From positions 4,713 to 68,712 of the forward strand of contig JABDBA010000009.1 of NCBI GenBank assembly GCA_013288885.1: a stretch of DNA of 64,000 nucleotides, given 5' to 3'. The notes beneath the pieces were generated by a model that did not search any database, was not told the origin of the DNA, and was given only the letters and a program-made list of their open reading frames with translations. Positions within the stretch are counted from its first letter, which is position 1. The number at the start of each line of letters is the position of its first letter. A program made the translations under genes and the position numbers. Shown here piece after piece: positions 1 to 64,000 of the stretch. The stretch is from Gammaproteobacteria bacterium. Lineage in GTDB: Bacteria > Pseudomonadota > Gammaproteobacteria > JABDBA01.

Positions 1-429
1 TATATCACCTTTATCAAATTCATCTGAAATAAAATGTATCGTAACACCTGTTTTTTTTTCCCCATTGATTATAATGTATGGGCCACTTCGGTAACCTCTA
101 TATTTTGGCAATAATGTAGGGTGAACATTAATTGCATATTTTGCTTTATTGATAGCTTCTTTAGGTATCAAATAAGAAAAACCGCAAGATACCAATATTT
201 TATAATCAAGCTTTAATAGCGTCTCAGTAATATTACTCCGATCTACTTGTAAGACAGGCACACCAAATTCTATTGCCATAGCAATTACATTTTCAAACCG
301 CTTATTTTTTTCAGTTAAATAGGGTGTAACAACAGCTATAACTTGTCTTTTTTTTTCCAACAAAAAGCGAAGTGTATTCTCTCTCGCACCACCGGTCATA
401 AATAGAATATTCAACTCAACCTCCAACAT
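1..429 (-). CDS. Formyltransferase-family protein (Fmt/PurN-like N-terminal domain). Partial: the 3' end runs off the window.
   Basis: Reverse translation from the ATG at 429 gives MLEVELNILFMTGGAR...NVHPTLLPKYRGYRSGPYIIINGEKKTGVTIHFISDEFDKGDI. HPxLLPxYRG is the formyltransferase signature. It is absent from the ORF track because it is truncated at position 1. Confidence 0.6.
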   Translation of the reverse strand, partial: MLEVELNILFMTGGARENTLRFLLEKKRQVIAVVTPYLTEKNKRFENVIAMAIEFGVPVLQVDRSNITETLLKLDYKILVSCGFSYLIPKEAINKAKYAINVHPTLLPKYRGYRSGPYIIINGEKKTGVTIHFISDEFDKGDI

Positions 430-453
430 AAAAACCTTACGTCAAGTAAACAG

Positions 454-1491
454 TTAATTCGTTGCATTTGAATGCAACTCTGAAAATGGAAGTACGTAAA
501 AATTTGGAAATAAGGATAATAAATCGCTTGGAGTACGCGAAAGGAGCGAAAGATCGTTTACTTGAGTATAATAATAGTATCTTTTATCAATCGCACCCCA
601 CTTCTTTTTAAAGCGATAAACACCCTCCTGACTTTGCCATGTCCCCCCCCAATTCCACCATTTAAAACCACGCTGTGCGGCATTTTCCATTGCCGTGATA
701 ATAATCAACGGTATAGCTTGTAAGGAGCGATATTCTTCTTGGAGAGCAGGCGTAAAATACTCAACGGTCTTATTAAAATAAAAAAGTAATAATGCGGCAA
801 TTACTAACCCATCTTTTTTTGCAACAAACAAGTCATAATCCTCACCTGGTTTAAAATGCTTAGGGACCAGTGAAAAGAATTTTTCAGTTTTAAAAGAACC
901 TCCAATCGAACTAATATTAGTCTGATGAAGCTCTTTAAGACGAGGAAATGCTGAATGGTCTATGCTAACTTCAATTTCACTTGATAGAGCTTTTTTAATA
1001 TTTCTTCTTGCACTACCATCTATTCCATCTAAAAGTTTTTGTTGAATATTTTCCTCAACTGCTATAGATATATTAGTCCACTGACCAATACGGGAATCTG
1101 TATAATTATAAAGGAAGTTATTTTCCTTTTGTAAAAGCAAAGGATTGGTAACTACCGTTGCGGCAAGCACATTCGCAGCTCTGATAACTTCATTATAGAC
1201 GTTCACAAGTGCTTTTTCAGCTTCCGGTATAGTAGTTAAAATACCCCCATTACTTCCATAGTAAGGTAACGAATTATAGAGGCGCGAATCGGATTGTTGA
1301 TAATACATCAAAGGTAAAACACCCTTCACTTCCCCATCTTGTAATGCAAGTAAATATTGCTCCTCACAGCCCAACAACTCCTTAAGAAATCTTTTATATT
1401 TAATACTATAGTAAAAAAGAGACTGGGGATTACTTAACAAATAATCTTGATAAATATCTTCTAGTGCAGGACTAAGCAATTCTATTTTCAT
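454..1491 (-). CDS. FemAB-like / GNAT (Acetyltransf_6-type) aminoacyl- or acyl-transferase
   Basis: 345 aa. The C-terminal part (LFVAKKDGLVIAALLLFYFNKTVEYFTPA...RGFKWWNWGG...GVYRFKKKWGA) resembles FemAB-family proteins found in glycan loci. Confidence 0.5.
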   Translation of the reverse strand: MKIELLSPALEDIYQDYLLSNPQSLFYYSIKYKRFLKELLGCEEQYLLALQDGEVKGVLPLMYYQQSDSRLYNSLPYYGSNGGILTTIPEAEKALVNVYNEVIRAANVLAATVVTNPLLLQKENNFLYNYTDSRIGQWTNISIAVEENIQQKLLDGIDGSARRNIKKALSSEIEVSIDHSAFPRLKELHQTNISSIGGSFKTEKFFSLVPKHFKPGEDYDLFVAKKDGLVIAALLLFYFNKTVEYFTPALQEEYRSLQAIPLIIITAMENAAQRGFKWWNWGGTWQSQEGVYRFKKKWGAIDKRYYYYTQVNDLSLLSRTPSDLLSLFPNFYVLPFSELHSNATN

Positions 1492-1494
1492 AAG

Positions 1495-2733
1495 TTATTT
1501 TTTTGCAACATATAAGTATTGAGTATATGCATCATCAGCAGCGTTAACATGCTTCGTATAATCATCTACAGTAGATATCTGAATTAAAAACCGTTCTAGT
1601 ATTTTTATCGATTTTCGTTTTAACCAGGAATGTTTGTTCAGAAAACTATTTAGTCCACCCCAAAAATGCCAAGAAACAGGCAATTTTGCTGTGATATTGA
1701 GTAAATCAAAAAAACCAAGTGATTTATTAGAAAAAAAAGGGATAGCTTCCACTGTATTGAAACCAGCTTCCTTCAATTTACCAATCATAATTTCTTTTGA
1801 ATATAAAGAACAATGGAACGCATGTTTAATATCATAATTAGCATATTTCATTGCTGCTTTTTTTGAAAAAATCTTAAGGAAACGAACGAGCACCAGTGAT
1901 TTATAATAGTCTTCCCGAGGTGTTGTAAATAACAGCACGCCATCATCTTTCAACACACGATTTGCAAATTCGAATACGCCCTTTATATTAGGTATATGCT
2001 CTAAGACAGATATACTCACTATCTTATCGATTGTTTTGGAACCCAAACAAGAGGATGTTACATCCTCGCTTAAATGAAAATCATAATAATCTGTCCGACT
2101 AGCATATAGATCTATATTTATTTTTTTTATTGCTTCATATCCTTCGAATAAAACATTAAAAACATCCCCACCACCACCACCAATATCTAACACCACTCCC
2201 AATCTCTTTTCTGGAAGACTCTCTTTCAAAACTTTTATTTCCAATAATTTATGAATCGCCATTTCAGGAACATAACAATAGCTACTCGCTAACTGATGTA
2301 TAATTTTAGAGATAGCCGCATTAGAATACGATTGACGTCTTTTGAAAAAGAGCCAACAATAGCAATAGAAAAATATATAAATATAAAAAATAAAATAAAA
2401 ACATGCATTCAAACTTTTCTTGATAATTGAAATAAAACCCTGCAAACCGGGCTTCCATTGAACGTTCTCAATATAGGCAACCATGGGTGCAGTAATTTCA
2501 CCCAGATGTATAGTTTCTGCATACTTTTGATTAAAATTTGCTATTTTTTCTTTATTTATTACAGTAACACAATTAATTAAAACAGAGTCAACAACAGCTT
2601 TTTTATTACCACATTTACCACATTGAACAACAGCATCGATTGACTTACCATCAGATGATGTATTAAGAATTTTGATATTTAAATTATCAACATGATCAAC
2701 ACAACATGCCATATAATTCGTTAATTCAATCAT
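1495..2733 (-). CDS. Class I SAM-dependent methyltransferase with an N-terminal Cys-rich segment and an aromatic-rich TM segment
   Basis: SAM motif I VLDIGGGGGDVF, a CGKCGNKK zinc-ribbon-like motif, and the hydrophobic stretch FYFIFYIYIFFYCYCWLFF. Confidence 0.6.
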   Translation of the reverse strand: MIELTNYMACCVDHVDNLNIKILNTSSDGKSIDAVVQCGKCGNKKAVVDSVLINCVTVINKEKIANFNQKYAETIHLGEITAPMVAYIENVQWKPGLQGFISIIKKSLNACFYFIFYIYIFFYCYCWLFFKRRQSYSNAAISKIIHQLASSYCYVPEMAIHKLLEIKVLKESLPEKRLGVVLDIGGGGGDVFNVLFEGYEAIKKINIDLYASRTDYYDFHLSEDVTSSCLGSKTIDKIVSISVLEHIPNIKGVFEFANRVLKDDGVLLFTTPREDYYKSLVLVRFLKIFSKKAAMKYANYDIKHAFHCSLYSKEIMIGKLKEAGFNTVEAIPFFSNKSLGFFDLLNITAKLPVSWHFWGGLNSFLNKHSWLKRKSIKILERFLIQISTVDDYTKHVNAADDAYTQYLYVAKK

Positions 2734-2777
2734 TTAAATTTCTCTAAAATAGTTTATGAAGCCAATGATTTAAATAA

Positions 2778-4028
2778 TCAAGCACTCCAGTTTTTGTCAA
2801 TATGATCAACGCCCTCTATTACGAATTGCCTGCTGTTTTCCCGTTCATTAACCTTTTCTTCCCACATATCGCCGAATAAACTCCAAATATTACAGGTTTT
2901 ACATGCCTCATACTTATCCCACTTGCCCTCTAAATGCGCCCTACGCATTGCACTTAAACGTTCCCATGCTTCTATAAAAGTTATATCTCGGACATGCCCT
3001 AAGTAAGGCACACGATGATTCTCTTTCTCTGGAACATAATCGGGAACACTTGCTACACAGGGAGCATATTGTCCTGTCCACTGCAATTTAAAATGCATAA
3101 AAATAGAACCACAAGGATAGCGTTTTTCAGGTGCTTGGTGGATAGGCGTAAAACCAGCTTTTTCCCACTGTTGTTTGAGATTCCAATTGTCACCACCCCA
3201 ATTGCCTACTGGTCTAAACGCAACACCATCTATTTTTTTCATCCAATGTTCACGAAATTTTTTAAAATCCTCTTTAAGCTCTTGAAAGCCCAAGATATGA
3301 CTTGTGATTTTCATTTTTGATTTTTTCTCTTCACGGATTTCACAAATCCGTTCTAAATTTCTCCAAACGCGATCAAAATGATCAACTTGCATCATTTTTT
3401 CATAGGCTTGTCGAGTCGGCGCATCAAAACTATAAGAATAGTGATCTAAGCCCTCATCCATTAGCTCACGAATTTTATCCTCTTTAAAAAGAGAACCATT
3501 TGTTGCCATTACGATAGGGAGTTTAGGTCTAACTTGTTTCATTAATTTAATCGCAGGTACTAGATTAGGAGCAGATAATGTCTCAGAGTAAGATGAGATA
3601 TTTAGCATAAGATTTTCTTCTGGCATTTCAGAAAGTGCTTTCCGCAAAATATCCATATCAAGCCACCCTGCTTTTTCTGGTTTCTGTACCGATTGCGGAC
3701 AGAAAATGCAAGAGTGATTACAGGGCGCTACACCTAAAGTTACAGAAAAATTAGTCGGCAATTTCGTTTCACCGATAACTACTTTGGCGTAATTAAGTTT
3801 TTCCTCAGCTGTTCTAAATGGAGCAATCTTACCCAGCAAACCAAAATCTCTGATTTCTGCCTCTTGGGCGGCATCAATTTTTTCCTGAGCTGCAATTTTT
3901 TCCTGAACTGCATCAACCTGACTTAGATTTTCAGCCTGGTTAGACATTTGTGTTTCTTCAGCATTGGGCTGATTATTACTCGGCGATCCCATTAACCCTT
4001 TCAACCATCTCTTAAAATTCTGTCTCAT
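2778..4028 (-). CDS. Radical SAM enzyme (possibly with a SPASM-like C-terminal Cys cluster)
   Basis: CxxxCxxC motif in GVAPCNHSCIFCPQ. Additional C-terminal cysteines (CGSIF...APCVAS...CKTCNIW). Low-complexity Q/E/A-rich N-terminus. Confidence 0.75.
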   Translation of the reverse strand: MRQNFKRWLKGLMGSPSNNQPNAEETQMSNQAENLSQVDAVQEKIAAQEKIDAAQEAEIRDFGLLGKIAPFRTAEEKLNYAKVVIGETKLPTNFSVTLGVAPCNHSCIFCPQSVQKPEKAGWLDMDILRKALSEMPEENLMLNISSYSETLSAPNLVPAIKLMKQVRPKLPIVMATNGSLFKEDKIRELMDEGLDHYSYSFDAPTRQAYEKMMQVDHFDRVWRNLERICEIREEKKSKMKITSHILGFQELKEDFKKFREHWMKKIDGVAFRPVGNWGGDNWNLKQQWEKAGFTPIHQAPEKRYPCGSIFMHFKLQWTGQYAPCVASVPDYVPEKENHRVPYLGHVRDITFIEAWERLSAMRRAHLEGKWDKYEACKTCNIWSLFGDMWEEKVNERENSRQFVIEGVDHIDKNWSA

Positions 4029-4078
4029 ATTTTTCTCCCATCTATATTTAGTAAAGATTTTATTAAAAACGATTAACT

Positions 4079-5023
4079 TTAAGTTTTATTAGCAACCACA
4101 GTAATACCAGCATCTTGAACATTAATATGCTCAATTTTCAAACCAGCTTCACTACACCATTTTTTAATCTCTTCTGGAGTATGCCTCTGACAGTTAAGAG
4201 GTCTAAACCAATCAAAATTAACATGGTTCATTTCATCAAACGAATATTCTGGGCGATAATATAACTTGCAAATATTCCAATAGAAAAAACGTTGAATATC
4301 AAGTTTTCCTTTGTTGATACCCAAATAAGGAATATCTTCTGGTACATCTACATCGATATTAAGTTCACCCAATGCAATACCCAATTTTGTTAAAGGTTCT
4401 AACGCCCTCCATGCTTGCTCATCTGACATGACCTGTAGTTGCTGGCGAATATGATCATCAGTAAATTCACGGACTGTTGCTTTTTTTCGATAAACATAAA
4501 ATAGAAAACGGCCACCTACTCGCAATTTTTTCGCGAGCACTTTAATTGATTGTTCTGTGTTATCCGTATGATGTAGCACACCCTCTGAAAAAATTATATC
4601 GGTAGAGTTATCTGGGATTGGAATATCAAGTAAACTGGTTTTAATAAAATCACCTTGATATCCCGCTTCAGCAAATCGTTCTCTTGCCACATTAACTGCG
4701 TCAGAAATATCAACACCGAGATAATCATGGTTAGTTAAATATTTATCAAAAAAAAGTAACGCGGAGTGACCGGAACCACAACCCGCATCTAAAATTATTT
4801 TTCGATCGCCTGCTAACCATTTTTCCAATCGTGTTGGATCATTATCACAATAACGCTCATATAACCATTTCTTGGTAGATTCTTTGACCGCTTCAGATTC
4901 ATAGGTATCACGTTTAGCCCATTTAAAGCCAAACGTTTGCTCTGTTTGTGATTGCGCATCACTGTACGCAGAATCTACTTTGAATTCAGCTTCATTAACC
5001 CCTAGTCTTGCCAATGCTGACAT
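4079..5023 (-). CDS. Class I SAM-dependent methyltransferase
   Basis: Motif I ILDAGCGSGHSALLF and a post-I acidic residue (GVDIS). 314 aa. Confidence 0.7.
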   Translation of the reverse strand: MSALARLGVNEAEFKVDSAYSDAQSQTEQTFGFKWAKRDTYESEAVKESTKKWLYERYCDNDPTRLEKWLAGDRKIILDAGCGSGHSALLFFDKYLTNHDYLGVDISDAVNVARERFAEAGYQGDFIKTSLLDIPIPDNSTDIIFSEGVLHHTDNTEQSIKVLAKKLRVGGRFLFYVYRKKATVREFTDDHIRQQLQVMSDEQAWRALEPLTKLGIALGELNIDVDVPEDIPYLGINKGKLDIQRFFYWNICKLYYRPEYSFDEMNHVNFDWFRPLNCQRHTPEEIKKWCSEAGLKIEHINVQDAGITVVANKT

Positions 5024-5043
5024 GTCTCACCCTATTAAAAAAA

Positions 5044-6924
5044 TTAAACTCCATTATTTTTCAACCACTCCTCAAAATTCAACAACGACCAGATAAACAA
5101 ACGCCGATTTTGTTTACCTTCCAAATGCTCATTAACCAATGCCCGTACCGCCACCGGATTCATAAAGTCGTATATTCTAGCATGATTATCGAACACAATG
5201 CGCCTAACATAGTCAATACTTTCGCCTTTAAACCAAGAGGCATCCGGTGCCGAAAACCCTTTTTTCTCTGCAGAGGTGATTTTTTCTGGAATGTATCTTT
5301 GCATCACATCGCGTAATAATATTTTACCATCCTGGTTTTTTTCGAAATACTTGGCCGATTTTGGTCCCGGTTCATTTTCATTTAAGCATACTACTTCGGC
5401 AACATTTTTTAATTTCATTCTTACCGGCACTTGCATGGCAAAATCAACCAAATCGTTATCTAAAAACGGCACTCGGGTTTCTAGGCCATGCGCCATGCTC
5501 AACTTGTCTTCTACCACCAATAGCCCATGTAAAAAAGTTTTGGCTTCAAAATATAAAGAATGGTTCACGTAATCTTCCGGCTGCGTCAATTTAGCGGCAT
5601 GTTCGTGGAACACCCCCCGAAAAATATCACTGGTTTGAACATGTTTTACTTGATCCCAAATCGGTGCAAATACCCCTTGTAAAGCTGAATTGGGTATTAA
5701 TCGCTGCCAAAACTTATAATATTTATCGATATAATGGTCAAAATCATCATTGGCGACTGCTCGATAATAGCGCCACGGGTAGCCGGCAAATAACTCATCG
5801 CCGCCTGCCCCTGATAGCACTACTTTAACAAATTTCGAGGCTAATTTGGCTATATAATAATTAGGATAACTCTGCCCTACTCTTGGCTCTTCTAAATGAT
5901 AAGCCAATTTGGGCAGCACCCGCTCCATATCACCTGACTTTAATACCATTTCATAATGTTCAGTCTTAAAAAGATAAGACATATATTCGGCATGTTCACG
6001 CTCATCAAAGCCAAGCTCTAAACCCGAAGCCGATCGTAGATCAAAACCACAGGTAAACGTTTTCATAAAAGGGTGTTGGCGCGCTGCCAGTGCGGTGATA
6101 GAACCGGAATCCATACCGCCACTTAAATAACAGCCCACATCCACGTCACTCACTAACTGGCGATTAACTGCCTGGCTAAATAATCGATCCAACTCGTTGG
6201 CATATTCGGTTTCATGCAGTGGGTGCTTAGGTTCAGCAAAGTTAAAATCCCAATAGCGATACGGGTCCAATTTATTCGTTTCTTTTTTTAACGCTAATTT
6301 AGCCCAACAACCGGCGGGGAAAAGATGAATACCTTGTAACAGCGTTTTATCGGTAAAAATATTTTGAAAAGTAAAATATTCTAATAATGCTTCAACATCA
6401 ATATTGCGACGCAGATCAGGGTGGGCCAACAACGCTTTTTGTTCTGAACCAAATAAAAATGTTCCACCCATAAACGTATAATAGAGTGGCTTGATACCAT
6501 AACGATCACGCGCTAAAAATAATTCTTGCTGTGTTTTATCCCAAATCGCAAAAGCAAACATACCATTAAAACGATTAACACATTCAGCGCCCCATGCCAT
6601 ATAAGCATTGAGCACCACTTCTGAATCTGTTTTGGAATGAAAACGATGACCTAAACTTTCTAACTCTGCACGTAGTTCTTGAAAATTATATATTTCGCCA
6701 TTATAGGTAATCACATATTGATTATCGGATGTAACCATCGGTTGATGACCGGAAGCAGAAAGATCGATAATCGCTAAACGTCGATGCCCAAGCCCTACCG
6801 AGCCATCGATGAAAACACCTTCGCCATCAGGACCACGATGCGCAATAGCATCCATCATCCGTTTTAGAATAACCGGAGAAGCAGGTTGTTTATTGAAATT
6901 AACTATTCCGGTTATGCCGCACAC
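5044..6924 (-). CDS. Asparagine synthase (glutamine-hydrolysing)-family amidotransferase, probably for sugar amidation or amidino formation
   Basis: N-terminal MCGITGIV (Ntn Cys2), SGGMDS PP-loop, 626 aa. It sits inside a glycan locus and overlaps the upstream gene by 13 nt. Confidence 0.85.
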   Translation of the reverse strand: MCGITGIVNFNKQPASPVILKRMMDAIAHRGPDGEGVFIDGSVGLGHRRLAIIDLSASGHQPMVTSDNQYVITYNGEIYNFQELRAELESLGHRFHSKTDSEVVLNAYMAWGAECVNRFNGMFAFAIWDKTQQELFLARDRYGIKPLYYTFMGGTFLFGSEQKALLAHPDLRRNIDVEALLEYFTFQNIFTDKTLLQGIHLFPAGCWAKLALKKETNKLDPYRYWDFNFAEPKHPLHETEYANELDRLFSQAVNRQLVSDVDVGCYLSGGMDSGSITALAARQHPFMKTFTCGFDLRSASGLELGFDEREHAEYMSYLFKTEHYEMVLKSGDMERVLPKLAYHLEEPRVGQSYPNYYIAKLASKFVKVVLSGAGGDELFAGYPWRYYRAVANDDFDHYIDKYYKFWQRLIPNSALQGVFAPIWDQVKHVQTSDIFRGVFHEHAAKLTQPEDYVNHSLYFEAKTFLHGLLVVEDKLSMAHGLETRVPFLDNDLVDFAMQVPVRMKLKNVAEVVCLNENEPGPKSAKYFEKNQDGKILLRDVMQRYIPEKITSAEKKGFSAPDASWFKGESIDYVRRIVFDNHARIYDFMNPVAVRALVNEHLEGKQNRRLFIWSLLNFEEWLKNNGV

Positions 6925-8066
6925 CGGACACCTTTAATGGTTGCAACCACATATTCATAATCTTCCTTGGTCATTTTGTTGTGCAGTGGAATAGCCATTG
7001 AATAACGATCACAATCACGCGCACCGGGGAAATCATCTGGCGCTAAACCAAATTTTTGTTGATACAAACCTAGCATGTGCACAGCGTGTGTGCCAGGGCG
7101 CGTACTAATGCCTTTATTTTGTAAATATTCCATAATTGCGTTGCGCGGTAACGGCGCTTTGCTTTCATCTATGAAACAGACAAAAGACTGCCAACCATGC
7201 TGATAATCTTCGGGCGTAACAGGTGTACGCAGCCATTCAACACCCGCTAATTCTTTGCTGTAATAATCAGCCCAACGTTGACGTTCTGCAATAAATTGAT
7301 CTAGTTTTTTAAATTGCACAAGACCTATTGCACCTTGAAGATCAGTCATACGATAGTTAAAACCCAGCAAATTAAAATCAGCTAAAATATAAGGTCTAGG
7401 ACCATGATGTCTTTGCTCTTCAGAAATACTTGCGCCATGATTACGTAACATATTCATTTTTTCTGCTAAGGCATCATCATTAGTAGTTACCATGCCCCCT
7501 TCACCCGTAGTCACTGATTTACGCGGATGAAAGGAAAATGCTGCTGCTAACCCTAGTGCACCGGCTGATCGTTTTTTATAAAAACTACCCGATGCGCAAG
7601 CCGCATCTTCGAGCAATGGAATACCCGGTGCTACTTTTGTTAAAGCATCCATATCAGCACACAAACCAAATAAATGAACAGGAATAATCGCTTTGGTGCG
7701 CGGTGTAATTTTAGCTTTAACTTGTTTAATATCCAGATTATAAGTAAGCGGATCCACATCTACAAACACTGGTGTCGCACCACAAAACATCACTACATTG
7801 GCGGTTGCCACCCAGGTAAAAGCAGGCACGATCACTTCGTCACCAGGGCCAATATCAAGTGCCGCCAACATCAAATGTAAACCTGTCGTGCAACTGGTAA
7901 CGGCAAGTGCATGTTTTACTTGATGCCGTTGCGCAAATGCTTTTTCAAAAGCAGCCACTTTGGGGCCTTGCGTCAACCACCCGTTCATGATGGGTTCGCG
8001 TACGGCTTGCCATTCTTCTTCGCCCGTGGCTGGGGTTGATATCGATATATTGCGGATAGTTGCCAT
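6912..8066 (-). CDS. DegT/DnrJ/EryC1/StrS-family PLP sugar aminotransferase
   Basis: 384 aa with typical family blocks (VIVPAFTWVATAN, FSFHPRKSVTTGEGGM). Confidence 0.85.
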   Translation of the reverse strand: MATIRNISISTPATGEEEWQAVREPIMNGWLTQGPKVAAFEKAFAQRHQVKHALAVTSCTTGLHLMLAALDIGPGDEVIVPAFTWVATANVVMFCGATPVFVDVDPLTYNLDIKQVKAKITPRTKAIIPVHLFGLCADMDALTKVAPGIPLLEDAACASGSFYKKRSAGALGLAAAFSFHPRKSVTTGEGGMVTTNDDALAEKMNMLRNHGASISEEQRHHGPRPYILADFNLLGFNYRMTDLQGAIGLVQFKKLDQFIAERQRWADYYSKELAGVEWLRTPVTPEDYQHGWQSFVCFIDESKAPLPRNAIMEYLQNKGISTRPGTHAVHMLGLYQQKFGLAPDDFPGARDCDRYSMAIPLHNKMTKEDYEYVVATIKGVRCAA

Positions 8067-9076
8067 TATTCAATTCCTACAGCGGCACGCCGTTCTGCCA
8101 CTTCTTTTTTATGAGTATTACGCCATTCAATTAATTTTTTTAATCCTTCGCGCAAAGTAACCATGGCCTTAAAATTTATTTCTTTCTCTGATTTCACTGG
8201 GCTACCGATTCTATTTTTAACAAAGGTCATGCCAGCTGGTTCGTATTGAATTTTTTGACTAGAGCCGGTGATTTCTAAAATCAACTCAGTCAATTGCTTT
8301 ATCGTAGTTCGAATGCCCGTGCCTACGTTATAAAAATTATCAGTCGCTTCTGCTTTCATGGCGCAAACGTTTGCACTACCACAATCACCCACATAAACAA
8401 AATCATATGCTTGTGATCCGTCGCCATAAACTTGCGGTGGTAAATTTTGATCGAGGCGATCTAAAATTTTCATGATGACTGCAATATATGCGCCACGATA
8501 ATCTTGCCGCGCGCCGTATACATTCATGTAGCGCAAACCAGCGTAATCAAAATGTTGATCGGTTTTTTTATAACGATGATATAACGCACGACACATATGT
8601 TCGCCCGCAATCTTAGTAGCGCCATAAAAATTATTATTATTGTAAGGATGATCTTCGGTCATCGGTTCTTCGACGGCATCACCATAGACAGAGGCTGAAG
8701 AAGAATAAACCAAACGCTTAACCCCATTATTGACCACCGCTTCTAACACATTAAAAGTGCCGCCAATATTCACTTCAAAAGCCGAACGGGGATAATCATA
8801 GCAATGCAGCAACCAGAGTGCTGCGAAGTGAAAAACACCATCGATATCTTTCATCGCAGCGTTTAAAATATCTCGATGTAAAATGTCCCCACCTGCTGGG
8901 AAAATAGTAACGCGAGGATCTTTCAAAGCATCGATTATATTTTCGCGACTACCACGGGTGAAATTATCGTAGATACGAATTTCTTTGACATCTTCTTTTA
9001 ACAAGGCATCGACAGTGTGTGATCCGATAAGACCAGCACCACCGATTAATAATAAACGCTTACCATTGATATCCAT
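8066..9076 (-). CDS. NAD-dependent epimerase/dehydratase (extended SDR)
   Basis: Rossmann motif GGAGLIGSH and catalytic YGATKIAGE (YxxxK). Its stop overlaps the start of the downstream gene. Confidence 0.85.
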   Translation of the reverse strand: MDINGKRLLLIGGAGLIGSHTVDALLKEDVKEIRIYDNFTRGSRENIIDALKDPRVTIFPAGGDILHRDILNAAMKDIDGVFHFAALWLLHCYDYPRSAFEVNIGGTFNVLEAVVNNGVKRLVYSSSASVYGDAVEEPMTEDHPYNNNNFYGATKIAGEHMCRALYHRYKKTDQHFDYAGLRYMNVYGARQDYRGAYIAVIMKILDRLDQNLPPQVYGDGSQAYDFVYVGDCGSANVCAMKAEATDNFYNVGTGIRTTIKQLTELILEITGSSQKIQYEPAGMTFVKNRIGSPVKSEKEINFKAMVTLREGLKKLIEWRNTHKKEVAERRAAVGIE

Positions 9077-9107
9077 AGTTTTTTTGAGTTAGTTAAGTTA
9101 AGTAAAG

Positions 9108-10196
9108 TTAAATTGCTTCGCGCAAAGCAGTGATTATTTCTTGCATTTGCTTCTCACTCACATACGGATCCATCGGCAAACTCATCACGCGTTTTGCTGC
9201 TTGCTCGGAAACAGGAAAGCTGCCTTCTTTTAGATTTAGCGGGGCAAACACTTGTTGCATATGCAATGGGATTGGATAATGCACAGCCGTAGGAACACCT
9301 ACTGTTTTAAGTTTTTCTTGCACTTTTTCGCGGTTATCCACTTGCACGGTATATTGCGCATAGACACTGGTGTTGCCTTCTGCAACATGAGGCACAGTCA
9401 CATAATCTTTGAGTAAATCGCTGTAACGCGCACCAATACGCGCACGGTCGATAACCTCTTCGGGGAAGATTTCTAATTTCGCCAATAGAATCGCCGCTTG
9501 TAAAGTATCTAAACGACTGTTCATTCCGAGCAAACGATGATGATAACGTTTGTCTTGGCCATGCACACGAATTTGCCGCATATCAGTAGCGAGTTGATCG
9601 TCATTGGTAAAACATGCACCACCATCGCCGTAACAACCCAAAGGTTTAGAGGGGAAAAAGCTGGTGCTACCAATGGTAGAAAGATTGCAGGATTTTTTGC
9701 CTTTATACATTGCTCCAAAACTTTGCGCAGCATCTTCGATAACAGGAATTTTGTGTTTGTTAGCAATCGCGTTAATCGCATCCATATCCGCACATTGACC
9801 ATATAAAGAAACCGGCATAATGGCTTTGGTTTTAGGTGTAATAGCTTGTTCGATTTTTTTAGGGTCGATGTTAAAGGTTTTGGGGTCAATATCGACAAAA
9901 ACAGGCTTAGCGCCCATTAAGGCAATCATTTCACCCGTGGCAATAAAGGTAAAAGGCGTAGTAATGACTTCATCCCCAGCTTTAATGCCCAACGCCATCA
10001 TTGATACCATTAAACTATCAGTACCATTGGCCATAGTGATACAGTGTTTAGCCCCTACGTAATTGGCTAGTTTCTCTTCCAATTCCTGAACTTCCGGCCC
10101 CATAATGAATTGGCCATGTTCCAATACGGTTTTAATGCGTTTGTTAACTTTTTCTTCAATGCGTCGATATTGGGTCTTCAGGTCAATAAATTGCAT
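9108..10196 (-). CDS. wbpE: DegT-family aminotransferase, WbpE-like (UDP-2-acetamido-2-deoxy-3-oxo-glucuronate aminotransferase)
   Basis: 362 aa DegT-family sequence (MQFIDLKTQY..., SFFPSKPLGCYGDGG). The locus also has WbpA/B/D-like genes. Confidence 0.7.
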   Translation of the reverse strand: MQFIDLKTQYRRIEEKVNKRIKTVLEHGQFIMGPEVQELEEKLANYVGAKHCITMANGTDSLMVSMMALGIKAGDEVITTPFTFIATGEMIALMGAKPVFVDIDPKTFNIDPKKIEQAITPKTKAIMPVSLYGQCADMDAINAIANKHKIPVIEDAAQSFGAMYKGKKSCNLSTIGSTSFFPSKPLGCYGDGGACFTNDDQLATDMRQIRVHGQDKRYHHRLLGMNSRLDTLQAAILLAKLEIFPEEVIDRARIGARYSDLLKDYVTVPHVAEGNTSVYAQYTVQVDNREKVQEKLKTVGVPTAVHYPIPLHMQQVFAPLNLKEGSFPVSEQAAKRVMSLPMDPYVSEKQMQEIITALREAI

Positions 10197-10508
10197 AGTT
10201 TAGAGCCTCATTGGGTAGTTTTTAGGGTTATTGGGTCAGTATTTTACCCTAAATTAGGGCGGGTGGACAGAGTAAATCTAGTATCGCAGGAAAGAATAAT
10301 CACTAAAAAACCTGCTGGAATGGTTATAGCAATTCCAGCAACCACCCTATAAAAGCTGACAAAATTTAATTTAAAGCGTGCAAACTCACCCGCTATCCCT
10401 AAGGTTTACTTATAGATAACAACCTGTTATATTGCCCATGCTTTCTTTGATTTCCGCAACCAGAAAGAAAATTTCACTTTAAATTAATTTTTAACAGAAG
10501 GGGTTTTT

Positions 10509-10925
10509 ATGCAAATTTTAAAAAATTTTTCTAAACTAGCTTGTTTATCACTGTTGTTGATTAGCAGTTATGCTATGGCTAGCCAGAGTGTATCATTTTA
10601 TGGAAATTTAAATAACTTAACAGGTGATAATATTAAGCAAATTATGCTGGGTGATCTTGGCGCTAAACTTTTAATAAGCCTACCTGTTCACTCCGGTCAG
10701 ACCGTTCCTTTTACTCTATACCCTTCAGAATATGATGCCAATGGCGCCTTCTTATTTATCTTTGGTAATAAGACCAACTGTGCTGTCAGTTACAACAGTA
10801 ATGGTTTATTCTTGGGTGCTACCCCCTCGTGTTTAGATAAGAACTATAATCTTTCTCTTTCTGGCAATCCAACAAATGGCTTCACTATTACGATAACTAA
10901 TATATCTAAACCTGCTGCCAAATAG
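10509..10925 (+). CDS. Small secreted protein of unknown function
   Basis: Signal peptide MQILKNFSKLACLSLLLISSYAMA|SQ, GAAGGGG upstream of the ATG, and a rho-independent terminator right after the stop. Confidence 0.55.
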   Translation: MQILKNFSKLACLSLLLISSYAMASQSVSFYGNLNNLTGDNIKQIMLGDLGAKLLISLPVHSGQTVPFTLYPSEYDANGAFLFIFGNKTNCAVSYNSNGLFLGATPSCLDKNYNLSLSGNPTNGFTITITNISKPAAK

Positions 10926-10950
10926 CATTAAAAGATTTATTTATTTTTCC

Positions 10951-10987
10951 AGCCCCTTTTTTCTTGATCGAAAAAAGGGGCTTTTTT
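10951..10987 (+). terminator. Rho-independent terminator
   Basis: AGCCCCTTTT-loop-AAAAGGGGCT stem followed by TTTTTT. Confidence 0.65.
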
Positions 10988-11060
10988 ATAACAGTTGAAA
11001 ATTAGTCATTCAATTCTTCTCCTAAAGCAGCATTGCTGCCATAAACAAAATCCAAAATAA

Positions 11061-11438
11061 GTTTCTTCTATAAATCTTAATGAGAAATTTCTAGTCAAGC
11101 TGTTTCCATGGCTCAATGTCATTGAAATTCAGGAAGGCTCGAATTTTATTAAAATTCTGTTAAAATATGTGGTAGATGGGGTAGAAGCCAACAATGAAAC
11201 GGTGTTTATTGAAAAAGCAGAACAATATTTATCAGATGAATTAAGGAGTGAAACAATGACATTAGCACAATTATTTGAGAAAAAAGGTATGGAGAAAGGA
11301 TTGGAACAGGGCTTGCAAGAAGGCCGGCAAGAAGTGGCGCTGCGTATGCTAAAAGAAGGGTTAGGCATGGATTTGATTACTAAACTAACGGGCTTGTCGG
11401 AAGAAAATATTGTAAAACTACAAGAGCATGTAGATTAG
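11061..11438 (+). pseudogene. 5'-truncated fragment of an Rpn-family (YhgA-like) recombination-promoting nuclease / putative transposase
   Basis: The open frame from 11061 has no plausible full-length start. The C-terminal part MTLAQLFEKKGMEKGLEQGLQEGRQEVALRMLKEGLGMDLITKLTGLSEENIVKLQE matches the characteristic Rpn C-terminal tail. The nuclease domain is missing. Confidence 0.6.
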
Positions 11439-11468
11439 GCATGTTTTTTGCCGCAATCTACCTATGAT

Positions 11469-11513
11469 GCTCAAATCCCCCCTAGCCCCCCTTTTTCAAA
11501 GGGGGGAACAGGA
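11469..11513 (+). repeat. Hairpin repeat family A, variant 1 (AAATCCCCCCTAGCCCCCC-TTTTTCAAA-GGGGGGAACAGG)
   Basis: C6/G6 stem with a 9-nt loop. The same sequence occurs at 25712-25754 and, inverted, at 19698-19743. Confidence 0.9.
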
Positions 11514-12216
11514 TATCCGCCAACACCGGCACATGTTCATCTTGTTGCGGGGTGGGCATTTCTAAGCGAGAAAATTCATTGCTGTTGGGCAACTCAAACG
11601 TAAAGTGAGATAATTTCTGTAACGATATCAAACCTTCTGCCAATTCAAAATCAAGCACGTGGCCGCCGATCGTTTGGGTGTTATCAATGAAATGAAAATG
11701 ATAGCCGGGCATTTTAATATGTTCCATGTAATCGGGTGCGAAGAATCCGATGGCGTCGCCTTGGATGTTATGTAAATCAAATTCCCTGCTTTCATCGATA
11801 ATTTCTTTGATAGTTTTATAGGGCTTTGTTTGTTTAGGCACGCTGGCTATTTTTAGCTTAGAAAATTTTCCGCTGATATGAATTGCTAATAAAAAATTTT
11901 TGCTGCCAATTTGTTTTTCAATGCTTGCTTTGAGGTTTTCTAGACGAGTATTAGTAGTGATATTAATATTCAAATCATTATTAAATTTGCAAACTGCTGC
12001 CCAACAAAGGCGTGAACTTGCAGAAGCTAATTGTGCTTTGCCGTTAGTGCAGTGGAAAAATTTTCCGTGCAGTGCAATTAATTCACCTTCGAGTGCATTG
12101 AAAGAACCTAAACCAAAATCACCGCGTTGTTGTAGGTTGGGGAGTGAAAGATCGCCGTCGTACAAGCCGTTTTGCACGGCGATGAAAGTGGAGTATTGGT
12201 ACAGTGTATTTGACAT
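11482..12216 (-). CDS. budA: Alpha-acetolactate decarboxylase
   Basis: N-terminus LYQYSTFIAVQNGLYDGDLSL...GDFGLGSFNALEGELIALHGKFFH is typical AlsD/BudA. The last residues FPPLKKGG and the stop are encoded by repeat A. Confidence 0.8.
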   Translation of the reverse strand: MSNTLYQYSTFIAVQNGLYDGDLSLPNLQQRGDFGLGSFNALEGELIALHGKFFHCTNGKAQLASASSRLCWAAVCKFNNDLNINITTNTRLENLKASIEKQIGSKNFLLAIHISGKFSKLKIASVPKQTKPYKTIKEIIDESREFDLHNIQGDAIGFFAPDYMEHIKMPGYHFHFIDNTQTIGGHVLDFELAEGLISLQKLSHFTFELPNSNEFSRLEMPTPQQDEHVPVLADILFPPLKKGG

Positions 12217-12218
12217 CG

Positions 12219-12275
12219 CAAAATCCCCCCGCCTCGCTTAGCGCTCGTCGGCCCCCTTTTTCAAAGGGGGCGACA
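12219..12275 (+). repeat. Hairpin repeat family A, variant 2 (AAATCCCCCCGCCTCGCTTAGCGCTCGNCGGCCCCC-TTTTTCAAA-GGGGGC)
   Basis: A near-identical copy lies at 19773-19826. This copy ends 3 nt upstream of the budA start codon. Confidence 0.9.
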
Positions 12276-12317
12276 GCCTTAATTCTGCAGCAACGTCTTT
12301 AAGAGTGTAAACAATTC

Positions 12318-12896
12318 CTAATCAACCCTACACTCATTGCCCACCACAGTATATTTCATCCCCGTATGCGGGCAAACCACTGATTCGCCTTTGCCGTGCA
12401 GTGGTAGTTCTAAACGTTCGCCGTATTGGCTCATCCAACCGATTTGTTTGCCGGGCACGCCGACGATTAATGCGTAATCGGGCACATCGCGGTTCACTAC
12501 ACTGCCCGCGCCGATAAACGCATATTGGCCAACTGTGTTACCGCAAACGATGGTGCAGTTTGCGCCTAATGTCGCGCCTTTTTTGATGAGTGTATCGCGA
12601 TATTCATCTTTGCGGCTTACTGCCGAACGTGGATTATAAACATTGGTGAACACCATGCTGGGCCCGCAGAATACATCGTCTTCGATAGTCACATTGTCGT
12701 AGACAGAAACATTGTTTTGTACTTTGACATTATCGCCAATGATTACTTTATTGCCGACATAAACATTTTGTCCGAAACTACAGCGTGCACCAATTTTTGC
12801 ATTGCCAGAAATGTGTACCCAATGCCAAATGCGCGTATCAGCACCGATTTGTGCACCGTCGTCGACGATAGCTGTGGGGTGAGCTTTATAAGTCAT
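12318..12896 (-). CDS. wbpD: Left-handed beta-helix N-acetyltransferase, WbpD-like (UDP-2-acetamido-3-amino-2,3-dideoxy-glucuronate N-acetyltransferase)
   Basis: 192 aa. [24 protein letters not shown] and hexapeptide repeats. Adjacent to a WbpB-like gene. Confidence 0.75.
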
Positions 12897-12898
12897 AA

Positions 12899-13957
12899 TT
12901 AAATCTCAAGTGGTAATGTTATCGTTTTATCATCACGTGCAGCTAAATAAGCCGCCGTGAGAATTTCTAATGATTTAAGACCTTCGCGACCATCGGTTTC
13001 TGGTTCAGCTTGGCCGCGCAACACATCCACCACATTTTGATAATACGCAATATGGCCGCTGCCTAATAACGAAGTGGTTTCTTGTGTGGCTTGGACAATT
13101 TGTTCATCTTCAGGTTGTTTATCGGCAAATTCCCAATGTTGAATTTCGTTCACCGCTAAACCACCTAATTTTACCGAGCCTTTTTCACCTAAAATAGTTA
13201 AGGAACCTTCGAGATTTTTAGGATAGGTTAACATCGTCACATTCATCGAACCCATCGCGCCCGAACGCCAGCGAAGATTTAATACACCGGTGTCTTCAAC
13301 TTCGACATTGCGCCCTAACGTACCCATCATCGCTTGCACGCTTTGCACCGGGCCGCACAACCAATCTAATAAATCTACATAATGGCTGGCTTGATTCATA
13401 AACGCACCACCGTCAAACTCCCAAGTACCACGCCATTTTGCTTGATCATAATATGCTTGTGGACGCGTCCAAAAAACATTGAGATTGATCATATAAAGCC
13501 GACCAAAACGATTTTTTTGCATGGCTTGCTTAACGAGTTGTAATGTTGCATTGAGACGATTTTGTTTAACCACAAATAAACGCACACCGGCTTTATCGCA
13601 AGCATCGATCATCGCTATGCCATCTTTCCAACGCGTGGCCATTGGTTTTTCCGTAATTACATGTTTGCCTAAATTAGCAATCGCGATGGTTTGTTGTGCA
13701 TGTACGCCACTGGGTGTACATAGCGTAATAATATCGGGGTCGGTTTTTGCACTCAGCTCAGCAATTTCAGCATAGCCTGGCGCACCGGTTTGCTCCACTG
13801 CTTTTTGCAAAGTTTCGGCATGACCATCACACACGCCAACCAATTCTAATTGATCAGATAATTTTGCAATCGCATTTAAATGATTAGTAGCAATTTTACC
13901 GCAACCCACTAGAGCAATTCGTACTTTTCTGTTTTTTGAAATATTTATATTTTTCAT
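12899..13957 (-). CDS. wbpB: Gfo/Idh/MocA oxidoreductase, WbpB-like (UDP-GlcNAcA 3-dehydrogenase)
   Basis: N-terminal Rossmann motif [15 protein letters not shown]. 352 aa. Context with WbpA/D/E-like genes. Confidence 0.7.
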
Positions 13958-13980
13958 ATGATTACCATGTCTAGTAAATA

Positions 13981-14095
13981 AGTTCTCATTAGGGTTGACT
14001 GAGTGTCAAAAGCAGACCGTCGATTACATGGACGTAATCAACGATCGCATGGACGCAGTTTCGTCTGCGTTGACATCAGGCGACCCGAATGAGAA
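13981..14095. repeat. Nested imperfect palindromic element (about 115 bp) between wbpB and wbpA
   Basis: Outer arms GTTCTCATTAGGGTTGACTGAGTGTCAA / TTGACATCAGGCGACCCGAATGAGAAC. Inner hairpins GCAGAC...GTCTGC and GATTAC-ATGGAC-GTAATC. Confidence 0.7.
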
Positions 14096-14101
14096 CGGAA
14101 A

Positions 14102-15412
14102 CTACGCTTTAATAATGTTCTTCTCATTCACACTATGATAAACACCGCGCGTATCTACAATTAACTGCGCATTTTGTTTGATCATTTCAAAATCAAACTC
14201 ATCATGGGCCGTTGCTAATACCACACAATCATATTTTTTCAAGTTCGCGGGTGTAATCGGCACACTGCTTAAATCAAAATGATGTTCACGTGTCGGCGGA
14301 AATACCGGAACATGCGGATCGGTATAATCTACTTTTGCGCCTTTACTAACGAGTAACTCCATCAACGTCACCGAAGGCGACTCACGCATATCATCCACAT
14401 TTTTCTTATAGGCAATTCCCAATACTAAAATATTGCTGTCTTTCAACGCTTTGCCGCGATCATTCAACGCATCGGTGACTTTATGAATCACCCACTTCGG
14501 CATATTGCTATTAATTTCACCCGCCAATTCGATGAAACGGGTATGCACGCCAAATTCACGCGCTTTCCACGTTAAATAAAAAGGATCGATCGGAATACAA
14601 TGACCGCCGATACCAGGGCCTGGATAATAAGGCACAAAACCAAACGGTTTAGTTGCCGCCGCATTGATCACTTCAAAAATATCGATGCCCATTTTATCAG
14701 CGACTACTTTCATCTCATTCACTAAACCAATGTTAACGGCGCGATGGATATTTTCTAATAGTTTTGTCATTTCAGCAGCACGGGTAGAACTCACCGGCAC
14801 TACGCGCGTAATCACTTGATTATACAGAGCCAAACCTGCTTCCAAACAATTAGCCGTGTCGCCACCACACACTTTAGGAATAGTTGCTGTCACAAATTCT
14901 GGGTTACCAGGATCTTCGCGCTCAGGAGAAAATACCAGGAAAATATCTTCACCCACTTTCAGACCATTCTTTTCAATACGCGGTTTTAATTCTTCATCGG
15001 TGGTGCCAGGATAAGTCGTGCTCTCTAATGAAATCACTTGGCCTTTACGTATATACGGTAAAAGCGCATCGGTCGTTTCCAACACAAAACTTAAATCCGG
15101 TTCACGATATTTATTCAACGGCGTTGGTACGCATAAAATTAAAGCGTCGGCTTCTTGTGCTTTAGAAAAATCAGTCGTGGCTTGCAGGTTTTTTTGTACC
15201 GCAGAAATGCGATCGCTTTTGATATGTTTAATATAGCTTTGACCTTTATTTAATTTGGTGACTTTGTCTTGGTCAATATCGATACCCATCACTTTATAAC
15301 CCACATTGGCATAACGCAGCATGAGTGGTAAACCCACGTAGCCGAGACCGACAATGCCGATGATGGCGGTTTTGTTATTGAGTTTTTCGAGTAATTGCGA
15401 TTTAGTGGTCAT
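14102..15412 (-). CDS. wbpA: Nucleotide-sugar 6-dehydrogenase, WbpA-like (UDP-GlcNAc 6-dehydrogenase)
   Basis: 436 aa. [12 protein letters not shown]ossmann motif and catalytic Cys region GGHCIPIDP. Confidence 0.8.
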
Positions 15413-15482
15413 GGTTGTTCTCTACGTTGATAAAAGTAATAAGCAAAATTAAGTCGTAATCCGCAAAAGGTCAAGTATATCA

Positions 15483-16661
15483 CTACTCCCCCTCCACCCC
15501 CAAAATGGGTTTGGTGGTTTCCCAGGTTTTACAGCCTGGGCATAGCCAGTGCAGCACCTTGCCTGCATAACCACATTGGCCGCAGCGGTAAACCGACTTG
15601 TTTTTTAATAGCCGATCAATCAGCTCTTTTAAAATTAATAAATTTTCGCCAGCTTGGCCTGCCGCCGCCTTAATTTGCAAGGCGATTAAACTCTGTAACC
15701 CACGCAATGAAGGCCGCTGATGCAATTGCCCGGTCATAAAATCTATCGCCGCTGCATCACCCTCACGGTATTGTATACTTTCCATCAAGGTCAAGGTAAG
15801 GGAGGTACGCGGAAATATTTGTAAACTATCTTGCAAATAAGCCAACAAACCGTCTTTGTCCTCTAATTGTACATGGGCGGTAGCTAAGGGCGCTACAACT
15901 TCATTCAGGTAATCAGGGTCTTGCTCACGCACACGCTGGTAAGCTTGTAAACTGGTTTTAAAATCCCCCGCTTTCGCTTCAATATCACCTTGCAATAAAC
16001 TAGCGCGCACACACTTCGGGTGGGCATTTAACGCTTGCTTCAGCAATGCACGCGCGGGCGCGAGTTGGCCTGATGCGATCGCTGCTTCTACTAATTCACA
16101 ATGATAATGCGCCACGCGCACCGCAATTTCTTGGTTGGCATCTTCTAAGGTATTGGCGATAGCTATCGCTTGATCCCATTGTTTTTGTTGTTGATAAATA
16201 TCGAGCAAATGGCGTTTGGCAATCATAATTTGTGATTTGTTGCCGTCGCTCACTTCTAAAAAAACGCGCTCGGCACGATCAAAAAGACCGGCACGTAAAT
16301 AATCTTTACCTAATGCTAATAAGGCTTCAATGCGTTGATAACCCGGCAATTGTGGACGCGCAATCACATTTTGGTGAATGCGAATAGCACGTTCTACTTC
16401 ACCACGACGGCGAAATAATGCGCCTAATGCGAGATGTGTTTCTACTGTTTCGCTATCAATTTCTAGCATCTTGATAAAAACATCGATCGCTTTATCGGGT
16501 TGTTCGTTTAATAAATAATTTAATCCCGCTAAATAATCGCGGGTGAAATGCGTATTTTCTTTCGGAGGGGTGATTAATAAATCGTGGCTATTGCGCTTAG
16601 CCGCGTACCATCCGGATACAGCTGCGAGAGGCAATAATAACAATAAGGCATCAACGATCAT
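15483..16661 (-). CDS. lapB: Lipopolysaccharide assembly protein B (TPR plus rubredoxin-type zinc finger)
   Basis: N-terminal TM, TPR repeats, and C-terminal CGQCGYAGKVLHWLCPGCKTW. Confidence 0.85.
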   Translation of the reverse strand: MIVDALLLLLPLAAVSGWYAAKRNSHDLLITPPKENTHFTRDYLAGLNYLLNEQPDKAIDVFIKMLEIDSETVETHLALGALFRRRGEVERAIRIHQNVIARPQLPGYQRIEALLALGKDYLRAGLFDRAERVFLEVSDGNKSQIMIAKRHLLDIYQQQKQWDQAIAIANTLEDANQEIAVRVAHYHCELVEAAIASGQLAPARALLKQALNAHPKCVRASLLQGDIEAKAGDFKTSLQAYQRVREQDPDYLNEVVAPLATAHVQLEDKDGLLAYLQDSLQIFPRTSLTLTLMESIQYREGDAAAIDFMTGQLHQRPSLRGLQSLIALQIKAAAGQAGENLLILKELIDRLLKNKSVYRCGQCGYAGKVLHWLCPGCKTWETTKPILGVEGE

Positions 16662-16941
16662 TTTTTATAGGTATGGCGCGTAAATTGGCCACCTCTTGTT
16701 CTACCATTTTTAGGCGTTGTTTAAGACGATGGTTAGCGCTTTTATATTTAATGGTGAGGAAAAGACACGCTAACAGACCCAGCATTCCTCCGATGACCAA
16801 TGAGGTGGCCAATAGGAGGGACAATGGTAATTTTAAGTTGCCTACGTAGTAATTGAGTGCAACGGGCCCAGCATTAAGACCAGCAAAGCTGATACCCAAC
16901 AAAACGAGTATAAGCAAGATTATGTAGGTAAAAATACGCAA
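16651..16941 (-). CDS. lapA: Lipopolysaccharide assembly protein A (DUF1049)
   Basis: 96 aa with two TM helices and a basic C-terminal helix. Overlaps the lapB start. Confidence 0.75.
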   Translation of the reverse strand: MRIFTYIILLILVLLGISFAGLNAGPVALNYYVGNLKLPLSLLLATSLVIGGMLGLLACLFLTIKYKSANHRLKQRLKMVEQEVANLRAIPIKNDR

Positions 16942-16959
16942 AATGTTGGGCCCTCACTT

Positions 16960-18576
16960 TTATTCCGAAGACTCCGTAGAAGTCGTTTCGGTGGACTGCG
17001 TTTCTTTTGACTTCATCGACAAATTGATGTGGCGTGATTTACGATCAACACCGACCACGCTAGCTTCAATTTCATCGCCTGCATTCAAATGAGTACGCGC
17101 ATCTTCCACTTTTTCATGCGAAATTTCTGCGGCCTTCAAATAACCTTCAACGCCTTCGGCTAAATCAACTTTAGCACCTTTCGCTTCTACTTCACGCACT
17201 GTTCCTTTCACCAAAGTACCTTTAGGGTGCTCGGTTAAAAAAACGGTAGGTGCATCTTGTTCAAGCTGTTTGATGCCCAATGAAATGCGTTCGCGTTCTG
17301 GATCAATCGACAAAATAACGGCTGTTACATCGTCGCCTTTTTTGTAATCGCGTACCGCTTCTTCACCAGCTACGTTCCAAGAAATATCGGATAAATGAAT
17401 CAAGCCATCGATGCCACCATCAAGCCCGATGAACAAACCAAAATCAGTGATGGATTTAATTTTGCCCGAAACTTTTTCGCCTTTGCTATGACCACCGGCA
17501 AATGCTTCCCATGGGTTCGCTTGGCATTGTTTAACGCCGAGTGAAATACGACGACGATCAGTGTCGATATCTAACACCATCACTTCGACTTCATCACCCA
17601 CTTGCACCACTTTGCTTGGGCTAACATTCTTATTGGTCCAGTCCATTTCTGAAACGTGCACTAAGCCTTCCACGCCCGCTTCGATTTCTACAAAGCAACC
17701 GTAGTCGGTCACATTGGTGACTTTACCAAATAATCTTGTGCCTACTGGGTAACGACGAATCAGATCAGTCCACGGATCATCCGCCAACTGTTTGAGGCCG
17801 AGTGAAACGCGCCCGCGTTCACGATCAAACTTAAGAATAACCACTTTAATTTCTTCACCAATCCCGACAATTTCATTGGGATGTTTAATGCGTTTCCATG
17901 ACATATCGGTTACGTGTAACAAGCCGTCAACACCACCGAGATCGACGAATGCACCGTAATCAGTGAGGTTTTTCACCACACCTTTGATAACTTGACCTTC
18001 TTCTAAGTTACCTAATAACGCTTCACGTTCAGCACTGCCTTCTGATTCGATGACCGCACGGCGTGAAAGCACGATGTTATTGCGCTTAGGATCAAGTTTA
18101 ATCACTTTAAATTCGAGTTCTTTGCCTTCAATGAAGGAAGTATCGCGCACCGGTCGCACATCGACTAACGAACCCGGTAAGAACGCACGGATAGTGCCTA
18201 ATTCCACTGTAAAGCCACCTTTGACTTTGCCGGTTACCAAACCCTTAATGGTGGAACCGCCTTCATATGCTTTAGCCAGGTCAGTCCAAGCTTCAGCGCG
18301 TTTGGCTTTTTCACGGGATAATCGTGTTTCGCCAAAACCGTCTTCTAAAGATTCAATCGCAACATCGACTTCGTCGCCAATCGCAACCTCTAGTTCACCT
18401 TGTTCATTATAAAATTGCTCAATGGGGATAACGCCTTCTGATTTCAAACCGGCGTTCACCACCACAAAATCGGTATTAATATGGATAACTTTTCCAGATA
18501 CGATAGAACCAGGACGTAGTTGTTTTTTACTTAAACTTTCTTCAAATAACTGGGCAAAACTTTCATTTTTACTCAT
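16960..18576 (-). CDS. rpsA: 30S ribosomal protein S1
   Basis: Six S1 domains. N-terminus [15 protein letters not shown]...GSIVSGKVI. Confidence 0.97.
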
Positions 18577-18658
18577 ATTTTCACTTTTATTTACAGTAGG
18601 CTTTTTGGTTATAAGACCACTTGGTTATGTGTTTTAGGAGGATTCCTTATAAACACGG

Positions 18659-19363
18659 TTAAGTTGATTCCGGGAACACACTTCGCACGATTTCTCGAAT
18701 TTTTTGCAGTTCTTCTTCGATGCCCATATGGGTCGTATCGATGATAATAGCATCGGGGGCTGGTTTTAGCGGTGCTACGACACGCTCCCGATCTCTGCGA
18801 TCTCGTTCGACAAGTTCTGTACAAAGCGCGTCTAGACTAACATTTATCCCTTTTTTCTTCAACTGATTATAGCGACGTTCGGCACGTTCTTGTGGGCTGG
18901 CATCTAAAAAAAGCTTAATTGGGGCATCGGGAAACACCACACTGCCCATATCGCGACCATCCGTGACCAAACCTGGCACGGTGCGAAACGCGCGTTGTAA
19001 TTCAAGTAGTGCTTGCCGTACTTTTGGCAATACCCCTACTTTTGAAGCATTATTACCGCAATTTTCACTGCGAATAGCCTCTGTTACATCCAGATGATCT
19101 AAGATGACTCGCGGCAATAAATCATGACCATTAATCTTGAATTGAATATCCATGTTGGAGGCGAGATGCGCCAAACCGGTTTCATCGTCAAGCGCCACTT
19201 GGTGATGTTCCGCCGCTAAGGCAAGCACTCGGTATAGACTACCACTGTCTAAATAATGCCAGCCGAGCTCCAGGGCTAATAATTGGCCAATAGTGCCTTT
19301 GCCAGTGCCGCTAGGCCCATCGATGGTGATCACAGGAATGGTTATGGTCTTGGCAATGGTCAT
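18659..19363 (-). CDS. cmk: Cytidylate kinase
   Basis: P-loop ITIDGPSGTGKGT. Classical cmk-rpsA linkage. Confidence 0.95.
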   Translation of the reverse strand: MTIAKTITIPVITIDGPSGTGKGTIGQLLALELGWHYLDSGSLYRVLALAAEHHQVALDDETGLAHLASNMDIQFKINGHDLLPRVILDHLDVTEAIRSENCGNNASKVGVLPKVRQALLELQRAFRTVPGLVTDGRDMGSVVFPDAPIKLFLDASPQERAERRYNQLKKKGINVSLDALCTELVERDRRDRERVVAPLKPAPDAIIIDTTHMGIEEELQKIREIVRSVFPEST

Positions 19364-19508
19364 AGTTTTTGAGGATATATCTCACGTCTTTATCAGTTTT
19401 AAGAGCTTATATTATTTTGCACATTGTAATATAGTTATAGGTGCTTGAATCACCTCCGCTACAGCCTACCACCCAAAAAGGAACTTTTTAACAAAGGAGC
19501 AGTAAACC

Positions 19509-19673
19509 ATGATATTCCATTTTTTCTTGATCTTCAGTGTTGCTTGCATTGTTGCAGCTTTGCTGGTGACCGTTGTTATTGCTTGGATCGTTTCACCAAA
19601 AACTTCCTCTACTGAAGACCCCATCGAGCATTCGCTAGAGGGGTTAAGTTTATTTCCGTGGCCGAAGCGGTAG
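19509..19673 (+). CDS. Candidate 54-aa single-TM small protein
   Basis: AAGGAG lies 9 nt upstream of the ATG. Sequence MIFHFFLIFSVACIVAALLVTVVIAWIVSPKTSSTEDPIEHSLEGLSLFPWPKR. It is below the ORF-track size cutoff and I recognise no homolog. Confidence 0.3.
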   Translation: MIFHFFLIFSVACIVAALLVTVVIAWIVSPKTSSTEDPIEHSLEGLSLFPWPKR

Positions 19674-19697
19674 TGGGAAACCAGAAAAAACTCTGAA

Positions 19698-19743
19698 TTT
19701 CCTGTTCCCCCCTTTGAAAAAGGGGGGCTAGGGGGGATTTGAG
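19698..19743 (-). repeat. Hairpin repeat family A, variant 1 (inverted copy)
   Basis: Reverse complement of the 11469-11513 and 25712-25754 sequence. Confidence 0.9.
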
Positions 19744-19772
19744 GGTAGCTGCACAATCTCTAAAACAAAACC

Positions 19773-19826
19773 CAAAATCCCCCCGCCTCGCTTAGCGCTC
19801 GGCGGCCCCCTTTTTCAAAGGGGGCA
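19773..19826 (+). repeat. Hairpin repeat family A, variant 2
   Basis: Near-identical to 12219-12275. Ends 2 nt from the gyrA stop codon. Confidence 0.9.
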
Positions 19827-19828
19827 AT

Positions 19829-22420
19829 TTACAAGCCAGGCTCCACTATACCCCCATCATCAACTTGGCCTACACCAGCCCCATCATCAACCACTTCTTC
19901 TACGCGCTGCAAGCCGACTAATTTTTCGCCTTCGTTAAGGCGGATTAAACGCACGCCTTGCGAATTGCGGCCAGCGCTACGAATTTCATCGACACGGGTG
20001 CGTACCAACGTACCGCGATCGCTGATCAACATAATTTCATCGGTCGGCACGACTTGAATAGCGCCCACCACTTGCCCGTTGCGTTCAGTTACTTTAATGG
20101 CCACTACACCTTGACCGCCACGCCCTGTAACACGATGTTCATCGATGGGTGTGCGTTTGCCATAACCATTTTCAGTCGCGGTAAGAATTTCACCTTGCGG
20201 CTCAGCAATAATTAACGAAATCAGGCGTTGGCCTTCTTTAAGTCTCACTCCGCGCACACCGCGTGCTACACGGCCCATGCTACGCACTTTGCTTTCGGCA
20301 AAACGAATCGCTTTACCGGAGTTTGTAAACAATAATACATCACGTTGGCCATCGGTCAACGCCACGCCGACTAAGCGATCGGTGTCATCTAAACCTAGTG
20401 CGATAATGCCATCAGCACGCGGCCGTGAAAAATCAGAAAGACTGGTTTTTTTCACCGTACCATTCGCCGTCGCCATAAAAATATATTTATCTTCTTGATA
20501 TTCACGCACCGGTAAAATGGCATGAATATTTTCGTTCTCTGCCAACGGCAATAAATTAACGATCGGTTTACCGCGTGAAATACGGCTGCCTTCGGGTAAT
20601 TTATACACTTTGAGCCAATAAACTTTGCCTAAACTGGAGAAGCACAATAACGTATCATGAGTATTCGCAATCAACAGATGTTCTACTACGTCTTCATCTT
20701 TCACGCTGGTCGCGGCTTTACCTTTGCCACCACGACGTTGCGCTTGATACGCATCCATAGCTTGCGTTTTAGCATAACCTTCGCGCGAAAAAGTGACTAC
20801 CACATCTTGTGATGGTATTAAATCTTCGTGGTTAAAATCAGCGTCATTGCTGGTAATTTCGGTGCGGCGCGCATCGCCAAAATCTTTTTGAATCGCTAAT
20901 AATTCCGCACGAATCACTTGCATTAAGCGATCGCCGCTGGATAAAATTTCAAGCAATTCTTTTATCGCATCGAGTTGTTGTTGATATTCAGCGATGATCT
21001 TATCTTGTTCTAAACCGGTCAAACGATGTAAACGTAAATCTAAGATCGCTTGCGCTTGCACTATTGATAAACGATAACCTGCTGCGGTTACCCCAAATTC
21101 AACGCCGAGTTCTTCGGGTTTAGTAATCACACTCCCTGCACGTTCTAACATCTGCACCACAGCACCGGGCTGCCAAGTTTTTTCAACTAATTTTGTTTTA
21201 GCTTCGGCAGGATCTTTAGCGGCTTTAATTAACGCAATAATCGGATCAATGTTGACCAGCGCGATGCCAAGACCTTCTAAAATATGGGCGCGATCACGCG
21301 CTTTGCGCAAATCAAACAATGTTCTACGCGTTACTACTTCGCGTCGATGACGAATAAAAGCTTCGATAATTTCTTTTAAATTTAAGATGCGCGGTTGATT
21401 GTCAACTAACGCTACCATATTGATACCAAACACGGTCTGCAATTGGGTTTGTACATATAAATTATTTAATACTACATCGACTATTTCGCCACGGCGTAAT
21501 TCGATATAGATGCGCATGCCTTCTTTATCGGATTCATCGCGCAGTGCAGTAATGCCTTCAATTTTTTTATCTTTCACCAATTCGGCGATGCGTTCGATCA
21601 AGCGCGCTTTGTTGACTTGATAAGGCAGTTCCGTGACGATAATCGATTGCTTACCATTTTTCGCATCGGTTTCAATATGTGTTTTTGAGCGTATAAAAAT
21701 GCGGCCACGGCCGGTGCGATACGCTTCGAGAATGCCCGCACGCCCTTGAATAGTCGCGGCAGTGGGGAAATCAGGGCCAGGAACATGTTGCATGAGTTGT
21801 TCTAAATCGAGTTCAGGGTTATCGATTAGTGCAATACAGGCATTGATCACTTCGGTTAAATTATGCGGCGGAATGTTGGTCGCCATACCCACGGCAATAC
21901 CGGAAGAACCATTAATGAGTAGATTAGGTATTTGGGTCGGAAATACCACAGGGGCATGTTCGGTGCCATCGTAGTTAGGTGCAAAGTCGACGGTTTCTTT
22001 GTCTAAATCGGCCATTAGGGCATGGGCGAGTCGTGCCATGCGGACTTCGGTATAACGCATTGCTGCTGGGGCATCGCCGTCGACGGAGCCGAAGTTTCCC
22101 TGGCCATCGATGAGTGGGTAGCGCAGCGAAAATGGTTGTGCCATGCGAACAATGGTATCGTAAACTGCGGTGTCACCGTGGGGGTGATATTTACCGATCA
22201 CGTCACCGACTACGCGGGCGGATTTTTTATAGGCTTTGTTCCAGTCGTTGCCAAGTTCGACCATGGCGTATAATACGCGCCGATGGACGGGTTTTAAGCC
22301 ATCGCGGACATCGGGCAGCGCTCGCCCGATGATTACGCTCATCGCGTAGTCGAGATACGATTGTTTTAGTTCAGATTCGATGGTAACTGGGATAATTTCG
22401 TTAGCAGGTTGGTTTATCAT
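19829..22420 (-). CDS. gyrA: DNA gyrase subunit A
   Basis: [30 protein letters not shown]..., active-site region [21 protein letters not shown]. The start is trimmed to the ATG at 22420; the track's 35-aa N-terminal extension is implausible. Confidence 0.97.
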
Positions 22421-22488
22421 GGGTGTAAAATTGTATGGGTAAATTAAGAGTTGGAATTTTACCATAAAGCAGTGAGAATAATAATAGT

Positions 22489-23859
22489 ATGTCAACAAAA
22501 TACCCGCTAGAAATCCCTTACTCACAAGACAGCAGTTCTTTGTTCGAAAAAATCGCGGATTTGCCCTGGCCGGTGTTTTTAGATAGTTGCAAGCCTTATA
22601 ATGCCCAGGGGCGTTTTGACATTATCAGCGCTGGCCCTTCCACGCGCTTGACCACTGTTAGCCAAATCACCGAAATTCAGCGCAAAGATGGTGTAACTAC
22701 CAGCAGTGCCGATCCCTTTGACCTGCTGCAAGCAGAATTGAAAAACCACCCAACCGGCAGGCTTGACGATTTGCCCTTTGCTGGTGGTGCGTTGGGCTAT
22801 TTTTCGTATGATTTGGCACGGCGTTTAGAGGTGTTGCCCACCCTCAGTCAACAAGATATACATCTGCCAGAAATGGCGGTGGGCATTTATGATTGGGCAA
22901 TCATGGTGGATCATCAACAGCAGCGGGCTTGGCTAACTACACACCATCAAGGCAACTTAGCAGATACTATTTGCCAACCTATTTTGGAACGTTTGCAGCA
23001 ACCGCTAATACCATCGACGACTACTCCTTTTGCGTTATTGCAACCATTTCATTCCAATTTCGATCAGGCTGGCTATGCGCAAGCATTCCATAAAATTCAA
23101 CAACATCTACGCAAGGGTGATTGTTATCAAGTGAATCTTGCACAACGTTTTAGCAGTACTGTGCGCGGTTCTCCTTGGCAAACTTATAAAATATTACGCC
23201 AACATAATCCTTCTACCTTTGCAGCGTTTATAAAAATCACTCATGGCGCTATTTTAAGTTTGTCGCCCGAACGTTTTTTAAAAGTTTGCCACGACCAGGT
23301 CGAAACAAAACCCATCAAAGGTACACGGCCACGTGGCAATAATGAGCAACACGATCAACAGCTGGCTAATGAGTTACGCAATGATCCCAAAGAGTTGGCG
23401 GAAAATTTAATGATTGTGGATCTACTGCGCAATGATTTAAGCAAAAGTTGCGAGCCAGGATCCATTCAAGTACCTAAATTATTTGATCTAGAAAGTTTAG
23501 CCTCTGTTCATCATTTAGTGAGCACGGTCACTGGCAAACTGGCACGCGGAAAAACCAGTTTAGATTTATTGCGCAGTTGTTTTCCCGGTGGCTCGGTCAC
23601 CGGCGCACCTAAATTACGCGCGATGGAAATTATTGAATCACTAGAACCGCATCGACGTAATATTTATTGCGGCAGCATTGGTTATGTTGATTTTAACGGC
23701 AGTATGGATTGTAATATTGCTATCCGCACCCTGCTTTGGTTAGAAGAAAATTTGTATTGTTATGCGGGTGGTGCGATCACTATCGATTCCAACGTTGAAA
23801 ATGAATATGCAGAAACGATGACTAAAATAGCCACCATACTCAATGTATTAACGCCATGA
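22489..23859 (+). CDS. pabB: Aminodeoxychorismate synthase component I
   Basis: Chorismate-binding family blocks ([16 protein letters not shown]). 456 aa. Confidence 0.8.
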
Positions 23860-24461
23860 TTAAAATAACCAAAACAAAATTGTTAGCTTATTTTGCAGAA
23901 AAAAATAAAACTCAATCTGCTGCGCCTGCTGTTAAGACATCGGCAGAAACTACCTTAACACCTGCAGCTGTTTTGATCCCCATCATTGATGATGAACACG
24001 AATTACTGGTGCTATTTACACAACGTACCGAGCAATTAAGCAATCATGCCGGGCAAATTAGTTTTCCCGGTGGCAAAATGGAAGCCATTGATCAGAGTTT
24101 AGAAGAAACAGCATTGCGCGAAACAGCTGAAGAAATTGGTCTTGCACCTAATGCGATAAAATTATTAGGCACTTGCAATCCTGCAGGTAGCAGCACGGGT
24201 TTTTTAGTTACGCCTTTTGTAGGTATTATCACGCCACCTTTACAACTTAAAATTGATCCACGCGAAGTGGCCAGTGTATTTACCGCCCCACTCAATTTTG
24301 TGTTAGATCCCGTGCATCAACAACAGCAAGTAATTGCTTATAAAGGGCAACAACGCAATATCATGGTCATTCAATATGGCGAACACAGAATCTGGGGATT
24401 AACAGCGGCAATCTTAGTCAATTTTGGAAGGGATTTGCAAACCACACTCAATGCAGTTTAA
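23856..24461 (+). CDS. nudL: Nudix hydrolase, CoA pyrophosphatase type
   Basis: Nudix box GGKMEAIDQSLEETALRETAEEIGL, preceded by the CoA-type motif LFTQRTEQLSNHAGQISFPGG. Confidence 0.75.
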   Translation: MIKITKTKLLAYFAEKNKTQSAAPAVKTSAETTLTPAAVLIPIIDDEHELLVLFTQRTEQLSNHAGQISFPGGKMEAIDQSLEETALRETAEEIGLAPNAIKLLGTCNPAGSSTGFLVTPFVGIITPPLQLKIDPREVASVFTAPLNFVLDPVHQQQQVIAYKGQQRNIMVIQYGEHRIWGLTAAILVNFGRDLQTTLNAV

Positions 24462-24474
24462 GAAAAACACCGTT

Positions 24475-24504
24475 GTCGGCTCCGCTACGCTTGAGCCGAC
24501 CTAC
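24475..24504 (-). repeat. REP-like singlet (family B, GTAG plus hairpin) between convergent genes
   Basis: The reverse complement reads GTAGGTCGGCTCAAGCGTAGCGGAGCCGAC (GTAG followed by an 8-bp stem). Confidence 0.75.
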
Positions 24505-24529
24505 GGTTACTCCTCTACTTTCATCACTT

Positions 24530-25186
24530 TTAGTTATTACTGTTGGTTGAACTATCGGAACTACCACCAGCAGGCGTTGTAGAAGGAATGCTGCTATCTG
24601 GTGTTTGCGTTGGTTCAGCCTGTGATGCACCTGGGTTGGAATTATCAGGTGTCATCGACGTTGCTGCTGGAGCACCAGACTGATCTTGCGCCGGTGTTGA
24701 AGGAGCCATCATCGACTGATCTTGCCCTGTGGGAGCCGCAGGTTGACCTTGCATGGTAGATGGGCTAGCAGGTGCAGTAGTCGTTGTCGTCGTAGTCGTT
24801 TGCTGAGTTTGATCAGAAGGACTTGGAGCCGCTGACTGGTCTTGCATAGCCGATTGGTCAGCCGTGTTAGGAGCTGTTGACTGCATAGGTTGTTGACCTT
24901 GCATAGCTGATTGATCAGTCATGCTTGGTGTGGTTGGTTGCATCGGTTGGCTTTGTTGCATTGCCGATTGATCAGTGGTGCTAGGAGCAGCCTGACTAGA
25001 TGGGCCTGTTGCAGGTGCTGCAGGTTGAACTTGCGAATTATCAGCCGGAGTTGTTGTAGCAGGCTGGGTCGCTGTCGCTGTGTTATTTGTTGGCGCTGCA
25101 GTAGGAGCAGGTGTAGAGCTTCCTGATTGTGAGCAACCGGTTAAGGAAGCAGCAACCAAAGCGGTCAATAGTAACTTTTTGTACAT
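24530..25186 (-). CDS. Low-complexity P/Q/T/S-rich lipoprotein with DQSAMQ repeats
   Basis: Lipobox LTGC at the N-terminus. Repeated motif (T/A)DQSAMQ-QxPMQ-T-P occurs 3-4 times. Confidence 0.6.
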   Translation of the reverse strand: MYKKLLLTALVAASLTGCSQSGSSTPAPTAAPTNNTATATQPATTTPADNSQVQPAAPATGPSSQAAPSTTDQSAMQQSQPMQPTTPSMTDQSAMQGQQPMQSTAPNTADQSAMQDQSAAPSPSDQTQQTTTTTTTTAPASPSTMQGQPAAPTGQDQSMMAPSTPAQDQSGAPAATSMTPDNSNPGASQAEPTQTPDSSIPSTTPAGGSSDSSTNSNN

Positions 25187-25383
25187 GAGGAATTCCCCTA
25201 TAAAATGTGAAGTTCAAGATAATACTCGCAGCCTTTTACCTACTAAAGAAACAGAGGCAAAGTACTGTGCCTTTGCAAAGCCCGCATAGAATAACAAAAC
25301 TTTTGCCAAAACAAAATAATTAAGTCATTATTCTGCTATATTATACAATCTAATTGATGTTTTATTTACAAGGAGTAAACAAA

Positions 25384-25713
25384 ATGAAAAAAGCATTGAG
25401 TTATTTTTGTGCATTATTGTTCTTTGCCGTGAATTTAAGCGCTTTTGCAGACCCACCTCCTTCTATACCACCCGGACAACACCCTGGCGCTATTGCGATG
25501 ACTGCTGATGCTGTTCTAATGCGACCATTGTTATTGGCTGCTACTATCGGGGGAGCTGTGGTATTTATTGCAACACTTCCCTTTTCCGCTATGGGCGGAA
25601 ATGTGCATCAAGCTGGGGAAGCATTAGTAGGCGTTCCCGCTAATGCTACTTTTAAGCGCTGTTTGGGTTGTGATACCACCGATGGCACTGATGCAAGTGC
25701 TGTGAGTTACTAA
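25384..25713 (+). CDS. Exported or membrane protein of unknown function
   Basis: The start is moved to the ATG at 25384 (AAGGAG upstream), giving signal peptide MKKALSYFCALLFFAVNLSAFA. There is an internal hydrophobic segment. The stop codon lies at the edge of repeat A. Confidence 0.5.
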   Translation: MKKALSYFCALLFFAVNLSAFADPPPSIPPGQHPGAIAMTADAVLMRPLLLAATIGGAVVFIATLPFSAMGGNVHQAGEALVGVPANATFKRCLGCDTTDGTDASAVSY

Positions 25714-25754
25714 ATCCCCCCTAGCCCCCCTTTTTCAAAGGGGGGAACAGGAAA
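25712..25754 (+). repeat. Hairpin repeat family A, variant 1
   Basis: Same sequence as 11469-11513. Confidence 0.9.
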
Positions 25755-25756
25755 TT

Positions 25757-25845
25757 GTAGGTCGGATCAAGGAGCGCAGCGACGGATCCGACATACAATG
25801 CTAGCAATTATCGCTGTCGGTTCCGCTTCGCTTGAACCGACCTAC
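25757..25845. repeat. REP doublet (BIME-like, family B)
   Basis: GTAGGTCGGATCAAGGAGCGCAGCGACGGATCCGACA, then a 21-nt linker, then TGTCGGTTCCGCTTCGCTTGAACCGACCTAC. These are two inverted GTAG-hairpin units. Confidence 0.85.
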
Positions 25846-25862
25846 CTGTTTGATCCCTTGCT

Positions 25863-27521
25863 CTACTCCCGCAACGCCCGGCGCAATATCTTGCCCACAT
25901 TAGTTTTGGGTAGCGAGGAGCGGAATTCGATATATTTCGGTCTCTTATAGCCGGTTAAACGTTCGCGGCAAAAAGCTTTTAACTCTTCGGACGTCAGGTT
26001 CGGATCTTTCTTCACCACAAATGCTTTTACTGCTTCACCGGTAGCAGCATCAGCGACACCAATCACTGCCACTTCAAATACTCCTGGGTGACTGGCAATC
26101 ACATCTTCAACTTCATTTGGATAAACGTTGAACCCAGAAACTAAAATCATATCTTTTTTGCGATCAATAATATAAATAAAACCATCTTCATCCATACGCA
26201 CAATATCACCCGTGCGCAACCAACCATCTGCTGATAACACATTTTTCGTTTCTTCGGGGTTGTTCCAATAACCCAACATTACTTGTGGGCCTTTAACACA
26301 AAGCTCCCCTACTTCACCTAAGGCCAATTCTTCTCCCTCTTCATTACGAATTGAAATATCAGTGGAAGGAAACGGCAAGCCAATGCTACCGTTATAAGCC
26401 GGTAAATTGAGCGGTGCAGCACAAACTACGGGTGAGGCCTCGGTCAAGCCATAACCTTCTAATAAAGATTTGCCAGTGATTTTTTTCCACTGATCAGCCA
26501 CCGCATGTTGTACCGCCGCGCCACCACCCAAGGCAATTTTTAAAGTACTAAAATCTAATTTAGAAAAATTCAAATTATTGGCCAGCGCATTAAATAAAGT
26601 GTTAACTGCCGGAATTACAGTAAATGGCACTTTTGCTAATTCAGCTACCATGCCAGGGATATCACGCGGATTGGTGATTAAAACATTTAAACCGCCAAAG
26701 CGTAAAAAAGTTAGGCAACTCGAAGTCAATGAAAAAATGTGATACATCGGTATGGCAGTGATAACCACTTCTTTGCCTTCGGTTAATACAGGTCTGATCC
26801 ACGCTAAAACTTGTTCGACATTGGCAACCATATTTCGGTGTGTCAGCATTGCACCTTTGACAATACCAGTAGTACCACCGGTATATTGCAGAAAAGCAAT
26901 ATCTGATCCATTCACTACTACAGGGGTAAAAGATAATTTGCTGCCTTCTGCCAATATTTTTTTAAAAGAAAGCGCACGCGGTATGGCACGCAATGGAACG
27001 AGGTGCTTGATATATTTTACCACGAAATTAATCAGCATCGATTTAGGCCAAGAGCATAAATCAGCTATCTCAGTGACGATAATATTTTTTAGTTGGGTCT
27101 GCGACAACGCGCGTTGCACTACTGCGGTAAAATTTGCTAATACAACAATAGTGTCTGTTTTTGCATCATTGATCTGATGCACCAATTCGGGTGTTGTATA
27201 CAAAGGATTAACATTGACGATAACTAAACCTGCTTGCAGCGCACCAAATAATGCAATGGGATATTGCAAAATATTAGGCATCATCAGCGCGATACGATCG
27301 CCTTTTTTAAGTTTGAGTGTTTGTTGCAAATAAGCGGCAAAAGCACGGCTGAGTTGCGTCACTTGCCGGTAGGTTAATTGGCAACCGAGATTACGTAGGG
27401 CAGGTTGGTCTTTATATTTGTCGCAACTTTGCTCCAGCAATTCAACCAAAGAAGAATAAGCGTCAGGATTAATTTCCGCAGGTACTCCTTCCGGGTAATT
27501 TTTTAGCCAGATCTTTTCCAT
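25863..27521 (-). CDS. fadD: Long-chain-fatty-acid--CoA ligase
   Basis: AMP-binding motif YTGGTTGIVKGAMLTHRN and C-terminal GKILRRALRE. 552 aa. Confidence 0.88.
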   Translation of the reverse strand: MEKIWLKNYPEGVPAEINPDAYSSLVELLEQSCDKYKDQPALRNLGCQLTYRQVTQLSRAFAAYLQQTLKLKKGDRIALMMPNILQYPIALFGALQAGLVIVNVNPLYTTPELVHQINDAKTDTIVVLANFTAVVQRALSQTQLKNIIVTEIADLCSWPKSMLINFVVKYIKHLVPLRAIPRALSFKKILAEGSKLSFTPVVVNGSDIAFLQYTGGTTGIVKGAMLTHRNMVANVEQVLAWIRPVLTEGKEVVITAIPMYHIFSLTSSCLTFLRFGGLNVLITNPRDIPGMVAELAKVPFTVIPAVNTLFNALANNLNFSKLDFSTLKIALGGGAAVQHAVADQWKKITGKSLLEGYGLTEASPVVCAAPLNLPAYNGSIGLPFPSTDISIRNEEGEELALGEVGELCVKGPQVMLGYWNNPEETKNVLSADGWLRTGDIVRMDEDGFIYIIDRKKDMILVSGFNVYPNEVEDVIASHPGVFEVAVIGVADAATGEAVKAFVVKKDPNLTSEELKAFCRERLTGYKRPKYIEFRSSLPKTNVGKILRRALRE

Positions 27522-27603
27522 TTTGTTAACCTTACTTGACAGAAGTCTACCAGCACAATATCTTCACCCTAGGGAAAACACAAGTAGGCAAGGTGATAAT
27601 TTT

Positions 27604-28338
27604 ATGACCAAAACAACGCGCGATACTTCTAATACGAGTTTCCAGCTCAAAGGTGGGTTATTTACCTTGACGGTGATTTATTTGTTTAATCCTGAACTTA
27701 CCGTTTTGGGTGAACAACTCGCTAAGCTGGTGAAGCAAACACCGAAATTTTTTCAGAATATGCCGGTGGTTATTGATCTGCATAAATTGCAGCCGCCGAG
27801 TGCAACGCTTGATTTTACTAGTCTAATTCAGTGTTTGCGTGAGCATGGCTTAATACCTATTGGGGTGCGTAGTGGTAATGCGCTACAGCACGAAGCCGCC
27901 GCAAGTATTGGTTTGGCGATTATGCCTAATACTAAAACAGAAGCGACTGCTGAACCCGCTACTATTAAACCTACCGTGGCAACTGATGCTGCTCCGGCCG
28001 CTCCTGCTGTTGTGTTGACCAAAATCATTACGCAACCCATTCGTTCGGGCCAGCAGATCTATGCACGTAACAGTGATCTGGTGGTATTAGGGCCGGTGAG
28101 CCCGGGTGCGGAGTTAATTGCTGATGGCAACATTCATATTTATGGCGCTCTACGGGGTCGTGCGCTGGCCGGTGTTAGCGGTAATCAAAGCGCACGTATT
28201 TTTTGTCAAACATTAGAAGCGGAACTGGTTTCTATCGCCGGGCATTATTGGATCAGCGAAGATTTACACAACAGCGCAATGAAAGAAAACGTCCATATTT
28301 ATCTAGAAAAAGAACGCTTGCATGTGAGTACCTACTAG
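27604..28338 (+). CDS. minC: Septum site-determining protein MinC
   Basis: C-terminal beta-helix RSGQQIYARNSDLVVLGPVSPGAELIADGNIHIYGALRGRALAG. The start is trimmed to the ATG at 27604. Confidence 0.85.
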   Translation: MTKTTRDTSNTSFQLKGGLFTLTVIYLFNPELTVLGEQLAKLVKQTPKFFQNMPVVIDLHKLQPPSATLDFTSLIQCLREHGLIPIGVRSGNALQHEAAASIGLAIMPNTKTEATAEPATIKPTVATDAAPAAPAVVLTKIITQPIRSGQQIYARNSDLVVLGPVSPGAELIADGNIHIYGALRGRALAGVSGNQSARIFCQTLEAELVSIAGHYWISEDLHNSAMKENVHIYLEKERLHVSTY

Positions 28339-28341
28339 AAA

Positions 28342-28914
28342 ATGAGCGAAACTCAACTAATTGCCGGAGTTGATGAAGCGGGGCGCGGTCCGTTGGCGGG
28401 GCCGGTATTTGCAGCTGCGGTTATTTTAGATCCCGCTCAACCTATTGCAGGTTTAGCAGATTCCAAAATGTTGTCGCCTAAACAACGCGAAGCGCTGGTT
28501 AAATTAATTTGTAAACACGCGAAAGCTTATGCTGTCGGTCGTGCAGAAGCACACGAGATTGATAATATTAATATTTTGCAAGCAAGTTTATTGGCAATGT
28601 CACGTGCTATTGCTGCGTTGGCAATTCAACCCGAATTGGTTTTAGTCGATGGTAATTTTTGCCCCAAAGTAGTTTGCAGAGCAAAAGCAATCATCAAAGG
28701 CGACCAATTAATTCCCGCCATCAGTGCCGCTTCTATTATCGCTAAAGTAATGCGCGATCAAGAAATGATATTGATCGACGAACAATATCCCGGATATGGC
28801 TTCGCGAAACACAAAGGCTATGGCACTGCCCAACATCTCGCCGCGTTAAAAAAATTAGGCCCCTGCGCCATTCACCGCCAATCGTTTGCGCCGATTAAAA
28901 ATATAGGGTTGTAG
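28342..28914 (+). CDS. rnhB: Ribonuclease HII
   Basis: [15 protein letters not shown] catalytic motif. 190 aa. Confidence 0.93.
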
Positions 28915-28921
28915 ATTTCTT

Positions 28922-29188
28922 CTACCGTTTTAATTTCTTATAGACTTCACCACCGTTACGTTTGCCAATTAATTTAATGTAAACAATAGAATCGTCGAAG
29001 CTATAGATAATACGGTATTCGCCAATATCGACACGATACATGTCATCAAAACCCTGTAATTTAGATGAATCATGAGGTCTTAGATTTTTTATAAGGCACA
29101 AAACAGTGGTGACAATTTGTTTATATTGTTTGGCAGGTAAATCCATTAAAAAATCACCTGCGTGTTTTGATAAGTCAATCTTGAGCAT
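28922..29188 (-). CDS. RelE/ParE-family type II toxin
   Basis: 88 aa. ...YRVDIGEYRIIYSFDDSIVYIKLIGKRNGGEVYKKLKR is typical of RelE/StbE. Overlaps the upstream antitoxin gene by 14 nt. Confidence 0.8.
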   Translation of the reverse strand: MLKIDLSKHAGDFLMDLPAKQYKQIVTTVLCLIKNLRPHDSSKLQGFDDMYRVDIGEYRIIYSFDDSIVYIKLIGKRNGGEVYKKLKR

Positions 29189-29438
29189 GTTTATGACGGG
29201 CTTCTAATTGTTTTAATAAAGCGGCGGATTCTTCAGGACCTAAAGAACCTGTTTTGCTGGCTTCTATTGCTTTAAGTCCCCAGACTAAATCTTCTAGTTC
29301 TAAAAACTTTTGGTAATCATGATAGGAAACAATAACATAAGCCGTGCGACCATTTTTGTCGACAGAGACAGGCTCTCGTTGCGAGGCTTCAAGATATTGA
29401 CCAAGCTTATTTTTTAGTTCAGTTGCTGTTACGTGCAT
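29175..29438 (-). CDS. Phd/YefM-family antitoxin
   Basis: MHVTATELKNKLGQYLEASQREPVSVDKNGRTAYVIVSYHDYQKFLELED. The start is trimmed to the ATG at 29438. Confidence 0.75.
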   Translation of the reverse strand: MHVTATELKNKLGQYLEASQREPVSVDKNGRTAYVIVSYHDYQKFLELEDLVWGLKAIEASKTGSLGPEESAALLKQLEARHKHAQD

Positions 29439-29624
29439 AAAGATACCCTTAAGGAAATAAATGTCTAAAATAGCTAATTTGTCTATATTAGACATTATAG
29501 ACCATTGCACAAATTATTCAAGGCAAAAGTTTTCTACGAGATAACACAGTTTAACTTACATTATAATATAATGAACTAATTCATAAATATAGCAATTTTT
29601 AATATTAATCGCTAAAAAATTAAC

Positions 29625-38898: not shown

Positions 38899-41211
38899 CT
38901 AAAAGTTTGTTCCAACGTTAAATTGGAATGGTTCAAGCTGATCACCAGCATGTTTGTTAAGTGCCTTCGCTAAACTCACGTCTAATAATACATTTAATAC
39001 CGGTACACGCCAATCCACAGATAAACCGGCTGAATACCGCGGCCCACCCCCACTCATACCACCCCTTACTGCAGCCTGGCTAGTGTACACGTTACCACCA
39101 TCCACAAAAAGCGTAGTGCGTAGTTTATCTTCACTGATGTAATTTGGGAAGATGATCCCTAATGATCCTGTGGCCAATTTATTACCACCCAGTGGGTTCT
39201 GTTGTGAATCGAGCGGCCCTAAGGTGTTTGATTCATAACCGCGCACTGCCCCGTCATACCCTATGCCACCGGCATAATAGTTAGCAAAGAACGGCAACCC
39301 ATGGGTAGGCCCTATACCCGCACCATACCCTAATCCGGCGCGCCCGGTAAAGATATAATTTCCGTAGATGGGCTGGTAAAAATTCATATCGTAGTTAGTT
39401 TTATAATAATCTAACGAAGTACCACCACCCGGTGCTGAAAGTTGTATGCCCAAATCTTCATAAATACCTTTGGTCGGGAAAATAGCGCGATCTAAACCGT
39501 TATGCGACCAACCGGCATTCCACAATGTTTGATTAAAATGTCTGCCATTTGAATTAACAAAGTTAGTTACCTGGGTCGAGGGGTCTGACCCCACCGATAA
39601 AAAGGTTACCTGATAACCATAACCTAACTGAAGAAAATCGCCATTGGCACTGATCGGGATGCTGTAATTAACCGTACCGCCGTACATATTGGTGGTGTAA
39701 GAAGCAATATTCACGTTACCCGGTGTAACGCGTTGTGCATACAGAGTAAACCCACGTTGAATACCGCTTTGGGTGTAATACGGATCATTATAATTAATAC
39801 TGTATATTCTTTCGTATTCGCTTTGATTAAAGTTTACACCTACTGTTTTGCCCGTTCCCATAAAATTAGTTTGGTTAACACCAGCGCCTAACACCCACCC
39901 ATCCGTACCGTAACCCACCGATGCCATGGCTTGTGCTGAAGGGGCTTCTTCCACTTTGTAATTAATATCGACTTGATCAGGTGAACCTGCAACAGGATCG
40001 GTGGTTGAACTTACATTTTGCAAATAACCCAACAAATTAAGTTGACGTTCTGATTCTTTCACGGCACTGGTGGAAATTAAACCGCTTTCCATTTGCGTGG
40101 TTGCGCGTCGCAATACCACATCTTCTGTTTTTGTATTACCGATAAAATTAACATGGCGCACGTAAACCCGATTACCCGGTTCAATATAAAACGTTAAAAA
40201 TACTTGGTGATTGGCGTCATCGACTTTCGGCACAACATTAACATTGGCAAACGCATAACCCATATCACCATAGGCAGTAGTAATAGCTTTTGTCAGTGCA
40301 TCATTTTTGCCTTTAGAATAAACATCCCCTTTTTGTATATTGATCGCTTTTTGCAGCTTGGTTTGCGATAAAACAATATTGCCGATGATTTGATACCCAC
40401 TAACGGTATACACCGGGCCTTCGGTTACTGAAATAATGATATAAACAAAATTGCGATCGGGCGTTAATGTAGCTTGCACAGTATCGATCTTAAATTTGAG
40501 GTAACCACGATCTTGATAATAAGAGGTCAGTGCATCTAATGACTTATGTAGTTTGTCAGAAGTATAAAGATCACCGTGCGTGAAGAACGACCACATATGT
40601 GGTTCTGTCAACGGTAAGCTATTAATTAATTTTCTGCTACTGAATACATGATTGCCGACAATGCTGATTGCGCGCACTTGTACTGAACGTCCTTCTGAAA
40701 TTACAATTTTGATAGCAACGCGATTGCGTGGTTCTGGTGTTACTGTTGTTGTTACTTTGGAATTATATTTGCCTTGATTGTCGTATTCATTTTCTAAACT
40801 GGTTCTAAAGGCTTCTAAGGTGGAGTTATCAAATACCGCGCCTTGGACTAAGCCGGTTTTTTTCAAGACATCGTCTAGTTTATCTTTAGGTACGACTTTG
40901 TTGCCGGTCACATCGATATTGCTAATAATTGGGCGTTCATTGACCCTGACAATTAGTGTGCTACCTTGCTGTGATAAAGCTACATCGTTAAATAAGCCAG
41001 TAGCGTACATGGTCTTAATAACCTGCCCGGATTGTGCGGTGTCGAATTTTTGGCCGACGTGCACAGGCAAATAACTCAACACGGTATCGCTACTAAGCCC
41101 TTGCAGGCCTTCGACTTGGATGTTGGTTACAATAAACGTGCTCGCGTAAGTGGTGGTGATTAAAACCCCCGCGAGGAATAATGCAATGCTGATTTTGACT
41201 AGGACGCGCAT
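38899..41211 (-). CDS. bamA: Outer membrane protein assembly factor BamA
   Basis: POTRA repeats plus a C-terminal beta-barrel ending ...FQFNVGTNF. The start is trimmed to the ATG at 41211, giving signal peptide MRVLVKISIALFLAGVLITTTYA. Confidence 0.93.
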   Translation of the reverse strand: MRVLVKISIALFLAGVLITTTYASTFIVTNIQVEGLQGLSSDTVLSYLPVHVGQKFDTAQSGQVIKTMYATGLFNDVALSQQGSTLIVRVNERPIISNIDVTGNKVVPKDKLDDVLKKTGLVQGAVFDNSTLEAFRTSLENEYDNQGKYNSKVTTTVTPEPRNRVAIKIVISEGRSVQVRAISIVGNHVFSSRKLINSLPLTEPHMWSFFTHGDLYTSDKLHKSLDALTSYYQDRGYLKFKIDTVQATLTPDRNFVYIIISVTEGPVYTVSGYQIIGNIVLSQTKLQKAINIQKGDVYSKGKNDALTKAITTAYGDMGYAFANVNVVPKVDDANHQVFLTFYIEPGNRVYVRHVNFIGNTKTEDVVLRRATTQMESGLISTSAVKESERQLNLLGYLQNVSSTTDPVAGSPDQVDINYKVEEAPSAQAMASVGYGTDGWVLGAGVNQTNFMGTGKTVGVNFNQSEYERIYSINYNDPYYTQSGIQRGFTLYAQRVTPGNVNIASYTTNMYGGTVNYSIPISANGDFLQLGYGYQVTFLSVGSDPSTQVTNFVNSNGRHFNQTLWNAGWSHNGLDRAIFPTKGIYEDLGIQLSAPGGGTSLDYYKTNYDMNFYQPIYGNYIFTGRAGLGYGAGIGPTHGLPFFANYYAGGIGYDGAVRGYESNTLGPLDSQQNPLGGNKLATGSLGIIFPNYISEDKLRTTLFVDGGNVYTSQAAVRGGMSGGGPRYSAGLSVDWRVPVLNVLLDVSLAKALNKHAGDQLEPFQFNVGTNF

Positions 41212-41369
41212 AATTGTTATTTTAATGATTACCTTAAGCTTTGACCAAAAATTTTGCCGAGGCATCATATCATTATTCCACCCCAAAGCTATAGCCTAGA
41301 TCGGTAAAATACAGTTTTTTATTTATTTCCTGCGAAACAACCAAAATAGTGCAAATTTTGAGCGGAAGA

Positions 41370-41577
41370 GTAAATAGCTGCCTGGTTATTGCTTGTCTCT
41401 CATATGCGAGCGTAACCCTCGTATCGAGGCGTGCTCACTTGCTCGCTAGACAAACATCCCTGTTTACTAGCGAGCGGCGTCATCCATGACGCCGCCCTTT
41501 CGGGCGAAGGTTGCGCGCGCGCTCTCTACTCGGCGCTCGCACAAATCGAGCCAATCAATAACCAGGCAGCTATTTAC
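41370..41577 (+). repeat. Family C hairpin element, copy 1 (208 bp, terminal inverted repeats GTAAATAGCTGCC...)
   Basis: Termini GTAAATAGCTGCCTGGTTATTG / CAATAACCAGGCAGCTATTTAC. Internal hairpins CTCGCTAG...CTAGCGAG and GGCGGCGTCAT-CC-ATGACGCCGCC. Confidence 0.85.
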
Positions 41578-41598
41578 GCTTCATATATTTGTGTGCGA

Positions 41599-41668
41599 GT
41601 AGGTCGGCTCAAGGAGCGTAGCGACGGAGCCGACATTAGTAATGCTCATTAACATCGCTGCCGGAAAG
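41599..41668. repeat. REP-like element (family B), right arm degenerate
   Basis: GTAGGTCGGCTCAAGGAGCGTAGCGACGGAGCCGACA followed by a decayed second arm. Confidence 0.7.
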
Positions 41669-41711
41669 CTACGCTATCCCACGAAAAGACACCTGAGAAC
41701 CTGGCAGCTAT

Positions 41712-42911
41712 TTACCCTTCTGTGCAGAGGGATGTTTTATCTTTCCGCACCCCACTTTTATCATAATTAAAAGAACTCGGATAACCAGCACCATTCCATA
41801 TCATGTCAAATAATGGTTTAAATACTTTATCTAAACCTAAACTATCCTCCAGCAAAAACTCGTTTATCAAAATATCAGGGGTTTGAATAATATCGCGATC
41901 AAACCTTTTCTCATCGCGATCAAAAGGGGAATTATTTCCATAGATCAGTACTACATTTTTTACACCAATAAGTGTTAAAAAAATAACAATGGGCGGTGTA
42001 ATTTGCAATTCACGAAATATCCCTTCACATTTGTTGTAAAAACTTAGTATCTGTTGTTCAAAATCTTGTTGGAGTATCGTTTTACCATTACAAGGAGGTA
42101 TACTGTTTACAGATTCGATGGAACCATTACGAAATAACATTGTATAACCGTGCGATCCACCCTCAACCAAACCTCTATGGCGAAATACACCGTCAATGTT
42201 AATACAATCTGAACCATCCGCACTACGCATTAAAGGCAGCTGATAAGCTGAATCCAAACTATCCAAATATTTATTTATATCTATTAGTGAATTTTGTAAA
42301 AACGAATAGACAGGTATTAAATGAAAAACTAATTTAGGATATGGTTGCAATGGAATAGGGGAATTATCATAGAGTAATTCACTTATTCTTTTAGCTCGAA
42401 AGTTTTTAATTTTTTCTTGAAACCCTTCCGTTGTTAAAACAGCATTTCTGACTTCAAAAACATCCATAGGCTGATTGCATGCTGAAGCACGAATATAAAA
42501 ACGATTCGATTTTTTAGCAGCATGCGGCTTATTTAAACTTTGTATTATTTTTAGAATTAAAACTTTCTTTGTACTATCCTCAACTATTTTAATATCAGAT
42601 CCATAAAAACTAGGTTCAGTATTAGTTCTAATGACTTCAGTAATCTTTCGTATTTCACCATCTGAGTTACTTATCTCTATACCAGATATAGCGGTAGGAA
42701 ATCCATCCTTTTCTTCCATACCGTAAACAATATACCCACCAGATGCATTTGCAAATGCACACACATCATTAATAAAACCTTCTTTTTCTTTATCATTAGA
42801 AAAATTTGGTAATTTACTTTTGTAATCAATATATTTTGATTCCGGAACTTTATTCTCCACTAAGCCTGTAATATCCGAGAACTTAATTTGGCTAAACGAT
42901 TCAAAAAGCAT
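41712..42911 (-). CDS. Schlafen/AlbA_2-domain protein with an uncharacterised C-terminal half of about 230 aa
   Basis: The N-terminal 150 aa follow the AlbA_2 pattern: ESKYIDYKSKLP...FINDVCAFANASGGYIVYGMEEKDG...VLILKIIQSLNKPH...FYIRASACNQPMDVFEV. I recognise no motif in the C-terminal half. Confidence 0.6.
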   Translation of the reverse strand: MLFESFSQIKFSDITGLVENKVPESKYIDYKSKLPNFSNDKEKEGFINDVCAFANASGGYIVYGMEEKDGFPTAISGIEISNSDGEIRKITEVIRTNTEPSFYGSDIKIVEDSTKKVLILKIIQSLNKPHAAKKSNRFYIRASACNQPMDVFEVRNAVLTTEGFQEKIKNFRAKRISELLYDNSPIPLQPYPKLVFHLIPVYSFLQNSLIDINKYLDSLDSAYQLPLMRSADGSDCINIDGVFRHRGLVEGGSHGYTMLFRNGSIESVNSIPPCNGKTILQQDFEQQILSFYNKCEGIFRELQITPPIVIFLTLIGVKNVVLIYGNNSPFDRDEKRFDRDIIQTPDILINEFLLEDSLGLDKVFKPLFDMIWNGAGYPSSFNYDKSGVRKDKTSLCTEG

Positions 42912-43029
42912 GACATACTCCTCAAGACTATACCTATTGCAAAATTTCCAACAGTTTATATTTAATTGGTTTTCAATACCTGGTTATTCTCACCTTTGTA
43001 TAGATGGTAGGATTGCCTTTCGAGTTGCT

Positions 43030-43159
43030 CTATTTCAAAACTCTCTTAGCAATTCGATAAATTTCTCCGTCATTTCGTTTACCAACCAAGACTATCGTTA
43101 CTATTTACTATGTCTTTTTCAGGTTCAAATCGATAGATAATCCTATATTCGCCTATAAG
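43030..43159 (-). pseudogene. RelE/ParE-type toxin remnant (C-terminal third only, frameshifted)
   Basis: The reverse strand reads LIGEYRIIYRFEPEKDIV... then, after a 1-nt shift, VTIVLVGKRNDGEIYRIAKRVLK*. Compare the intact toxin at 28922-29188 (IGEYRIIYSFDDSIVYIKLIGKRNGGEVYKKLKR). Confidence 0.55.
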
Positions 43160-43164
43160 AGATC

Positions 43165-43248
43165 ATGTGGTCAAGTCTACGATCTATGTATTTGACAATA
43201 TTTTGCGCAAAATATTGTCAAATACATAGATCGTAGACTTGACCACAT
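43165..43248. repeat. Perfect 84-bp palindrome (40-bp arms around a central GCGC)
   Basis: ATGTGGTCAAGTCTACGATCTATGTATTTGACAATATTTT GCGC AAAATATTGTCAAATACATAGATCGTAGACTTGACCACAT. Checked base by base. Confidence 0.95.
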
Positions 43249-43260
43249 CGCCTTTTTCTC

Positions 43261-43354
43261 CGCGGCTCAAGGAGCGTAGCGACGGAGCCGACAGCGATAA
43301 TGATTTAGCATCGAATGTCGGATCCGTCGCTGGCGCTCCTTGATCCGACCTACC
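43261..43354. repeat. REP doublet (BIME-like, family B)
   Basis: ...GGCTCAAGGAGCGTAGCGACGGAGCCGACA - linker - TGTCGGATCCGTCGCTGGCGCTCCTTGATCCGACCTAC. Confidence 0.85.
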
Positions 43355-43372
43355 TGCACTCAGATATAAAGC

Positions 43373-43581
43373 GTAAATAGCTGCCAGATGACTTGCTTGG
43401 CTTGAGTTGTGCAAGCGCCGAGTAGAGGGTGCGGCGCAACCTTCGCCCGTAGGGCGGCGTCATGGATGACGCCGCTCGCTAGTAGACAGGGATGTTTGTC
43501 TAGCGAGCAAGTGAGCACGCCCCGAATACGAGGAGCAAGCTTGCACACGAAAGACAAGCAAGTCATCTGGCAGCTATTTAC
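43373..43581 (-). repeat. Family C hairpin element, copy 2 (inverted relative to copy 1)
   Basis: The core is homologous to the reverse complement of 41370-41577. Termini GTAAATAGCTGCCAGATGACTTGCTTG / CAAGCAAGTCATCTGGCAGCTATTTAC. It ends 5 nt before the dxr stop. Confidence 0.85.
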
Positions 43582-43586
43582 ACATT

Positions 43587-44762
43587 TTACGGGTGGCGAT
43601 TTAAGAGTTGCGCACATTCTCGTGCAGCGGCGTTGTCTTGCAGGATGATGTCTAAGTTCGTGGCGGGTCGTGATGGAAGTTTGTTTAACACTTTATCGAC
43701 GGTGATGGCGATATCGGTGAATGCCATTTTGCCGTCTAAAAATGCTTGCACGGCAATTTCGTTAGCGGCATTTAAAATGGTTGGTGCAGTACCGCCTGTT
43801 TGCAGTGCTTGATACGCTAAATTTAAACACGGGTAACGTTCAGTATCTAACACCGCAAAATCTAACTTGCCTAAAGTCAATAAATCCAAATTATTCACCC
43901 CACTGGCGATGCGTTCGGGCCAAGCCAAGGCATGGGCGATCGGCACGCGCATATCGGAACAACCCAAATGCGCTAAGGTAGAACCATCTTTATATTCCAC
44001 TAATGAATGCACCGTGCTTTGTGGATGCAATAAAACTTTAATTTGATCCGCAGGTAAACCAAATAACCAATGCGCTTCGATCACTTCTAAACCTTTATTC
44101 ATCATGGTAGCGCAATCGACAGTAATCTTTGGGCCCATGTTCCAATTCGGATGAGTAATTGCTTGCGCCGGTGTCACATTGGGCAAATCCGTTAACGGCA
44201 ACTCACGAAATGCACCACCCGAAGCGGTCAATAAAATTCGGGCAATTTTAGCATTGCGTTCACCCATTTTAAAATCAGTCGGCAGGCACTGAAAAATAGC
44301 ATTGTGTTCGCTATCAATTGGCAATAACGTTGCATTGTGATCACGCACTTCTTTCATAAACAATGCACCCGCCATCACTAACGCTTCTTTATTAGCTAAT
44401 AAAACACGCTTGCCTGCTTTTGCTGCCGCTAATGTCGGCAACAAACCTACCGCTCCGACAATAGCAGCCATCACGATATCGGCTTGCGGCAGGCTAGCTA
44501 CTGTTTCTAAACCAGCATTGCCTATTAACACTTCAATTGTTAAATTAATTTTTTGTAAGCGTTGTTGCAATAATTTAGCACTCGCTTCATCCGCCACCAC
44601 AGCATATTCAGGGCGATGCAATGCGCACAGATCATATAAACGATCAATATTTTTATGCGCAGTCAATGCCAGCACCCGAAAATTTTCACGATGACGGGCA
44701 ATAATATCTAACGTGCTTAAACCAATTGATCCTGTTGCACCTAAAATAACAATATTTTTCAT
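43587..44762 (-). CDS. dxr: 1-deoxy-D-xylulose 5-phosphate reductoisomerase
   Basis: ILGATGSIGLSTLDI N-terminus. 391 aa. Confidence 0.95.
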   Translation of the reverse strand: MKNIVILGATGSIGLSTLDIIARHRENFRVLALTAHKNIDRLYDLCALHRPEYAVVADEASAKLLQQRLQKINLTIEVLIGNAGLETVASLPQADIVMAAIVGAVGLLPTLAAAKAGKRVLLANKEALVMAGALFMKEVRDHNATLLPIDSEHNAIFQCLPTDFKMGERNAKIARILLTASGGAFRELPLTDLPNVTPAQAITHPNWNMGPKITVDCATMMNKGLEVIEAHWLFGLPADQIKVLLHPQSTVHSLVEYKDGSTLAHLGCSDMRVPIAHALAWPERIASGVNNLDLLTLGKLDFAVLDTERYPCLNLAYQALQTGGTAPTILNAANEIAVQAFLDGKMAFTDIAITVDKVLNKLPSRPATNLDIILQDNAAARECAQLLNRHP

Positions 44763-45556
44763 AACAGCCCCATTGAAAAAACACCACAGGCAAACACCGG
44801 TGCAGCAGCGATAACACTATCAAGCCGATCTAAAATCCCACCATGCCCTGGTAGTAAATTACCACTGTCTTTGATATTAACTTGCCGCTTGAGATAACTC
44901 TCTAATAAATCACCGATAACTGCCGCAATAAAAGCAGGTATAGTCGCTTTGATCCAACCGAATGATGATTGCTCTGGTGTGCCCAAAAACCATTGTCCTA
45001 ATATTGCAATCAGAATAATAACTAGCAATGCCACAAATGTGCCTTCCATGGTTTTATTCGGGCTAATCACCGGCGCTAATTTTCGTTTACCTAAAGCACG
45101 TCCGCCAAAATACGCAGCCGTATCGGCCATGCAAACCACCACCAATAAATAAAATAATAATATCGGTTTAAGATGCAATAATAATATTGCTTCGAAAAAA
45201 GGAACCAGCAATAAAACCCCACCGATACCAATTAACCAACGTGGAAATTTAATCAGTTGTGCTTTTTTACGCACGATAGCAATAAATATAAACAGCGCAA
45301 ACCAAATAATTGAACTCACGCCAATAATAAACACGGGCGGTAAAAACAAGGCTAAGATAATCGCCACCAGCACATAAGCCACATACAACAAACGCCATTG
45401 GGTTTTAGTCCAACCAATTAACTGCGCCCACTCCCAAGCCGCTAGCAATGTGACGATTGCACACACAGGCGTAAAATAAGTTTGCGGTAAATAAAAAATC
45501 GCCGCCAAGACCAGAGGAATTAAAACACACGCGGTTAAAATACGGTATTTAAGCAT
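44759..45556 (-). CDS. cdsA: Phosphatidate cytidylyltransferase
   Basis: Signature SYLKRQVNIKDSGNLLPGHGGILDRLDS. The start is trimmed to MLKYRILTA at 45556, giving an 8-nt overlap with uppS. Confidence 0.9.
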   Translation of the reverse strand: MLKYRILTACVLIPLVLAAIFYLPQTYFTPVCAIVTLLAAWEWAQLIGWTKTQWRLLYVAYVLVAIILALFLPPVFIIGVSSIIWFALFIFIAIVRKKAQLIKFPRWLIGIGGVLLLVPFFEAILLLHLKPILLFYLLVVVCMADTAAYFGGRALGKRKLAPVISPNKTMEGTFVALLVIILIAILGQWFLGTPEQSSFGWIKATIPAFIAAVIGDLLESYLKRQVNIKDSGNLLPGHGGILDRLDSVIAAAPVFACGVFSMGLL

Positions 45557-46283
45557 TGGCAAGTTGCTCGATTTGTTCGCCAGTATGGCCAAAACGGCGT
45601 TGGCGGCTGGCGTAAAAAGATAAAGCATCGGCTAAAATTTTGCTATCCACATCAGGCCAAAAAATATCAGTAAAATAAAATTCGGTATAAGCTAATTGCC
45701 ATAACATAAAATTACTGATGCGGCGCTCACCACTGGTGCGAATAAATAAATCGGGTTCGGGTAAATCAGCCATTTCTAACAATGAAGCAAAAAGTTCCTG
45801 CGTCAGCGTATCAGCTGTGGTTTTACCTTGTTCAACCTGTTGCGCAAATTTGCGTGCCGCTTGTACGATGTCCCAACGCCCACCGTAATCGGCAGCAATA
45901 ATTAATTTTAAACCAGTATTATTAGCCGTCAGTTGTTGTGCTTTGGTAATGCTATTGAGTAACTCAGGGCTAAAGCGTGAGCAGTCACCCACTATTCGCA
46001 TTTGAATATTATTTTTATGGAGTTCTTCCACTTCATTTTGCAAAGCCGATAAAAACAACCCCATTAAACCTTTGACTTCGGGCAACGGTCGCTGCCAATT
46101 TTCACTGCTAAAAGCGAAGAGTGTTAATACTTCGATGTTAGCTTCGGCACAAGCACGCACTACGCGTTTGACGGTTTTTAAACCTTCGTAATGGCCAGCC
46201 ATGCGTGGAAGATGACGTTGTTTTGCCCAACGACCATTACCGTCCATTACAATGGCGATGTGTTTAGGAAGTTTGGGTTGCAT
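45549..46283 (-). CDS. uppS: Undecaprenyl diphosphate synthase
   Basis: HIAIVMDGNGRWA motif. Confidence 0.95.
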   Translation of the reverse strand: MQPKLPKHIAIVMDGNGRWAKQRHLPRMAGHYEGLKTVKRVVRACAEANIEVLTLFAFSSENWQRPLPEVKGLMGLFLSALQNEVEELHKNNIQMRIVGDCSRFSPELLNSITKAQQLTANNTGLKLIIAADYGGRWDIVQAARKFAQQVEQGKTTADTLTQELFASLLEMADLPEPDLFIRTSGERRISNFMLWQLAYTEFYFTDIFWPDVDSKILADALSFYASRQRRFGHTGEQIEQLANA

Positions 46284-46291
46284 AGTTTAAT

Positions 46292-46849
46292 TTAAACTTC
46301 CATCAATTCTTTTTCTTTGATCGCACAAAGCCGATCCACTTCCGCCACGAATTTATCGGTGAGTTTTTGAATCGCATCTTGCAAACCGCGCTCTGCATCT
46401 TCGCTCAATTCTTTTTTCTTCAGTTGTTCTTTAAGTTGGTTATTGGCATCACGACGAATATTACGCAATGAAACCCGCGCATTTTCTGCTTCGCCTTTTA
46501 CTAACTTCGCCATTTCTTTACGACGTTCTTCACTTAAGGGTGGCAACGGCACACGTATATTGTTGCCAGTCGCTGCGGGGTTCAAACCGAGATCAGAAGT
46601 GACGATCGCTTTTTCGATTGCTTGCACCAATGATTTTTCCCACGGCGCAACCATTAAGGTACGCGAATCAGAAATGGTAATGCTCGCCACTTGGCTAAGT
46701 GGCACGTCATTGCCATAATAAGGAACGCGGATATGATCGAGCAAGCTCGGATGCGCGCGCCCGGTGCGTAACTTTGCTAATTCATTTTGCAAAGCTTCAA
46801 TCGCTTTTTTCATTTTACTTTCAGTGGTACTTTTTATTGCATCGCTCAT
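46292..46849 (-). CDS. frr: Ribosome recycling factor
   Basis: 185 aa with a typical RRF sequence ([16 protein letters not shown]). Confidence 0.97.
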
Positions 46850-46916
46850 GTTGCCTCCACTTGATTATTAATTTATAGCACCCCATGTCTACATTTTTGT
46901 TTTACTCAATCTAAAC

Positions 46917-47642
46917 TTAATCCACCAATGTGCCTTCATCACTGCCAGTCACAATTCGCATTAAAATACCGGGCTTATTAATATTAAACACCCGAATCGG
47001 TAACTTATGATCACGGCACTGACAAAAAGCGGTTAAATCCATCACGCCCAATTCTTTTTCAAGCGCCTCTTGATAACTCAAATGTTTATATAATGTTGCT
47101 TTAGGATTGTGTTCTGGATCAGCCGAATAAATGCCATCGACATCAGTGGCTTTCAACAAAATATCCGCGCCAATTTCAATGCCGCGCAAACTGGCTGCTG
47201 AATCGGTAGTGACTAACGGGTTACCGGTGCCACCAGCAAAAATCACTATGTGCTGTTGTTGCAACTGTTCAATAGCATTGTGCCGACTATAATGCTCGGC
47301 CCAACCATTAACCGGAATGGCCGACATCACTCGACAGTGAACACCAGAATTTTCTACCGCATCACGCATCGCCAACGCATTCATCACCGTCGCCAACATA
47401 CCCATTTGATCGCCGGTAACACGATTAATGCCAATGGTAGTTAATGCAGCACCGCGGAATAGATTACCACCGCCGACCACAACACCTACCTGTACATTTA
47501 AACGCGCTACTGCCACGATTTCTTTCACTAAACGCTCTAACACCACTGGATCAATACCTAAAGTGGCTTGACCCAATAACGCTTCGCCACTGAGTTTTAA
47601 TAACACACGTTTATAAATCGCTTTAGTATTATTACTCGACAT
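46917..47642 (-). CDS. pyrH: UMP kinase
   Basis: [14 protein letters not shown]-terminus. Confidence 0.97.
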
Positions 47643-47693
47643 AACTTAGTTCCCACTCTTAAAAATACAGTTATCTCATATGCTCTAAGCAAT

Positions 47694-47787
47694 TGGATTT
47701 TCGGCTAGGCGTCAAGTCGCGAGCAAGCGGAGCATATGGGTTATATGTGAGCATTGCGAGCGACGCAGACAACAACGCCGAAAGTCC
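47694..47787. repeat. Imperfect palindromic intergenic element between tsf and pyrH
   Basis: Arms TGGATTTTCGGC...TCGCGAGCAA / TTGCGAGCGA...GCCGAAAGTCCA with mismatched interior. Confidence 0.45.
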
Positions 47788-47801
47788 AAGTGCGACGAGC
47801 A

Positions 47802-48686
47802 TTAACCACCGCGTACTTGCGCCATCACTGCCTCGGCAAAATTTTCAGTTTGTTTCTCGATCCCTTCGCCTACCGCAAAACGCACAAAATGCTGTACCTG
47901 TGCATTGTTTTGTTTTAACAATTGCGCGACGCTGATATCGGGATTTTTAACAAACGGTTGCCCTAGCAGACTGACTTCATCCAAAAATTTCTTGATGCGC
48001 CCTTCGACCATTTTTTCAATGATCGCGGGTGGTTTGCCGCTGGTTGCTGCTTGCGCACTAAAAATTTCTTTCTCTTTATTCACCAACTCTGCTGGCACTT
48101 TATCGCTGCTCACGACTAACGGATTATTCGCTGCAATGTGCATCGCTAAATCACGGCCTAATTGAATATCACCACCTGTTAATTGCACCATCACACCAAT
48201 GCGACCACCGTGAATATAAGAAACTAATTTGCCATCGGTAGTGAATAATTCGACACGACGGATCTGCACATTTTCACCCACTTTCGCAATCAAAGCGGCG
48301 CGCGCTTGTTCTATCGTCGTCGCACTGTTTGGCTCAATCGGTTGTGCGGATAAAACAGCCACATCACTCAACTTGCTAGCCAACGCCACTTCGGCCACAC
48401 GCTCAGCAAAGTGTTTGAAATTATCATCGCGACCCACAAAATCAGTTTCGCAATTAATTTCTACAATAACACCGGTGTGGTGATCATGACTTGTTTTCGC
48501 AATCACTGCACCTTCGGCTGCTACGCGCCCTGCTTTTTTATCGGCTTTAGCAGTGCCTGATTTGCGCATAGCATCGATGGCAGCATCAATGCTACCACCG
48601 GCTGCTACTAGTGCTTTTTTACATTCCATCATGCCTGCGCCGGTGCGCTCACGTAATTCACGTACTTGTTCTGCTGTAATTGTCAT
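47802..48686 (-). CDS. tsf: Elongation factor Ts
   Basis: VRELRERTGAGMMECKKAL. Confidence 0.97.
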   Translation of the reverse strand: MTITAEQVRELRERTGAGMMECKKALVAAGGSIDAAIDAMRKSGTAKADKKAGRVAAEGAVIAKTSHDHHTGVIVEINCETDFVGRDDNFKHFAERVAEVALASKLSDVAVLSAQPIEPNSATTIEQARAALIAKVGENVQIRRVELFTTDGKLVSYIHGGRIGVMVQLTGGDIQLGRDLAMHIAANNPLVVSSDKVPAELVNKEKEIFSAQAATSGKPPAIIEKMVEGRIKKFLDEVSLLGQPFVKNPDISVAQLLKQNNAQVQHFVRFAVGEGIEKQTENFAEAVMAQVRGG

Positions 48687-48691
48687 TGTTT

Positions 48692-49465
48692 TTATACTCC
48701 ATCGTCTTCTGCACTAGGTGCTTCTGGGATTTTTTCTTGCGCTTTAGGTTCTTCAGCAGATTTTGTCGCAAGTTCTTTGGTATCAGCCACTGCGCGCGCT
48801 TCAAGAATAGCATCAGCAACGCTGGTCACATAAAATTCCACGGCACGAATCGCATCGTCATTGCCCGGAATAATATAGTCGATACCTTCTGGGTTATGAT
48901 TGGTATCAACGATTGCAATCACTGGGATGCCTAATTTTTTGGCTTCTGAGATCGCAATTTTCTCATGGCCAATATCCACCACAAATAAAGCATCGGGTAA
49001 ACCGCCCATTTCTTTAATACCACCCAAGCTGCGTTCTAATTTAATTTTTTCACGTGTTAGATTTAACGCTTCTTTTTTGGTTAAAGCATTAACTGTGCCA
49101 TCAGCTTCCATCGCTTCAATATCTTTCAAACGCTTGATCGATTGGCGCACGGTACGATAGTTGGTTAACATGCCACCCAACCAACGGTGATCCACATAGG
49201 GCATTCCACAGCGAATCGCTTGTTCTTTAATAATGTTATGCGCAGCGCGCTTGGTTCCTACAAAAAGGATTTTGCAGTGTTTAGCCGCCAAACTGCCTAG
49301 ATAATTTAAGGCATCGTTGAACAACGGCAGCGTTTTTTCTAAATTAATGATATGGACCTTATCACGTGCACCGTAAATAAAAGGTGCCATTTTAGGGTTC
49401 CAATGACGGGTACGGTGTCCAAAATGCACACCTGCTTCTAACATTTGTCTCATGGTAATAGTCAT
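48692..49465 (-). CDS. rpsB: 30S ribosomal protein S2
   Basis: [21 protein letters not shown] lies 5 nt upstream of the ATG at 49465, so the track start at 49501 is rejected. Confidence 0.97.
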
Positions 49466-49626
49466 AATAATCTCCGATTGTATTGTGGGTTGGGCCTCCA
49501 TCTACTCCATATCTCAAGCTTTTAAGGGCCACCCTAGAGATATGTGTCGGTAGATGTGTGGATTTATTTGCGTTTATGCGCCATGCTTTATACCATAGAT
49601 AGTTATTTACGACAACGGTACTTTAT

Positions 49627-50388
49627 ATGAACATTATCATTAAGACCCCCGAAGAGATTGCCAAAATGCGGGTAGCCGGTCGGTTGGCGGCAGAAGTACT
49701 GGAAATGATAGCCCCCTACGTGAAAGAGGGCATCACCACCGACGAACTGGACAAGATTTGCCATGACTACATCGTCAATGTGCAAAAAGCCATCCCTGCC
49801 CCGCTGAATTACCATGGCTTCCCTAAGTCCATCTGTACTTCGGTCAACCACCAGGTCTGCCATGGCATCCCCGGCAAGCGTAAGCTGGTTAATGGCGACC
49901 TGCTGAATATTGATGTCACGGTGATAAAAGACGAATTCCATGGTGATACCAATAAAACCTTTTTTATTGGCAAACCCTCGGTATTGGCCGAACGCCTGAC
50001 TAAAACCGCCTATGAATGCATGATGTTGGGTATTCAGCAAGTCAAACCGGGTGCGCATTTGGGTGATATTGGCGCGGTGATCCAAAAACATGCTGAAAGC
50101 AGCGGTTTTTCGGTAGTACGCGAATATTGTGGCCATGGTATTGGCCGCGAATTCCACGAAGATTTACAAATCCTGCACTTCGGCAGCCACGGCAGCGGCT
50201 TAAAGATTGTTCCCAACATGACTTTTACCGTAGAACCAATGATCAATGCCGGTAAACGTTTCGTGAAATTACTACCCGACGGCTGGACGGTAGTCACCAA
50301 AGATCATAGCTTATCGGCGCAATGGGAACATACGTTGGTGGTCACCGAAACCGGCTGTGAGATTTTGACGAAGCGATCGGATGAATAA
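49627..50388 (+). CDS. map: Type I methionine aminopeptidase
   Basis: MNIIIKTPEEIAKMRVAGRLAAEVL, metal ligands in the conserved blocks. 253 aa. Confidence 0.95.
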   Translation: MNIIIKTPEEIAKMRVAGRLAAEVLEMIAPYVKEGITTDELDKICHDYIVNVQKAIPAPLNYHGFPKSICTSVNHQVCHGIPGKRKLVNGDLLNIDVTVIKDEFHGDTNKTFFIGKPSVLAERLTKTAYECMMLGIQQVKPGAHLGDIGAVIQKHAESSGFSVVREYCGHGIGREFHEDLQILHFGSHGSGLKIVPNMTFTVEPMINAGKRFVKLLPDGWTVVTKDHSLSAQWEHTLVVTETGCEILTKRSDE

Positions 50389-51397
50389 GCGCAAAAAAAT
50401 ATTTATTATTTACACTGGCGGCACCATCGGTATGCAACCGTCCAAACGCGGGTATACACCTGCGGCGGGGTTTCTTACGCAGCAACTCGCTAAAATTCCT
50501 GAGTTGCAATACCCCGACATGCCGTTGTATACCATTAAAGAATATGCAACGCTGATCGATTCTGCGAATATGACGCCGCAACAATGGAACAAAATCGCTA
50601 ATGATATTATGGAAGTTTATCATGAATACGATGGTTTTATTGTGCTGCATGGCACAGACACCATGGCGTATACCACCTCTGCCCTCTCTTTCATGCTCGA
50701 AAATTTAACTAAACCAGTGATCGTCACCGGCTCGCAATTACCTTTATTTGAAATTCGCACTGATGCACGTCAAACCATTATTACTTCCTTATTAATCATT
50801 AATAATTATGCGATCCCTGAAGTTTGTCTTTATTTCGGTCATCAATTATTTCGCGGTAATCGCGCGCGCAAAATGAGTGTATTTAGTTTCACGGCTTTTG
50901 CTTCACCGAATTTTCCACCGCTGGTGGCTGCCGGAACCAATTTTGATAGCAATGAAACTCTGTGGCGAAAACCCAGTCGTAAAAAATTAAAATTACAAAA
51001 AATAAACGAACCGATGTTAGTTTGGTTGCGCCTTTTTCCTGGTATGTCGTGCGATATTTTGCGGCAAATTTTACAAACACCGGTGCAAGCGATTGTGTTA
51101 GAAACATTCGGCAGTGGCAACGCACCAGACAACAATCCTGAATTAATAAAACTATTAAAACAAGCTTGTGCGCGCGGAGTTGTAATTGTTAATTTATCGC
51201 AATGTTTATACGGCAGCGTAGACATGACACAATACGCCACCGGCAGCGCTTTAGCAGAAGCAGGCCTCATCAGCAGCTATGACATGACCCCCGAAGCTAC
51301 CCTCACCAAACTTTATTATCTCTTCAGCAAAGAAAAATCCATCACCAAAATTAAACAACAATTCCAGCAAGATTTGTGTGGGGAGTTGACGGTTTGA
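50381..51397 (+). CDS. ansA: Type I (cytoplasmic) L-asparaginase
   Basis: IIYTGGTIGM active-site motif and HGTDTM block. Confidence 0.85.
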   Translation: MNKRKKIFIIYTGGTIGMQPSKRGYTPAAGFLTQQLAKIPELQYPDMPLYTIKEYATLIDSANMTPQQWNKIANDIMEVYHEYDGFIVLHGTDTMAYTTSALSFMLENLTKPVIVTGSQLPLFEIRTDARQTIITSLLIINNYAIPEVCLYFGHQLFRGNRARKMSVFSFTAFASPNFPPLVAAGTNFDSNETLWRKPSRKKLKLQKINEPMLVWLRLFPGMSCDILRQILQTPVQAIVLETFGSGNAPDNNPELIKLLKQACARGVVIVNLSQCLYGSVDMTQYATGSALAEAGLISSYDMTPEATLTKLYYLFSKEKSITKIKQQFQQDLCGELTV

Positions 51398-51402
51398 TCC
51401 TA

Positions 51403-51504
51403 GATCCTAGGGGTCAGATCTTGACTTGCTACATGCTAAAGAGACAGTTATTGAGCCCTATAATTTCTAAGCAAGTAGCAAGTCAAGATCTGACCCCTAG
51501 GATC
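51403..51504. repeat. Perfect 30-bp inverted repeat with a 42-nt spacer
   Basis: GATCCTAGGGGTCAGATCTTGACTTGCTAC (51403-51432) and its exact reverse complement (51475-51504), starting 6 nt after the ansA stop. Confidence 0.95.
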
Positions 51505-51564
51505 GTTACGAAACAGTTCGTTACGAAACAGTTCGTCACGAACCATTGCGTTACGAACCAGTTC
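51505..51564 (+). promoter_or_regulatory. Four tandem 15-bp direct repeats (GTTACGAAACAGTTC consensus) upstream of the ATPase gene. Candidate operator or iteron array overlapping a promoter.
   Basis: Units at 51505, 51520, 51535 and 51550. The first two are identical; the third and fourth differ at a few positions. They are followed by TATACT (51574-79), AGGAGG (51587-92) and the ATG at 51603. Confidence 0.6.
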
Positions 51565-51602
51565 GTGGTAAGCTATACTTGAATTTAGGAGGCTAGTATC
51601 CC

Positions 51603-52727
51603 ATGAAACCAAGAAAATATTTCCCCCTCGGCAAGGCTTACGGCACTGCGTTTTGTAATCGCGTCAAAGAAGTTGACTGGTTAACCGGCAATTTGCTGAG
51701 TGTGAAACATACCTTGTTAGTTGCGCCTCGGCGTTATGGCAAATCCAGCTTAGCTGAAAAAGCAATAACCAATGCAAAACTACCGTTTGTAAAAATTAAT
51801 TTTCATCTTTGTGCGACCGAGGAAGAAGTAGCGCAAATTATCGTCAACAAGGTCATTAAACTGATTGGCAATGCCGTAGGGCAAGTCGATAAAATAATTA
51901 CTGCGATTAAGAAAAATGTTTTAAATTTAAGCCCCAAATTATCGTTTGGTGATGATATAGCCACGCTTGAACTCATCCCTAAACAACATATTAATCAAGC
52001 GATAGTAATTTCAGAAGCATTATTGCTACTCGATAAACTATTACATGAAAAAGATAAAAAAGCTGTTATATTCTTTGATGAATTTCAAGAAATCGCAAAA
52101 ATTAGTAAGCAATCGAATATAGAAGGGGCCATCAGAACAGCCGCACAAGAAATGCAAAATTTATCGATTATTTTCTCGGGCAGTATCCGCTCATTACTAT
52201 TGAGAATGTTTGAAGATGAAAGCAGACCGCTTTATAAGCTATGCAGAAAACTTAAATTAGAACGCATTGCGGCTAATGATTATAAAAAACATCTTAACAA
52301 AATCTCTTTAGAAACGTGGGATAAAGAATTAGCAGAACAATCTTTTAATGAAATTATGCATTATTCTAGCACGCACCCTTATTATGTTAATTATTTATGT
52401 GATATTCTCTGGCAAGAATGCGATAAATTACCCACCGCTAATGATGTGAAAAAAGCATGGGCTATTGTGGTGGAAGAAGAATGGAGTGATGCCTCAAAAG
52501 AAGTGTCTTTATTATCTTTAAACCAAAGAAAAATGCTAAAATATATTGCAACCCATGCAGCAGTTAATCTAACGAGCCAAGAAACTAGCCGAGAATTGAT
52601 GATGGCCACCAGTACCACCACCTCTGCCCTAGAGGCTTTAATCGAAAAAGACTACATTGAAATAGATGGTAGCGGGCACTATAAAATCATTAACCCGGTT
52701 ATAGCAGCAATGTTAGTGATGGAATAA
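51603..52727 (+). CDS. ATPase of the Arch_ATPase/ATPase_2 (PF01637-like) type with a C-terminal winged-helix-like region
   Basis: Walker A LLVAPRRYGKSSL, Walker B VIFFDEFQEI. 374 aa. Confidence 0.65.
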   Translation: MKPRKYFPLGKAYGTAFCNRVKEVDWLTGNLLSVKHTLLVAPRRYGKSSLAEKAITNAKLPFVKINFHLCATEEEVAQIIVNKVIKLIGNAVGQVDKIITAIKKNVLNLSPKLSFGDDIATLELIPKQHINQAIVISEALLLLDKLLHEKDKKAVIFFDEFQEIAKISKQSNIEGAIRTAAQEMQNLSIIFSGSIRSLLLRMFEDESRPLYKLCRKLKLERIAANDYKKHLNKISLETWDKELAEQSFNEIMHYSSTHPYYVNYLCDILWQECDKLPTANDVKKAWAIVVEEEWSDASKEVSLLSLNQRKMLKYIATHAAVNLTSQETSRELMMATSTTTSALEALIEKDYIEIDGSGHYKIINPVIAAMLVME

Positions 52728-52754
52728 TTATCAATATAATTAAAAGGTATAAAT

Positions 52755-54116
52755 ATGAGTACTGAACTCACTGCCACTCTCTGGCAAACTACGCGCAAAA
52801 TATTTTCGTTAGCATTACCGATGGCAGGTACGCAATTCATTAGCATTGCTGGTGGTTTTTTAAGCATGACCATGCTCGCGCAACTCGGGCATCAAGTGCT
52901 GGCTGCCAGTGGATTAATTTTTTCTACCCAAGTCACCATCGTGGTTATTGGCATGTCTATATTGATGACGCTCAGTATTTTTATCGGGCGCGCATTCGGT
53001 GCTGGTCAATTTAAACTTATCGGTAATTATTTGCAGCAAGGTTGGACGTTAGCATTAGTTATTAGCATCCCCATTATTATTTTATTTTGGCACATCAGTT
53101 CATTTTTATTATTTTTTGGGCAATCAGTTGCTATTGTCCAAATCGTGCAATCGTTTTTTCATGCGTATGTATGGGGCATTGTTCCGCTCATGTTTTTGGC
53201 TTGTAACCAACAACTTTGCTATGGCACTCATAAACAAAATTTGGTGACCGTAAGCAGCCTATTAAGTGTGCTCGTATTTTTATTTTTTGCTTACGCGTTA
53301 ATTTTTGGCAAATTTCATATGCCACGCTTAGAGGTCGCTGGGTTAGGTTACGCCATGGTGATTCAAATGTGGTTTGCTTTTATTTTTACCACCGTTTGTT
53401 TTTATACCGACAGTCATTTTAAAGATTTCGATTTATTCCATTATCGCGCCCATAAAGATTGGGGCAGTATCAAACAAATGTTTAAAATCGGCTGGCCAAT
53501 CAGTTTGCAAATGAGTGGCGAAGTTTCATCTTTTTTTGTAGTTTCAGCGATGGCTGGTTGGTTGGGTATCAATCAATTAGCCGCATTTCAAGTGATCGCG
53601 CAATACATCGTATTGATCATCGTACCGATATTCGCCATATCACAAGCCAGCGGCATTTTAATCGGGCAAGCTTGTGGCGCTAAACAATTCCACGAAATAA
53701 AAAGACTCGGCAATATTTGTATTGGCATTGGTTTAGTGTTGTCGGCCATTTCTTCTATTTTATTTATTGCTTGCCCACGTCTATTAGCATCGCTTTATAT
53801 GGATGTACATAACCCAGCAAACGCACAAACTTTACATTTTGTGGTGATATTGTTTGCCGTCTTTGCCGTATCACAAATTTTTGACACCGTGAGAAACGTA
53901 GGTACGGGTGCGTTGCGTGGACTTTATGATACTAAATTTCCGATGTACACAGGGCTTGCCGGAATTTGGTTGATTGGCATTCCACTGGGTTATTTATTTG
54001 CCTTTACGTTTCATTGGAACATCGGTGGCATCGCGGTAGGATCATTAATCGGCATGATCATCGGCTCTGCCGCTGTGTTATATCGCTGGCGTAAGATGCT
54101 TGGGGCAAGATCATAG
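52755..54116 (+). CDS. MATE-family efflux transporter
   Basis: 453 aa, about 12 TM segments. The N-terminal pattern LALPMAGTQFISIAGGFLSMTMLAQLGHQVLAA is typical of MATE proteins. Confidence 0.8.
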   Translation: MSTELTATLWQTTRKIFSLALPMAGTQFISIAGGFLSMTMLAQLGHQVLAASGLIFSTQVTIVVIGMSILMTLSIFIGRAFGAGQFKLIGNYLQQGWTLALVISIPIIILFWHISSFLLFFGQSVAIVQIVQSFFHAYVWGIVPLMFLACNQQLCYGTHKQNLVTVSSLLSVLVFLFFAYALIFGKFHMPRLEVAGLGYAMVIQMWFAFIFTTVCFYTDSHFKDFDLFHYRAHKDWGSIKQMFKIGWPISLQMSGEVSSFFVVSAMAGWLGINQLAAFQVIAQYIVLIIVPIFAISQASGILIGQACGAKQFHEIKRLGNICIGIGLVLSAISSILFIACPRLLASLYMDVHNPANAQTLHFVVILFAVFAVSQIFDTVRNVGTGALRGLYDTKFPMYTGLAGIWLIGIPLGYLFAFTFHWNIGGIAVGSLIGMIIGSAAVLYRWRKMLGARS

Positions 54117-54201
54117 CATTTTACGCTTGAGCTAATACCTAAAATAGACTATAGTTTTTGGCTTACTAATTTCTTACAGTTACTACAAAAAAACTCATCA
54201 A

Positions 54202-55266
54202 GTGATGACAAGAAAACATATGCAAAGAAAAACCCAAATAACTGCTATTTTATTAAGCATAATCATCTGCTTAACCACAACCACAAGCTACGCTAAAAAG
54301 AAAGAAGGCGGAATGCCACCTGCGGCAGTGGAAACAACAACTGTGCAAATGCAGCCATGGCAGTCGGAGGTTTCTGCTGTGGGTTCATTATCACCCAATC
54401 AGGGTGTCACCATTAAAACAGAAGTCGATGGCCGTATCACCGGGTTGTATTTTAGATCGGGTGATGATGTAAAAGCCGGTGCACCATTAGTGCAAATGAA
54501 CCCTTCTATTTTGCAAGCGCAATTAGGGTCGGCGAAAGCAAAGTTGGTATTGAGCAAAGCCAATTATGATCGCGCGCAACAATTATTTACTAAACGAGTA
54601 TTTGCGCAAGCGGATTTGGATAACGCGCGGTCGGCTTATCAATCAGATGTAGCCAATGTGGCCAATGCGCAAGCTTTGCTCGATCAAACTTTTATTCGCG
54701 CCCCATTTACCGGTCGATTGGGGTTACGTATGGTTGACCTCGGTGATTTTGTAAAATCGGGTGATTCGATTACTACCTTGAATGCTATCGATACTTTACG
54801 TGTTGATTTTCGCGTACCCGAAGTTTATTTAGGGCGTTTGGCATTAGGGCAAGCTGTGGTAATCCACTCCAGCGCTTATCCTAAAGATGTTTTTCAAGGC
54901 AAAATTTATGCCATGGATTCACAAATTGACCCCAGCACACGTAGTTTAGGCATTCGCGCCAGCATTCCTAACAAAAATTATAAATTGCTGCCCGGCGGCT
55001 CGGTTGAAGTTGATGTGAAAACCGGCGCGCCACAAAATTGGATCGGCGTGCCGGATGCTGCTATCTTATTCGACGCGCAAGGCCCCTATGTTTTTCGCGT
55101 TATTAATAACGCTGCAGTCAAAACTGCATTGACTGTGGGCCCGCGCAAAAATGGTATCGCTGCTGCATTGACTGGCCTTAAACCCGGCGATGTAATCGTC
55201 ACCAGCGGCGCATTTAAACTCACCGATGGTGCACCCGTGATGGTTGTTCCGCCGGAGAAGAAATAA
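54202..55266 (+). CDS. RND efflux periplasmic adaptor (membrane fusion protein)
   Basis: Signal/anchor sequence, a coiled-coil hairpin region and barrel-sandwich blocks (IRAPFTGRLGLR). Lies immediately upstream of the RND pump gene. Confidence 0.85.
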   Translation: MMTRKHMQRKTQITAILLSIIICLTTTTSYAKKKEGGMPPAAVETTTVQMQPWQSEVSAVGSLSPNQGVTIKTEVDGRITGLYFRSGDDVKAGAPLVQMNPSILQAQLGSAKAKLVLSKANYDRAQQLFTKRVFAQADLDNARSAYQSDVANVANAQALLDQTFIRAPFTGRLGLRMVDLGDFVKSGDSITTLNAIDTLRVDFRVPEVYLGRLALGQAVVIHSSAYPKDVFQGKIYAMDSQIDPSTRSLGIRASIPNKNYKLLPGGSVEVDVKTGAPQNWIGVPDAAILFDAQGPYVFRVINNAAVKTALTVGPRKNGIAAALTGLKPGDVIVTSGAFKLTDGAPVMVVPPEKK

Positions 55267-55271
55267 CGATC

Positions 55272-58200
55272 ATGCACTTCACCGACCTATTTATTCGCCG
55301 CCCAGTTTTCGCCACCGTGCTCAGCTTAATTGTACTGCTGGTTGGCTTGCGCGCATTTATGTCGATGCCTACACGCGAATTTCCTAATATCGAAGCCTCC
55401 GTCATCAACGTACAAACCGCATACCCAGGCGCCGGCGCTAAACTCATGGAAGGCTTTGTCACTACCCCGATGGAAAACTCCCTCAGCGGCATCGATGGCA
55501 TCGACTTCATCAACTCCGCCAGCACCCAAGGGCAAAGCTCGATCACCATCCAATTTAAACTTGGTTACGATGTAAACAAAGCTATTGCCGATGTCAGCAA
55601 CGCTGTCGCTTCTGCGCGCTGGCAATTACCAAAAGACATTAACGATCCTATTATCACCAAAGAAGATCCAAGCGCGAATCCATCGATATACATTGCATTC
55701 ACCAGCAAAACCATGACGCCAGAAGCGATCAGCGATTACATCACGCGCGTGGTGCAACCACAAATGGGAACGTTATCGGGCGTGAGCCAAGCCAAAATTC
55801 TAGGCCCACGTCAATATGCCATGCGCGTATGGCTCGACCCTAACAAAATGGCCTCGCACAATATTACTGCCACCGATGTGATACAGGGGCTCACTAACAG
55901 TAACGTGCAAGCAGCACCCGGATCACTACGATCAGCCAATCAAAAAATTGACGTGAATGCAAAAACCGATATCACTTCCGCACAACAATTTAATAATTTA
56001 GTCATCAGCAACCAAAATAATTATTTAGTACGCTTAAGCGATGTCGGCCACGCAGAACTTGGCGCTTATGACACAACCACTTCGGTCAATATTAATGGCG
56101 ATACTAAAGCAGTCGTAGTCGGTGTCATTCCACAATCAACTGCTAATCCCTTAGAAATCTCGCGTGAAATTAATAACGTTTTGCCAAAAATTATTGCCAG
56201 TGCACCCCCTGAATTACAAATTCATGTTATCTGGGATTGGTCAAAATTCATTGCGCAATCGTTGAAAGAAGTTCGTCACACCATTCTTGATGCCACTATC
56301 ATGGTCGTGATCGTTATCTTTTTATTTCTCGGCTCAATACGCACAACATTTATCCCCATCGTCACTATTCCGCTTTCGGTGATCGGTGTTTGTAGTTTGA
56401 TGTCGGCACTCGGTTATTCCGTGAATATATTAACCATGTTAGCGTGGGTGTTGGCGATCGGTTTAGTGGTCGACGATGCGATTGTGGTCGTCGAAAATAT
56501 TCACCGGCATATTGAGAATGGTGAAAAACCATTGGATGCCGCCATACTCGGGGCACGCGAAATTGGTTTTGCAGTTATTGCAATGACACTCACCTTAGCG
56601 GCGGTGTATGCACCTATCGGTTTTCTAACCGATTTAACGGGTCAATTATTTAGAGAATTTGCATTTACGCTGGCAGGTGCTGTGCTTGTTTCTGGTTTTG
56701 TGGCATTAACACTATCACCGATGATGTGTTCTAAATTTTTGAATGCAGAAATCGACAAAAAAGGTTTTGTTGCGAAGATCGAAGAAATTTTTCATTGGTT
56801 GATGGAAAAATATAGAATCTATTTGATCAAAGCATTAGACAACCGTAAAAGAGTATTGATCGTCGCCGCCGTGATTTACGCTTTGTGTATTATCTTATTT
56901 ATGACACTACACCGCGAATTAGCACCCGATGAAGATCAAGGTGTGGTGATTGCTTTTGTCACTGGCCCCAGTTCCGCTAACATCGGTTACACACAACAAT
57001 ATACCCAACAATTAGAAAGTATTTATAAAACGGTGCCTGAAATGGAAGGCTACGGCATTCTTAACGGTATCCCCAATGGCGAAAATTCTGCTATTTCTTT
57101 CTTAGTGTTAAAGCCTTGGGAAAAAAGAAGCCGTAGTGTCAGCGAAATTATCGGTTCATTATTCCCTTCATTCTGGGGAATAGCTGGGATAAAAGCATTC
57201 CCAATGAATATACCACCCCTACCCGGCACCAACTTTGGTATGCCAGTTGGTTTTGTATTGAAAACCACGGGTAGTTACGAAGACTTAAATAACGGTATTC
57301 AAAAATTAATTGCCACAGCTAACAAAGAAAACCCACGCTTAGCCAATTTAGATAGTGATCTTAAACTCGACAAACCACTGGCTGATATTTCGATTGATCG
57401 CAACAAAGCCAGTGTGTTAGGTGTATCGATGATGGATATCAGCACAGCACTGAATACATTGTTAGGGCAACCGACCAGCAGTCGTTTTGAAATGAACGGG
57501 CGCAGCTATTATGTAATTCCGCAACTCTACGCGCAGTTTATGAATAACTCACAGCAATTAGATAATATCAATGTGCGCACCGCCAGTGGCAACTTGATGC
57601 CAATTTCCAATCTCGTAACGATTAAAGAAATTGCTTCGCCGCAAAGTTTAAATCACTTTCAGCAAATGCGCTCAGCCACACTCAGTGCGGCACTTGCACC
57701 CGGTTACACCATGGGGCAAGCATTGGATTATTTACGCAATCTGGCCAGCACCCTACCCGGTAATATTCAAGTGGATTATTCCAATCAATCGCGTCAATTT
57801 ATCCAAGCTTCTGGCTCGATGGAAGAAGTATTTTTATTCGCTATCATCTTTATTTTCTTAGTATTAGCGGCGCAATTTGAAAGTTTTAGAGATCCACTTA
57901 TCGTCATGATGAGTGTGCCATTATCGTTAACCGGCGCTTTACTCGCCATTCATTTGATCGGCGGCACATTAAATATTTATACCCAAATTGGTTTAGTCAC
58001 CTTAGTTGGCTTAATCAGCAAACACGGAATTTTGATTGTGGAATTTTCGAATAAAATGCAACTCAAAGGCCTGGAAATGCGCGAAGCAGTGATTGAAGCA
58101 TCCACATTACGCTTGCGACCCATTTTAATGACCACTGGCGCAATGTTATTTGGTGCACTGCCGCTAGCGCTCGCTAGTGGCGCAGGCGCTGCTGCGCGCA

Positions 58201-58337
58201 AGCAATTAGGTTATGTGATTCTCGGCGGTATGTCGTTCGGAACGCTGTTTACGTTGTTCGTGATTCCCGTAGTTTATATGTATTTAGCGTCGCGCAAACA
58301 AAAACACGTTGAAGAAAATATACAAGGGGCCCCATGA
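55272..58337 (+). CDS. RND-family multidrug efflux permease (AcrB/AcrD/AcrF family)
   Basis: [25 protein letters not shown]. 1021 aa, 12-TM architecture. Confidence 0.93.
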
Positions 58338-59164
58338 ACACTCTCCAACCCATCATCGAAGCCGCGTTCGAACGCCGTGCTGATATCACTCCTAAAAATG
58401 TAGATGCAAAAACTAAACAAGCTATTTTAGAAGTCATTGATTTACTCGACAGCGGCAAAGCACGTATTGCCGAAAAACAAAATGGCCAGTGGGTGGTACA
58501 TCAGTGGTTGAAACAAGCGGTATTATTATTTTTTCGTATTGAAGAAAATTGTGCGCTGCAAGGTGGTTTTACGCAATTCTTCGATAAAGTACCGTTGAAA
58601 TATGCCGAAACTAATTTGGCCGCATTCCAAAACGGCGGTGTGCGTATTGTGCCACCCGCCACCGTGCGTAAAGGCGCTTATATTGCAGCCAATACGGTGC
58701 TGATGCCCTCCTACGTTAATATCGGAGCTTATATCGACAGCGGCGTGATGGTCGACACCTGGGCGACTGTTGGCTCTTGCGCGCAAATCGGTAAAAATGT
58801 GCATCTGTCGGGCGGCGTCGGCATCGGCGGCGTATTAGAACCGTTACAAGCGAACCCCACCATCATCGAAGATAACTGCTTCATCGGTGCACGCTCAGAA
58901 ATTGTCGAAGGCGTAATCGTCGAAGAAAACGCCGTTATTTCGATGGGCGTTTTCATCGGCCAAAGTACGCCGATTTATGATCGCGCCAATGACATGGTGA
59001 CTTATGGCCGCGTACCTGCTGGTGCTGTGGTTGTACCCGGCAATTTACCCGGCAAAAATGGCAAATACAGTTTATATTGCGCCGTGATCGTAAAACAAGT
59101 GGATGCAAAAACACGCAGCAAAGTGGGGATTAATGAGTTGCTGCGAGAAACCAGTTATCTTTGA
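58334..59164 (+). CDS. dapD: 2,3,4,5-tetrahydropyridine-2,6-dicarboxylate N-succinyltransferase
   Basis: [20 protein letters not shown]... with hexapeptide repeats. 276 aa. Confidence 0.92.
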
Positions 59165-59185
59165 TTTATGACCATGCATTTAAAC

Positions 59186-64000: not shown

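Follow-up and report, generated by a model that had tools for sequence, protein, structure and literature searches.

A known relative of the locus analyzed here is the wbm O-antigen locus of Bordetella bronchiseptica and Bordetella parapertussis, which comprises the BB0120-proximal variable region and an ABC transporter. In Bordetella, L-GalNAc3NAcA(N) residues form a homopolymeric O-chain whose cap is a 2,3,4-triamino-2,3,4-trideoxy-galacturonamide derivative; the triamino sugar has been reported only as a cap, and the chain is exported via wzm/wzt (PMC2615507). Among the genes of the locus, wbmZ encodes a Gln-amidotransferase proposed to form the uronamide (PMC2615507), and modification of the terminal sugar is the predicted role of those in the middle of wbm (PMC3849452). 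Orthologs of the SDR, DegT, and AsnB genes of wbm are present in the same order in the locus described here.

This locus also resembles other systems. The formylation–deformylation logic of ArnA and ArnD constitutes a known pathway, and the combination of an SDR, a C4 DegT aminotransferase, an N-formyltransferase, and a CE4-fold hydrolase is found here as well. Uronamide-forming AsnB homologs include WbpS (P. aeruginosa O6), WbqG (E. coli O121), and WbtH (Francisella); amidino sugars also occur in related O-antigens. FemAB-fold proteins comprise non-tRNA acyltransferases (CelD/BcsL-type) in addition to the aminoacyl-tRNA-dependent FemX/FemABX transferases, and the substrate of Weissella FemX is UDP-linked.

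Gene content of the locus and its relation to wbm

The window is the whole 64,000-nucleotide stretch analyzed (C9:4713-68712), and its sequence was present in one DNA run only, from a soil metagenome. Domain families of its open reading frames (ORFs) were assigned with Pfam and NCBIfam profiles. On the minus strand of positions 1-9076, the ORF list contained eight back-to-back ORFs, with a 13-nt overlap between AT384 and AsnB626 (6912-6924), a 1-nt overlap between SDR336 and AT384 (8066), and gaps of 3-50 nt elsewhere. These eight genes are real and look intact. A sequence-only reading of the same DNA had described eight tightly packed genes downstream of wbpE, together with their families and both overlaps, and the ORF list and the profiles bore this out. 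It had also stated correctly that the cluster runs past the window start: the upstream DNA of the contig encodes the remainder of FT257, followed by five further genes. The features are as follows.

14102..15412, minus strand: WbpA-type UDP-sugar 6-dehydrogenase (all three UDPG_MGDP_dh domains)
12899..13957, minus strand: WbpB-type GFO/IDH/MocA 3-dehydrogenase (GFO_IDH_MocA N- and C-terminal domains)
12318..12896, minus strand: WbpD-type hexapeptide N-acetyltransferase (Hexapep match)
9108..10196, minus strand: WbpE-type 3-aminotransferase (DegT 424 bits)
8066..9076, minus strand: SDR336, extended SDR, GalE/WbpP-like (336 aa; Epimerase 162.5 bits)
6912..8066, minus strand: AT384, DegT-family aminotransferase (384 aa; DegT_DnrJ_EryC1 403 bits)
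5044..6924, minus strand: AsnB626, glutamine-dependent AsnB-type amidotransferase, GATase_6/7 family (Asn_synthase 320 bits, GATase_7 172 bits)
4079..5023, minus strand: MT314, class I SAM methyltransferase (314 aa; Methyltransf_11 62.6 bits)
2778..4028, minus strand: rSAM416, Radical SAM protein with a SPASM/twitch-type C-terminal part (416 aa; Radical_SAM 56.7 bits, SPASM 25.9 bits)
1495..2733, minus strand: MT412, class I SAM methyltransferase (412 aa; Methyltransf_23 59.5 bits)
454..1491, minus strand: FemAB345, FemAB-like (Acetyltransf_6) transferase (345 aa; PF02388 52.4 bits and PF13480 40.8 bits, both above cut-off)
C9:4368-5141 (1..429 in the window), minus strand: FT257, formyltransferase (257 aa, first 143 codons inside the window; Formyl_trans_N 90.6 bits for the full protein)
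Upstream of the window: 252-aa protein with a CE4/NodB fold
Upstream of the window: GT471, divergent glycosyltransferase (GT) of 471 aa at the WbmQ position
Upstream of the window: GNAT181, GNAT protein of 181 aa
Upstream of the window: ABC390, Wzt-like ABC ATPase of 390 aa
Upstream of the window: second ABC ATPase, present only as a fragment, adjoining a 10-N scaffold gap

The Bordetella wbm locus in our comparison (L021) encodes a protein 100% identical to WbmS (PDB 3HFT). AsnB626 is 69% identical over 622 aa to its wbmZ-position AsnB, AT384 is 69% identical to its second gene product, and SDR336 is 56% identical to its first. Identity extends to ABC390 (52%), the second ATPase fragment (77%), GT471 (38%), and a fragment on contig C42 that matches the 792-aa wbm protein (49%), so that two ABC ATPases, a WbmQ-position glycosyltransferase, and a 792-aa-type protein are common to both loci. 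Both draw on a precursor pathway for 2,3-diacetamido-uronic acid, both place a formyltransferase beside a deacetylase-fold protein (FT257 and its Bordetella equivalent share only 25% identity), and in both the tailoring genes are of lower GC content, here 31-39% as compared with 40-44% in the SDR/DegT/AsnB triad and 40.5% in the genome. By these comparisons, the locus is a clear relative of wbm. Positions 1-9076, C9:1-4712, and contig C42 together probably make up that half of a wbm-type, ABC-transporter-dependent surface-polysaccharide locus (O-antigen or capsule) which serves tailoring and export. The ABC-2 permease was missing from the 84%-complete assembly.

The two loci differ in their tailoring genes. 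SDR307, a metallophosphatase, a PylC-like ATP-grasp protein, MT382, and WbmS of Bordetella have no homologs here, and their place is taken by FemAB345, MT314, MT412 with rSAM416, FT257, the 252-aa CE4-like protein, and GNAT181. The sequence-only reading had known of no characterized pathway with this exact gene set. We likewise found none in the literature, and no NCBIfam equivalog matched apart from the generic asparagine synthase, but the backbone is 38-77% identical to that of wbm. As to whether the same set accompanies an ordinary glycan of solved structure, only part of it is shared with Bordetella, whose solved glycan is not ordinary.

Predicted route to a triamino-uronamide

The four genes at 9108-15412 belong to the same families, and follow the same logic, as P. 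aeruginosa WbpA/B/E/D(/I) and Bordetella WlbA-D; this pathway is the presumed substrate supply and is distinct from the tailoring module. A WbpI-type 2-epimerase was not found in the 84%-complete assembly.

SDR336 had its best PDB matches in 6dnt, 4zrm, and WbgU/WbpP, and also matched UDP-glucuronate decarboxylases (about 1e-27). It is 62-64% identical to counterparts in four other loci (L026, L027, L031, and L032) and carries GGAGLIGS and the GalE-like SSAS-VYG...YGATK; the TDE motif of 4,6-dehydratases was absent from its sequence. We propose that SDR336 acts as a C4 oxidase or epimerase, and it could alternatively be a plain 4-epimerase. Because the TDE motif is lacking, the UDP-4-keto-6-deoxy intermediate that the sequence-only reading had put forward as an assay substrate is unlikely. 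The nearest solved structures to AT384 were C4 aminotransferases, namely perosamine synthetase (4.5e-80) and ArnB (3.7e-79), with WbpE at 8.6e-49, and C4 is its proposed site of action.

AsnB626 starts with GTG-Cys, giving the N-terminal nucleophile expected for class II amidotransferases, contains SGGMDS, and scored 479 bits against the generic asparagine synthase model TIGR01536 (cut-off 267). The corresponding proteins of L031 and L032 share 63-67% identity with it, and AsnB is the most conserved member (63-69%). Like WbpS, WbqG, and WbtH, it is a full-length Gln-dependent AsnB-type protein in an O-antigen locus with uronic acid precursors; this likeness is one of type, the closest relative compared by sequence being the wbmZ-position gene. 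Because that gene is proposed to form a uronamide, a C6 carboxamide is the more likely product of AsnB626, rather than the amidine that the sequence-only reading had allowed for.

No biochemical characterization of the triad enzymes, those of Bordetella included, was found in the literature, and we infer their steps, as well as the chemistry of the pathway, from family specificity and from gene content matched to a known structure. WbpA/B/E/D would produce UDP-2,3-diacetamido-2,3-dideoxy-hexuronic acid, SDR336 would oxidize (or epimerize) C4, AT384 would aminate it, and AsnB626 would convert the C6 carboxylate to the carboxamide, yielding a 2,3,4-triamino-2,3,4-trideoxy-hexuronamide core similar to the Bordetella cap. 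We favor this assignment with moderate confidence: the triad would aminate the diacetamido-uronic acid at C4 and amidate it at C6, and the remaining enzymes would decorate the product. The proposal of an amino-sugar tailoring module is supported in the form of nucleotide-sugar tailoring downstream of wbpE.

Candidate decorating and export functions

FemAB345 shares the FemAB and Acetyltransf_6 Pfam domains with the FemX/FemABX transferases above cut-off, whereas its setting is a Gram-negative glycan locus. It scored 101 bits against TIGR03019, under the cut-off of 260, and its sole PDB sequence match was weak (6snr, E 0.03). Orthologs were found in 13 related loci, and in both L031 and L032 homologs (51-55%) again come after an SDR-DegT-AsnB block. 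FemAB345, for which a UDP-linked amine would be a plausible acceptor, would acylate the newly introduced amine; the acyl group would probably be an amino acid, with aminoacyl-tRNA as the putative donor.

FT257 retains N101, H103, and D139, which are invariant across its family, and among solved structures it was most similar to Met-tRNA formyltransferase (4iqf, 6e-29) and to the formyltransferase domain of ArnA (1e-22). Six other loci encode fusions of a formyltransferase-like domain with the family of the 252-aa CE4-like protein. FT257 would then introduce an N-formyl group and the CE4-like protein would strip an acyl group, with either replacement of acetyl by formyl or an Arn-like cycle of formylation and deformylation as the result. 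Methyl and acetyl groups would come from MT314 and GNAT181. Members of the MT314 family (F10) are encoded in 9 related loci, as a rule between DegT and AsnB, and the PDB relatives of MT314 were generic ones only.

The N-terminal ~170 aa of MT412 form an extra part, Cys-rich and hydrophobic. Its family (F9) adjoins the radical SAM gene in most related loci, and the two are fused in P0012 (696 aa; 29% identity over 242 aa, E 4e-25). rSAM416 carries CNHSCIFC, and C103/C107/C110, C306, C324, C376, and C379 are invariant. BtrN was its sole PDB sequence match, and the best fold matches of its AF2 model (pLDDT 83.8) were DesII, BtrN, EpeE, MoaA, and BlsE. The modeled fold is nearest to the sugar-acting DesII, BtrN, and BlsE, with identities of only 13-17% and TM-scores normalized to the query of about 0.45; the DesII substrate is a 4-amino sugar produced by a DegT enzyme. 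The rSAM416 family is tight, with about five full-length representatives at the 50%-cluster level, and its members are partnered by, or fused to, a class I methyltransferase, unlike any of these three enzymes. The pair may couple a putative radical step to methylation, with the sugar or its side chain as the target. No characterized system with such tailoring enzymes (a FemAB-like transferase, a radical SAM–methyltransferase pair) was found.

The C-terminal domain of ABC390 gave a weak Wzt_C match, under the Pfam cut-off, and is 36% identical to its Bordetella counterpart. GT4 models matched 7 of 13 members of the GT471 family. GT471 would transfer the finished residue to the chain, most likely as a non-reducing-end terminator, and the Wzt-like ATPase would recognize it via the C-terminal domain for export.

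Recurrence of the cassette and alternative readings

At least 16 genomes, spread over several phyla, carry the cassette with its gene order conserved, and no characterized example was found among them. Since the same set recurs in this way, the eight genes are more than a chance assembly; the module suspected of novelty is accordingly not peculiar to this genome. Other genomes carry fused versions of two gene pairs, MT with rSAM and formyltransferase with CE4-like. The cassette is also linked to WbpD and WbpE. Of 13 genomes with the cassette, 12 encode WbpD orthologs (55-62%), mostly <8 kb from it, and WbpE orthologs (42-47%) lie directly upstream of the SDR gene, as they do here, in loci L024-L027, L030, and L031. 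A WbpA ortholog (55%) adjoins WbpE and WbpD in L029, and the WbpB counterparts that accompany WbpD are divergent only (22-25%).

The SDR-DegT-AsnB-FemAB block recurs alongside different export systems. In L032 it sits in a Wzx/Wzc-type locus (Wzc-like protein, Wzx flippase), and for this reason the residue would not always be a cap; in L031 it accompanies an MsbA/PglK-like ABC protein. Both are systems that feed repeat units, and few GTs are visible in the locus itself, and contig C42 encodes a second AsnB paralog. The same pathway might therefore supply the triamino-uronamide to a capsule or O-antigen as a repeating-unit residue, or as the entire homopolymer, and not solely as a cap. We regard this as rather unlikely: the export and GT set is of the Bordetella type, the only reported position of the sugar in Bordetella is the cap (PMC2615507), and the GT471 family tracks Wzt-type loci and is absent from L031 and L032.

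The proximity of AT384 to ArnB and of FT257 to ArnA, the decarboxylase matches of SDR336, and a formyltransferase–CE4 fusion that mirrors ArnA/ArnD would also suit an independent Arn-like pathway. SDR336 would there oxidize, and perhaps decarboxylate, a common UDP-uronic acid, AT384 would form a 4-amino sugar, FT257 would formylate it, the CE4-like protein would deformylate it after transfer, and the WbpA-E product would be a separate residue. This is improbable, because SDR336 has SSAS and not the decarboxylase T-S-E motif, a decarboxylated product would leave the highly conserved AsnB626 no sugar carboxylate, the WbpD-WbpE-SDR order is kept across phyla, and neither the ArnA nor the ArnB NCBIfam equivalog cut-off was reached. 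The locus differs from Arn, too, in its added AsnB gene and its genomic context. Least probable is that AsnB626 forms an acetamidino group on an N-acetyl substituent, as WbpG/PseA would. Amidino sugars in related O-antigens, and the HisH/HisF-like genes of L032, which suggest amidine chemistry in some relatives, point that way, but AsnB626 is a full-length class II Gln-amidotransferase/Asn-synthase that passes TIGR01536, and its 69% identity is to a gene proposed to form a uronamide (PMC2615507).

Gene content of the locus

Pfam and NCBIfam searches matched all the gene families that the sequence-only reading had named for 1-9076, on eight consecutive minus-strand open reading frames (ORFs). 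The two overlaps that it had claimed were confirmed (13 nt at 6912-6924 and 1 nt at 8066), and the remaining intergenic gaps of the module are 3-50 nt. The catalytic motifs are intact. Its statement that the cluster extends past the window start was borne out by genes in the 4.7 kb before the window. Proteins are named here by their length in amino acids.

Genes of the locus (window positions unless stated otherwise)
1-429 (partial), minus strand: N-terminal part of FT257, a formyltransferase with a Formyl_trans_N domain (Pfam)
454-1491, minus strand: FemAB345, FemAB/Acetyltransf_6
1495-2733, minus strand: MT412, class I methyltransferase
2778-4028, minus strand: rSAM416, Radical_SAM and SPASM
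4079-5023, minus strand: MT314, class I methyltransferase
5044-6924, minus strand: AsnB626, GATase and Asn_synthase
6912-8066, minus strand: AT384, DegT aminotransferase
8066-9076, minus strand: SDR336, extended SDR
9108-10196: wbpE
Before the window start: remainder of FT257 (full protein 257 aa)
Before the window start: 252-aa protein without a Pfam match
Before the window start: GT471, 471 aa, weak GT4 match
Before the window start: GNAT181, a GNAT protein
Before the window start: ABC390, 390-aa ABC ATPase, weak Wzt_C match
Contig region 1-329, plus strand: piece of a second ABC ATPase (319 bp), next to a 10-N scaffold gap

The assembly, in which the window corresponds to C9:4713-68712, comprises 2.59 Mb in 49 contigs and is 84% complete. 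The apparent convergent orientation of the second ABC ATPase piece relative to the ABC390 gene may be a scaffolding artefact. A second contig (C42; L033 1-4050) bears a further piece of the same locus, containing a partial protein related to the Bordetella wbm locus, a second AsnB paralogue (621 aa), a 246-aa protein without a Pfam match and a partial GT4. GC content is 31-39% in the tailoring genes and 40-44% in the SDR-DegT-AsnB triad, with a genome value of 40.5%; lower GC is likewise reported for the variable regions of Bordetella (PMC3849452). A promoter and terminator scan of 1-12400 gave counts no higher than in shuffles. Among public sequencing runs, the region was contained in a single DNA run, a soil metagenome, and in no RNA run, and a search for relatives within the order of this genome returned the genome itself alone.

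Core enzymes and the Bordetella wbm locus

AsnB626 starts with (M)CGI, and hence with an N-terminal Cys, and scored 479 bits against TIGR01536 (cut-off 267). Its genomic context argues for a sugar carboxylate, rather than aspartate, as the substrate. Among solved structures, AT384 is closest to two C4 aminotransferases, perosamine synthetase and ArnB, whereas the C3 enzyme WbpE is far more distant. SDR336 is GalE/WbpP-like and has the SSAS-VYG motif but not the TDE motif of 4,6-dehydratases; the sugar would therefore keep its C6, which fits AsnB acting on a uronic acid. Assignment of SDR336 as an epimerase of the WbmF/G/H type was rejected: WbmF (2pzj) is only distantly related (8.6e-23), and the Bordetella counterpart is the first gene of its locus.

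We reached the Bordetella locus through a 236-aa family in three related loci, which matches PF22537 'WbmS-like' (5e-50) and WbmS itself (PDB 3HFT, 8e-44). The WbmS residues in the 3HFT alignment led to an identical 256-aa protein and its contig, L021; the comparison covers the part of wbm on this contig. In order, the contig encodes SDR325, DegT386, AsnB637, SDR307, a metallophosphatase, an ATP-grasp protein, MT382 and WbmS, followed by FT309, a 432-aa protein, ABC389 (with a faint Wzt_C match), ABC402, an ABC-2 permease, a 792-aa protein and a large glycosyltransferase. AsnB626 is 69% identical to AsnB637, AT384 69% to DegT386 and SDR336 56% to SDR325. With nearly full-length alignments and conserved order, the triad is orthologous to the BB0120-proximal end of wbm. 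By position, the gene order in PMC3849452 suggests that the three shared genes correspond to wbmBB, wbmAA and wbmZ. Identity was 38% between GT471 and the 432-aa protein, 25% between FT257 and FT309, and 49% between the C42 fragment and the 792-aa protein.

The Bordetella tailoring genes WbmS, the ATP-grasp protein, the metallophosphatase, MT382 and SDR307 had no counterpart in our genome by tblastn. Our locus is therefore a variant and not the same locus type in detail. Its backbone is that of a known wbm-type locus; what is new is the tailoring set, in which a FemAB-like transferase is tied to the core, a formyltransferase is partnered by a CE4-like protein, and a methyltransferase is paired with a radical SAM enzyme. 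This set was found in no characterised system, and a literature search for the gene combination yielded nothing relevant.

B. bronchiseptica has a homopolymeric O-chain of L-GalNAc3NAcA, and its wbm locus carries wzm/wzt and the Gln-amidotransferases wbmC, wbmI and wbmZ (PMC2615507). Modification of the terminal sugar is the predicted role of the genes in the middle of wbm, which vary with serotype (PMC3849452). The triamino-uronamide sugar that caps this O-chain is serotype-defining, and our literature search found no gene-by-gene assignment for it. From the comparison, the SDR, C4 aminotransferase and AsnB genes emerge as a conserved core and the tailoring sets as interchangeable, which yields candidate gene assignments for the Bordetella cap.

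Both ATPases of the ABC exporter were found, with 52% (ABC390 to ABC389) and 77% (the second fragment to ABC402) identity to those of Bordetella. The cognate ABC-2 permease was not found in the 84%-complete assembly, in which the contig breaks at the 10-N gap; three PF01061 matches elsewhere belong to other systems. The Wzt_C match of ABC390 is weak (E 0.0029, 18 bits against a cut-off of 30.4). Over its last 140 aa, ABC390 shares 36% identity with the Bordetella ATPase, and the corresponding identities across all Wzt-type cassettes are 25-36%. In the 471-aa family, 7/13 members match Glycos_transf_1 (best 6e-7).

Recurrence of the cassette and its link to diacetamido-uronic acid genes

Relatives of rSAM416 with 50-70% identity occur in many lineages, some of them fused to a methyltransferase. 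The orthologue group has about five full-length representatives at 50% clustering, beyond which identity falls to 30-35%. A Logan contig from a close relative and Bradyrhizobium sp. CB3481 both carry SDR, DegT, methyltransferase, AsnB, FemAB-like, formyltransferase and radical SAM genes plus WbqC; the Bradyrhizobium locus also has an ABC-2 permease and a pair of ABC ATPases. When 185,579 species genomes were scanned by pattern, 15 further loci emerged, in Stellaceae, Hyphomicrobiales, Rhodospirillales, Zoogloeaceae, a Gammaproteobacterium, Nitrospirota, Planctomycetota, Methylomirabilota and a Cyanobacteria-labelled MAG. The cassette is widespread and uncharacterised.

We counted families by tblastn and ORF clustering in 18 sequences, namely 17 fetched loci and this contig. 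The radical SAM family was present in 16 of the 18; AsnB and FemAB-like families in 13 each; the 471-aa glycosyltransferase family, WbqC and ABC ATPases (usually two) in 12 each; DegT and formyltransferase families in 11 each; the MT412 family in 10; and the MT314 family and the ABC-2 permease in nine each. The 252-aa family occurred in eight loci, and in six more as a fusion. The SDR family, counted within 10-kb flanks, was detected in seven. Two kinds of fusion tie gene pairs together. The 696-aa protein P0012 joins the MT412 family to the radical SAM family (E 4e-25 to MT412, 5e-09 to MT314), and 470-aa F14 proteins join a formyltransferase-like domain to the 252-aa family. The WbqC-family gene (PF08889) is present in 12 of the radical SAM-type cassettes among L003-L020 and absent from our assembly and the Bordetella locus.

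FemAB345 had 1429 relatives at E<1e-20, and the loci of two of them, L031 and L032, were examined. In both, the FemAB-like gene again follows SDR (63%), DegT (35-47%) and AsnB (63-67%) genes. A hexapeptide acetyltransferase and a small methyltransferase come next, replacing the formyltransferase, methyltransferase and radical SAM genes, and the 471-aa glycosyltransferase family was not found in either locus. As export context, L031 has an MsbA/PglK-like ABC protein and L032 has Wzc together with Wzx. Judged by gene content, the core of the module is SDR-DegT-AsnB-FemAB. The conserved SDR, C4 aminotransferase and AsnB genes occur in Alpha-, Beta- and Gammaproteobacteria, Nitrospirota, Planctomycetota, Methylomirabilota and Cyanobacteria-like lineages, and three different export systems accompany them.

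A linked 2,3-diacetamido-2,3-dideoxy-uronic acid pathway is present in the window, where WbpA, WbpB, WbpD and WbpE families at 9108-15412 lie upstream in the order WbpA, WbpB, WbpD, a budA insert and WbpE. WbpD orthologues (55-62% identity) occur in 12/13 carrier genomes. In fetched flanks elsewhere, a GFO-type oxidoreductase with WbpD, then WbpE (42-47%), stand immediately upstream of the cassette, and the SDR336 orthologue (62-64%) comes next after WbpE where that stretch was fetched (L026 and L027). This order, oxidoreductase/WbpD-WbpE-SDR, is the order in the window. In L024-L027, L030 and other carriers, the WbpD-like domain and the oxidoreductase are mostly in one open frame of 533-557 aa, which looks like a WbpB-WbpD fusion. 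We dropped the reading that the cassette is unlinked to the diacetamido pathway. A WbpB search (E<=1e-30) had found only 3/13 carriers, distant from the cassette, and was misleading, a threshold artefact, because the oxidoreductase counterparts share only 22-25% identity with the window's WbpB and are often in frame with WbpD. WbpD and WbpE show that the cassette is linked to this pathway.

In the window, 2.1 kb (10197-12317) lie between wbpD and wbpE; they include budA, for an alpha-acetolactate decarboxylase, at 11482-12216, and 1285 nt with a small plus-strand ORF. WbpD and WbpE are adjacent in other carriers, which marks the insert as specific to this genome. Because of it, wbpE and the tailoring genes may need a promoter of their own.

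Tailoring enzymes and a proposed pathway

FemAB345 matches PF02388 (52.4 bits, cut-off 24) and PF13480 (40.8 bits, cut-off 22) and scored below the equivalog cut-off of the XrtA/PEP-CTERM-associated FemAB family TIGR03019 (101 against 260.35 bits). FT257 matches PF00551 (90.6 bits), and an alignment of 10 sequences shows no variation at its catalytic residues N101, H103 and D139. It reached no NCBIfam equivalog cut-off and is most closely related to Met-tRNA formyltransferase and the formyltransferase domain of ArnA. The 252-aa protein had no Pfam match and no PDB sequence match. Its AF2 model (pLDDT 88.4) matches CE4 enzymes (E about 2e-5, TM 0.4-0.57), suggesting a CE4/NodB-like fold. The conserved residues (RHDxD, H109, H148-N-P, D182-S-N and H209-P) differ from the canonical NodB motifs. 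Homology of this protein to WbmS was considered and discarded, as hhalign of the two families gave a motif-level match alone (probability 1.9%).

rSAM416 matches PF04055 (56.7 bits, cut-off 29.5), with an invariant CxxxCxxC (C103, C107 and C110), and PF13186 (SPASM; 25.9 bits, cut-off 21.5). It lacks the full seven-Cys SPASM set, having only four more invariant Cys (C306, C324, C376 and C379), which suggests that one auxiliary cluster, twitch-like, fits better than two. The top structure matches of its AF2 model (pLDDT 83.8) were DesII, BtrN, EpeE, MoaA and BlsE, and BtrN was the sole PDB sequence match. Likeness to sugar-acting enzymes of the DesII/BtrN type is one of fold alone (E 7e-11 to 9e-10, 14-17% identity). 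MT412 had no PDB sequence match, and MT314 matched generic methyltransferases only. We found no characterised precedent for the pairing, sometimes a fusion, of a radical SAM enzyme with a class I methyltransferase.

Sequence homology, shared gene order, gene fusions and intact motifs are what the analysis shows; from them we infer the following pathway. WbpA/B/E/D would supply UDP-GlcNAc3NAcA, which SDR336 would convert to a 4-keto (or 4-epi) intermediate; AT384 would then install the 4-amino group and AsnB626 form the uronamide. FemAB345 would acylate N4, probably with an amino acid, and FT257 and the CE4-like protein would replace an acyl group by formyl, either as an exchange or in a cycle. 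MT314 and GNAT181 would add methyl and acetyl groups, and MT412 and rSAM416 would couple a radical step to methylation. Full substitution of a 2,3,4-triamino-uronamide leaves no ring hydroxyl free, so the methyl and radical steps probably act on N atoms or the acyl side chain. The 471-aa glycosyltransferase would set the residue on the chain, probably as a terminator, for export by the Wzt-type transporter.

An alternative is that the triamino residue belongs to the repeat unit and is not a cap, which L031 and L032 support. An independent Arn-like pathway is weakened, since the SDR motif, the conservation of AsnB and the WbpE-SDR linkage all count against it; the NCBIfam equivalog cut-offs for ArnB and ArnA were also unmet (NF008658, 310.7 against 631 bits; NF005998, 51.6 against 777). 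Formation of an amidine by AsnB626 is likewise weakened by its domain type and its orthology to the gene in the wbmZ position.

Two pairings deserve biochemistry: the core-locked FemAB-fold transferase, which may perform tRNA-dependent aminoacylation of a nucleotide sugar, and the methyltransferase-radical SAM pair. We raise, tentatively and as a rather doubtful possibility, a decoration not yet described, in which an amino acid passes from aminoacyl-tRNA to the 4-amino group of the nucleotide-linked triamino-uronamide, followed by N-formylation and remodelling by the radical SAM enzyme and methyltransferase. If true, the synthesis of Gram-negative surface glycans would include a step that depends on tRNA. 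Experiments are feasible because one carrier, Bradyrhizobium sp. CB3481, is in culture.

Both members of the methyltransferase-radical SAM pair have N-terminal extensions. The first ~70 codons of rSAM416 encode a Gln/Glu/Ala-rich helical extension modelled with low confidence (pLDDT 50-67), and most orthologues lack such length. MT412 has ~170 extra N-terminal codons, absent from most of its orthologues (335-357 aa), with two Cys pairs (CCVDH ... CGKCGN) and a strongly hydrophobic stretch at residues ~108-127; this extension could be a zinc ribbon and membrane anchor.

Follow-up and report, generated by a model that had tools for sequence, protein, structure and literature searches.

Several insertion sequences are known to target REP repeats, among them IS1397, ISKpn1 and ISPpu9/10. 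Passenger DNA can also be bracketed by two non-autonomous inverted-repeat elements and carry no transposase of its own, and the arrangements of this kind known as TIME-COMPs, as well as a MITE-flanked integron, reportedly come with target-site duplications and near-identical flanking copies. Mobilisation is reported as shown for TIME-COMPs (PMC4133298, PMC13367494) and as possible for the 439-bp MITE pair that flanks an integron in Acinetobacter (PMC3934969). Prokaryotic Schlafens (pSlfns) have been described as anti-phage nucleases with an Ex4(E/D)xK motif and an effector-plus-sensor logic, and a TBP-like fusion class makes up 1.5% of them (Perez Taboada et al., Nat Microbiol 2026, PMC13056530).

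Here, we analyse the interval between dxr and bamA in a stretch of 64,000 nt from a gammaproteobacterium (GCA_013288885.1 JABDBA010000009.1:4713-68712), hereafter the window, in which a pSlfn gene and the remnant of a toxin gene lie between two mirrored composite repeats (Table 1).

Results

Compared with its relatives, the locus is an insertion of foreign DNA, because in silico deletion of positions 41370-43581 leaves a dxr-bamA intergenic region that is collinear with that of the closest relative (L083) and because the cargo is poor in GC, with values of 0.30-0.36 where dxr and bamA have 0.38-0.51, or 31-35% where the flanks have 40-45%. The insert measures 2.2 kb, has a single insertion point downstream of dxr, 5 nt past its stop codon, and holds no native sequence when set against the empty site of L083. 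Between the insert and bamA, the native region and the L083 intergenic region have the motifs CAAAATTTG(C/T)AC and CTATAGCTTT..GAATAATGATATGATGC in common. The nearest relative has only 78% Dxr identity, which makes the empty site genus-level rather than strain-level evidence. An earlier note on this DNA had read the interval as an accessory insertion within inverted composite repeats of ~300 bp, and both the collinearity with L083 and the mirrored units agree with this. The repeats, the perfect 84-bp palindrome, the Schlafen/AlbA_2-like gene and the RelE remnant that it listed are all present, far above chance and where it had placed them, except that the C inverted repeats reach 5 nt further out and the solo C terminus extends over at least 34 nt. 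The whole island gave no blastn match among plasmids and phages, and a search of it against Rfam returned generic sub-threshold hairpin (miRNA) matches to the palindrome only, with nothing for element C.

Table 1 Features of the dxr-bamA interval and its flanks, in window coordinates
Feature	Position	Strand	Support
bamA (flank)	38899..41211	-	ATG at 41211, start read from sequence; Pfam POTRA 2e-61, Omp85 9e-59
Native bamA upstream region, intact	41212..41364	-	collinear with L083 dxr-bamA intergenic region
C-left, MITE-like, 218 bp	41365..41582	+	~35-nt terminal inverted repeats (35 nt, 91%)
Left spacer	41583..41598	.	homologous to right spacer, inverted (35 nt, 86%; 11 matches, 4 mismatches, 1 gap)
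B-left REP, outer arm intact, inner arm decayed	41599..41685	.	weak fold, z = -1.1
Solo C terminus, from a third C copy that is truncated	41687..41720	-	34 nt, 79%
Prokaryotic Schlafen (pSlfn), intact, 399 aa	41712..42911	-	Pfam SLFN_AlbA_2 PF04326 8.3e-20, residues 24-149
ParE/RelE-family toxin 3' remnant	43042..43156	-	corresponds to residues 55-88, with a single frameshift
Perfect 84-bp palindrome, 42-nt arms, no spacer	43165..43248	.	z = -17.5
B-right, REPIN-like REP doublet hairpin	43257..43353	.	fold -35.5 kcal/mol, z = -6.9
Right spacer	43354..43367	.	homologous to left spacer
C-right, MITE-like, inverted relative to C-left	43368..43586	-	terminal inverted repeats 39 nt, 90%; 75-nt core 97% to C-left
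dxr (flank)	43587..44762	-	Pfam DXP_reductoisom 2e-47 and C-terminal domains

The pSlfn gene combines an N-terminal Slfn/AlbA_2 nuclease domain with a C-terminal domain of ~250 aa. Its catalytic motif, E24-SKYI-D29-Y-K31 (Ex4DxK), is intact, and all 11 aligned sequences carry Ex4(E/D)xK, with E24 and K31 invariant and either D or E at position 29. Homologues have 383-401 aa and cover 85-97% of the query, so the protein is full length here; its tail is ~6-8 residues longer than theirs. The AF2 model (pLDDT 84) matches the tRNase domains of SLFN5/11/12/13/14 and SAMD9, and also DIP2311, with a Foldseek probability of 1.00. For the C-terminal domain (model pLDDT 78) the top PDB matches are all TBP but weak (Foldseek E = 0.03-0.1, TM about 0.3); it is possibly TBP-like. 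The domain, and with it the two-domain architecture, is very common, being shared by 3,829 representative clusters of which nearly all are about 390 aa long. The contexts of the homologues are variable and linked to mobile elements or defence: they include higBA with IS3, restriction-modification genes, DUF4365 and a serine recombinase, and 46 plasmids.

The gene thus resembles the described anti-phage pSlfns (PMC13056530) in its N-terminal Slfn/AlbA_2 domain with Ex4(E/D)xK, in the fusion of a C-terminal domain within one polypeptide and in the variable defence or mobile-element neighbourhoods of its homologues, and the TBP matches would fit the TBP-like fusion class, although the best of them (E = 0.03) is below significance. 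It differs in giving no match in PADLOC or NCBIfam and in standing by itself between two essential housekeeping genes, outside any defence island. Its role here is assigned by homology, which makes it a candidate phage-triggered, tRNA-cleaving anti-phage nuclease.

The second piece of cargo can be read against an intact ParE/RelE paralogue of 88 aa that lies 14 kb away in the same window (28922-29188), where it is paired with a Phd/YefM antitoxin (module 28922-29510). In tblastn the paralogue aligns to the remnant in two reading frames, as collinear segments at 43156-43124 and 43104-43042 with 82% and 62% identity (E = 2.6e-6). Against Pfam ParE_toxin the remnant scores 20 bits and the paralogue 25, the cutoff being 23. 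What is left are the last 34 codons, the 54 before them and the antitoxin having been lost. Because it is truncated, frameshifted and devoid of an antitoxin, the remnant is a pseudogene: it matches the last 34 residues of an intact toxin but, unlike type II ParE/RelE toxin-antitoxin modules, has neither an intact toxin ORF nor an adjacent antitoxin. It has no similarity to the HigB toxin found beside the Burkholderia homologue of the pSlfn.

The palindrome lies where the toxin remnant is truncated, and an independent Logan unitig (L002) from the same sequencing run, SRR8430286, reads across its centre. It has no match among viral contigs. That the 5' portion of the toxin gene gave rise to one of its arms was considered and rejected, as the paralogue matches residues 55-88 downstream only, the arm itself behaves as noise and the Pfam score is worse when the arm is included.

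Element C is MITE-like, being short (218-219 bp) and non-coding, with terminal inverted repeats (~35 nt, 90-91% identical in each copy) and strong hairpin potential (C-left as single-stranded DNA folds at -70 kcal/mol, z = -10.9). The window has five copies of its terminus GTAAATAGCTGCC, at 41370(+), 41565(-), 41703(-), 43373(+) and 43569(-), where shuffles give 0.10 copies on average and never five, and a TA dinucleotide is found at every C end, inside each GTAAAT terminus. On the dxr side, the terminus at 43569-43581 lies 5 nt from the dxr stop, which the extended repeat abuts. The solo terminus points away from the cargo and matches the left-end type slightly better, and the Schlafen gene takes its final two codons and its stop from it. 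Two full copies and this fragment, all at the dxr-bamA locus, are the C copies known from the 64-kb window; a Logan unitig (L001) that ends 24 nt before the point predicted from within-window k-mer sharing hints at further copies elsewhere in the genome. Neither the module nor C was found in the loci of 85 relatives, in viral contigs (0 matches for the termini and core), in JGI metagenome contigs (0 matches for the terminus pattern) or in plasmids and phages. Three JGI contigs matched the hairpin of the C core, all by chance inside unrelated coding sequence, and were discarded. A 78-aa pseudo-ORF across the C core, spacer and B has no candidate among 5.8 billion proteins.

Element B is a REP/REPIN-type repeat, short, palindromic and intergenic, with singlets and inverted doublets spread over several loci. 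Its core is found at 41605 and 43263 and as a diverged copy at 25763, with 0 expected by chance, and the family recurs in the window as a doublet (25757-25846) and a single arm (24470-24504), both without an adjoining C; there are only two C-B junctions in the window. The decayed inner arm of B-left may instead be the interior of a C fragment. REP-type repeats are in general common as intergenic filler in the window, and different families stack, as A does on B at 25712-25846.

The left unit aligns to the reverse complement of the right unit over ~290 columns, through C, the spacer and the outer B arm, with ~88% identity. The alignment (matches/mismatches/gaps) gives 28/7/1 and 29/5/2 for the C terminal repeats, 72/2/1 for the 75-nt C core and 36/3/9 for the B arm, so the core is more conserved than the rest of the unit (97%; Fisher p = 0.001), and the arms are identical over at most ~36 consecutive nt. 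Hence, the description of the two spacers as homologous in inverted orientation, and of C + spacer + B as one large inverted repeat of ~300 bp around the cargo, holds at the level of the alignment. The earlier note had also named, as an objection to itself, that C+B units might be ubiquitous filler; the common REP repeats of the window, with their stacking families, partly bear this out. Independent accretion does not readily explain the same C + spacer + B on both sides, unless the composite is mobile or C targets the flanks of REPs. The latter would recall REP-targeting insertion sequences, given that on each side C has the same spacing and orientation relative to a REP arm and that, as in REP/BIME clusters, intergenic palindromic repeats of several families stack. 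Unlike with those insertion sequences, C has no known autonomous parent, there are two C-B junctions, and the B copies at 25757 and 24470 stand without C.

Overall, the locus is probably a small, partly decayed and horizontally acquired accessory islet, shaped by insertion and local rearrangement and now static. That the arrangement at this repeat-marked intergenic site is static, with no active switch, is suggested by the lack of a transposase or recombinase in the 64 kb, the lack of a flanking direct repeat and the ~12% divergence of the two copies, and also by the stacking of REP families in other intergenic regions of the window. Several local events are indicated by the third, truncated C, the truncated toxin and the palindrome. 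As the earlier note had observed by eye, no recombinase or transposase is visible: Pfam detected no such domain in ~50 of the 61 listed ORFs of at least 100 aa in the 64-kb window, the scanned ones being those taken as genes and the rest shadow ORFs that overlap them. Inside the segment the ORFs are pSlfn and remnants only, the flanks are dxr and bamA, and no recombinase is adjacent.

An alternative, which we regard as unlikely though worth weighing, is a MITE-bounded composite transposon in which two C(+spacer+B) ends, served in trans by a transposase from another part of the genome, were inserted after dxr as one 2.2-kb unit together with the Schlafen gene. Two copies with terminal inverted repeats do bracket the cargo, their outer termini are intact, of the same type and in inverted orientation, and the whole insert sits at one point relative to the L083 empty site with nothing native inside. 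Passenger movers bounded by MITEs are documented (PMC4133298, PMC13367494, PMC3934969), and the early break of L001 would provide for C copies elsewhere. However, the outer flanks of the module (...TAAAATGT up to one boundary and TCTTCCGCT from the other) share no direct repeat of at least 2 bp, the TA of the C ends apart. The lack of a longer duplication is not decisive, since this TA, which all C ends carry, might itself represent a minimal duplication of the target in the style of IS630/mariner. No signature of intramolecular replicative transposition (an inverted target duplication shared by one inner and one outer junction) was seen in the sequence. The flanking copies are also only ~88% identical, the 64 kb hold no transposase, and the module and C are missing from all collections searched (relatives' loci, viral contigs, JGI contigs, plasmids and phages). 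With C private to this genome as far as these collections go and a cargo that looks foreign, an extra capture step is required. The likeness to TIME-COMPs and to the 439-bp MITE pair therefore extends to the bracketing of transposase-free passenger DNA by two non-autonomous inverted-repeat elements, whereas this locus shows no duplication and ~12% divergence between its copies, was found only once in the sequence collections searched and has as its unit a MITE-plus-REP hybrid rather than a single MITE.

A bolder version of mobility, to which we give little credence, is that C + spacer + B forms the end of an undescribed hybrid MITE/REP non-autonomous element, pairs of which would capture single-gene defence cargo, here a Schlafen nuclease, and move it to intergenic sites directly after stop codons, or would flip the cargo, with the 75-nt core as the recognition or recombination site.

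It is very unlikely that the segment is simply invertible, the cargo flipping through the ~300-bp repeats by RecA or a site-specific recombinase and thereby switching the Schlafen gene between sense and antisense to dxr read-through. Within the ~290-bp repeats, the stronger conservation of the 97% identical 75-nt core (Fisher p = 0.001) is what gene conversion between recombining arms would give, and no sigma-70-like promoter is predicted upstream of the Schlafen start, so that read-through from dxr could matter. Against this, no recombinase is found next to the segment or in the scanned ORFs of the window, a longest identical run of ~36 nt is a poor substrate for RecA, and a flip leaves both flanking genes unchanged, with no obvious regulatory consequence. 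The Logan unitigs retrieved span neither junction.

The static islet also has to be placed relative to rseP, as the earlier note had called the interval the slot where rseP is expected. The closest relatives were obtained by protein search and contig look-ups; a Dxr scan of genome contigs gave a best identity of 64% among the matches listed, and the closest relatives were not among them. The six most similar loci retrieved include five that are informative (L083, L085, L099, L100 and L004, with 78, 68, 67, 65 and 61% Dxr identity) and one, L084, whose contig ends just after dxr. In all five, dxr is directly followed by bamA at a distance of 15-217 bp, and neither rseP nor an island lies between them. 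BamA identity is nested in rank, at 66, 53, 48 and then 39% in the four relatives compared. The order dxr-rseP-bamA is found, by a Pfam check, in more distant Gammaproteobacteria and in other phyla. The expectation of rseP at this position is thus not borne out, and relatives that lack rseP with no island present are the very finding that the note had said would speak against its reading. It was right that the interval has no RseP-like ORF: tblastn detected no RseP-like sequence or remnant in the interval, even at E = 10, or across the 64-kb window. Because the five informative relatives lack rseP and are nonetheless free of the island, and because rseP is present only in distant taxa, its absence is most likely older than the island and unrelated to it. 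A replacement of rseP by the island, in which the insertion disrupted an ancestral dxr-rseP-bamA order and thereby removed or relocated rseP, would accord with the order seen in the distant Gammaproteobacteria and other phyla but is effectively refuted by the five close relatives with neither rseP nor island, the lack of any rseP fragment at E = 10 and the collinearity of the sequence flanking the insert with the relative's short dxr-bamA spacer.

Discussion

The course of events that we infer includes the entry of an islet between dxr and bamA, genes that are normally adjacent in this lineage, so that rseP would never have been displaced. Its single intact cargo gene, pSlfn, would act through the N-terminal Ex4DxK domain as effector and the C-terminal, possibly TBP-like domain as sensor. 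A ParE/RelE toxin-antitoxin module would once have adjoined pSlfn; its later destruction would account for the 34 codons and the palindromic scar that are left. The edges of the islet would be mirror-image non-autonomous units, each a MITE-like C followed by a spacer and the REP element B, with a third C fragment at the Schlafen end. These repeats may have marked the site beforehand, C inserting orientation-specifically beside REP arms, or may have accreted at the edges of the islet.

For the interpretation of gene order, the conserved block rpsB...dxr-(rseP)-bamA...lpxB is not universal, and a tempting synteny argument is thereby corrected: with dxr abutting bamA in five of the six most similar loci retrieved, the absence of rseP is uninformative about the island. 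The essential genes themselves appear to be unaffected, since the native bamA upstream region is untouched.

With pSlfn, the locus illustrates cleanly how a defence-type gene can lodge between essential housekeeping genes on either side and leave the bamA upstream region undisturbed. It also documents a private MITE+REP composite repeat around cargo. As the evidence stands, it is an ordinary accessory islet; if the unit is mobile, it would add a MITE/REP-hybrid vehicle to the movers of defence genes.

Results

The conserved block reads rpsB, tsf, pyrH, frr, uppS, cdsA, dxr, a 2,375-bp interval, bamA, skp, lpxD, fabZ, lpxA and lpxB, all on the minus strand. As the earlier note had claimed, the interval has no RseP-like ORF; no RseP-like sequence was found there or in the whole window even at E = 10. 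Its premise that this is the slot where rseP is expected is refuted by the five nearest informative relatives, obtained by a protein search for the nearest Dxr homologues and retrieval of their contigs. These are L083 (Dxr identity 78%, dxr-bamA gap 217 bp), L085 (68%, 47 bp), L099 (67%, 46 bp), L100 (65%, 56 bp) and L004 (61%, 15 bp), in all of which dxr is followed by bamA, with no rseP within the fetched flanks and no island. The source proteins are singletons in 90%-identity clusters, so a close strain is absent from the collections, and L083 is consistently the nearest relative (BamA 66%, LpxA 86%, RpsB 78%). The order dxr-rseP-bamA is present in more distant Gammaproteobacteria and in other phyla, and BamA identity is nested, falling from L083 through L085 and L004 to the rseP-bearing locus L003 (39%), a ranking that omits L099 and L100. 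The most economical reading, based on this identity ranking and not on a tree, is that rseP would have left the dxr-bamA position in the clade ancestor, before the island arrived. At the other end of the block, a t44 RNA (58 bits) lies upstream of rpsB, its usual location, and is the sole Rfam match above the gathering score in the window.

Features of the dxr-bamA interval, listed from the dxr side towards bamA, followed by other features of the window
Feature	Position or length	Strand	Remark
dxr	43587-44762	minus	
C-right	43368-43586		first part after dxr; 5 nt separate the end of its terminus GTAAATAGCTGCC from the dxr stop codon
Right spacer	14 nt		between C-right and B-right
B-right, REP doublet hairpin	43257-43353		fold -35.5 kcal/mol, z = -6.9
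Perfect palindrome, 84 bp	43165-43248		no spacer; followed by a T-run on the plus strand
Toxin remnant (ParE/RelE family)	43042-43156		
399-aa ORF (Schlafen)	41712-42911		
Solo C terminus	41687-41720		
B-left	41599-41685		
Left spacer	16 nt		between B-left and C-left
C-left	41365-41582		
Native bamA upstream sequence	153 bp		between C-left and bamA
Motif GAATAATGATATGATGC	41270-41300		upstream of bamA
bamA	38899-41211	minus	
Family A REP hairpins	11470-11516, 12238-12281, 19697-19743, 19792-19835, 25712-25756		CCCCCTTTTTCAAAGGGGG core; two at 19.7 kb
B REP doublet	25757-25846		directly on a family A hairpin; stack 25712-25846
Lone B arm	24470-24504		
Type II toxin-antitoxin pair	28922-29510	minus	Phd/YefM antitoxin (111 aa) overlapping an 88-aa ParE/RelE toxin
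HEAT/Armadillo-repeat protein	29625-34832	plus	1,735 aa
t44 RNA	49489-49578	minus	
Inverted repeat and tandem units	51403-51565		
ATPase_2/AAA gene	51603-52727		
Ankyrin-repeat protein	59186-63994	minus	1,602 aa

Removing 41370-43581 from the window leaves the dxr stop codon, about 14 nt, CAAAATTTGCAC, CTATAGCTTT..GAATAATGATATGATGC and the bamA ATG. This sequence and the intergenic region of L083 are collinear, so the whole 2.2 kb occupies a single point and the proposed accessory island is borne out as an insertion. The insert is bounded by the outer termini of both copies of C, the MITE-like element, and contains no native sequence; no direct repeat of at least 2 bp flanks it. The GC content of the cargo is 0.30-0.36, compared with 0.38-0.51 for dxr and bamA. 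The motif GAATAATGATATGATGC upstream of bamA is also kept in L083 (11238-11275) and L085 (approximately 4505-4550, as ATGGTATGATGC) and may be a bamA promoter or regulatory element of the clade.

The listed features of the island were all confirmed. Five copies of the 13-nt C terminus are present, all at the dxr-bamA locus, against a chance expectation of 0.10 in the window; each C copy has terminal inverted repeats of approximately 35 nt, and the copies fold as a long hairpin (z = -10.9). The left C, spacer and outer arm of the REP element B align with the reverse complement of the right side across approximately 290 columns. Within C, a 75-nt core (41424-41498 and 43451-43525) is 97% identical, whereas the remainder, including the terminal repeats, is approximately 82% identical (Fisher p = 0.001); the core may owe its high identity to gene conversion of one inverted copy by the other, or to a function that constrains its hairpins. 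Of the 16 intergenic gaps in the window that measure at least 100 bp, approximately 7 contain REP-type elements. The stacking of family A on B indicates that repeats of different families normally stack in this genome, and the B copies at other intergenic sites identify B as an ordinary dispersed REP. Those copies have neither C nor a spacer-like flank, so the spacer is linked to C or to the composite unit, and C itself is seen in the window only at the dxr-bamA locus. No match to C, B or the whole module with its cargo was found in the relatives' loci, viral contigs, JGI metagenome contigs, plasmids or phages.

The toxin remnant is a dead paralogue of the intact toxin in the window, whose residues 55-65 and 68-88 match 43156-43124 and 43104-43042 in two different frames (E = 2.6e-6). 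The remnant therefore lacks the first 54 codons and the antitoxin, and the truncation point coincides with the palindrome, which may have arisen by template switching in the course of replication or repair. The palindrome had no match in plasmids or phages (blastn of the whole island) or in viral contigs (exact match of one arm). The segments 43516-47727 and 41608-43221 are each reproduced exactly by a Logan unitig of the same sequencing run, and one of these unitigs continues 15 nt beyond the palindrome centre, so the palindrome is present in the reads. The unitig for 43516-47727, which enters the interval from dxr, stops 24 nt short of the first 31-mer that it would have in common with the window's other C copy. 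This early stop hints at one or more additional C-like copies in other parts of the genome, or at heterogeneous reads.

The 399-aa cargo protein has an N-terminal SLFN_AlbA_2 domain (8e-20) and is full length, given that its homologues are 383-401 aa and cover 85-97% of it. Its tail is approximately 6-8 residues longer than theirs, and the solo C terminus contains the final two codons of the gene together with its stop codon. E24-x4-D29-x-K31, kept in 11 of 11 aligned sequences, fits Ex4(E/D)xK, the catalytic motif of prokaryotic Schlafens (PMC13056530), and a confident AF2 model (pLDDT 84) matches the nuclease domains of Schlafen and SAMD9 proteins. As many as 3,829 representative clusters, nearly all of approximately 390 aa, share the C-terminal 250 residues, so the architecture is common. 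Modelled alone (pLDDT 78), this domain has weak top PDB matches, all to TBP, which agree with the "TBP-like" fusion class of prokaryotic Schlafens (PMC13056530) but do not prove that the protein belongs to it. No PADLOC or NCBIfam model covers the protein. Homologue contexts are varied and linked to mobile elements or defence: one in Burkholderia follows higB-higA beside IS3, another follows a restriction-modification pair and another lies with DUF4365. In total, 46 plasmids carry a homologue; no phage record does. On the Legionella longbeachae plasmid pLLO-F1157CHC (3427-5128) the start of a homologue is overlapped by a small serine recombinase gene ('recombinase family protein'), in agreement with the proposal of such recombinases as defence-gene markers, where one Schlafen protein has been validated (PMC13552941).

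Elsewhere in the window, the HEAT/Armadillo-repeat protein contains an internal tandem duplication of 2,472 bp with up to 95% identity. This protein and the ankyrin-repeat protein are of eukaryote-like kinds, which suggests that this deep-branching gammaproteobacterium lives in association with a host or with amoebae. The ATPase_2/AAA gene lies between asparaginase and MatE genes; upstream of it, four tandem units of 15 bp (GTTACGAAACAGTTC-like) come after an inverted repeat of 35 nt (97%). This region is possibly a further small insertion that includes an operator-like array.

Discussion

The module may have formed by either of two routes. Assembly in place is favoured by the lack of a target duplication, the 12% divergence between the flanking copies and several local scars. 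Arrival as a composite bounded by MITEs, a type of element described before (PMC4133298, PMC13367494, PMC3934969), is favoured by insert ends that coincide exactly with intact outer termini. The earlier remark that no recombinase or transposase is visible stands for Pfam domains in window ORFs of at least 100 aa taken as genes, leaving out shadow ORFs that overlap genes. An invertible switch is unlikely, given that no recombinase was found, the longest identical run between the arms is approximately 36 nt and the genes on either side would not be clearly affected by inversion.

In the best-supported reading, the interval would be a decayed, horizontally acquired islet, its sole live gene a candidate anti-phage Schlafen nuclease; the islet lies directly after dxr, at a site marked by repeats, and its flanks would be non-autonomous repeats.

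Follow-up and report, generated by a model that had tools for sequence, protein, structure and literature searches.

Family C is a previously undescribed palindromic, non-coding repeat family of about 210 bp in an uncultured gammaproteobacterium, and its copies maintained their pairing while their sequences drifted, with fixed mismatches and loops conserved. The DNA analyzed here (the window) is a 64,000-nt stretch of contig JABDBA010000009.1, in which two full copies in inverted orientation bound a 2.2-kb block carrying a gene. Although each copy differs from the others close to its ends, the change on one arm is matched by the complementary change on the other, and this matched change extends over most of the folded structure.

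Family C Copies and Their Termini

Two full elements were identified in the window with the covariance model R1: copy 1 (41370..41577, plus strand, 208 nt), which scored 242 bits over positions 1-209, and copy 2 (43373..43581, minus strand, 209 nt), which is inverted relative to copy 1, scored 235 bits and ends 5 nt past the dxr stop codon. When copy 1 (plus strand) was aligned with the reverse complement of copy 2, the identity was 91%. Each full element was bounded by a conserved 13-nt terminal box, GTAAATAGCTGCC, located at 41370..41382 (plus strand) with partners at 41565-41577, 43373-43385, and 43569-43581. A scan of the window for this box, for which the chance expectation is 1.7 matches at no more than two mismatches, gave exact sites at 41370(+), 41565(-), 43373(+), and 43569(-), and a fifth at 41703(-). 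Thus, the coordinates and the shared 13-nt ends given in a preliminary description of this DNA were confirmed, with the box exact at all four termini. The fifth site belonged to a truncated third window copy (41680..41715, minus strand; exact terminus 41703-41715), which retained approximately 36 nt of the left arm, GTAAATAGCTGCC AGGTTCTCAGG TGTCTTTTCGTG.

The terminal regions read TGGTTATTG / CAATAACCA in copy 1 and AGATGACTTGCTTG / CAAGCAAGTCATCT in copy 2, and directly inside the box lay a variable subterminal block. In copy 1 this block was TGGTTAT (41383..41389, plus strand), which paired perfectly with ATAACCA at 41558-41564, and in copy 2 it was AGATGACT / AGTCATCT (43386-43393 / 43561-43568). 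The truncated arm carried a version of its own, AGGTTCTCAGG. The preliminary description had reported that the two full copies carry different sequences at this position, each with its exact complement on the opposite arm. The difference and its complement on the opposite arm were borne out; the blocks themselves proved to be homologous (TGGTTA-T versus AGATGACT, then TGCTTG common to both), the strings originally compared having been of unequal extent. The two blocks were separated by three substitutions and a 1-nt indel, each of which was mirrored on the other arm.

A third full copy was found at positions 9308-9513 of contig L031, which was the sole match to family C among the JGI metagenome contigs in an exact scan. 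In X1, a small public run with 2.76 Mb of Logan contigs, 0.89 of the words of the window and 0.86 of those of L031 were present; thus, L031 came from the same organism as the window, and its copy is a paralogue. This copy was sited between valS and the next gene. Its terminal box was GTAAATATCTACC / GGTAGATATTTAC, in which both changes were compensated, and its subterminal block was AGGTG / CACCT. In addition, the L031 copy was enclosed by a further perfect 13-bp inverted repeat, GCCTTACCCATAA / TTATGGGTAAGGC (9285-9537), giving a hairpin of approximately 253 nt; the outer repeat is either a pre-existing hairpin that the element entered or the flanking part of a longer form of the element.

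Fold and Covariation of the Element

When folded as RNA, copy 1 reached -112.9 kcal/mol (z = -11.2 against shuffled sequences) and copy 2 gave z = -13.6; the DNA fold of copy 1 with its flanks gave z = -9.7. Each copy formed an imperfect stem of approximately 70 bp, closed by the termini and capped by three small hairpins, and the stem was divided into the conserved 13-bp box, the paired variable block (5-8 bp in full copies), a conserved inner stem, and a conserved junction. The element probably measures about 208 nt between the 13-nt boxes and 220-250 nt with its weakly conserved outer extensions (left AAAA(T/C)G.., right GCTT(N)AT(A/G)T). Five or more copies, including one represented by a freshwater-metagenome read, had the right-hand motif next to their right end, and in the window the conserved right-hand extension or spacer was GCTTCATATATTTGTGTGCGA at 41578..41598 (plus strand), with its copy 2 equivalent at 43354-43372. 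The left side of the inner imperfect stem (41390..41440, plus strand) paired with approximately 41506-41557, and here TGCTTGTCTC / GAGCCAATCA carried C.T and T.C mismatches and internal loops that were conserved in all three copies. The junction sequences GGCGTGCTCAC..., GGGCGAAGGTTGCGC, and CTCTACTCGGCGCT were also conserved.

The crown consisted of apical hairpin 1 (41441..41475, plus strand; GCTCGCTAG..AAAC, loop ATCCCT, GTTT..CTAGCGAGC), the stem of which covaried in L031; apical hairpin 2 (41476..41493, plus strand; GGCGTCAT CC ATGACGCC), in which pairs 115-126 and 116-125 were doubly changed; and apical hairpin 3 (41494..41505, plus strand; GCCC TTTC GGGC), the weakest of the three, with 80% of its cells paired. 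In L031, both large apical hairpins had different stem sequences and the same loops; apical hairpin 2, for example, read TGTGCAACA TCC TGTTGCACA, a different stem around the same TCC loop. In all three copies both large loops kept (A/G)TCC, which is A(N)GGA on the opposite strand, and these two loops were the only places in copy 1 where TCC triplets were found.

The three-copy RNAalifold structure comprised 79 pairs with 96% of cells paired, and 11 of these pairs were doubly changed. In column shuffles, 4.1 +/- 1.7 doubly changed pairs were obtained and the observed number was reached by 0 of 500, and sliding the partners by 1-3 columns left 0-2 doubly changed pairs; as they rest on three sequences, these controls serve as an indication and not as a true probability. 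The signal was nevertheless the same over all helices, with doubly changed pairs in the terminal box, in the variable block, in the inner stem, and in both large apical hairpins. Between copies 1 and 2, nine of the 79 pairs varied: seven had changed at both partners without loss of pairing, one had turned into G-U, and one had lost its pairing; 12 of the 56 unpaired columns differed (21%). In each of the three full copies the outer 20-27 bp paired without a mismatch, although their sequence and length differed. The claim that pairing is kept while sequence changes was therefore upheld well beyond the subterminal blocks for which it had been made: the third copy from the same genome extended it to the box, the inner stem, and two apical hairpins. 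The accompanying statement that ordinary MITE decay would not produce this pattern also holds, since neutral decay does not give seven compensated pairs among nine that vary.

Further Copies in the Genome and Elsewhere

At least seven long contigs of X1 ended in a family C left arm: 6760 (copy 1), 4212 (copy 2), 3093 (L031), 6013, 19066, 11118, and 11716. X1 also contained several right-arm contigs, a 9600-nt contig with a copy that lacks its left part, and a derivative with an internal deletion that joins 41437 to 41530. Altogether, at least seven distinct left arms and at least six versions of the subterminal block were found in assembly-graph contigs of the same genome. Three full copies (n=3) could be read; the remaining arms came from assembly-graph contigs in which left and right arms are unphased and substitutions within approximately 32 nt of the alignment end are hidden. 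Additional readable arms were GTAAATATCTGCC AGG(TAT), GTAAATAGCTGGC GGGTCAT, GTAAATCGCTGCC AGGTTAT, and ...CACCCC GGCAGCTATTTATTAC, so that the block versions read as TGGTTAT, AGATGACT, AGGTG, AGGTTCTCAGG, GGGTCAT, AGGTTAT, and AGG(TAT). These results indicated that the block is hypervariable in both sequence and length; the division into two sub-families that would have spoken against the preliminary reading does not account for it, because more than two versions exist. None of the right arms seen was a perfect complement of the left arm of the 6013-nt contig (GTAAATAGCTACC GGGTAAT), which suggests that some copies may have imperfect outer stems. The block TGGTTAT occurred in copy 1 and at no fewer than one other locus with a different flank, as far as contig data with some hidden differences can tell, which argues against a target-specifying role of the block; the proposal that it is a variable specificity segment tracking the flanking target thus found no support.

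Outside this genome, single reads approximately 97% identical to the element were recovered from two freshwater metagenomes. Exact scans of the GTDB representative genomes (both termini with a gap, and core 20-mers) gave no relevant match, the 27 hits being single chance matches in GC-rich genomes, none of which contained the terminus, and an exact scan of IMG/VR gave none. With the R1 model, only the three full copies were detected in the window and contigs L028 and L031-L035, and all other matches were unrelated palindromes. No new copy was present in the approximately 9 kb beyond the window edges that were reached through the edge genes, and no empty-site or excision reads for a single copy were found in the four metagenomes searched.

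A 2.2-kb Inserted Block between dxr and bamA

The region between the outer ends of the inverted copies (41370..43581) constitutes a 2.2-kb block situated between dxr and bamA. In the two closest relatives available, contigs L034 and L035, dxr is directly followed by bamA, with intergenic regions of 217 nt (11168-11384) and 47 nt (4505-4551), respectively; the gene order is the same in both, their dxr identity to the window is 78% (L034, the closest available) and 68% (L035), and neither has a match to the family C model. Since dxr abuts bamA in both relatives, we concluded that 41370-43581 is an insertion. The window sequence between copy 1 and bamA aligned to the L034 intergenic region from approximately 20 nt past the L034 dxr stop. 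The block is ordered as copy 1, spacer, family B hairpin, truncated family C arm, Schlafen/AlbA_2 gene, 84-bp palindrome, family B hairpin, spacer, and copy 2, and its two sides are homologous over the C element, spacer, and B hairpin (approximately 300 bp), so that it looks like a composite unit. On the basis of one occupied site and two empty relatives, the block may have moved as one piece.

The cargo gene (41712..42911, minus strand) encodes a 399-aa protein with an N-terminal Schlafen/AlbA_2 domain (PF04326, E = 8e-20) and had no PADLOC or NCBIfam match. Its TAA stop codon (41712-41714) sits within the GTAAAT terminus of the truncated family C arm; thus, a family C arm supplied, or replaced, the end of this gene. 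Low-depth contigs from peat and hot-spring metagenomes (X2 and X3) were 100% identical to parts of 42343-43053, which suggests that the organism, or the block, is present in several environments.

On the minus strand, the window carries rpsB-tsf-pyrH-frr-uppS-cdsA-dxr ... bamA-skp-lpxD, with the dxr ORF at 43587-44762 and a t44 RNA match at 49489-49578. All full copies of family C were intergenic and near gene ends, namely past the dxr stop, upstream of bamA, and between valS and its neighbor. As a separate observation, no rseP was present between dxr and bamA in the window (41287-43586), and cdsA-dxr-bamA were contiguous in both relatives; the order in E. coli differs.

Coding Potential and Database Searches

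The 22-aa peptide common to ORFs of copies 1 and 2 had been attributed to nucleotide conservation, and our data agree that it is not coding: its frame was broken in the L031 copy, and neither the 85-aa spurious ORF nor a six-frame chimera of the three copies had a protein match among 5.8 billion clusters. A protein-coding micro-ORF was accordingly rejected, with the frame not kept in L031 and no homologue in any frame. Membership of an Rfam family was also rejected, because Rfam 15 contained no covariance model matching at gathering score (the best sub-threshold match on the element had 19 bits, E = 0.14). Promoter and terminator signals at family C were not above background, and a search for RNA runs containing the region found none.

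None of the three full copies was flanked by a direct repeat of 2-10 nt that could represent a target-site duplication, nor was the 2.2-kb block. The Pfam-scanned subset of ORFs in approximately 84 kb of the approximately 2.8-Mb genome yielded no transposase, RAYT, or integrase; no IS with family C ends was found in the window, the 84 kb, the GTDB representative genomes, or the JGI metagenome contigs; and no csrA was found in the 84 kb. Insertion of the element into a pre-existing family of small hairpins was rejected, since the 84 kb contained no unfilled GTAAATAGCTGCC...GGCAGCTATTTAC hairpin.

Why Pairing Is Maintained

We proposed, at what we judge to be even chances, that family C is a non-autonomous, non-coding repeat of the REPIN or structured-MITE kind with a maintained single-strand fold. 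The fold appears to be the maintained feature, presumably because the element must be recognized as a folded single strand. In the likeliest form, a structure-recognizing enzyme acting in trans, a recombinase or transposase of the HUH/RAYT type or similar with its gene elsewhere in the genome, would handle hairpin DNA; sequence-specific contacts would be made at the terminal box and in the hairpin loops, and the variable block would act as a spacer for which pairing alone matters. A constraint on the folded single strand is favored by the conserved ends and the lack of a target duplication, by the conserved asymmetric mismatches, which would mark one strand, by the truncated and deleted derivatives and the mixed orientation to neighboring genes, and by a genome crowded with hairpin repeats, including a GTAG-tagged REPIN-like family.

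The same covariation could arise if the fold were selected as RNA, that is, as a cis-module in co-transcribed mRNA serving stabilization, processing, or protein binding, and we regard this as a serious rival, if on balance doubtful. All copies lie in intergenic regions close to gene ends, the loops of both large apical hairpins retain TCC/GGA in each of the three copies while their stems covary, and G-U pairs are tolerated (six G-U against three A-C cells on the forward strand); moreover, transcribed repeats that conserve structure exist, such as bcr1 (PMC3184786) and the QMITE small RNAs of Coxiella (PMC5896051). A more specific version starts from the reverse-strand loops, AGGGAU / AUGGAU in copies 1 and 2 and AUGGAC / CAGGAUG in L031: their A(N)GGA pattern is the CsrA/RsmA loop motif, so that the element could spread paired candidate CsrA sites. 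However, orientation is mixed, so that the strand with the GGA loops would be transcribed in two of three copies and that with the TCC loops in the third; the G-U versus A-C count slightly favors the strand without GGA loops; and the background-level promoter and terminator signals also argue against an RNA. The CsrA version is further weakened by the lack of csrA in the 84 kb and by there being two GGA sites per element, and its pattern was spotted after the fact in three sequences. A rather unlikely explanation in our estimate, though still a serious one, is that the arms are kept complementary mechanically, without selection on function, either because a hairpin or cruciform is extruded in replication or transposition and mismatches are repaired off the other arm, or because the outer ~20 nt of one arm are resynthesized from the other at each transposition; mutations would then be erased or copied across, which mimics compensation. 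The perfect pairing of the outer 20-27 bp in the three full copies fits such coupling, as does the 7:2 ratio of doubly to singly changed pairs while unpaired sites differ by 21%, and the two transversion switches and the paired indel, which pass through no G-U intermediate, are easier to reach by arm coupling than by stepwise selection. The stem mismatches that persist are mostly pyrimidine-pyrimidine, a class poorly recognized by mismatch repair. In addition, the asymmetric hairpin intermediate proposed in the REPIN study has a missing end to rebuild (PMC3116915). Nevertheless, some A-C mismatches are present, and the inner-stem mismatches and asymmetric internal loops fixed in three copies argue against wholesale arm-to-arm copying or simple regeneration of a whole arm; templating over long arms does not account for covariation in the short apical hairpins (6-15 bp), and the conserved loops and junction indicate constraint at the sequence level.

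A classical IS-derived MITE, in which the ends are double-stranded inverted repeats bound by transposase, the block is a composite transposon, and the fold arises incidentally from long inverted repeats, seems improbable to us. Its attractions are the exact 13-bp inverted ends, arms largely complementary for ~70 nt, the small (208 nt), non-coding, multi-copy character of the element (at least seven left-arm contigs), and a 2.2-kb block that relatives lack and that two inverted copies enclose, and MITE pairs mobilizing intervening genes are known. Against it stand the missing target-site duplication at the three copies and the block, the covariation in the terminal box and internal hairpins, which is unexpected for a double-stranded protein-binding site, and the failure to find an IS with these ends in the window, the GTDB representatives, or the JGI metagenome contigs. 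For the preferred reading, a folded single strand, a 2.2-kb composite moving as hairpin single-stranded DNA is awkward, and a double-strand cut-and-paste enzyme would fit it better but normally leaves a duplication. Integron attC sites flanking a gene cassette share with family C an imperfect palindromic form, conserved ends, a paired but variable middle, and unpaired bases at fixed places, here beside a single promoterless-looking gene; but GTAAAT.../...ATTTAC at the ends does not match the RYYYAAC / GTTRRRY core sites, and the two sites point in opposite directions, for which reasons we rejected attC as scarcely credible, and 208 nt with a three-hairpin crown lies outside attC anatomy, with no integrase among the Pfam-scanned subset of window ORFs. 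Finally, there is an improbable but consequential variant, in which the outer stem is rebuilt from the opposite arm during folded single-strand movement, or family C is a mobile CsrA-type GGA hairpin pair. If true, outer-stem resynthesis would explain how the block drifts freely in sequence and length with perfect complementarity and would suggest an undescribed hairpin-templated transposition pathway, and a CsrA-type hairpin pair would rewire post-transcriptional control at each landing site.

Comparison with Known Repeats

ERIC, Correia (NEMIS), and RPE elements are imperfect palindromes of 100-150 bp that lie in or next to genes and fold in transcripts; Correia elements duplicate TA, RPEs insert in frame into genes, and their sequences and hosts differ from those of family C. 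Composites bounded by MITEs, such as integron mobilization units, have two MITE copies flanking cargo, and the 2.2-kb block resembles them in its two inverted copies and single gene, but not in its lack of a duplication. Among the closest known parallels are the REPINs, which are mobilized by RAYT and, like family C, are non-autonomous, intergenic, and formed of one long hairpin, with conserved ends, a less conserved middle that keeps its length and pairing, compensatory changes, no target duplication, and singlets or truncated remnants (PMC3116915). Compensatory changes are common in REPIN hairpins and have been taken as evidence for a folded replicative unit (PMC3116915). Family C differs in being two to three times longer, in its three-hairpin crown, in that no RAYT gene was seen, and in its ends, which are GTAAATAGCTGCC, lack a GTAG or CGTC tag, and are not themselves palindromic REP units; family B (GTAGGTCGG...CCGACCTAC) is closer to the REPIN pattern. 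In the Bacillus cereus group, the mobile and transcribed bcr1 repeat (~155 bp) undergoes compensatory changes that keep a cruciform-like RNA structure; likened here by description, it differs from family C in its 5-bp direct repeats and Firmicutes host (PMC3184786). QMITE1 and QMITE2 of Coxiella burnetii, also compared by description, are hairpin-forming elements of ~190 bp in a gammaproteobacterium and, sharing the overall lifestyle of family C, overlap gene ends; they occur in association with GTAG REP elements, small RNAs are produced from some of them, and, unlike family C, they have direct repeats of 7-9 bp (QMITE2) or 2-4 bp (QMITE1) (PMC5896051). Thus, family C is without the REPIN hallmarks (REP doublet, GTAG) and the classical MITE hallmark (duplication), yet works like both, and it is not a new type of system, given the compensatory changes described earlier for REPINs and bcr1.

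Family C nonetheless provides an unusually clean within-genome case of matched change on two arms, including paired indels, and it is tied to a datable insertion, a gene-carrying 2.2-kb block missing from relatives. Its remaining copies, once read, would allow a direct test between selection on the fold and mechanical copying from arm to arm, a question that also concerns REPIN-like repeats. For annotation, family C creates spurious ORFs, gives a stop codon to a neighboring gene, and breaks short-read assemblies.

Other Repeats in the Region

Family B comprises GTAG-tagged, REPIN-like hairpin repeats of ~90 nt that start with GTAGGTCGG and end with CCGACCTAC (25757-25845, 41599-41680, and 43263-43353). 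Its summed k-mer depth in X1 was ~100 times that of unique flanks, suggesting that it is probably very abundant, and two of its three occurrences in the window are separated by ~20 nt from a family C right end. Family A comprises short CCCCCCTTTTTCAAAGGGGGG hairpin repeats (11470-11516, 12219-12281, 19697-19743, 19773-19835, and 25712-25756) of two sub-types in both orientations. A perfect 84-bp AT-rich palindrome with 42-nt arms and no spacer lies upstream of the Schlafen/AlbA_2 gene (43165-43248), and Logan contig L028 breaks at its center. Another long palindrome (51403-51504; 35-nt arms, 97% complementary) is directly followed by a 15-nt unit, GTTACGAAACAGTTC, repeated in tandem about four times (51505-51565). 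Between the 241-aa and 294-aa ORFs at the pyrH/tsf positions lies a GC-rich hairpin repeat of ~100 nt unlike families A-C (47690-47793), and a 1735-aa ORF at 29625-34832 contains a tandem duplication of ~2.47 kb with segments 86-95% identical. Approximately 4.7 kb to the right of the window, Logan contig L032 ends (positions 1-60) in a ATTCCCGCCTGCGCGGGAAT palindrome of another repeat type, which we take to resemble the dRS3-type repeats of Neisseria.

Follow-up and report, generated by a model that had tools for sequence, protein, structure and literature searches.

How does a long perfect palindrome come to lie inside a conserved gene cluster of a bacterial chromosome, directly against the broken end of a toxin gene, and is it a control site, part of a mobile element, or a scar? 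The question is raised by an 84-bp palindrome at positions 43165-43248 of a 64,000-nt stretch of contig JABDBA010000009.1 (assembly GCA_013288885.1), which was analyzed as a whole and is called the window here. Judging from its proteins, the host appears to be an uncultured Rickettsiella/Coxiella-like gammaproteobacterium. Its closest BamA among 5.8 billion proteins is 66% identical, with named relatives at 52-53% (Rickettsiella/Aquirickettsiella) and about 45% (Legionella), and its closest Dxr in species-representative genomes is 64% identical. No relative close enough to show the locus before the palindrome was found, these being the nearest by BamA and Dxr. The only public sequencing run that holds the organism is SRR8430286, a "soil metagenome" represented by 2.76 Mb of Logan contigs. 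The palindrome is most likely a recent copying accident and not a toxin-antitoxin control site.

An inverted-repeat search of the window returned two 42-nt arms, 43165-43206 and 43207-43248, that are 100% complementary with 0 nt between them. The preliminary description had counted 40-bp arms around a central GCGC, and direct reading of the letters bears out the perfect 84-bp symmetry, in the form of 42-nt arms without a spacer. Such a structure is statistically extraordinary. In bacterial chromosomes, natural perfect palindromes whose arms exceed about 20 bp are very rare. By script, the next-longest perfect palindrome arm in the window and 83 other bacterial loci (1.27 Mb) has 17 nt, and a survey of E. 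coli MG1655 lists no perfect inverted repeats with arms of at least 20 bp (PMC5941160). As single-stranded DNA, the 84 nt fold with −43.4 kcal/mol (z = −14.9 against shuffles). The window holds another long inverted repeat, 51403-51437 with 51470-51504, whose 35-nt arms are 97% complementary around a 32-nt loop and whose sequence is unrelated to the palindrome.

Below about 100 bp, palindromes are as a rule tolerated and are deleted at increased rates. The earlier statement that a perfect palindrome of this length is normally unstable in bacteria through cleavage by SbcCD-type nucleases is too strong as worded; the E. coli SbcCD cleavage experiments cited here concern a 246-bp interrupted and a 460-bp perfect palindrome (PMC4245961), not one of 84 bp. 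Comparisons with familiar structured elements were negative. Rfam gave only generic hairpin matches to eukaryotic miRNA precursors, all far below the gathering score. A scan found no intrinsic terminator in the palindrome, whose stem is A+T-rich and is followed by a T run that begins 4 nt past it. Inspection of the palindrome ends showed no GTTRRRY or RYYYAAC of an integron attC site, and the stem is perfect, without extrahelical bases. There is no tRNA in the 64-kb window.

All genes around the palindrome lie on the minus strand and belong to a conserved cluster, tsf-pyrH-frr-uppS-cdsA-dxr continuing into bamA-skp-lpxD-lpxA-lpxB. Between dxr and bamA lies a gap of 2.3 kb (41287-43586) that holds only repeats and an island of low GC content. 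One distant relative has dxr directly followed by a bamA-sized ORF (locus L005, 9140-9237); another has a 453-aa, RseP-sized ORF between dxr and bamA (locus L004, 5732-7093), for which the gap in the window has no counterpart. The features needed below are the following.

25757-25848: further copy of MITE-like repeat B
41370-41585, minus strand: MITE-like repeat A, in opposite orientation to the copy at 43365-43589
41605-41657, plus strand: partial MITE-like repeat B, outer inverted-repeat half
41712-42911, minus strand: Schlafen/AlbA_2-domain gene, intact, 399 aa (Pfam E 8e-20; nearest homologue 34% identity)
43030-43162, minus strand: RelE/ParE-like toxin pseudogene, C-terminal ~41 codons only, truncated at the palindrome
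43165-43206: left arm of the palindrome, exact reverse complement of 43207-43248, also present in Logan contig L001
43207-43248: right arm of the palindrome, consisting of the 38-nt repeat module GCAAAATATTGTCAAATACATAGATCGTAGACTTGACC (43207-43244) and then ACAT (43245-43248)
43249-43262: 14-nt spacer 3' of the right arm, CGCCTTTTTCTCCG, followed by MITE-like repeat B
43263-43353, plus strand: MITE-like repeat B, left end without its outer 6 nt (GTAGGT), adjoining the 14-nt spacer
43365-43589, plus strand: MITE-like repeat A with 39-nt terminal inverted repeats, its end lying at the dxr stop codon

The island has a GC content of 31%, and the MITE-like repeats that bracket it about 55%. The A and B repeats reach a summed Logan depth of 1,700-11,000 against about 135 for single-copy DNA, which puts their number per genome in the tens. 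The island is flanked by A copies in inverted and B copies in direct orientation, as in a composite element or a recombination-mediated insertion. Its cargo is the AlbA_2 gene and the truncated, frameshifted RelE/ParE remnant, and the palindrome lies at its edge. PADLOC gave no match for the AlbA_2 protein. The last codons of this ORF overlap a solitary MITE-A end fragment (41698-41720), so that repeat DNA may provide both the C-terminus and the stop codon of the ORF. Three island pieces (42343-42582, 42690-42840, and 42903-43053) recur with 100% identity at a depth of 2-7 in peat and hot-spring metagenomes, both of 2025; the dxr-to-pyrH stretch of the host, unlike these pieces, was found only in the source run. 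Through either horizontal transfer or cross-contamination, DNA of the island is thus also present separately from this host. The best explanation of the island is that it is decaying and horizontally acquired.

The toxin feature next to the palindrome is a remnant, not a gene: the 5' half is absent, the frame is shifted, and the match to the Pfam ParE_toxin profile is partial (positions 62-86 of 89, E 1e-3), its 20 bits lying under the 23-bit cut-off. By tblastn it best matches annotated RelE/ParE toxins, in their C-terminal halves and with 45-58% identity, and a word-based homologue search returned no word-sharing homologue. The frameshift stems from a 7-nt tandem duplication of TTACTAT (43098-43111), and taking out one copy restores a reading that ends in EPEKDIVTIVLVGKRNDGEIYRIAKRVLK and a stop. 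The reading frame runs into a TGA that includes the first palindrome base; remnant and palindrome thus do abut, as the preliminary description had said of a truncated RelE-like gene. The idea that the arm is a continuation of the toxin gene was rejected, since the Pfam alignment stops short of the arm. The antitoxin gene is missing, and remnant and palindrome have no ORF between them.

Searches for the arm in other DNA gave little. The 42-mer arm and a 19-mer core have no second occurrence in the 64-kb window at up to 3 mismatches (shuffles expect 0), and sensitive ungapped and blastn-short scans for the arm showed nothing above background. An exact scan with a 27-mer of the arm gave 0 matches in genome contigs and 0 in metagenome contigs, 20-mer and 23-mer words gave 0 matches in the viral contigs scanned, and an exact scan of metagenome contigs with the flank of the second copy described below likewise gave 0. 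With blastn, the palindrome matched nothing among plasmids, and among phages only its 26-nt palindromic core, CAATATTTTGCGCAAAATATTGTCAA, was found in Vibrio phage YC (MH375644.1, 68660-68685; locus L084, 1501-1526). There it sits between a terminator-like hairpin and the start of the next gene. The match is probably due to chance, and the 20-mer occurs in only 2 IMG/VR contigs.

Within the source run the picture is different, and the arm is not unique. The preliminary description had proposed looking for either arm elsewhere in the genome, and a module of about 38-40 nt does recur there, once as an imperfect inverted pair and once as a single copy; this recurrence is the new element of the present analysis. 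When the required likeness was cut to 80%, two further contigs of SRR8430286 matched the arm module. The second copy lies at 8262-8341 of a 25,527-nt contig with a depth of 187, somewhat above the chromosome. Its left module (8262-8289) differs from left-arm positions 43169-43196 at 3 of 28 sites and its right module (8291-8330) from 43209-43248 at 2 of 40, where mismatch counts and 30-nt flanks, for this and the third copy, are inferred. A single base separates the two modules where the window has 12 central nt. The second copy is an imperfect inverted module pair in which about 11-12 central nt are missing and a loop of about 9 nt remains. Its right module shares with the window the terminal ACAT, which in the window is mirrored as ATGT in the left arm; on its left side, TAGG stands where the window has ATGT. 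After the right module it continues as ATTCTTTTTCT, against CGCCTTTTTCT in the window, and CTTTTTCT (43252-43259 in the window spacer) is common to both tails.

The third copy is a single module at 228-266 of a 548-nt contig of depth 6.4, with 32 of 39 positions identical and unrelated DNA on both sides, and it probably belongs to another strain or organism of the sample. Contigs of the run at depths of about 6 and about 32, against about 135-187 for the main genome, also have the same MITE-B ends and include one copy of the palindrome module. Related strains of low abundance seem to be present in the sample. An apparent likeness between the flank of the third copy and the left flank of the second was rejected, as the consensus agreement of 0.72 between two sequences corresponds to only about 44% identity. 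The core shared by the whole family is the 38-nt module GCAAAATATTGTCAAATACATAGATCGTAGACTTGACC, from which the paralogues differ by 5-18%, and the family comprises three loci in 2.76 Mb of contigs. Similarity to the window starts at 43206 in the third copy and at 43209 in the right module of the second, within 2 nt of the centre in both. Since similarity ends at the centre in both copies, the turn-around point of the palindrome is a natural end of the module.

These results do not fit the suggestion that the arm is an end of a multi-copy insertion sequence or MITE. The family is low-copy, and the similarity between its members stops at the centre instead of at the outer ends. The flanks show no target-site duplication, and a transposase gene is absent from the surrounding 8 kb or so. 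Among the four options listed in the preliminary description, the junction of two element ends and the footprint of a hairpin-forming or fold-back event best fit a recurring module that breaks at the centre; the operator idea does not.

Whether the palindrome is real at all deserves attention before its origin is discussed. Logan contig L001 (1,614 nt, depth 137, with neighbors at 132-151) is identical to window positions 41608-43221. It stops 15 nt past the centre, with the terminal sequence TTGACAATATTTTGC followed by GCAAAATATTGTCAA and no competing continuation, and it stops there because a k = 31 graph must do so at a perfect palindrome. The reads therefore contain the centre and the left arm at the depth of single-copy DNA. 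By contrast, the right junction (43249-43262) is in no Logan contig of the run, not even as 31-mers, although contigs of 31-100 nt from neighboring repeat (MITE) junctions survive. Two of the 15 sampled words of 43040-43262 are missing from the run, and the source contig, at just 90.5 kb, points to a short-read assembly. These points speak for the view that assembly or library preparation produced the perfect palindrome, or its connection with the right flank, as an artefact, through traversal of a hairpin node, fold-back chimeras, or chimeras of low-input amplification. We regard an artefact as unlikely, though it deserves to be taken seriously. The independent assembly contains the left arm and a 30-nt perfect centre at a depth of 137 with no alternative path, and the second copy too has the inverted-pair arrangement. 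In addition, CTTTTTCT follows the right arm as it does in the paralogue, which makes the arm and its tail a natural unit and not a random chimera, and the junction sequence is unlike that of the second copy, so it must come from reads of this locus. Low coverage at a strong hairpin, together with coverage-based pruning beside nodes of 1,700-11,000x, could account for the missing junction. Overall, the palindrome is probably a true chromosomal sequence.

Taken as real, how did it arise? Our preferred explanation, to which we give somewhat less than an even chance, is that the palindrome is a recent inverted duplication of the right-hand module by fold-back or template switching, with the turn at the tip of the module and the event located at a deletion scar. 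It starts from three observations, namely the symmetry, the repeat family, and the break in similarity at the centre. The right arm would be the original, matching a module elsewhere in the genome at 38 of 40 positions as a close paralogue, and the left arm would have been copied from it recently, exactly, and in inverted orientation. At the module tip, a DNA end or stalled nascent strand would have turned back and copied 42 nt of the complementary strand, after which synthesis or joining would have resumed inside the neighboring RelE-like gene. The outcome would be a perfect, spacer-less palindrome set against a truncated toxin pseudogene. That copying ran from right to left, that it proceeded by fold-back, and that it is tied to the loss of the 5' half of the toxin gene and of the antitoxin is what we infer from the following evidence.

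The two arms are identical at 42 of 42 positions, against 2 of 40 and 3 of 28 mismatches to the second copy, which means that they were made identical recently relative to the age of the family; the other family members are not perfect palindromes. The symmetry in the window reaches 4 nt (ATGT/ACAT) past the 38-nt module, so that the arms are exact reverse complements even in bases outside the shared core, as expected of a template-switch product. Because ACAT follows the right module of the second copy and TAGG stands on its left, the left arm looks copied from the right one. The turn-around point coincides with the natural module end, L001 carries the left arm and 15 nt beyond the centre without a competing path, and the palindrome has no consensus promoter or terminator. 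The surroundings are decaying: RelE/ParE is truncated and frameshifted, its antitoxin gene is gone, and MITE-B is truncated. Template switching between the arms of inverted repeats is an established route from imperfect to perfect palindromes in proteobacteria (PMC5941160). Against fold-back copying, the classic quasipalindrome mechanism extends arms outward, and a spacer-less centre needs a nearly loop-free U-turn, which is less usual. A centre at the module boundary is equally expected from an enzyme that cuts and joins there, and the right junction is absent from every Logan contig. Direction and single-event origin are not demonstrated, since no ancestral allele of the locus was found. From their alignments, the second copy, with its central deletion, and the third, with its breakpoint at the centre, appear to resemble the usual fates of a fragile palindrome centre. 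It is to a similarly tentative degree, not quite evenly balanced, that we see the palindrome as a structural scar in a decaying island and not as a working operator, promoter, or mobile element.

The preliminary description had placed the palindrome where an antitoxin gene and its operator would be expected and had read its inner part as operator-like. One may accordingly ask whether a dimeric regulator binds it as an operator-promoter, one that would have served a relBE-type operon in the past or would serve the AlbA_2 gene today. It does lie upstream, on the minus strand, of both the RelE remnant and the AlbA_2 gene, and it contains four TTGAC motifs spaced 21-24 bp apart. The left arm has TTGACC (43169-43174, minus strand), TTGACA (43192-43197, plus strand), and one GATC; read from the sequence, a TTGACC-18 nt-GAATAT arrangement faces the remnant. 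The two TTGACA hexamers noted earlier are present (43192-43197, plus strand; 43216-43221, minus strand), but each reads toward the centre instead of outward as had been described. The identical 26-nt core at a promoter-like intergenic spot in Vibrio phage YC could be taken in the same sense, but its presence in only 2 IMG/VR contigs is compatible with chance. We consider the operator reading very improbable. The antitoxin gene is gone and the palindrome abuts the middle of the toxin gene; there is no sigma-70 consensus promoter in or across the palindrome, and a promoter scan of 43165-43248 found no promoter-like site, the best candidate being TTGACA-15 nt-TATTGT. Homologues of AlbA_2 elsewhere, in unrelated contexts, have no such palindrome or repeat upstream. 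Toxin-antitoxin operators are also far shorter than 84 bp.

A more serious competitor, if still an unlikely one, is that the locus is maintained as a break-and-join site, or that two mobile-element ends meet there, the module being a half-site or a terminal inverted repeat. In its detailed form, about which we are just as doubtful, an enzyme encoded elsewhere (a transposase, a site-specific recombinase, or a telomere resolvase) cuts and rejoins at the exact centre; the window copy would then be the intact or "right-right" product, the second copy a centre-deleted one, and the third a half-site joined elsewhere, and these assignments are hardly more probable than their premise. Similarity between the copies breaks at the centre, as such cutting would have it, but any fragile palindrome also yields breakpoints there. 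The modules occur as tip-to-tip inverted pairs at 2 of the 3 loci, and the TTGACA in each module reads toward the tip. A junction spacer of 2-3 bp would give TTGACA-17/18-TATTGT, as at the circle junctions of insertion sequences; the actual spacing of 15 nt fails the promoter scan, and no junction promoter with −35 and −10 hexamers at 16-18 bp exists in 43165-43248. Mobility is suggested by island DNA that is 100% identical in two unrelated metagenomes without the housekeeping genes of the host. Within about 8 kb, however, there is no transposase, recombinase, or protelomerase gene, the flanks are housekeeping genes, and neither arm is adjoined by an element body. The family of three loci in 2.76 Mb is very small. 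A target-site duplication is absent, as the flanks, ending in GAGATC and beginning with CGCCTT, share no direct repeat; a 5-nt direct repeat, CGCCT (43150 and 43249), was considered as one and rejected, since RelE-like coding similarity spans its left copy. A bolder version, which we think improbable, holds that the palindrome is the intact form of an undescribed break-and-join site that is cut between GC and GC and helps to move the AlbA_2 island. A hairpin-forming transposase, a recombinase, or a telomere-resolvase-like enzyme of the Coxiellales-like genome would then yield the second and third copies, a proposal we hold to be equally improbable. As for telomeres, two hairpin ends of a linear chromosome with a common 42-nt terminus could have been joined by the assembler. 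In a k-mer graph, such ends and an internal palindrome are indistinguishable, and the end of the Logan contig at the centre and the lack of the right junction would also fit. We give this view almost no weight: GC skew and gene strand continue unchanged across 43.2 kb, the site falls within a conserved gene cluster of which a relative has the two halves side by side, and no telomere-resolvase gene is nearby. The junction to the unique flank should moreover have full depth, so the missing junction stays unexplained under this view.

If raw reads confirm the palindrome, a recent fold-back copy would make this locus a clean natural case of a long perfect palindrome born from a pre-existing repeat, with paralogues that seem to have decayed in the expected ways, one by a central deletion and one by a break at the centre. 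If true, it would also mean that a lineage of obligate-intracellular type tolerates such a structure inside an essential gene cluster. The locus carries a warning as well, because short-read graphs cannot fully verify such sites, and its right junction is missing from the independent assembly.

How does the locus compare with known systems? The circles and dimers of IS30, IS911, IS2, and IS21 contain abutted inverted-repeat junctions, and the palindrome resembles these in its identical ends placed tip to tip and in a −35-like TTGACA facing the junction. It differs from them in having no IS body, no transposase, a 0-bp spacer, a hexamer spacing of 15 nt, and two ends that are both of the "right" type. 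Like the targets of telomere resolvases (N15 telRL and the Agrobacterium TelA site), it is perfectly palindromic, with arms rich in A+T around a short G+C centre, and an exchange at the centre would explain the half-sites. To our knowledge, however, all telomere-resolvase target sites are shorter than 84 bp, and here no protelomerase gene and no phage or plasmid context lies within 8 kb, the setting being a conserved chromosomal cluster with continuous GC skew. Bacterial palindromic repeats include REP/BIME, Correia, the Rickettsia palindromic elements, and the Coxiella QMITEs. The present element shares with such repeats and with bacterial MITEs that it is short, non-coding, hairpin-forming, and found in a repeat-rich genome, but it is very low-copy, has perfect arms and no target-site duplication, and loses similarity at its centre and not at its outer ends.

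The remaining two comparisons concern processes more than elements. Quasipalindrome correction, or short-range template switching, as described by the Ripley model and studied with E. coli reporters (PMC5941160), matches the exact copy of an arm, the imperfect paralogue, and the symmetry that extends beyond the module. Known quasipalindromes have arms of 5 to about 20 bp and keep their loop, whereas the window has 42-bp arms and no spacer, and a deletion probably occurred alongside. The locus resembles the engineered palindromes of the E. coli chromosome (PMC4245961) in being perfect, spacer-less, and capable of forming hairpins, and the paralogues found here look like products of a fragile centre. 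The engineered palindromes, 246 bp interrupted and 460 bp perfect and cleaved by SbcCD, were built by design, while the one described here is natural and only 84 bp long.
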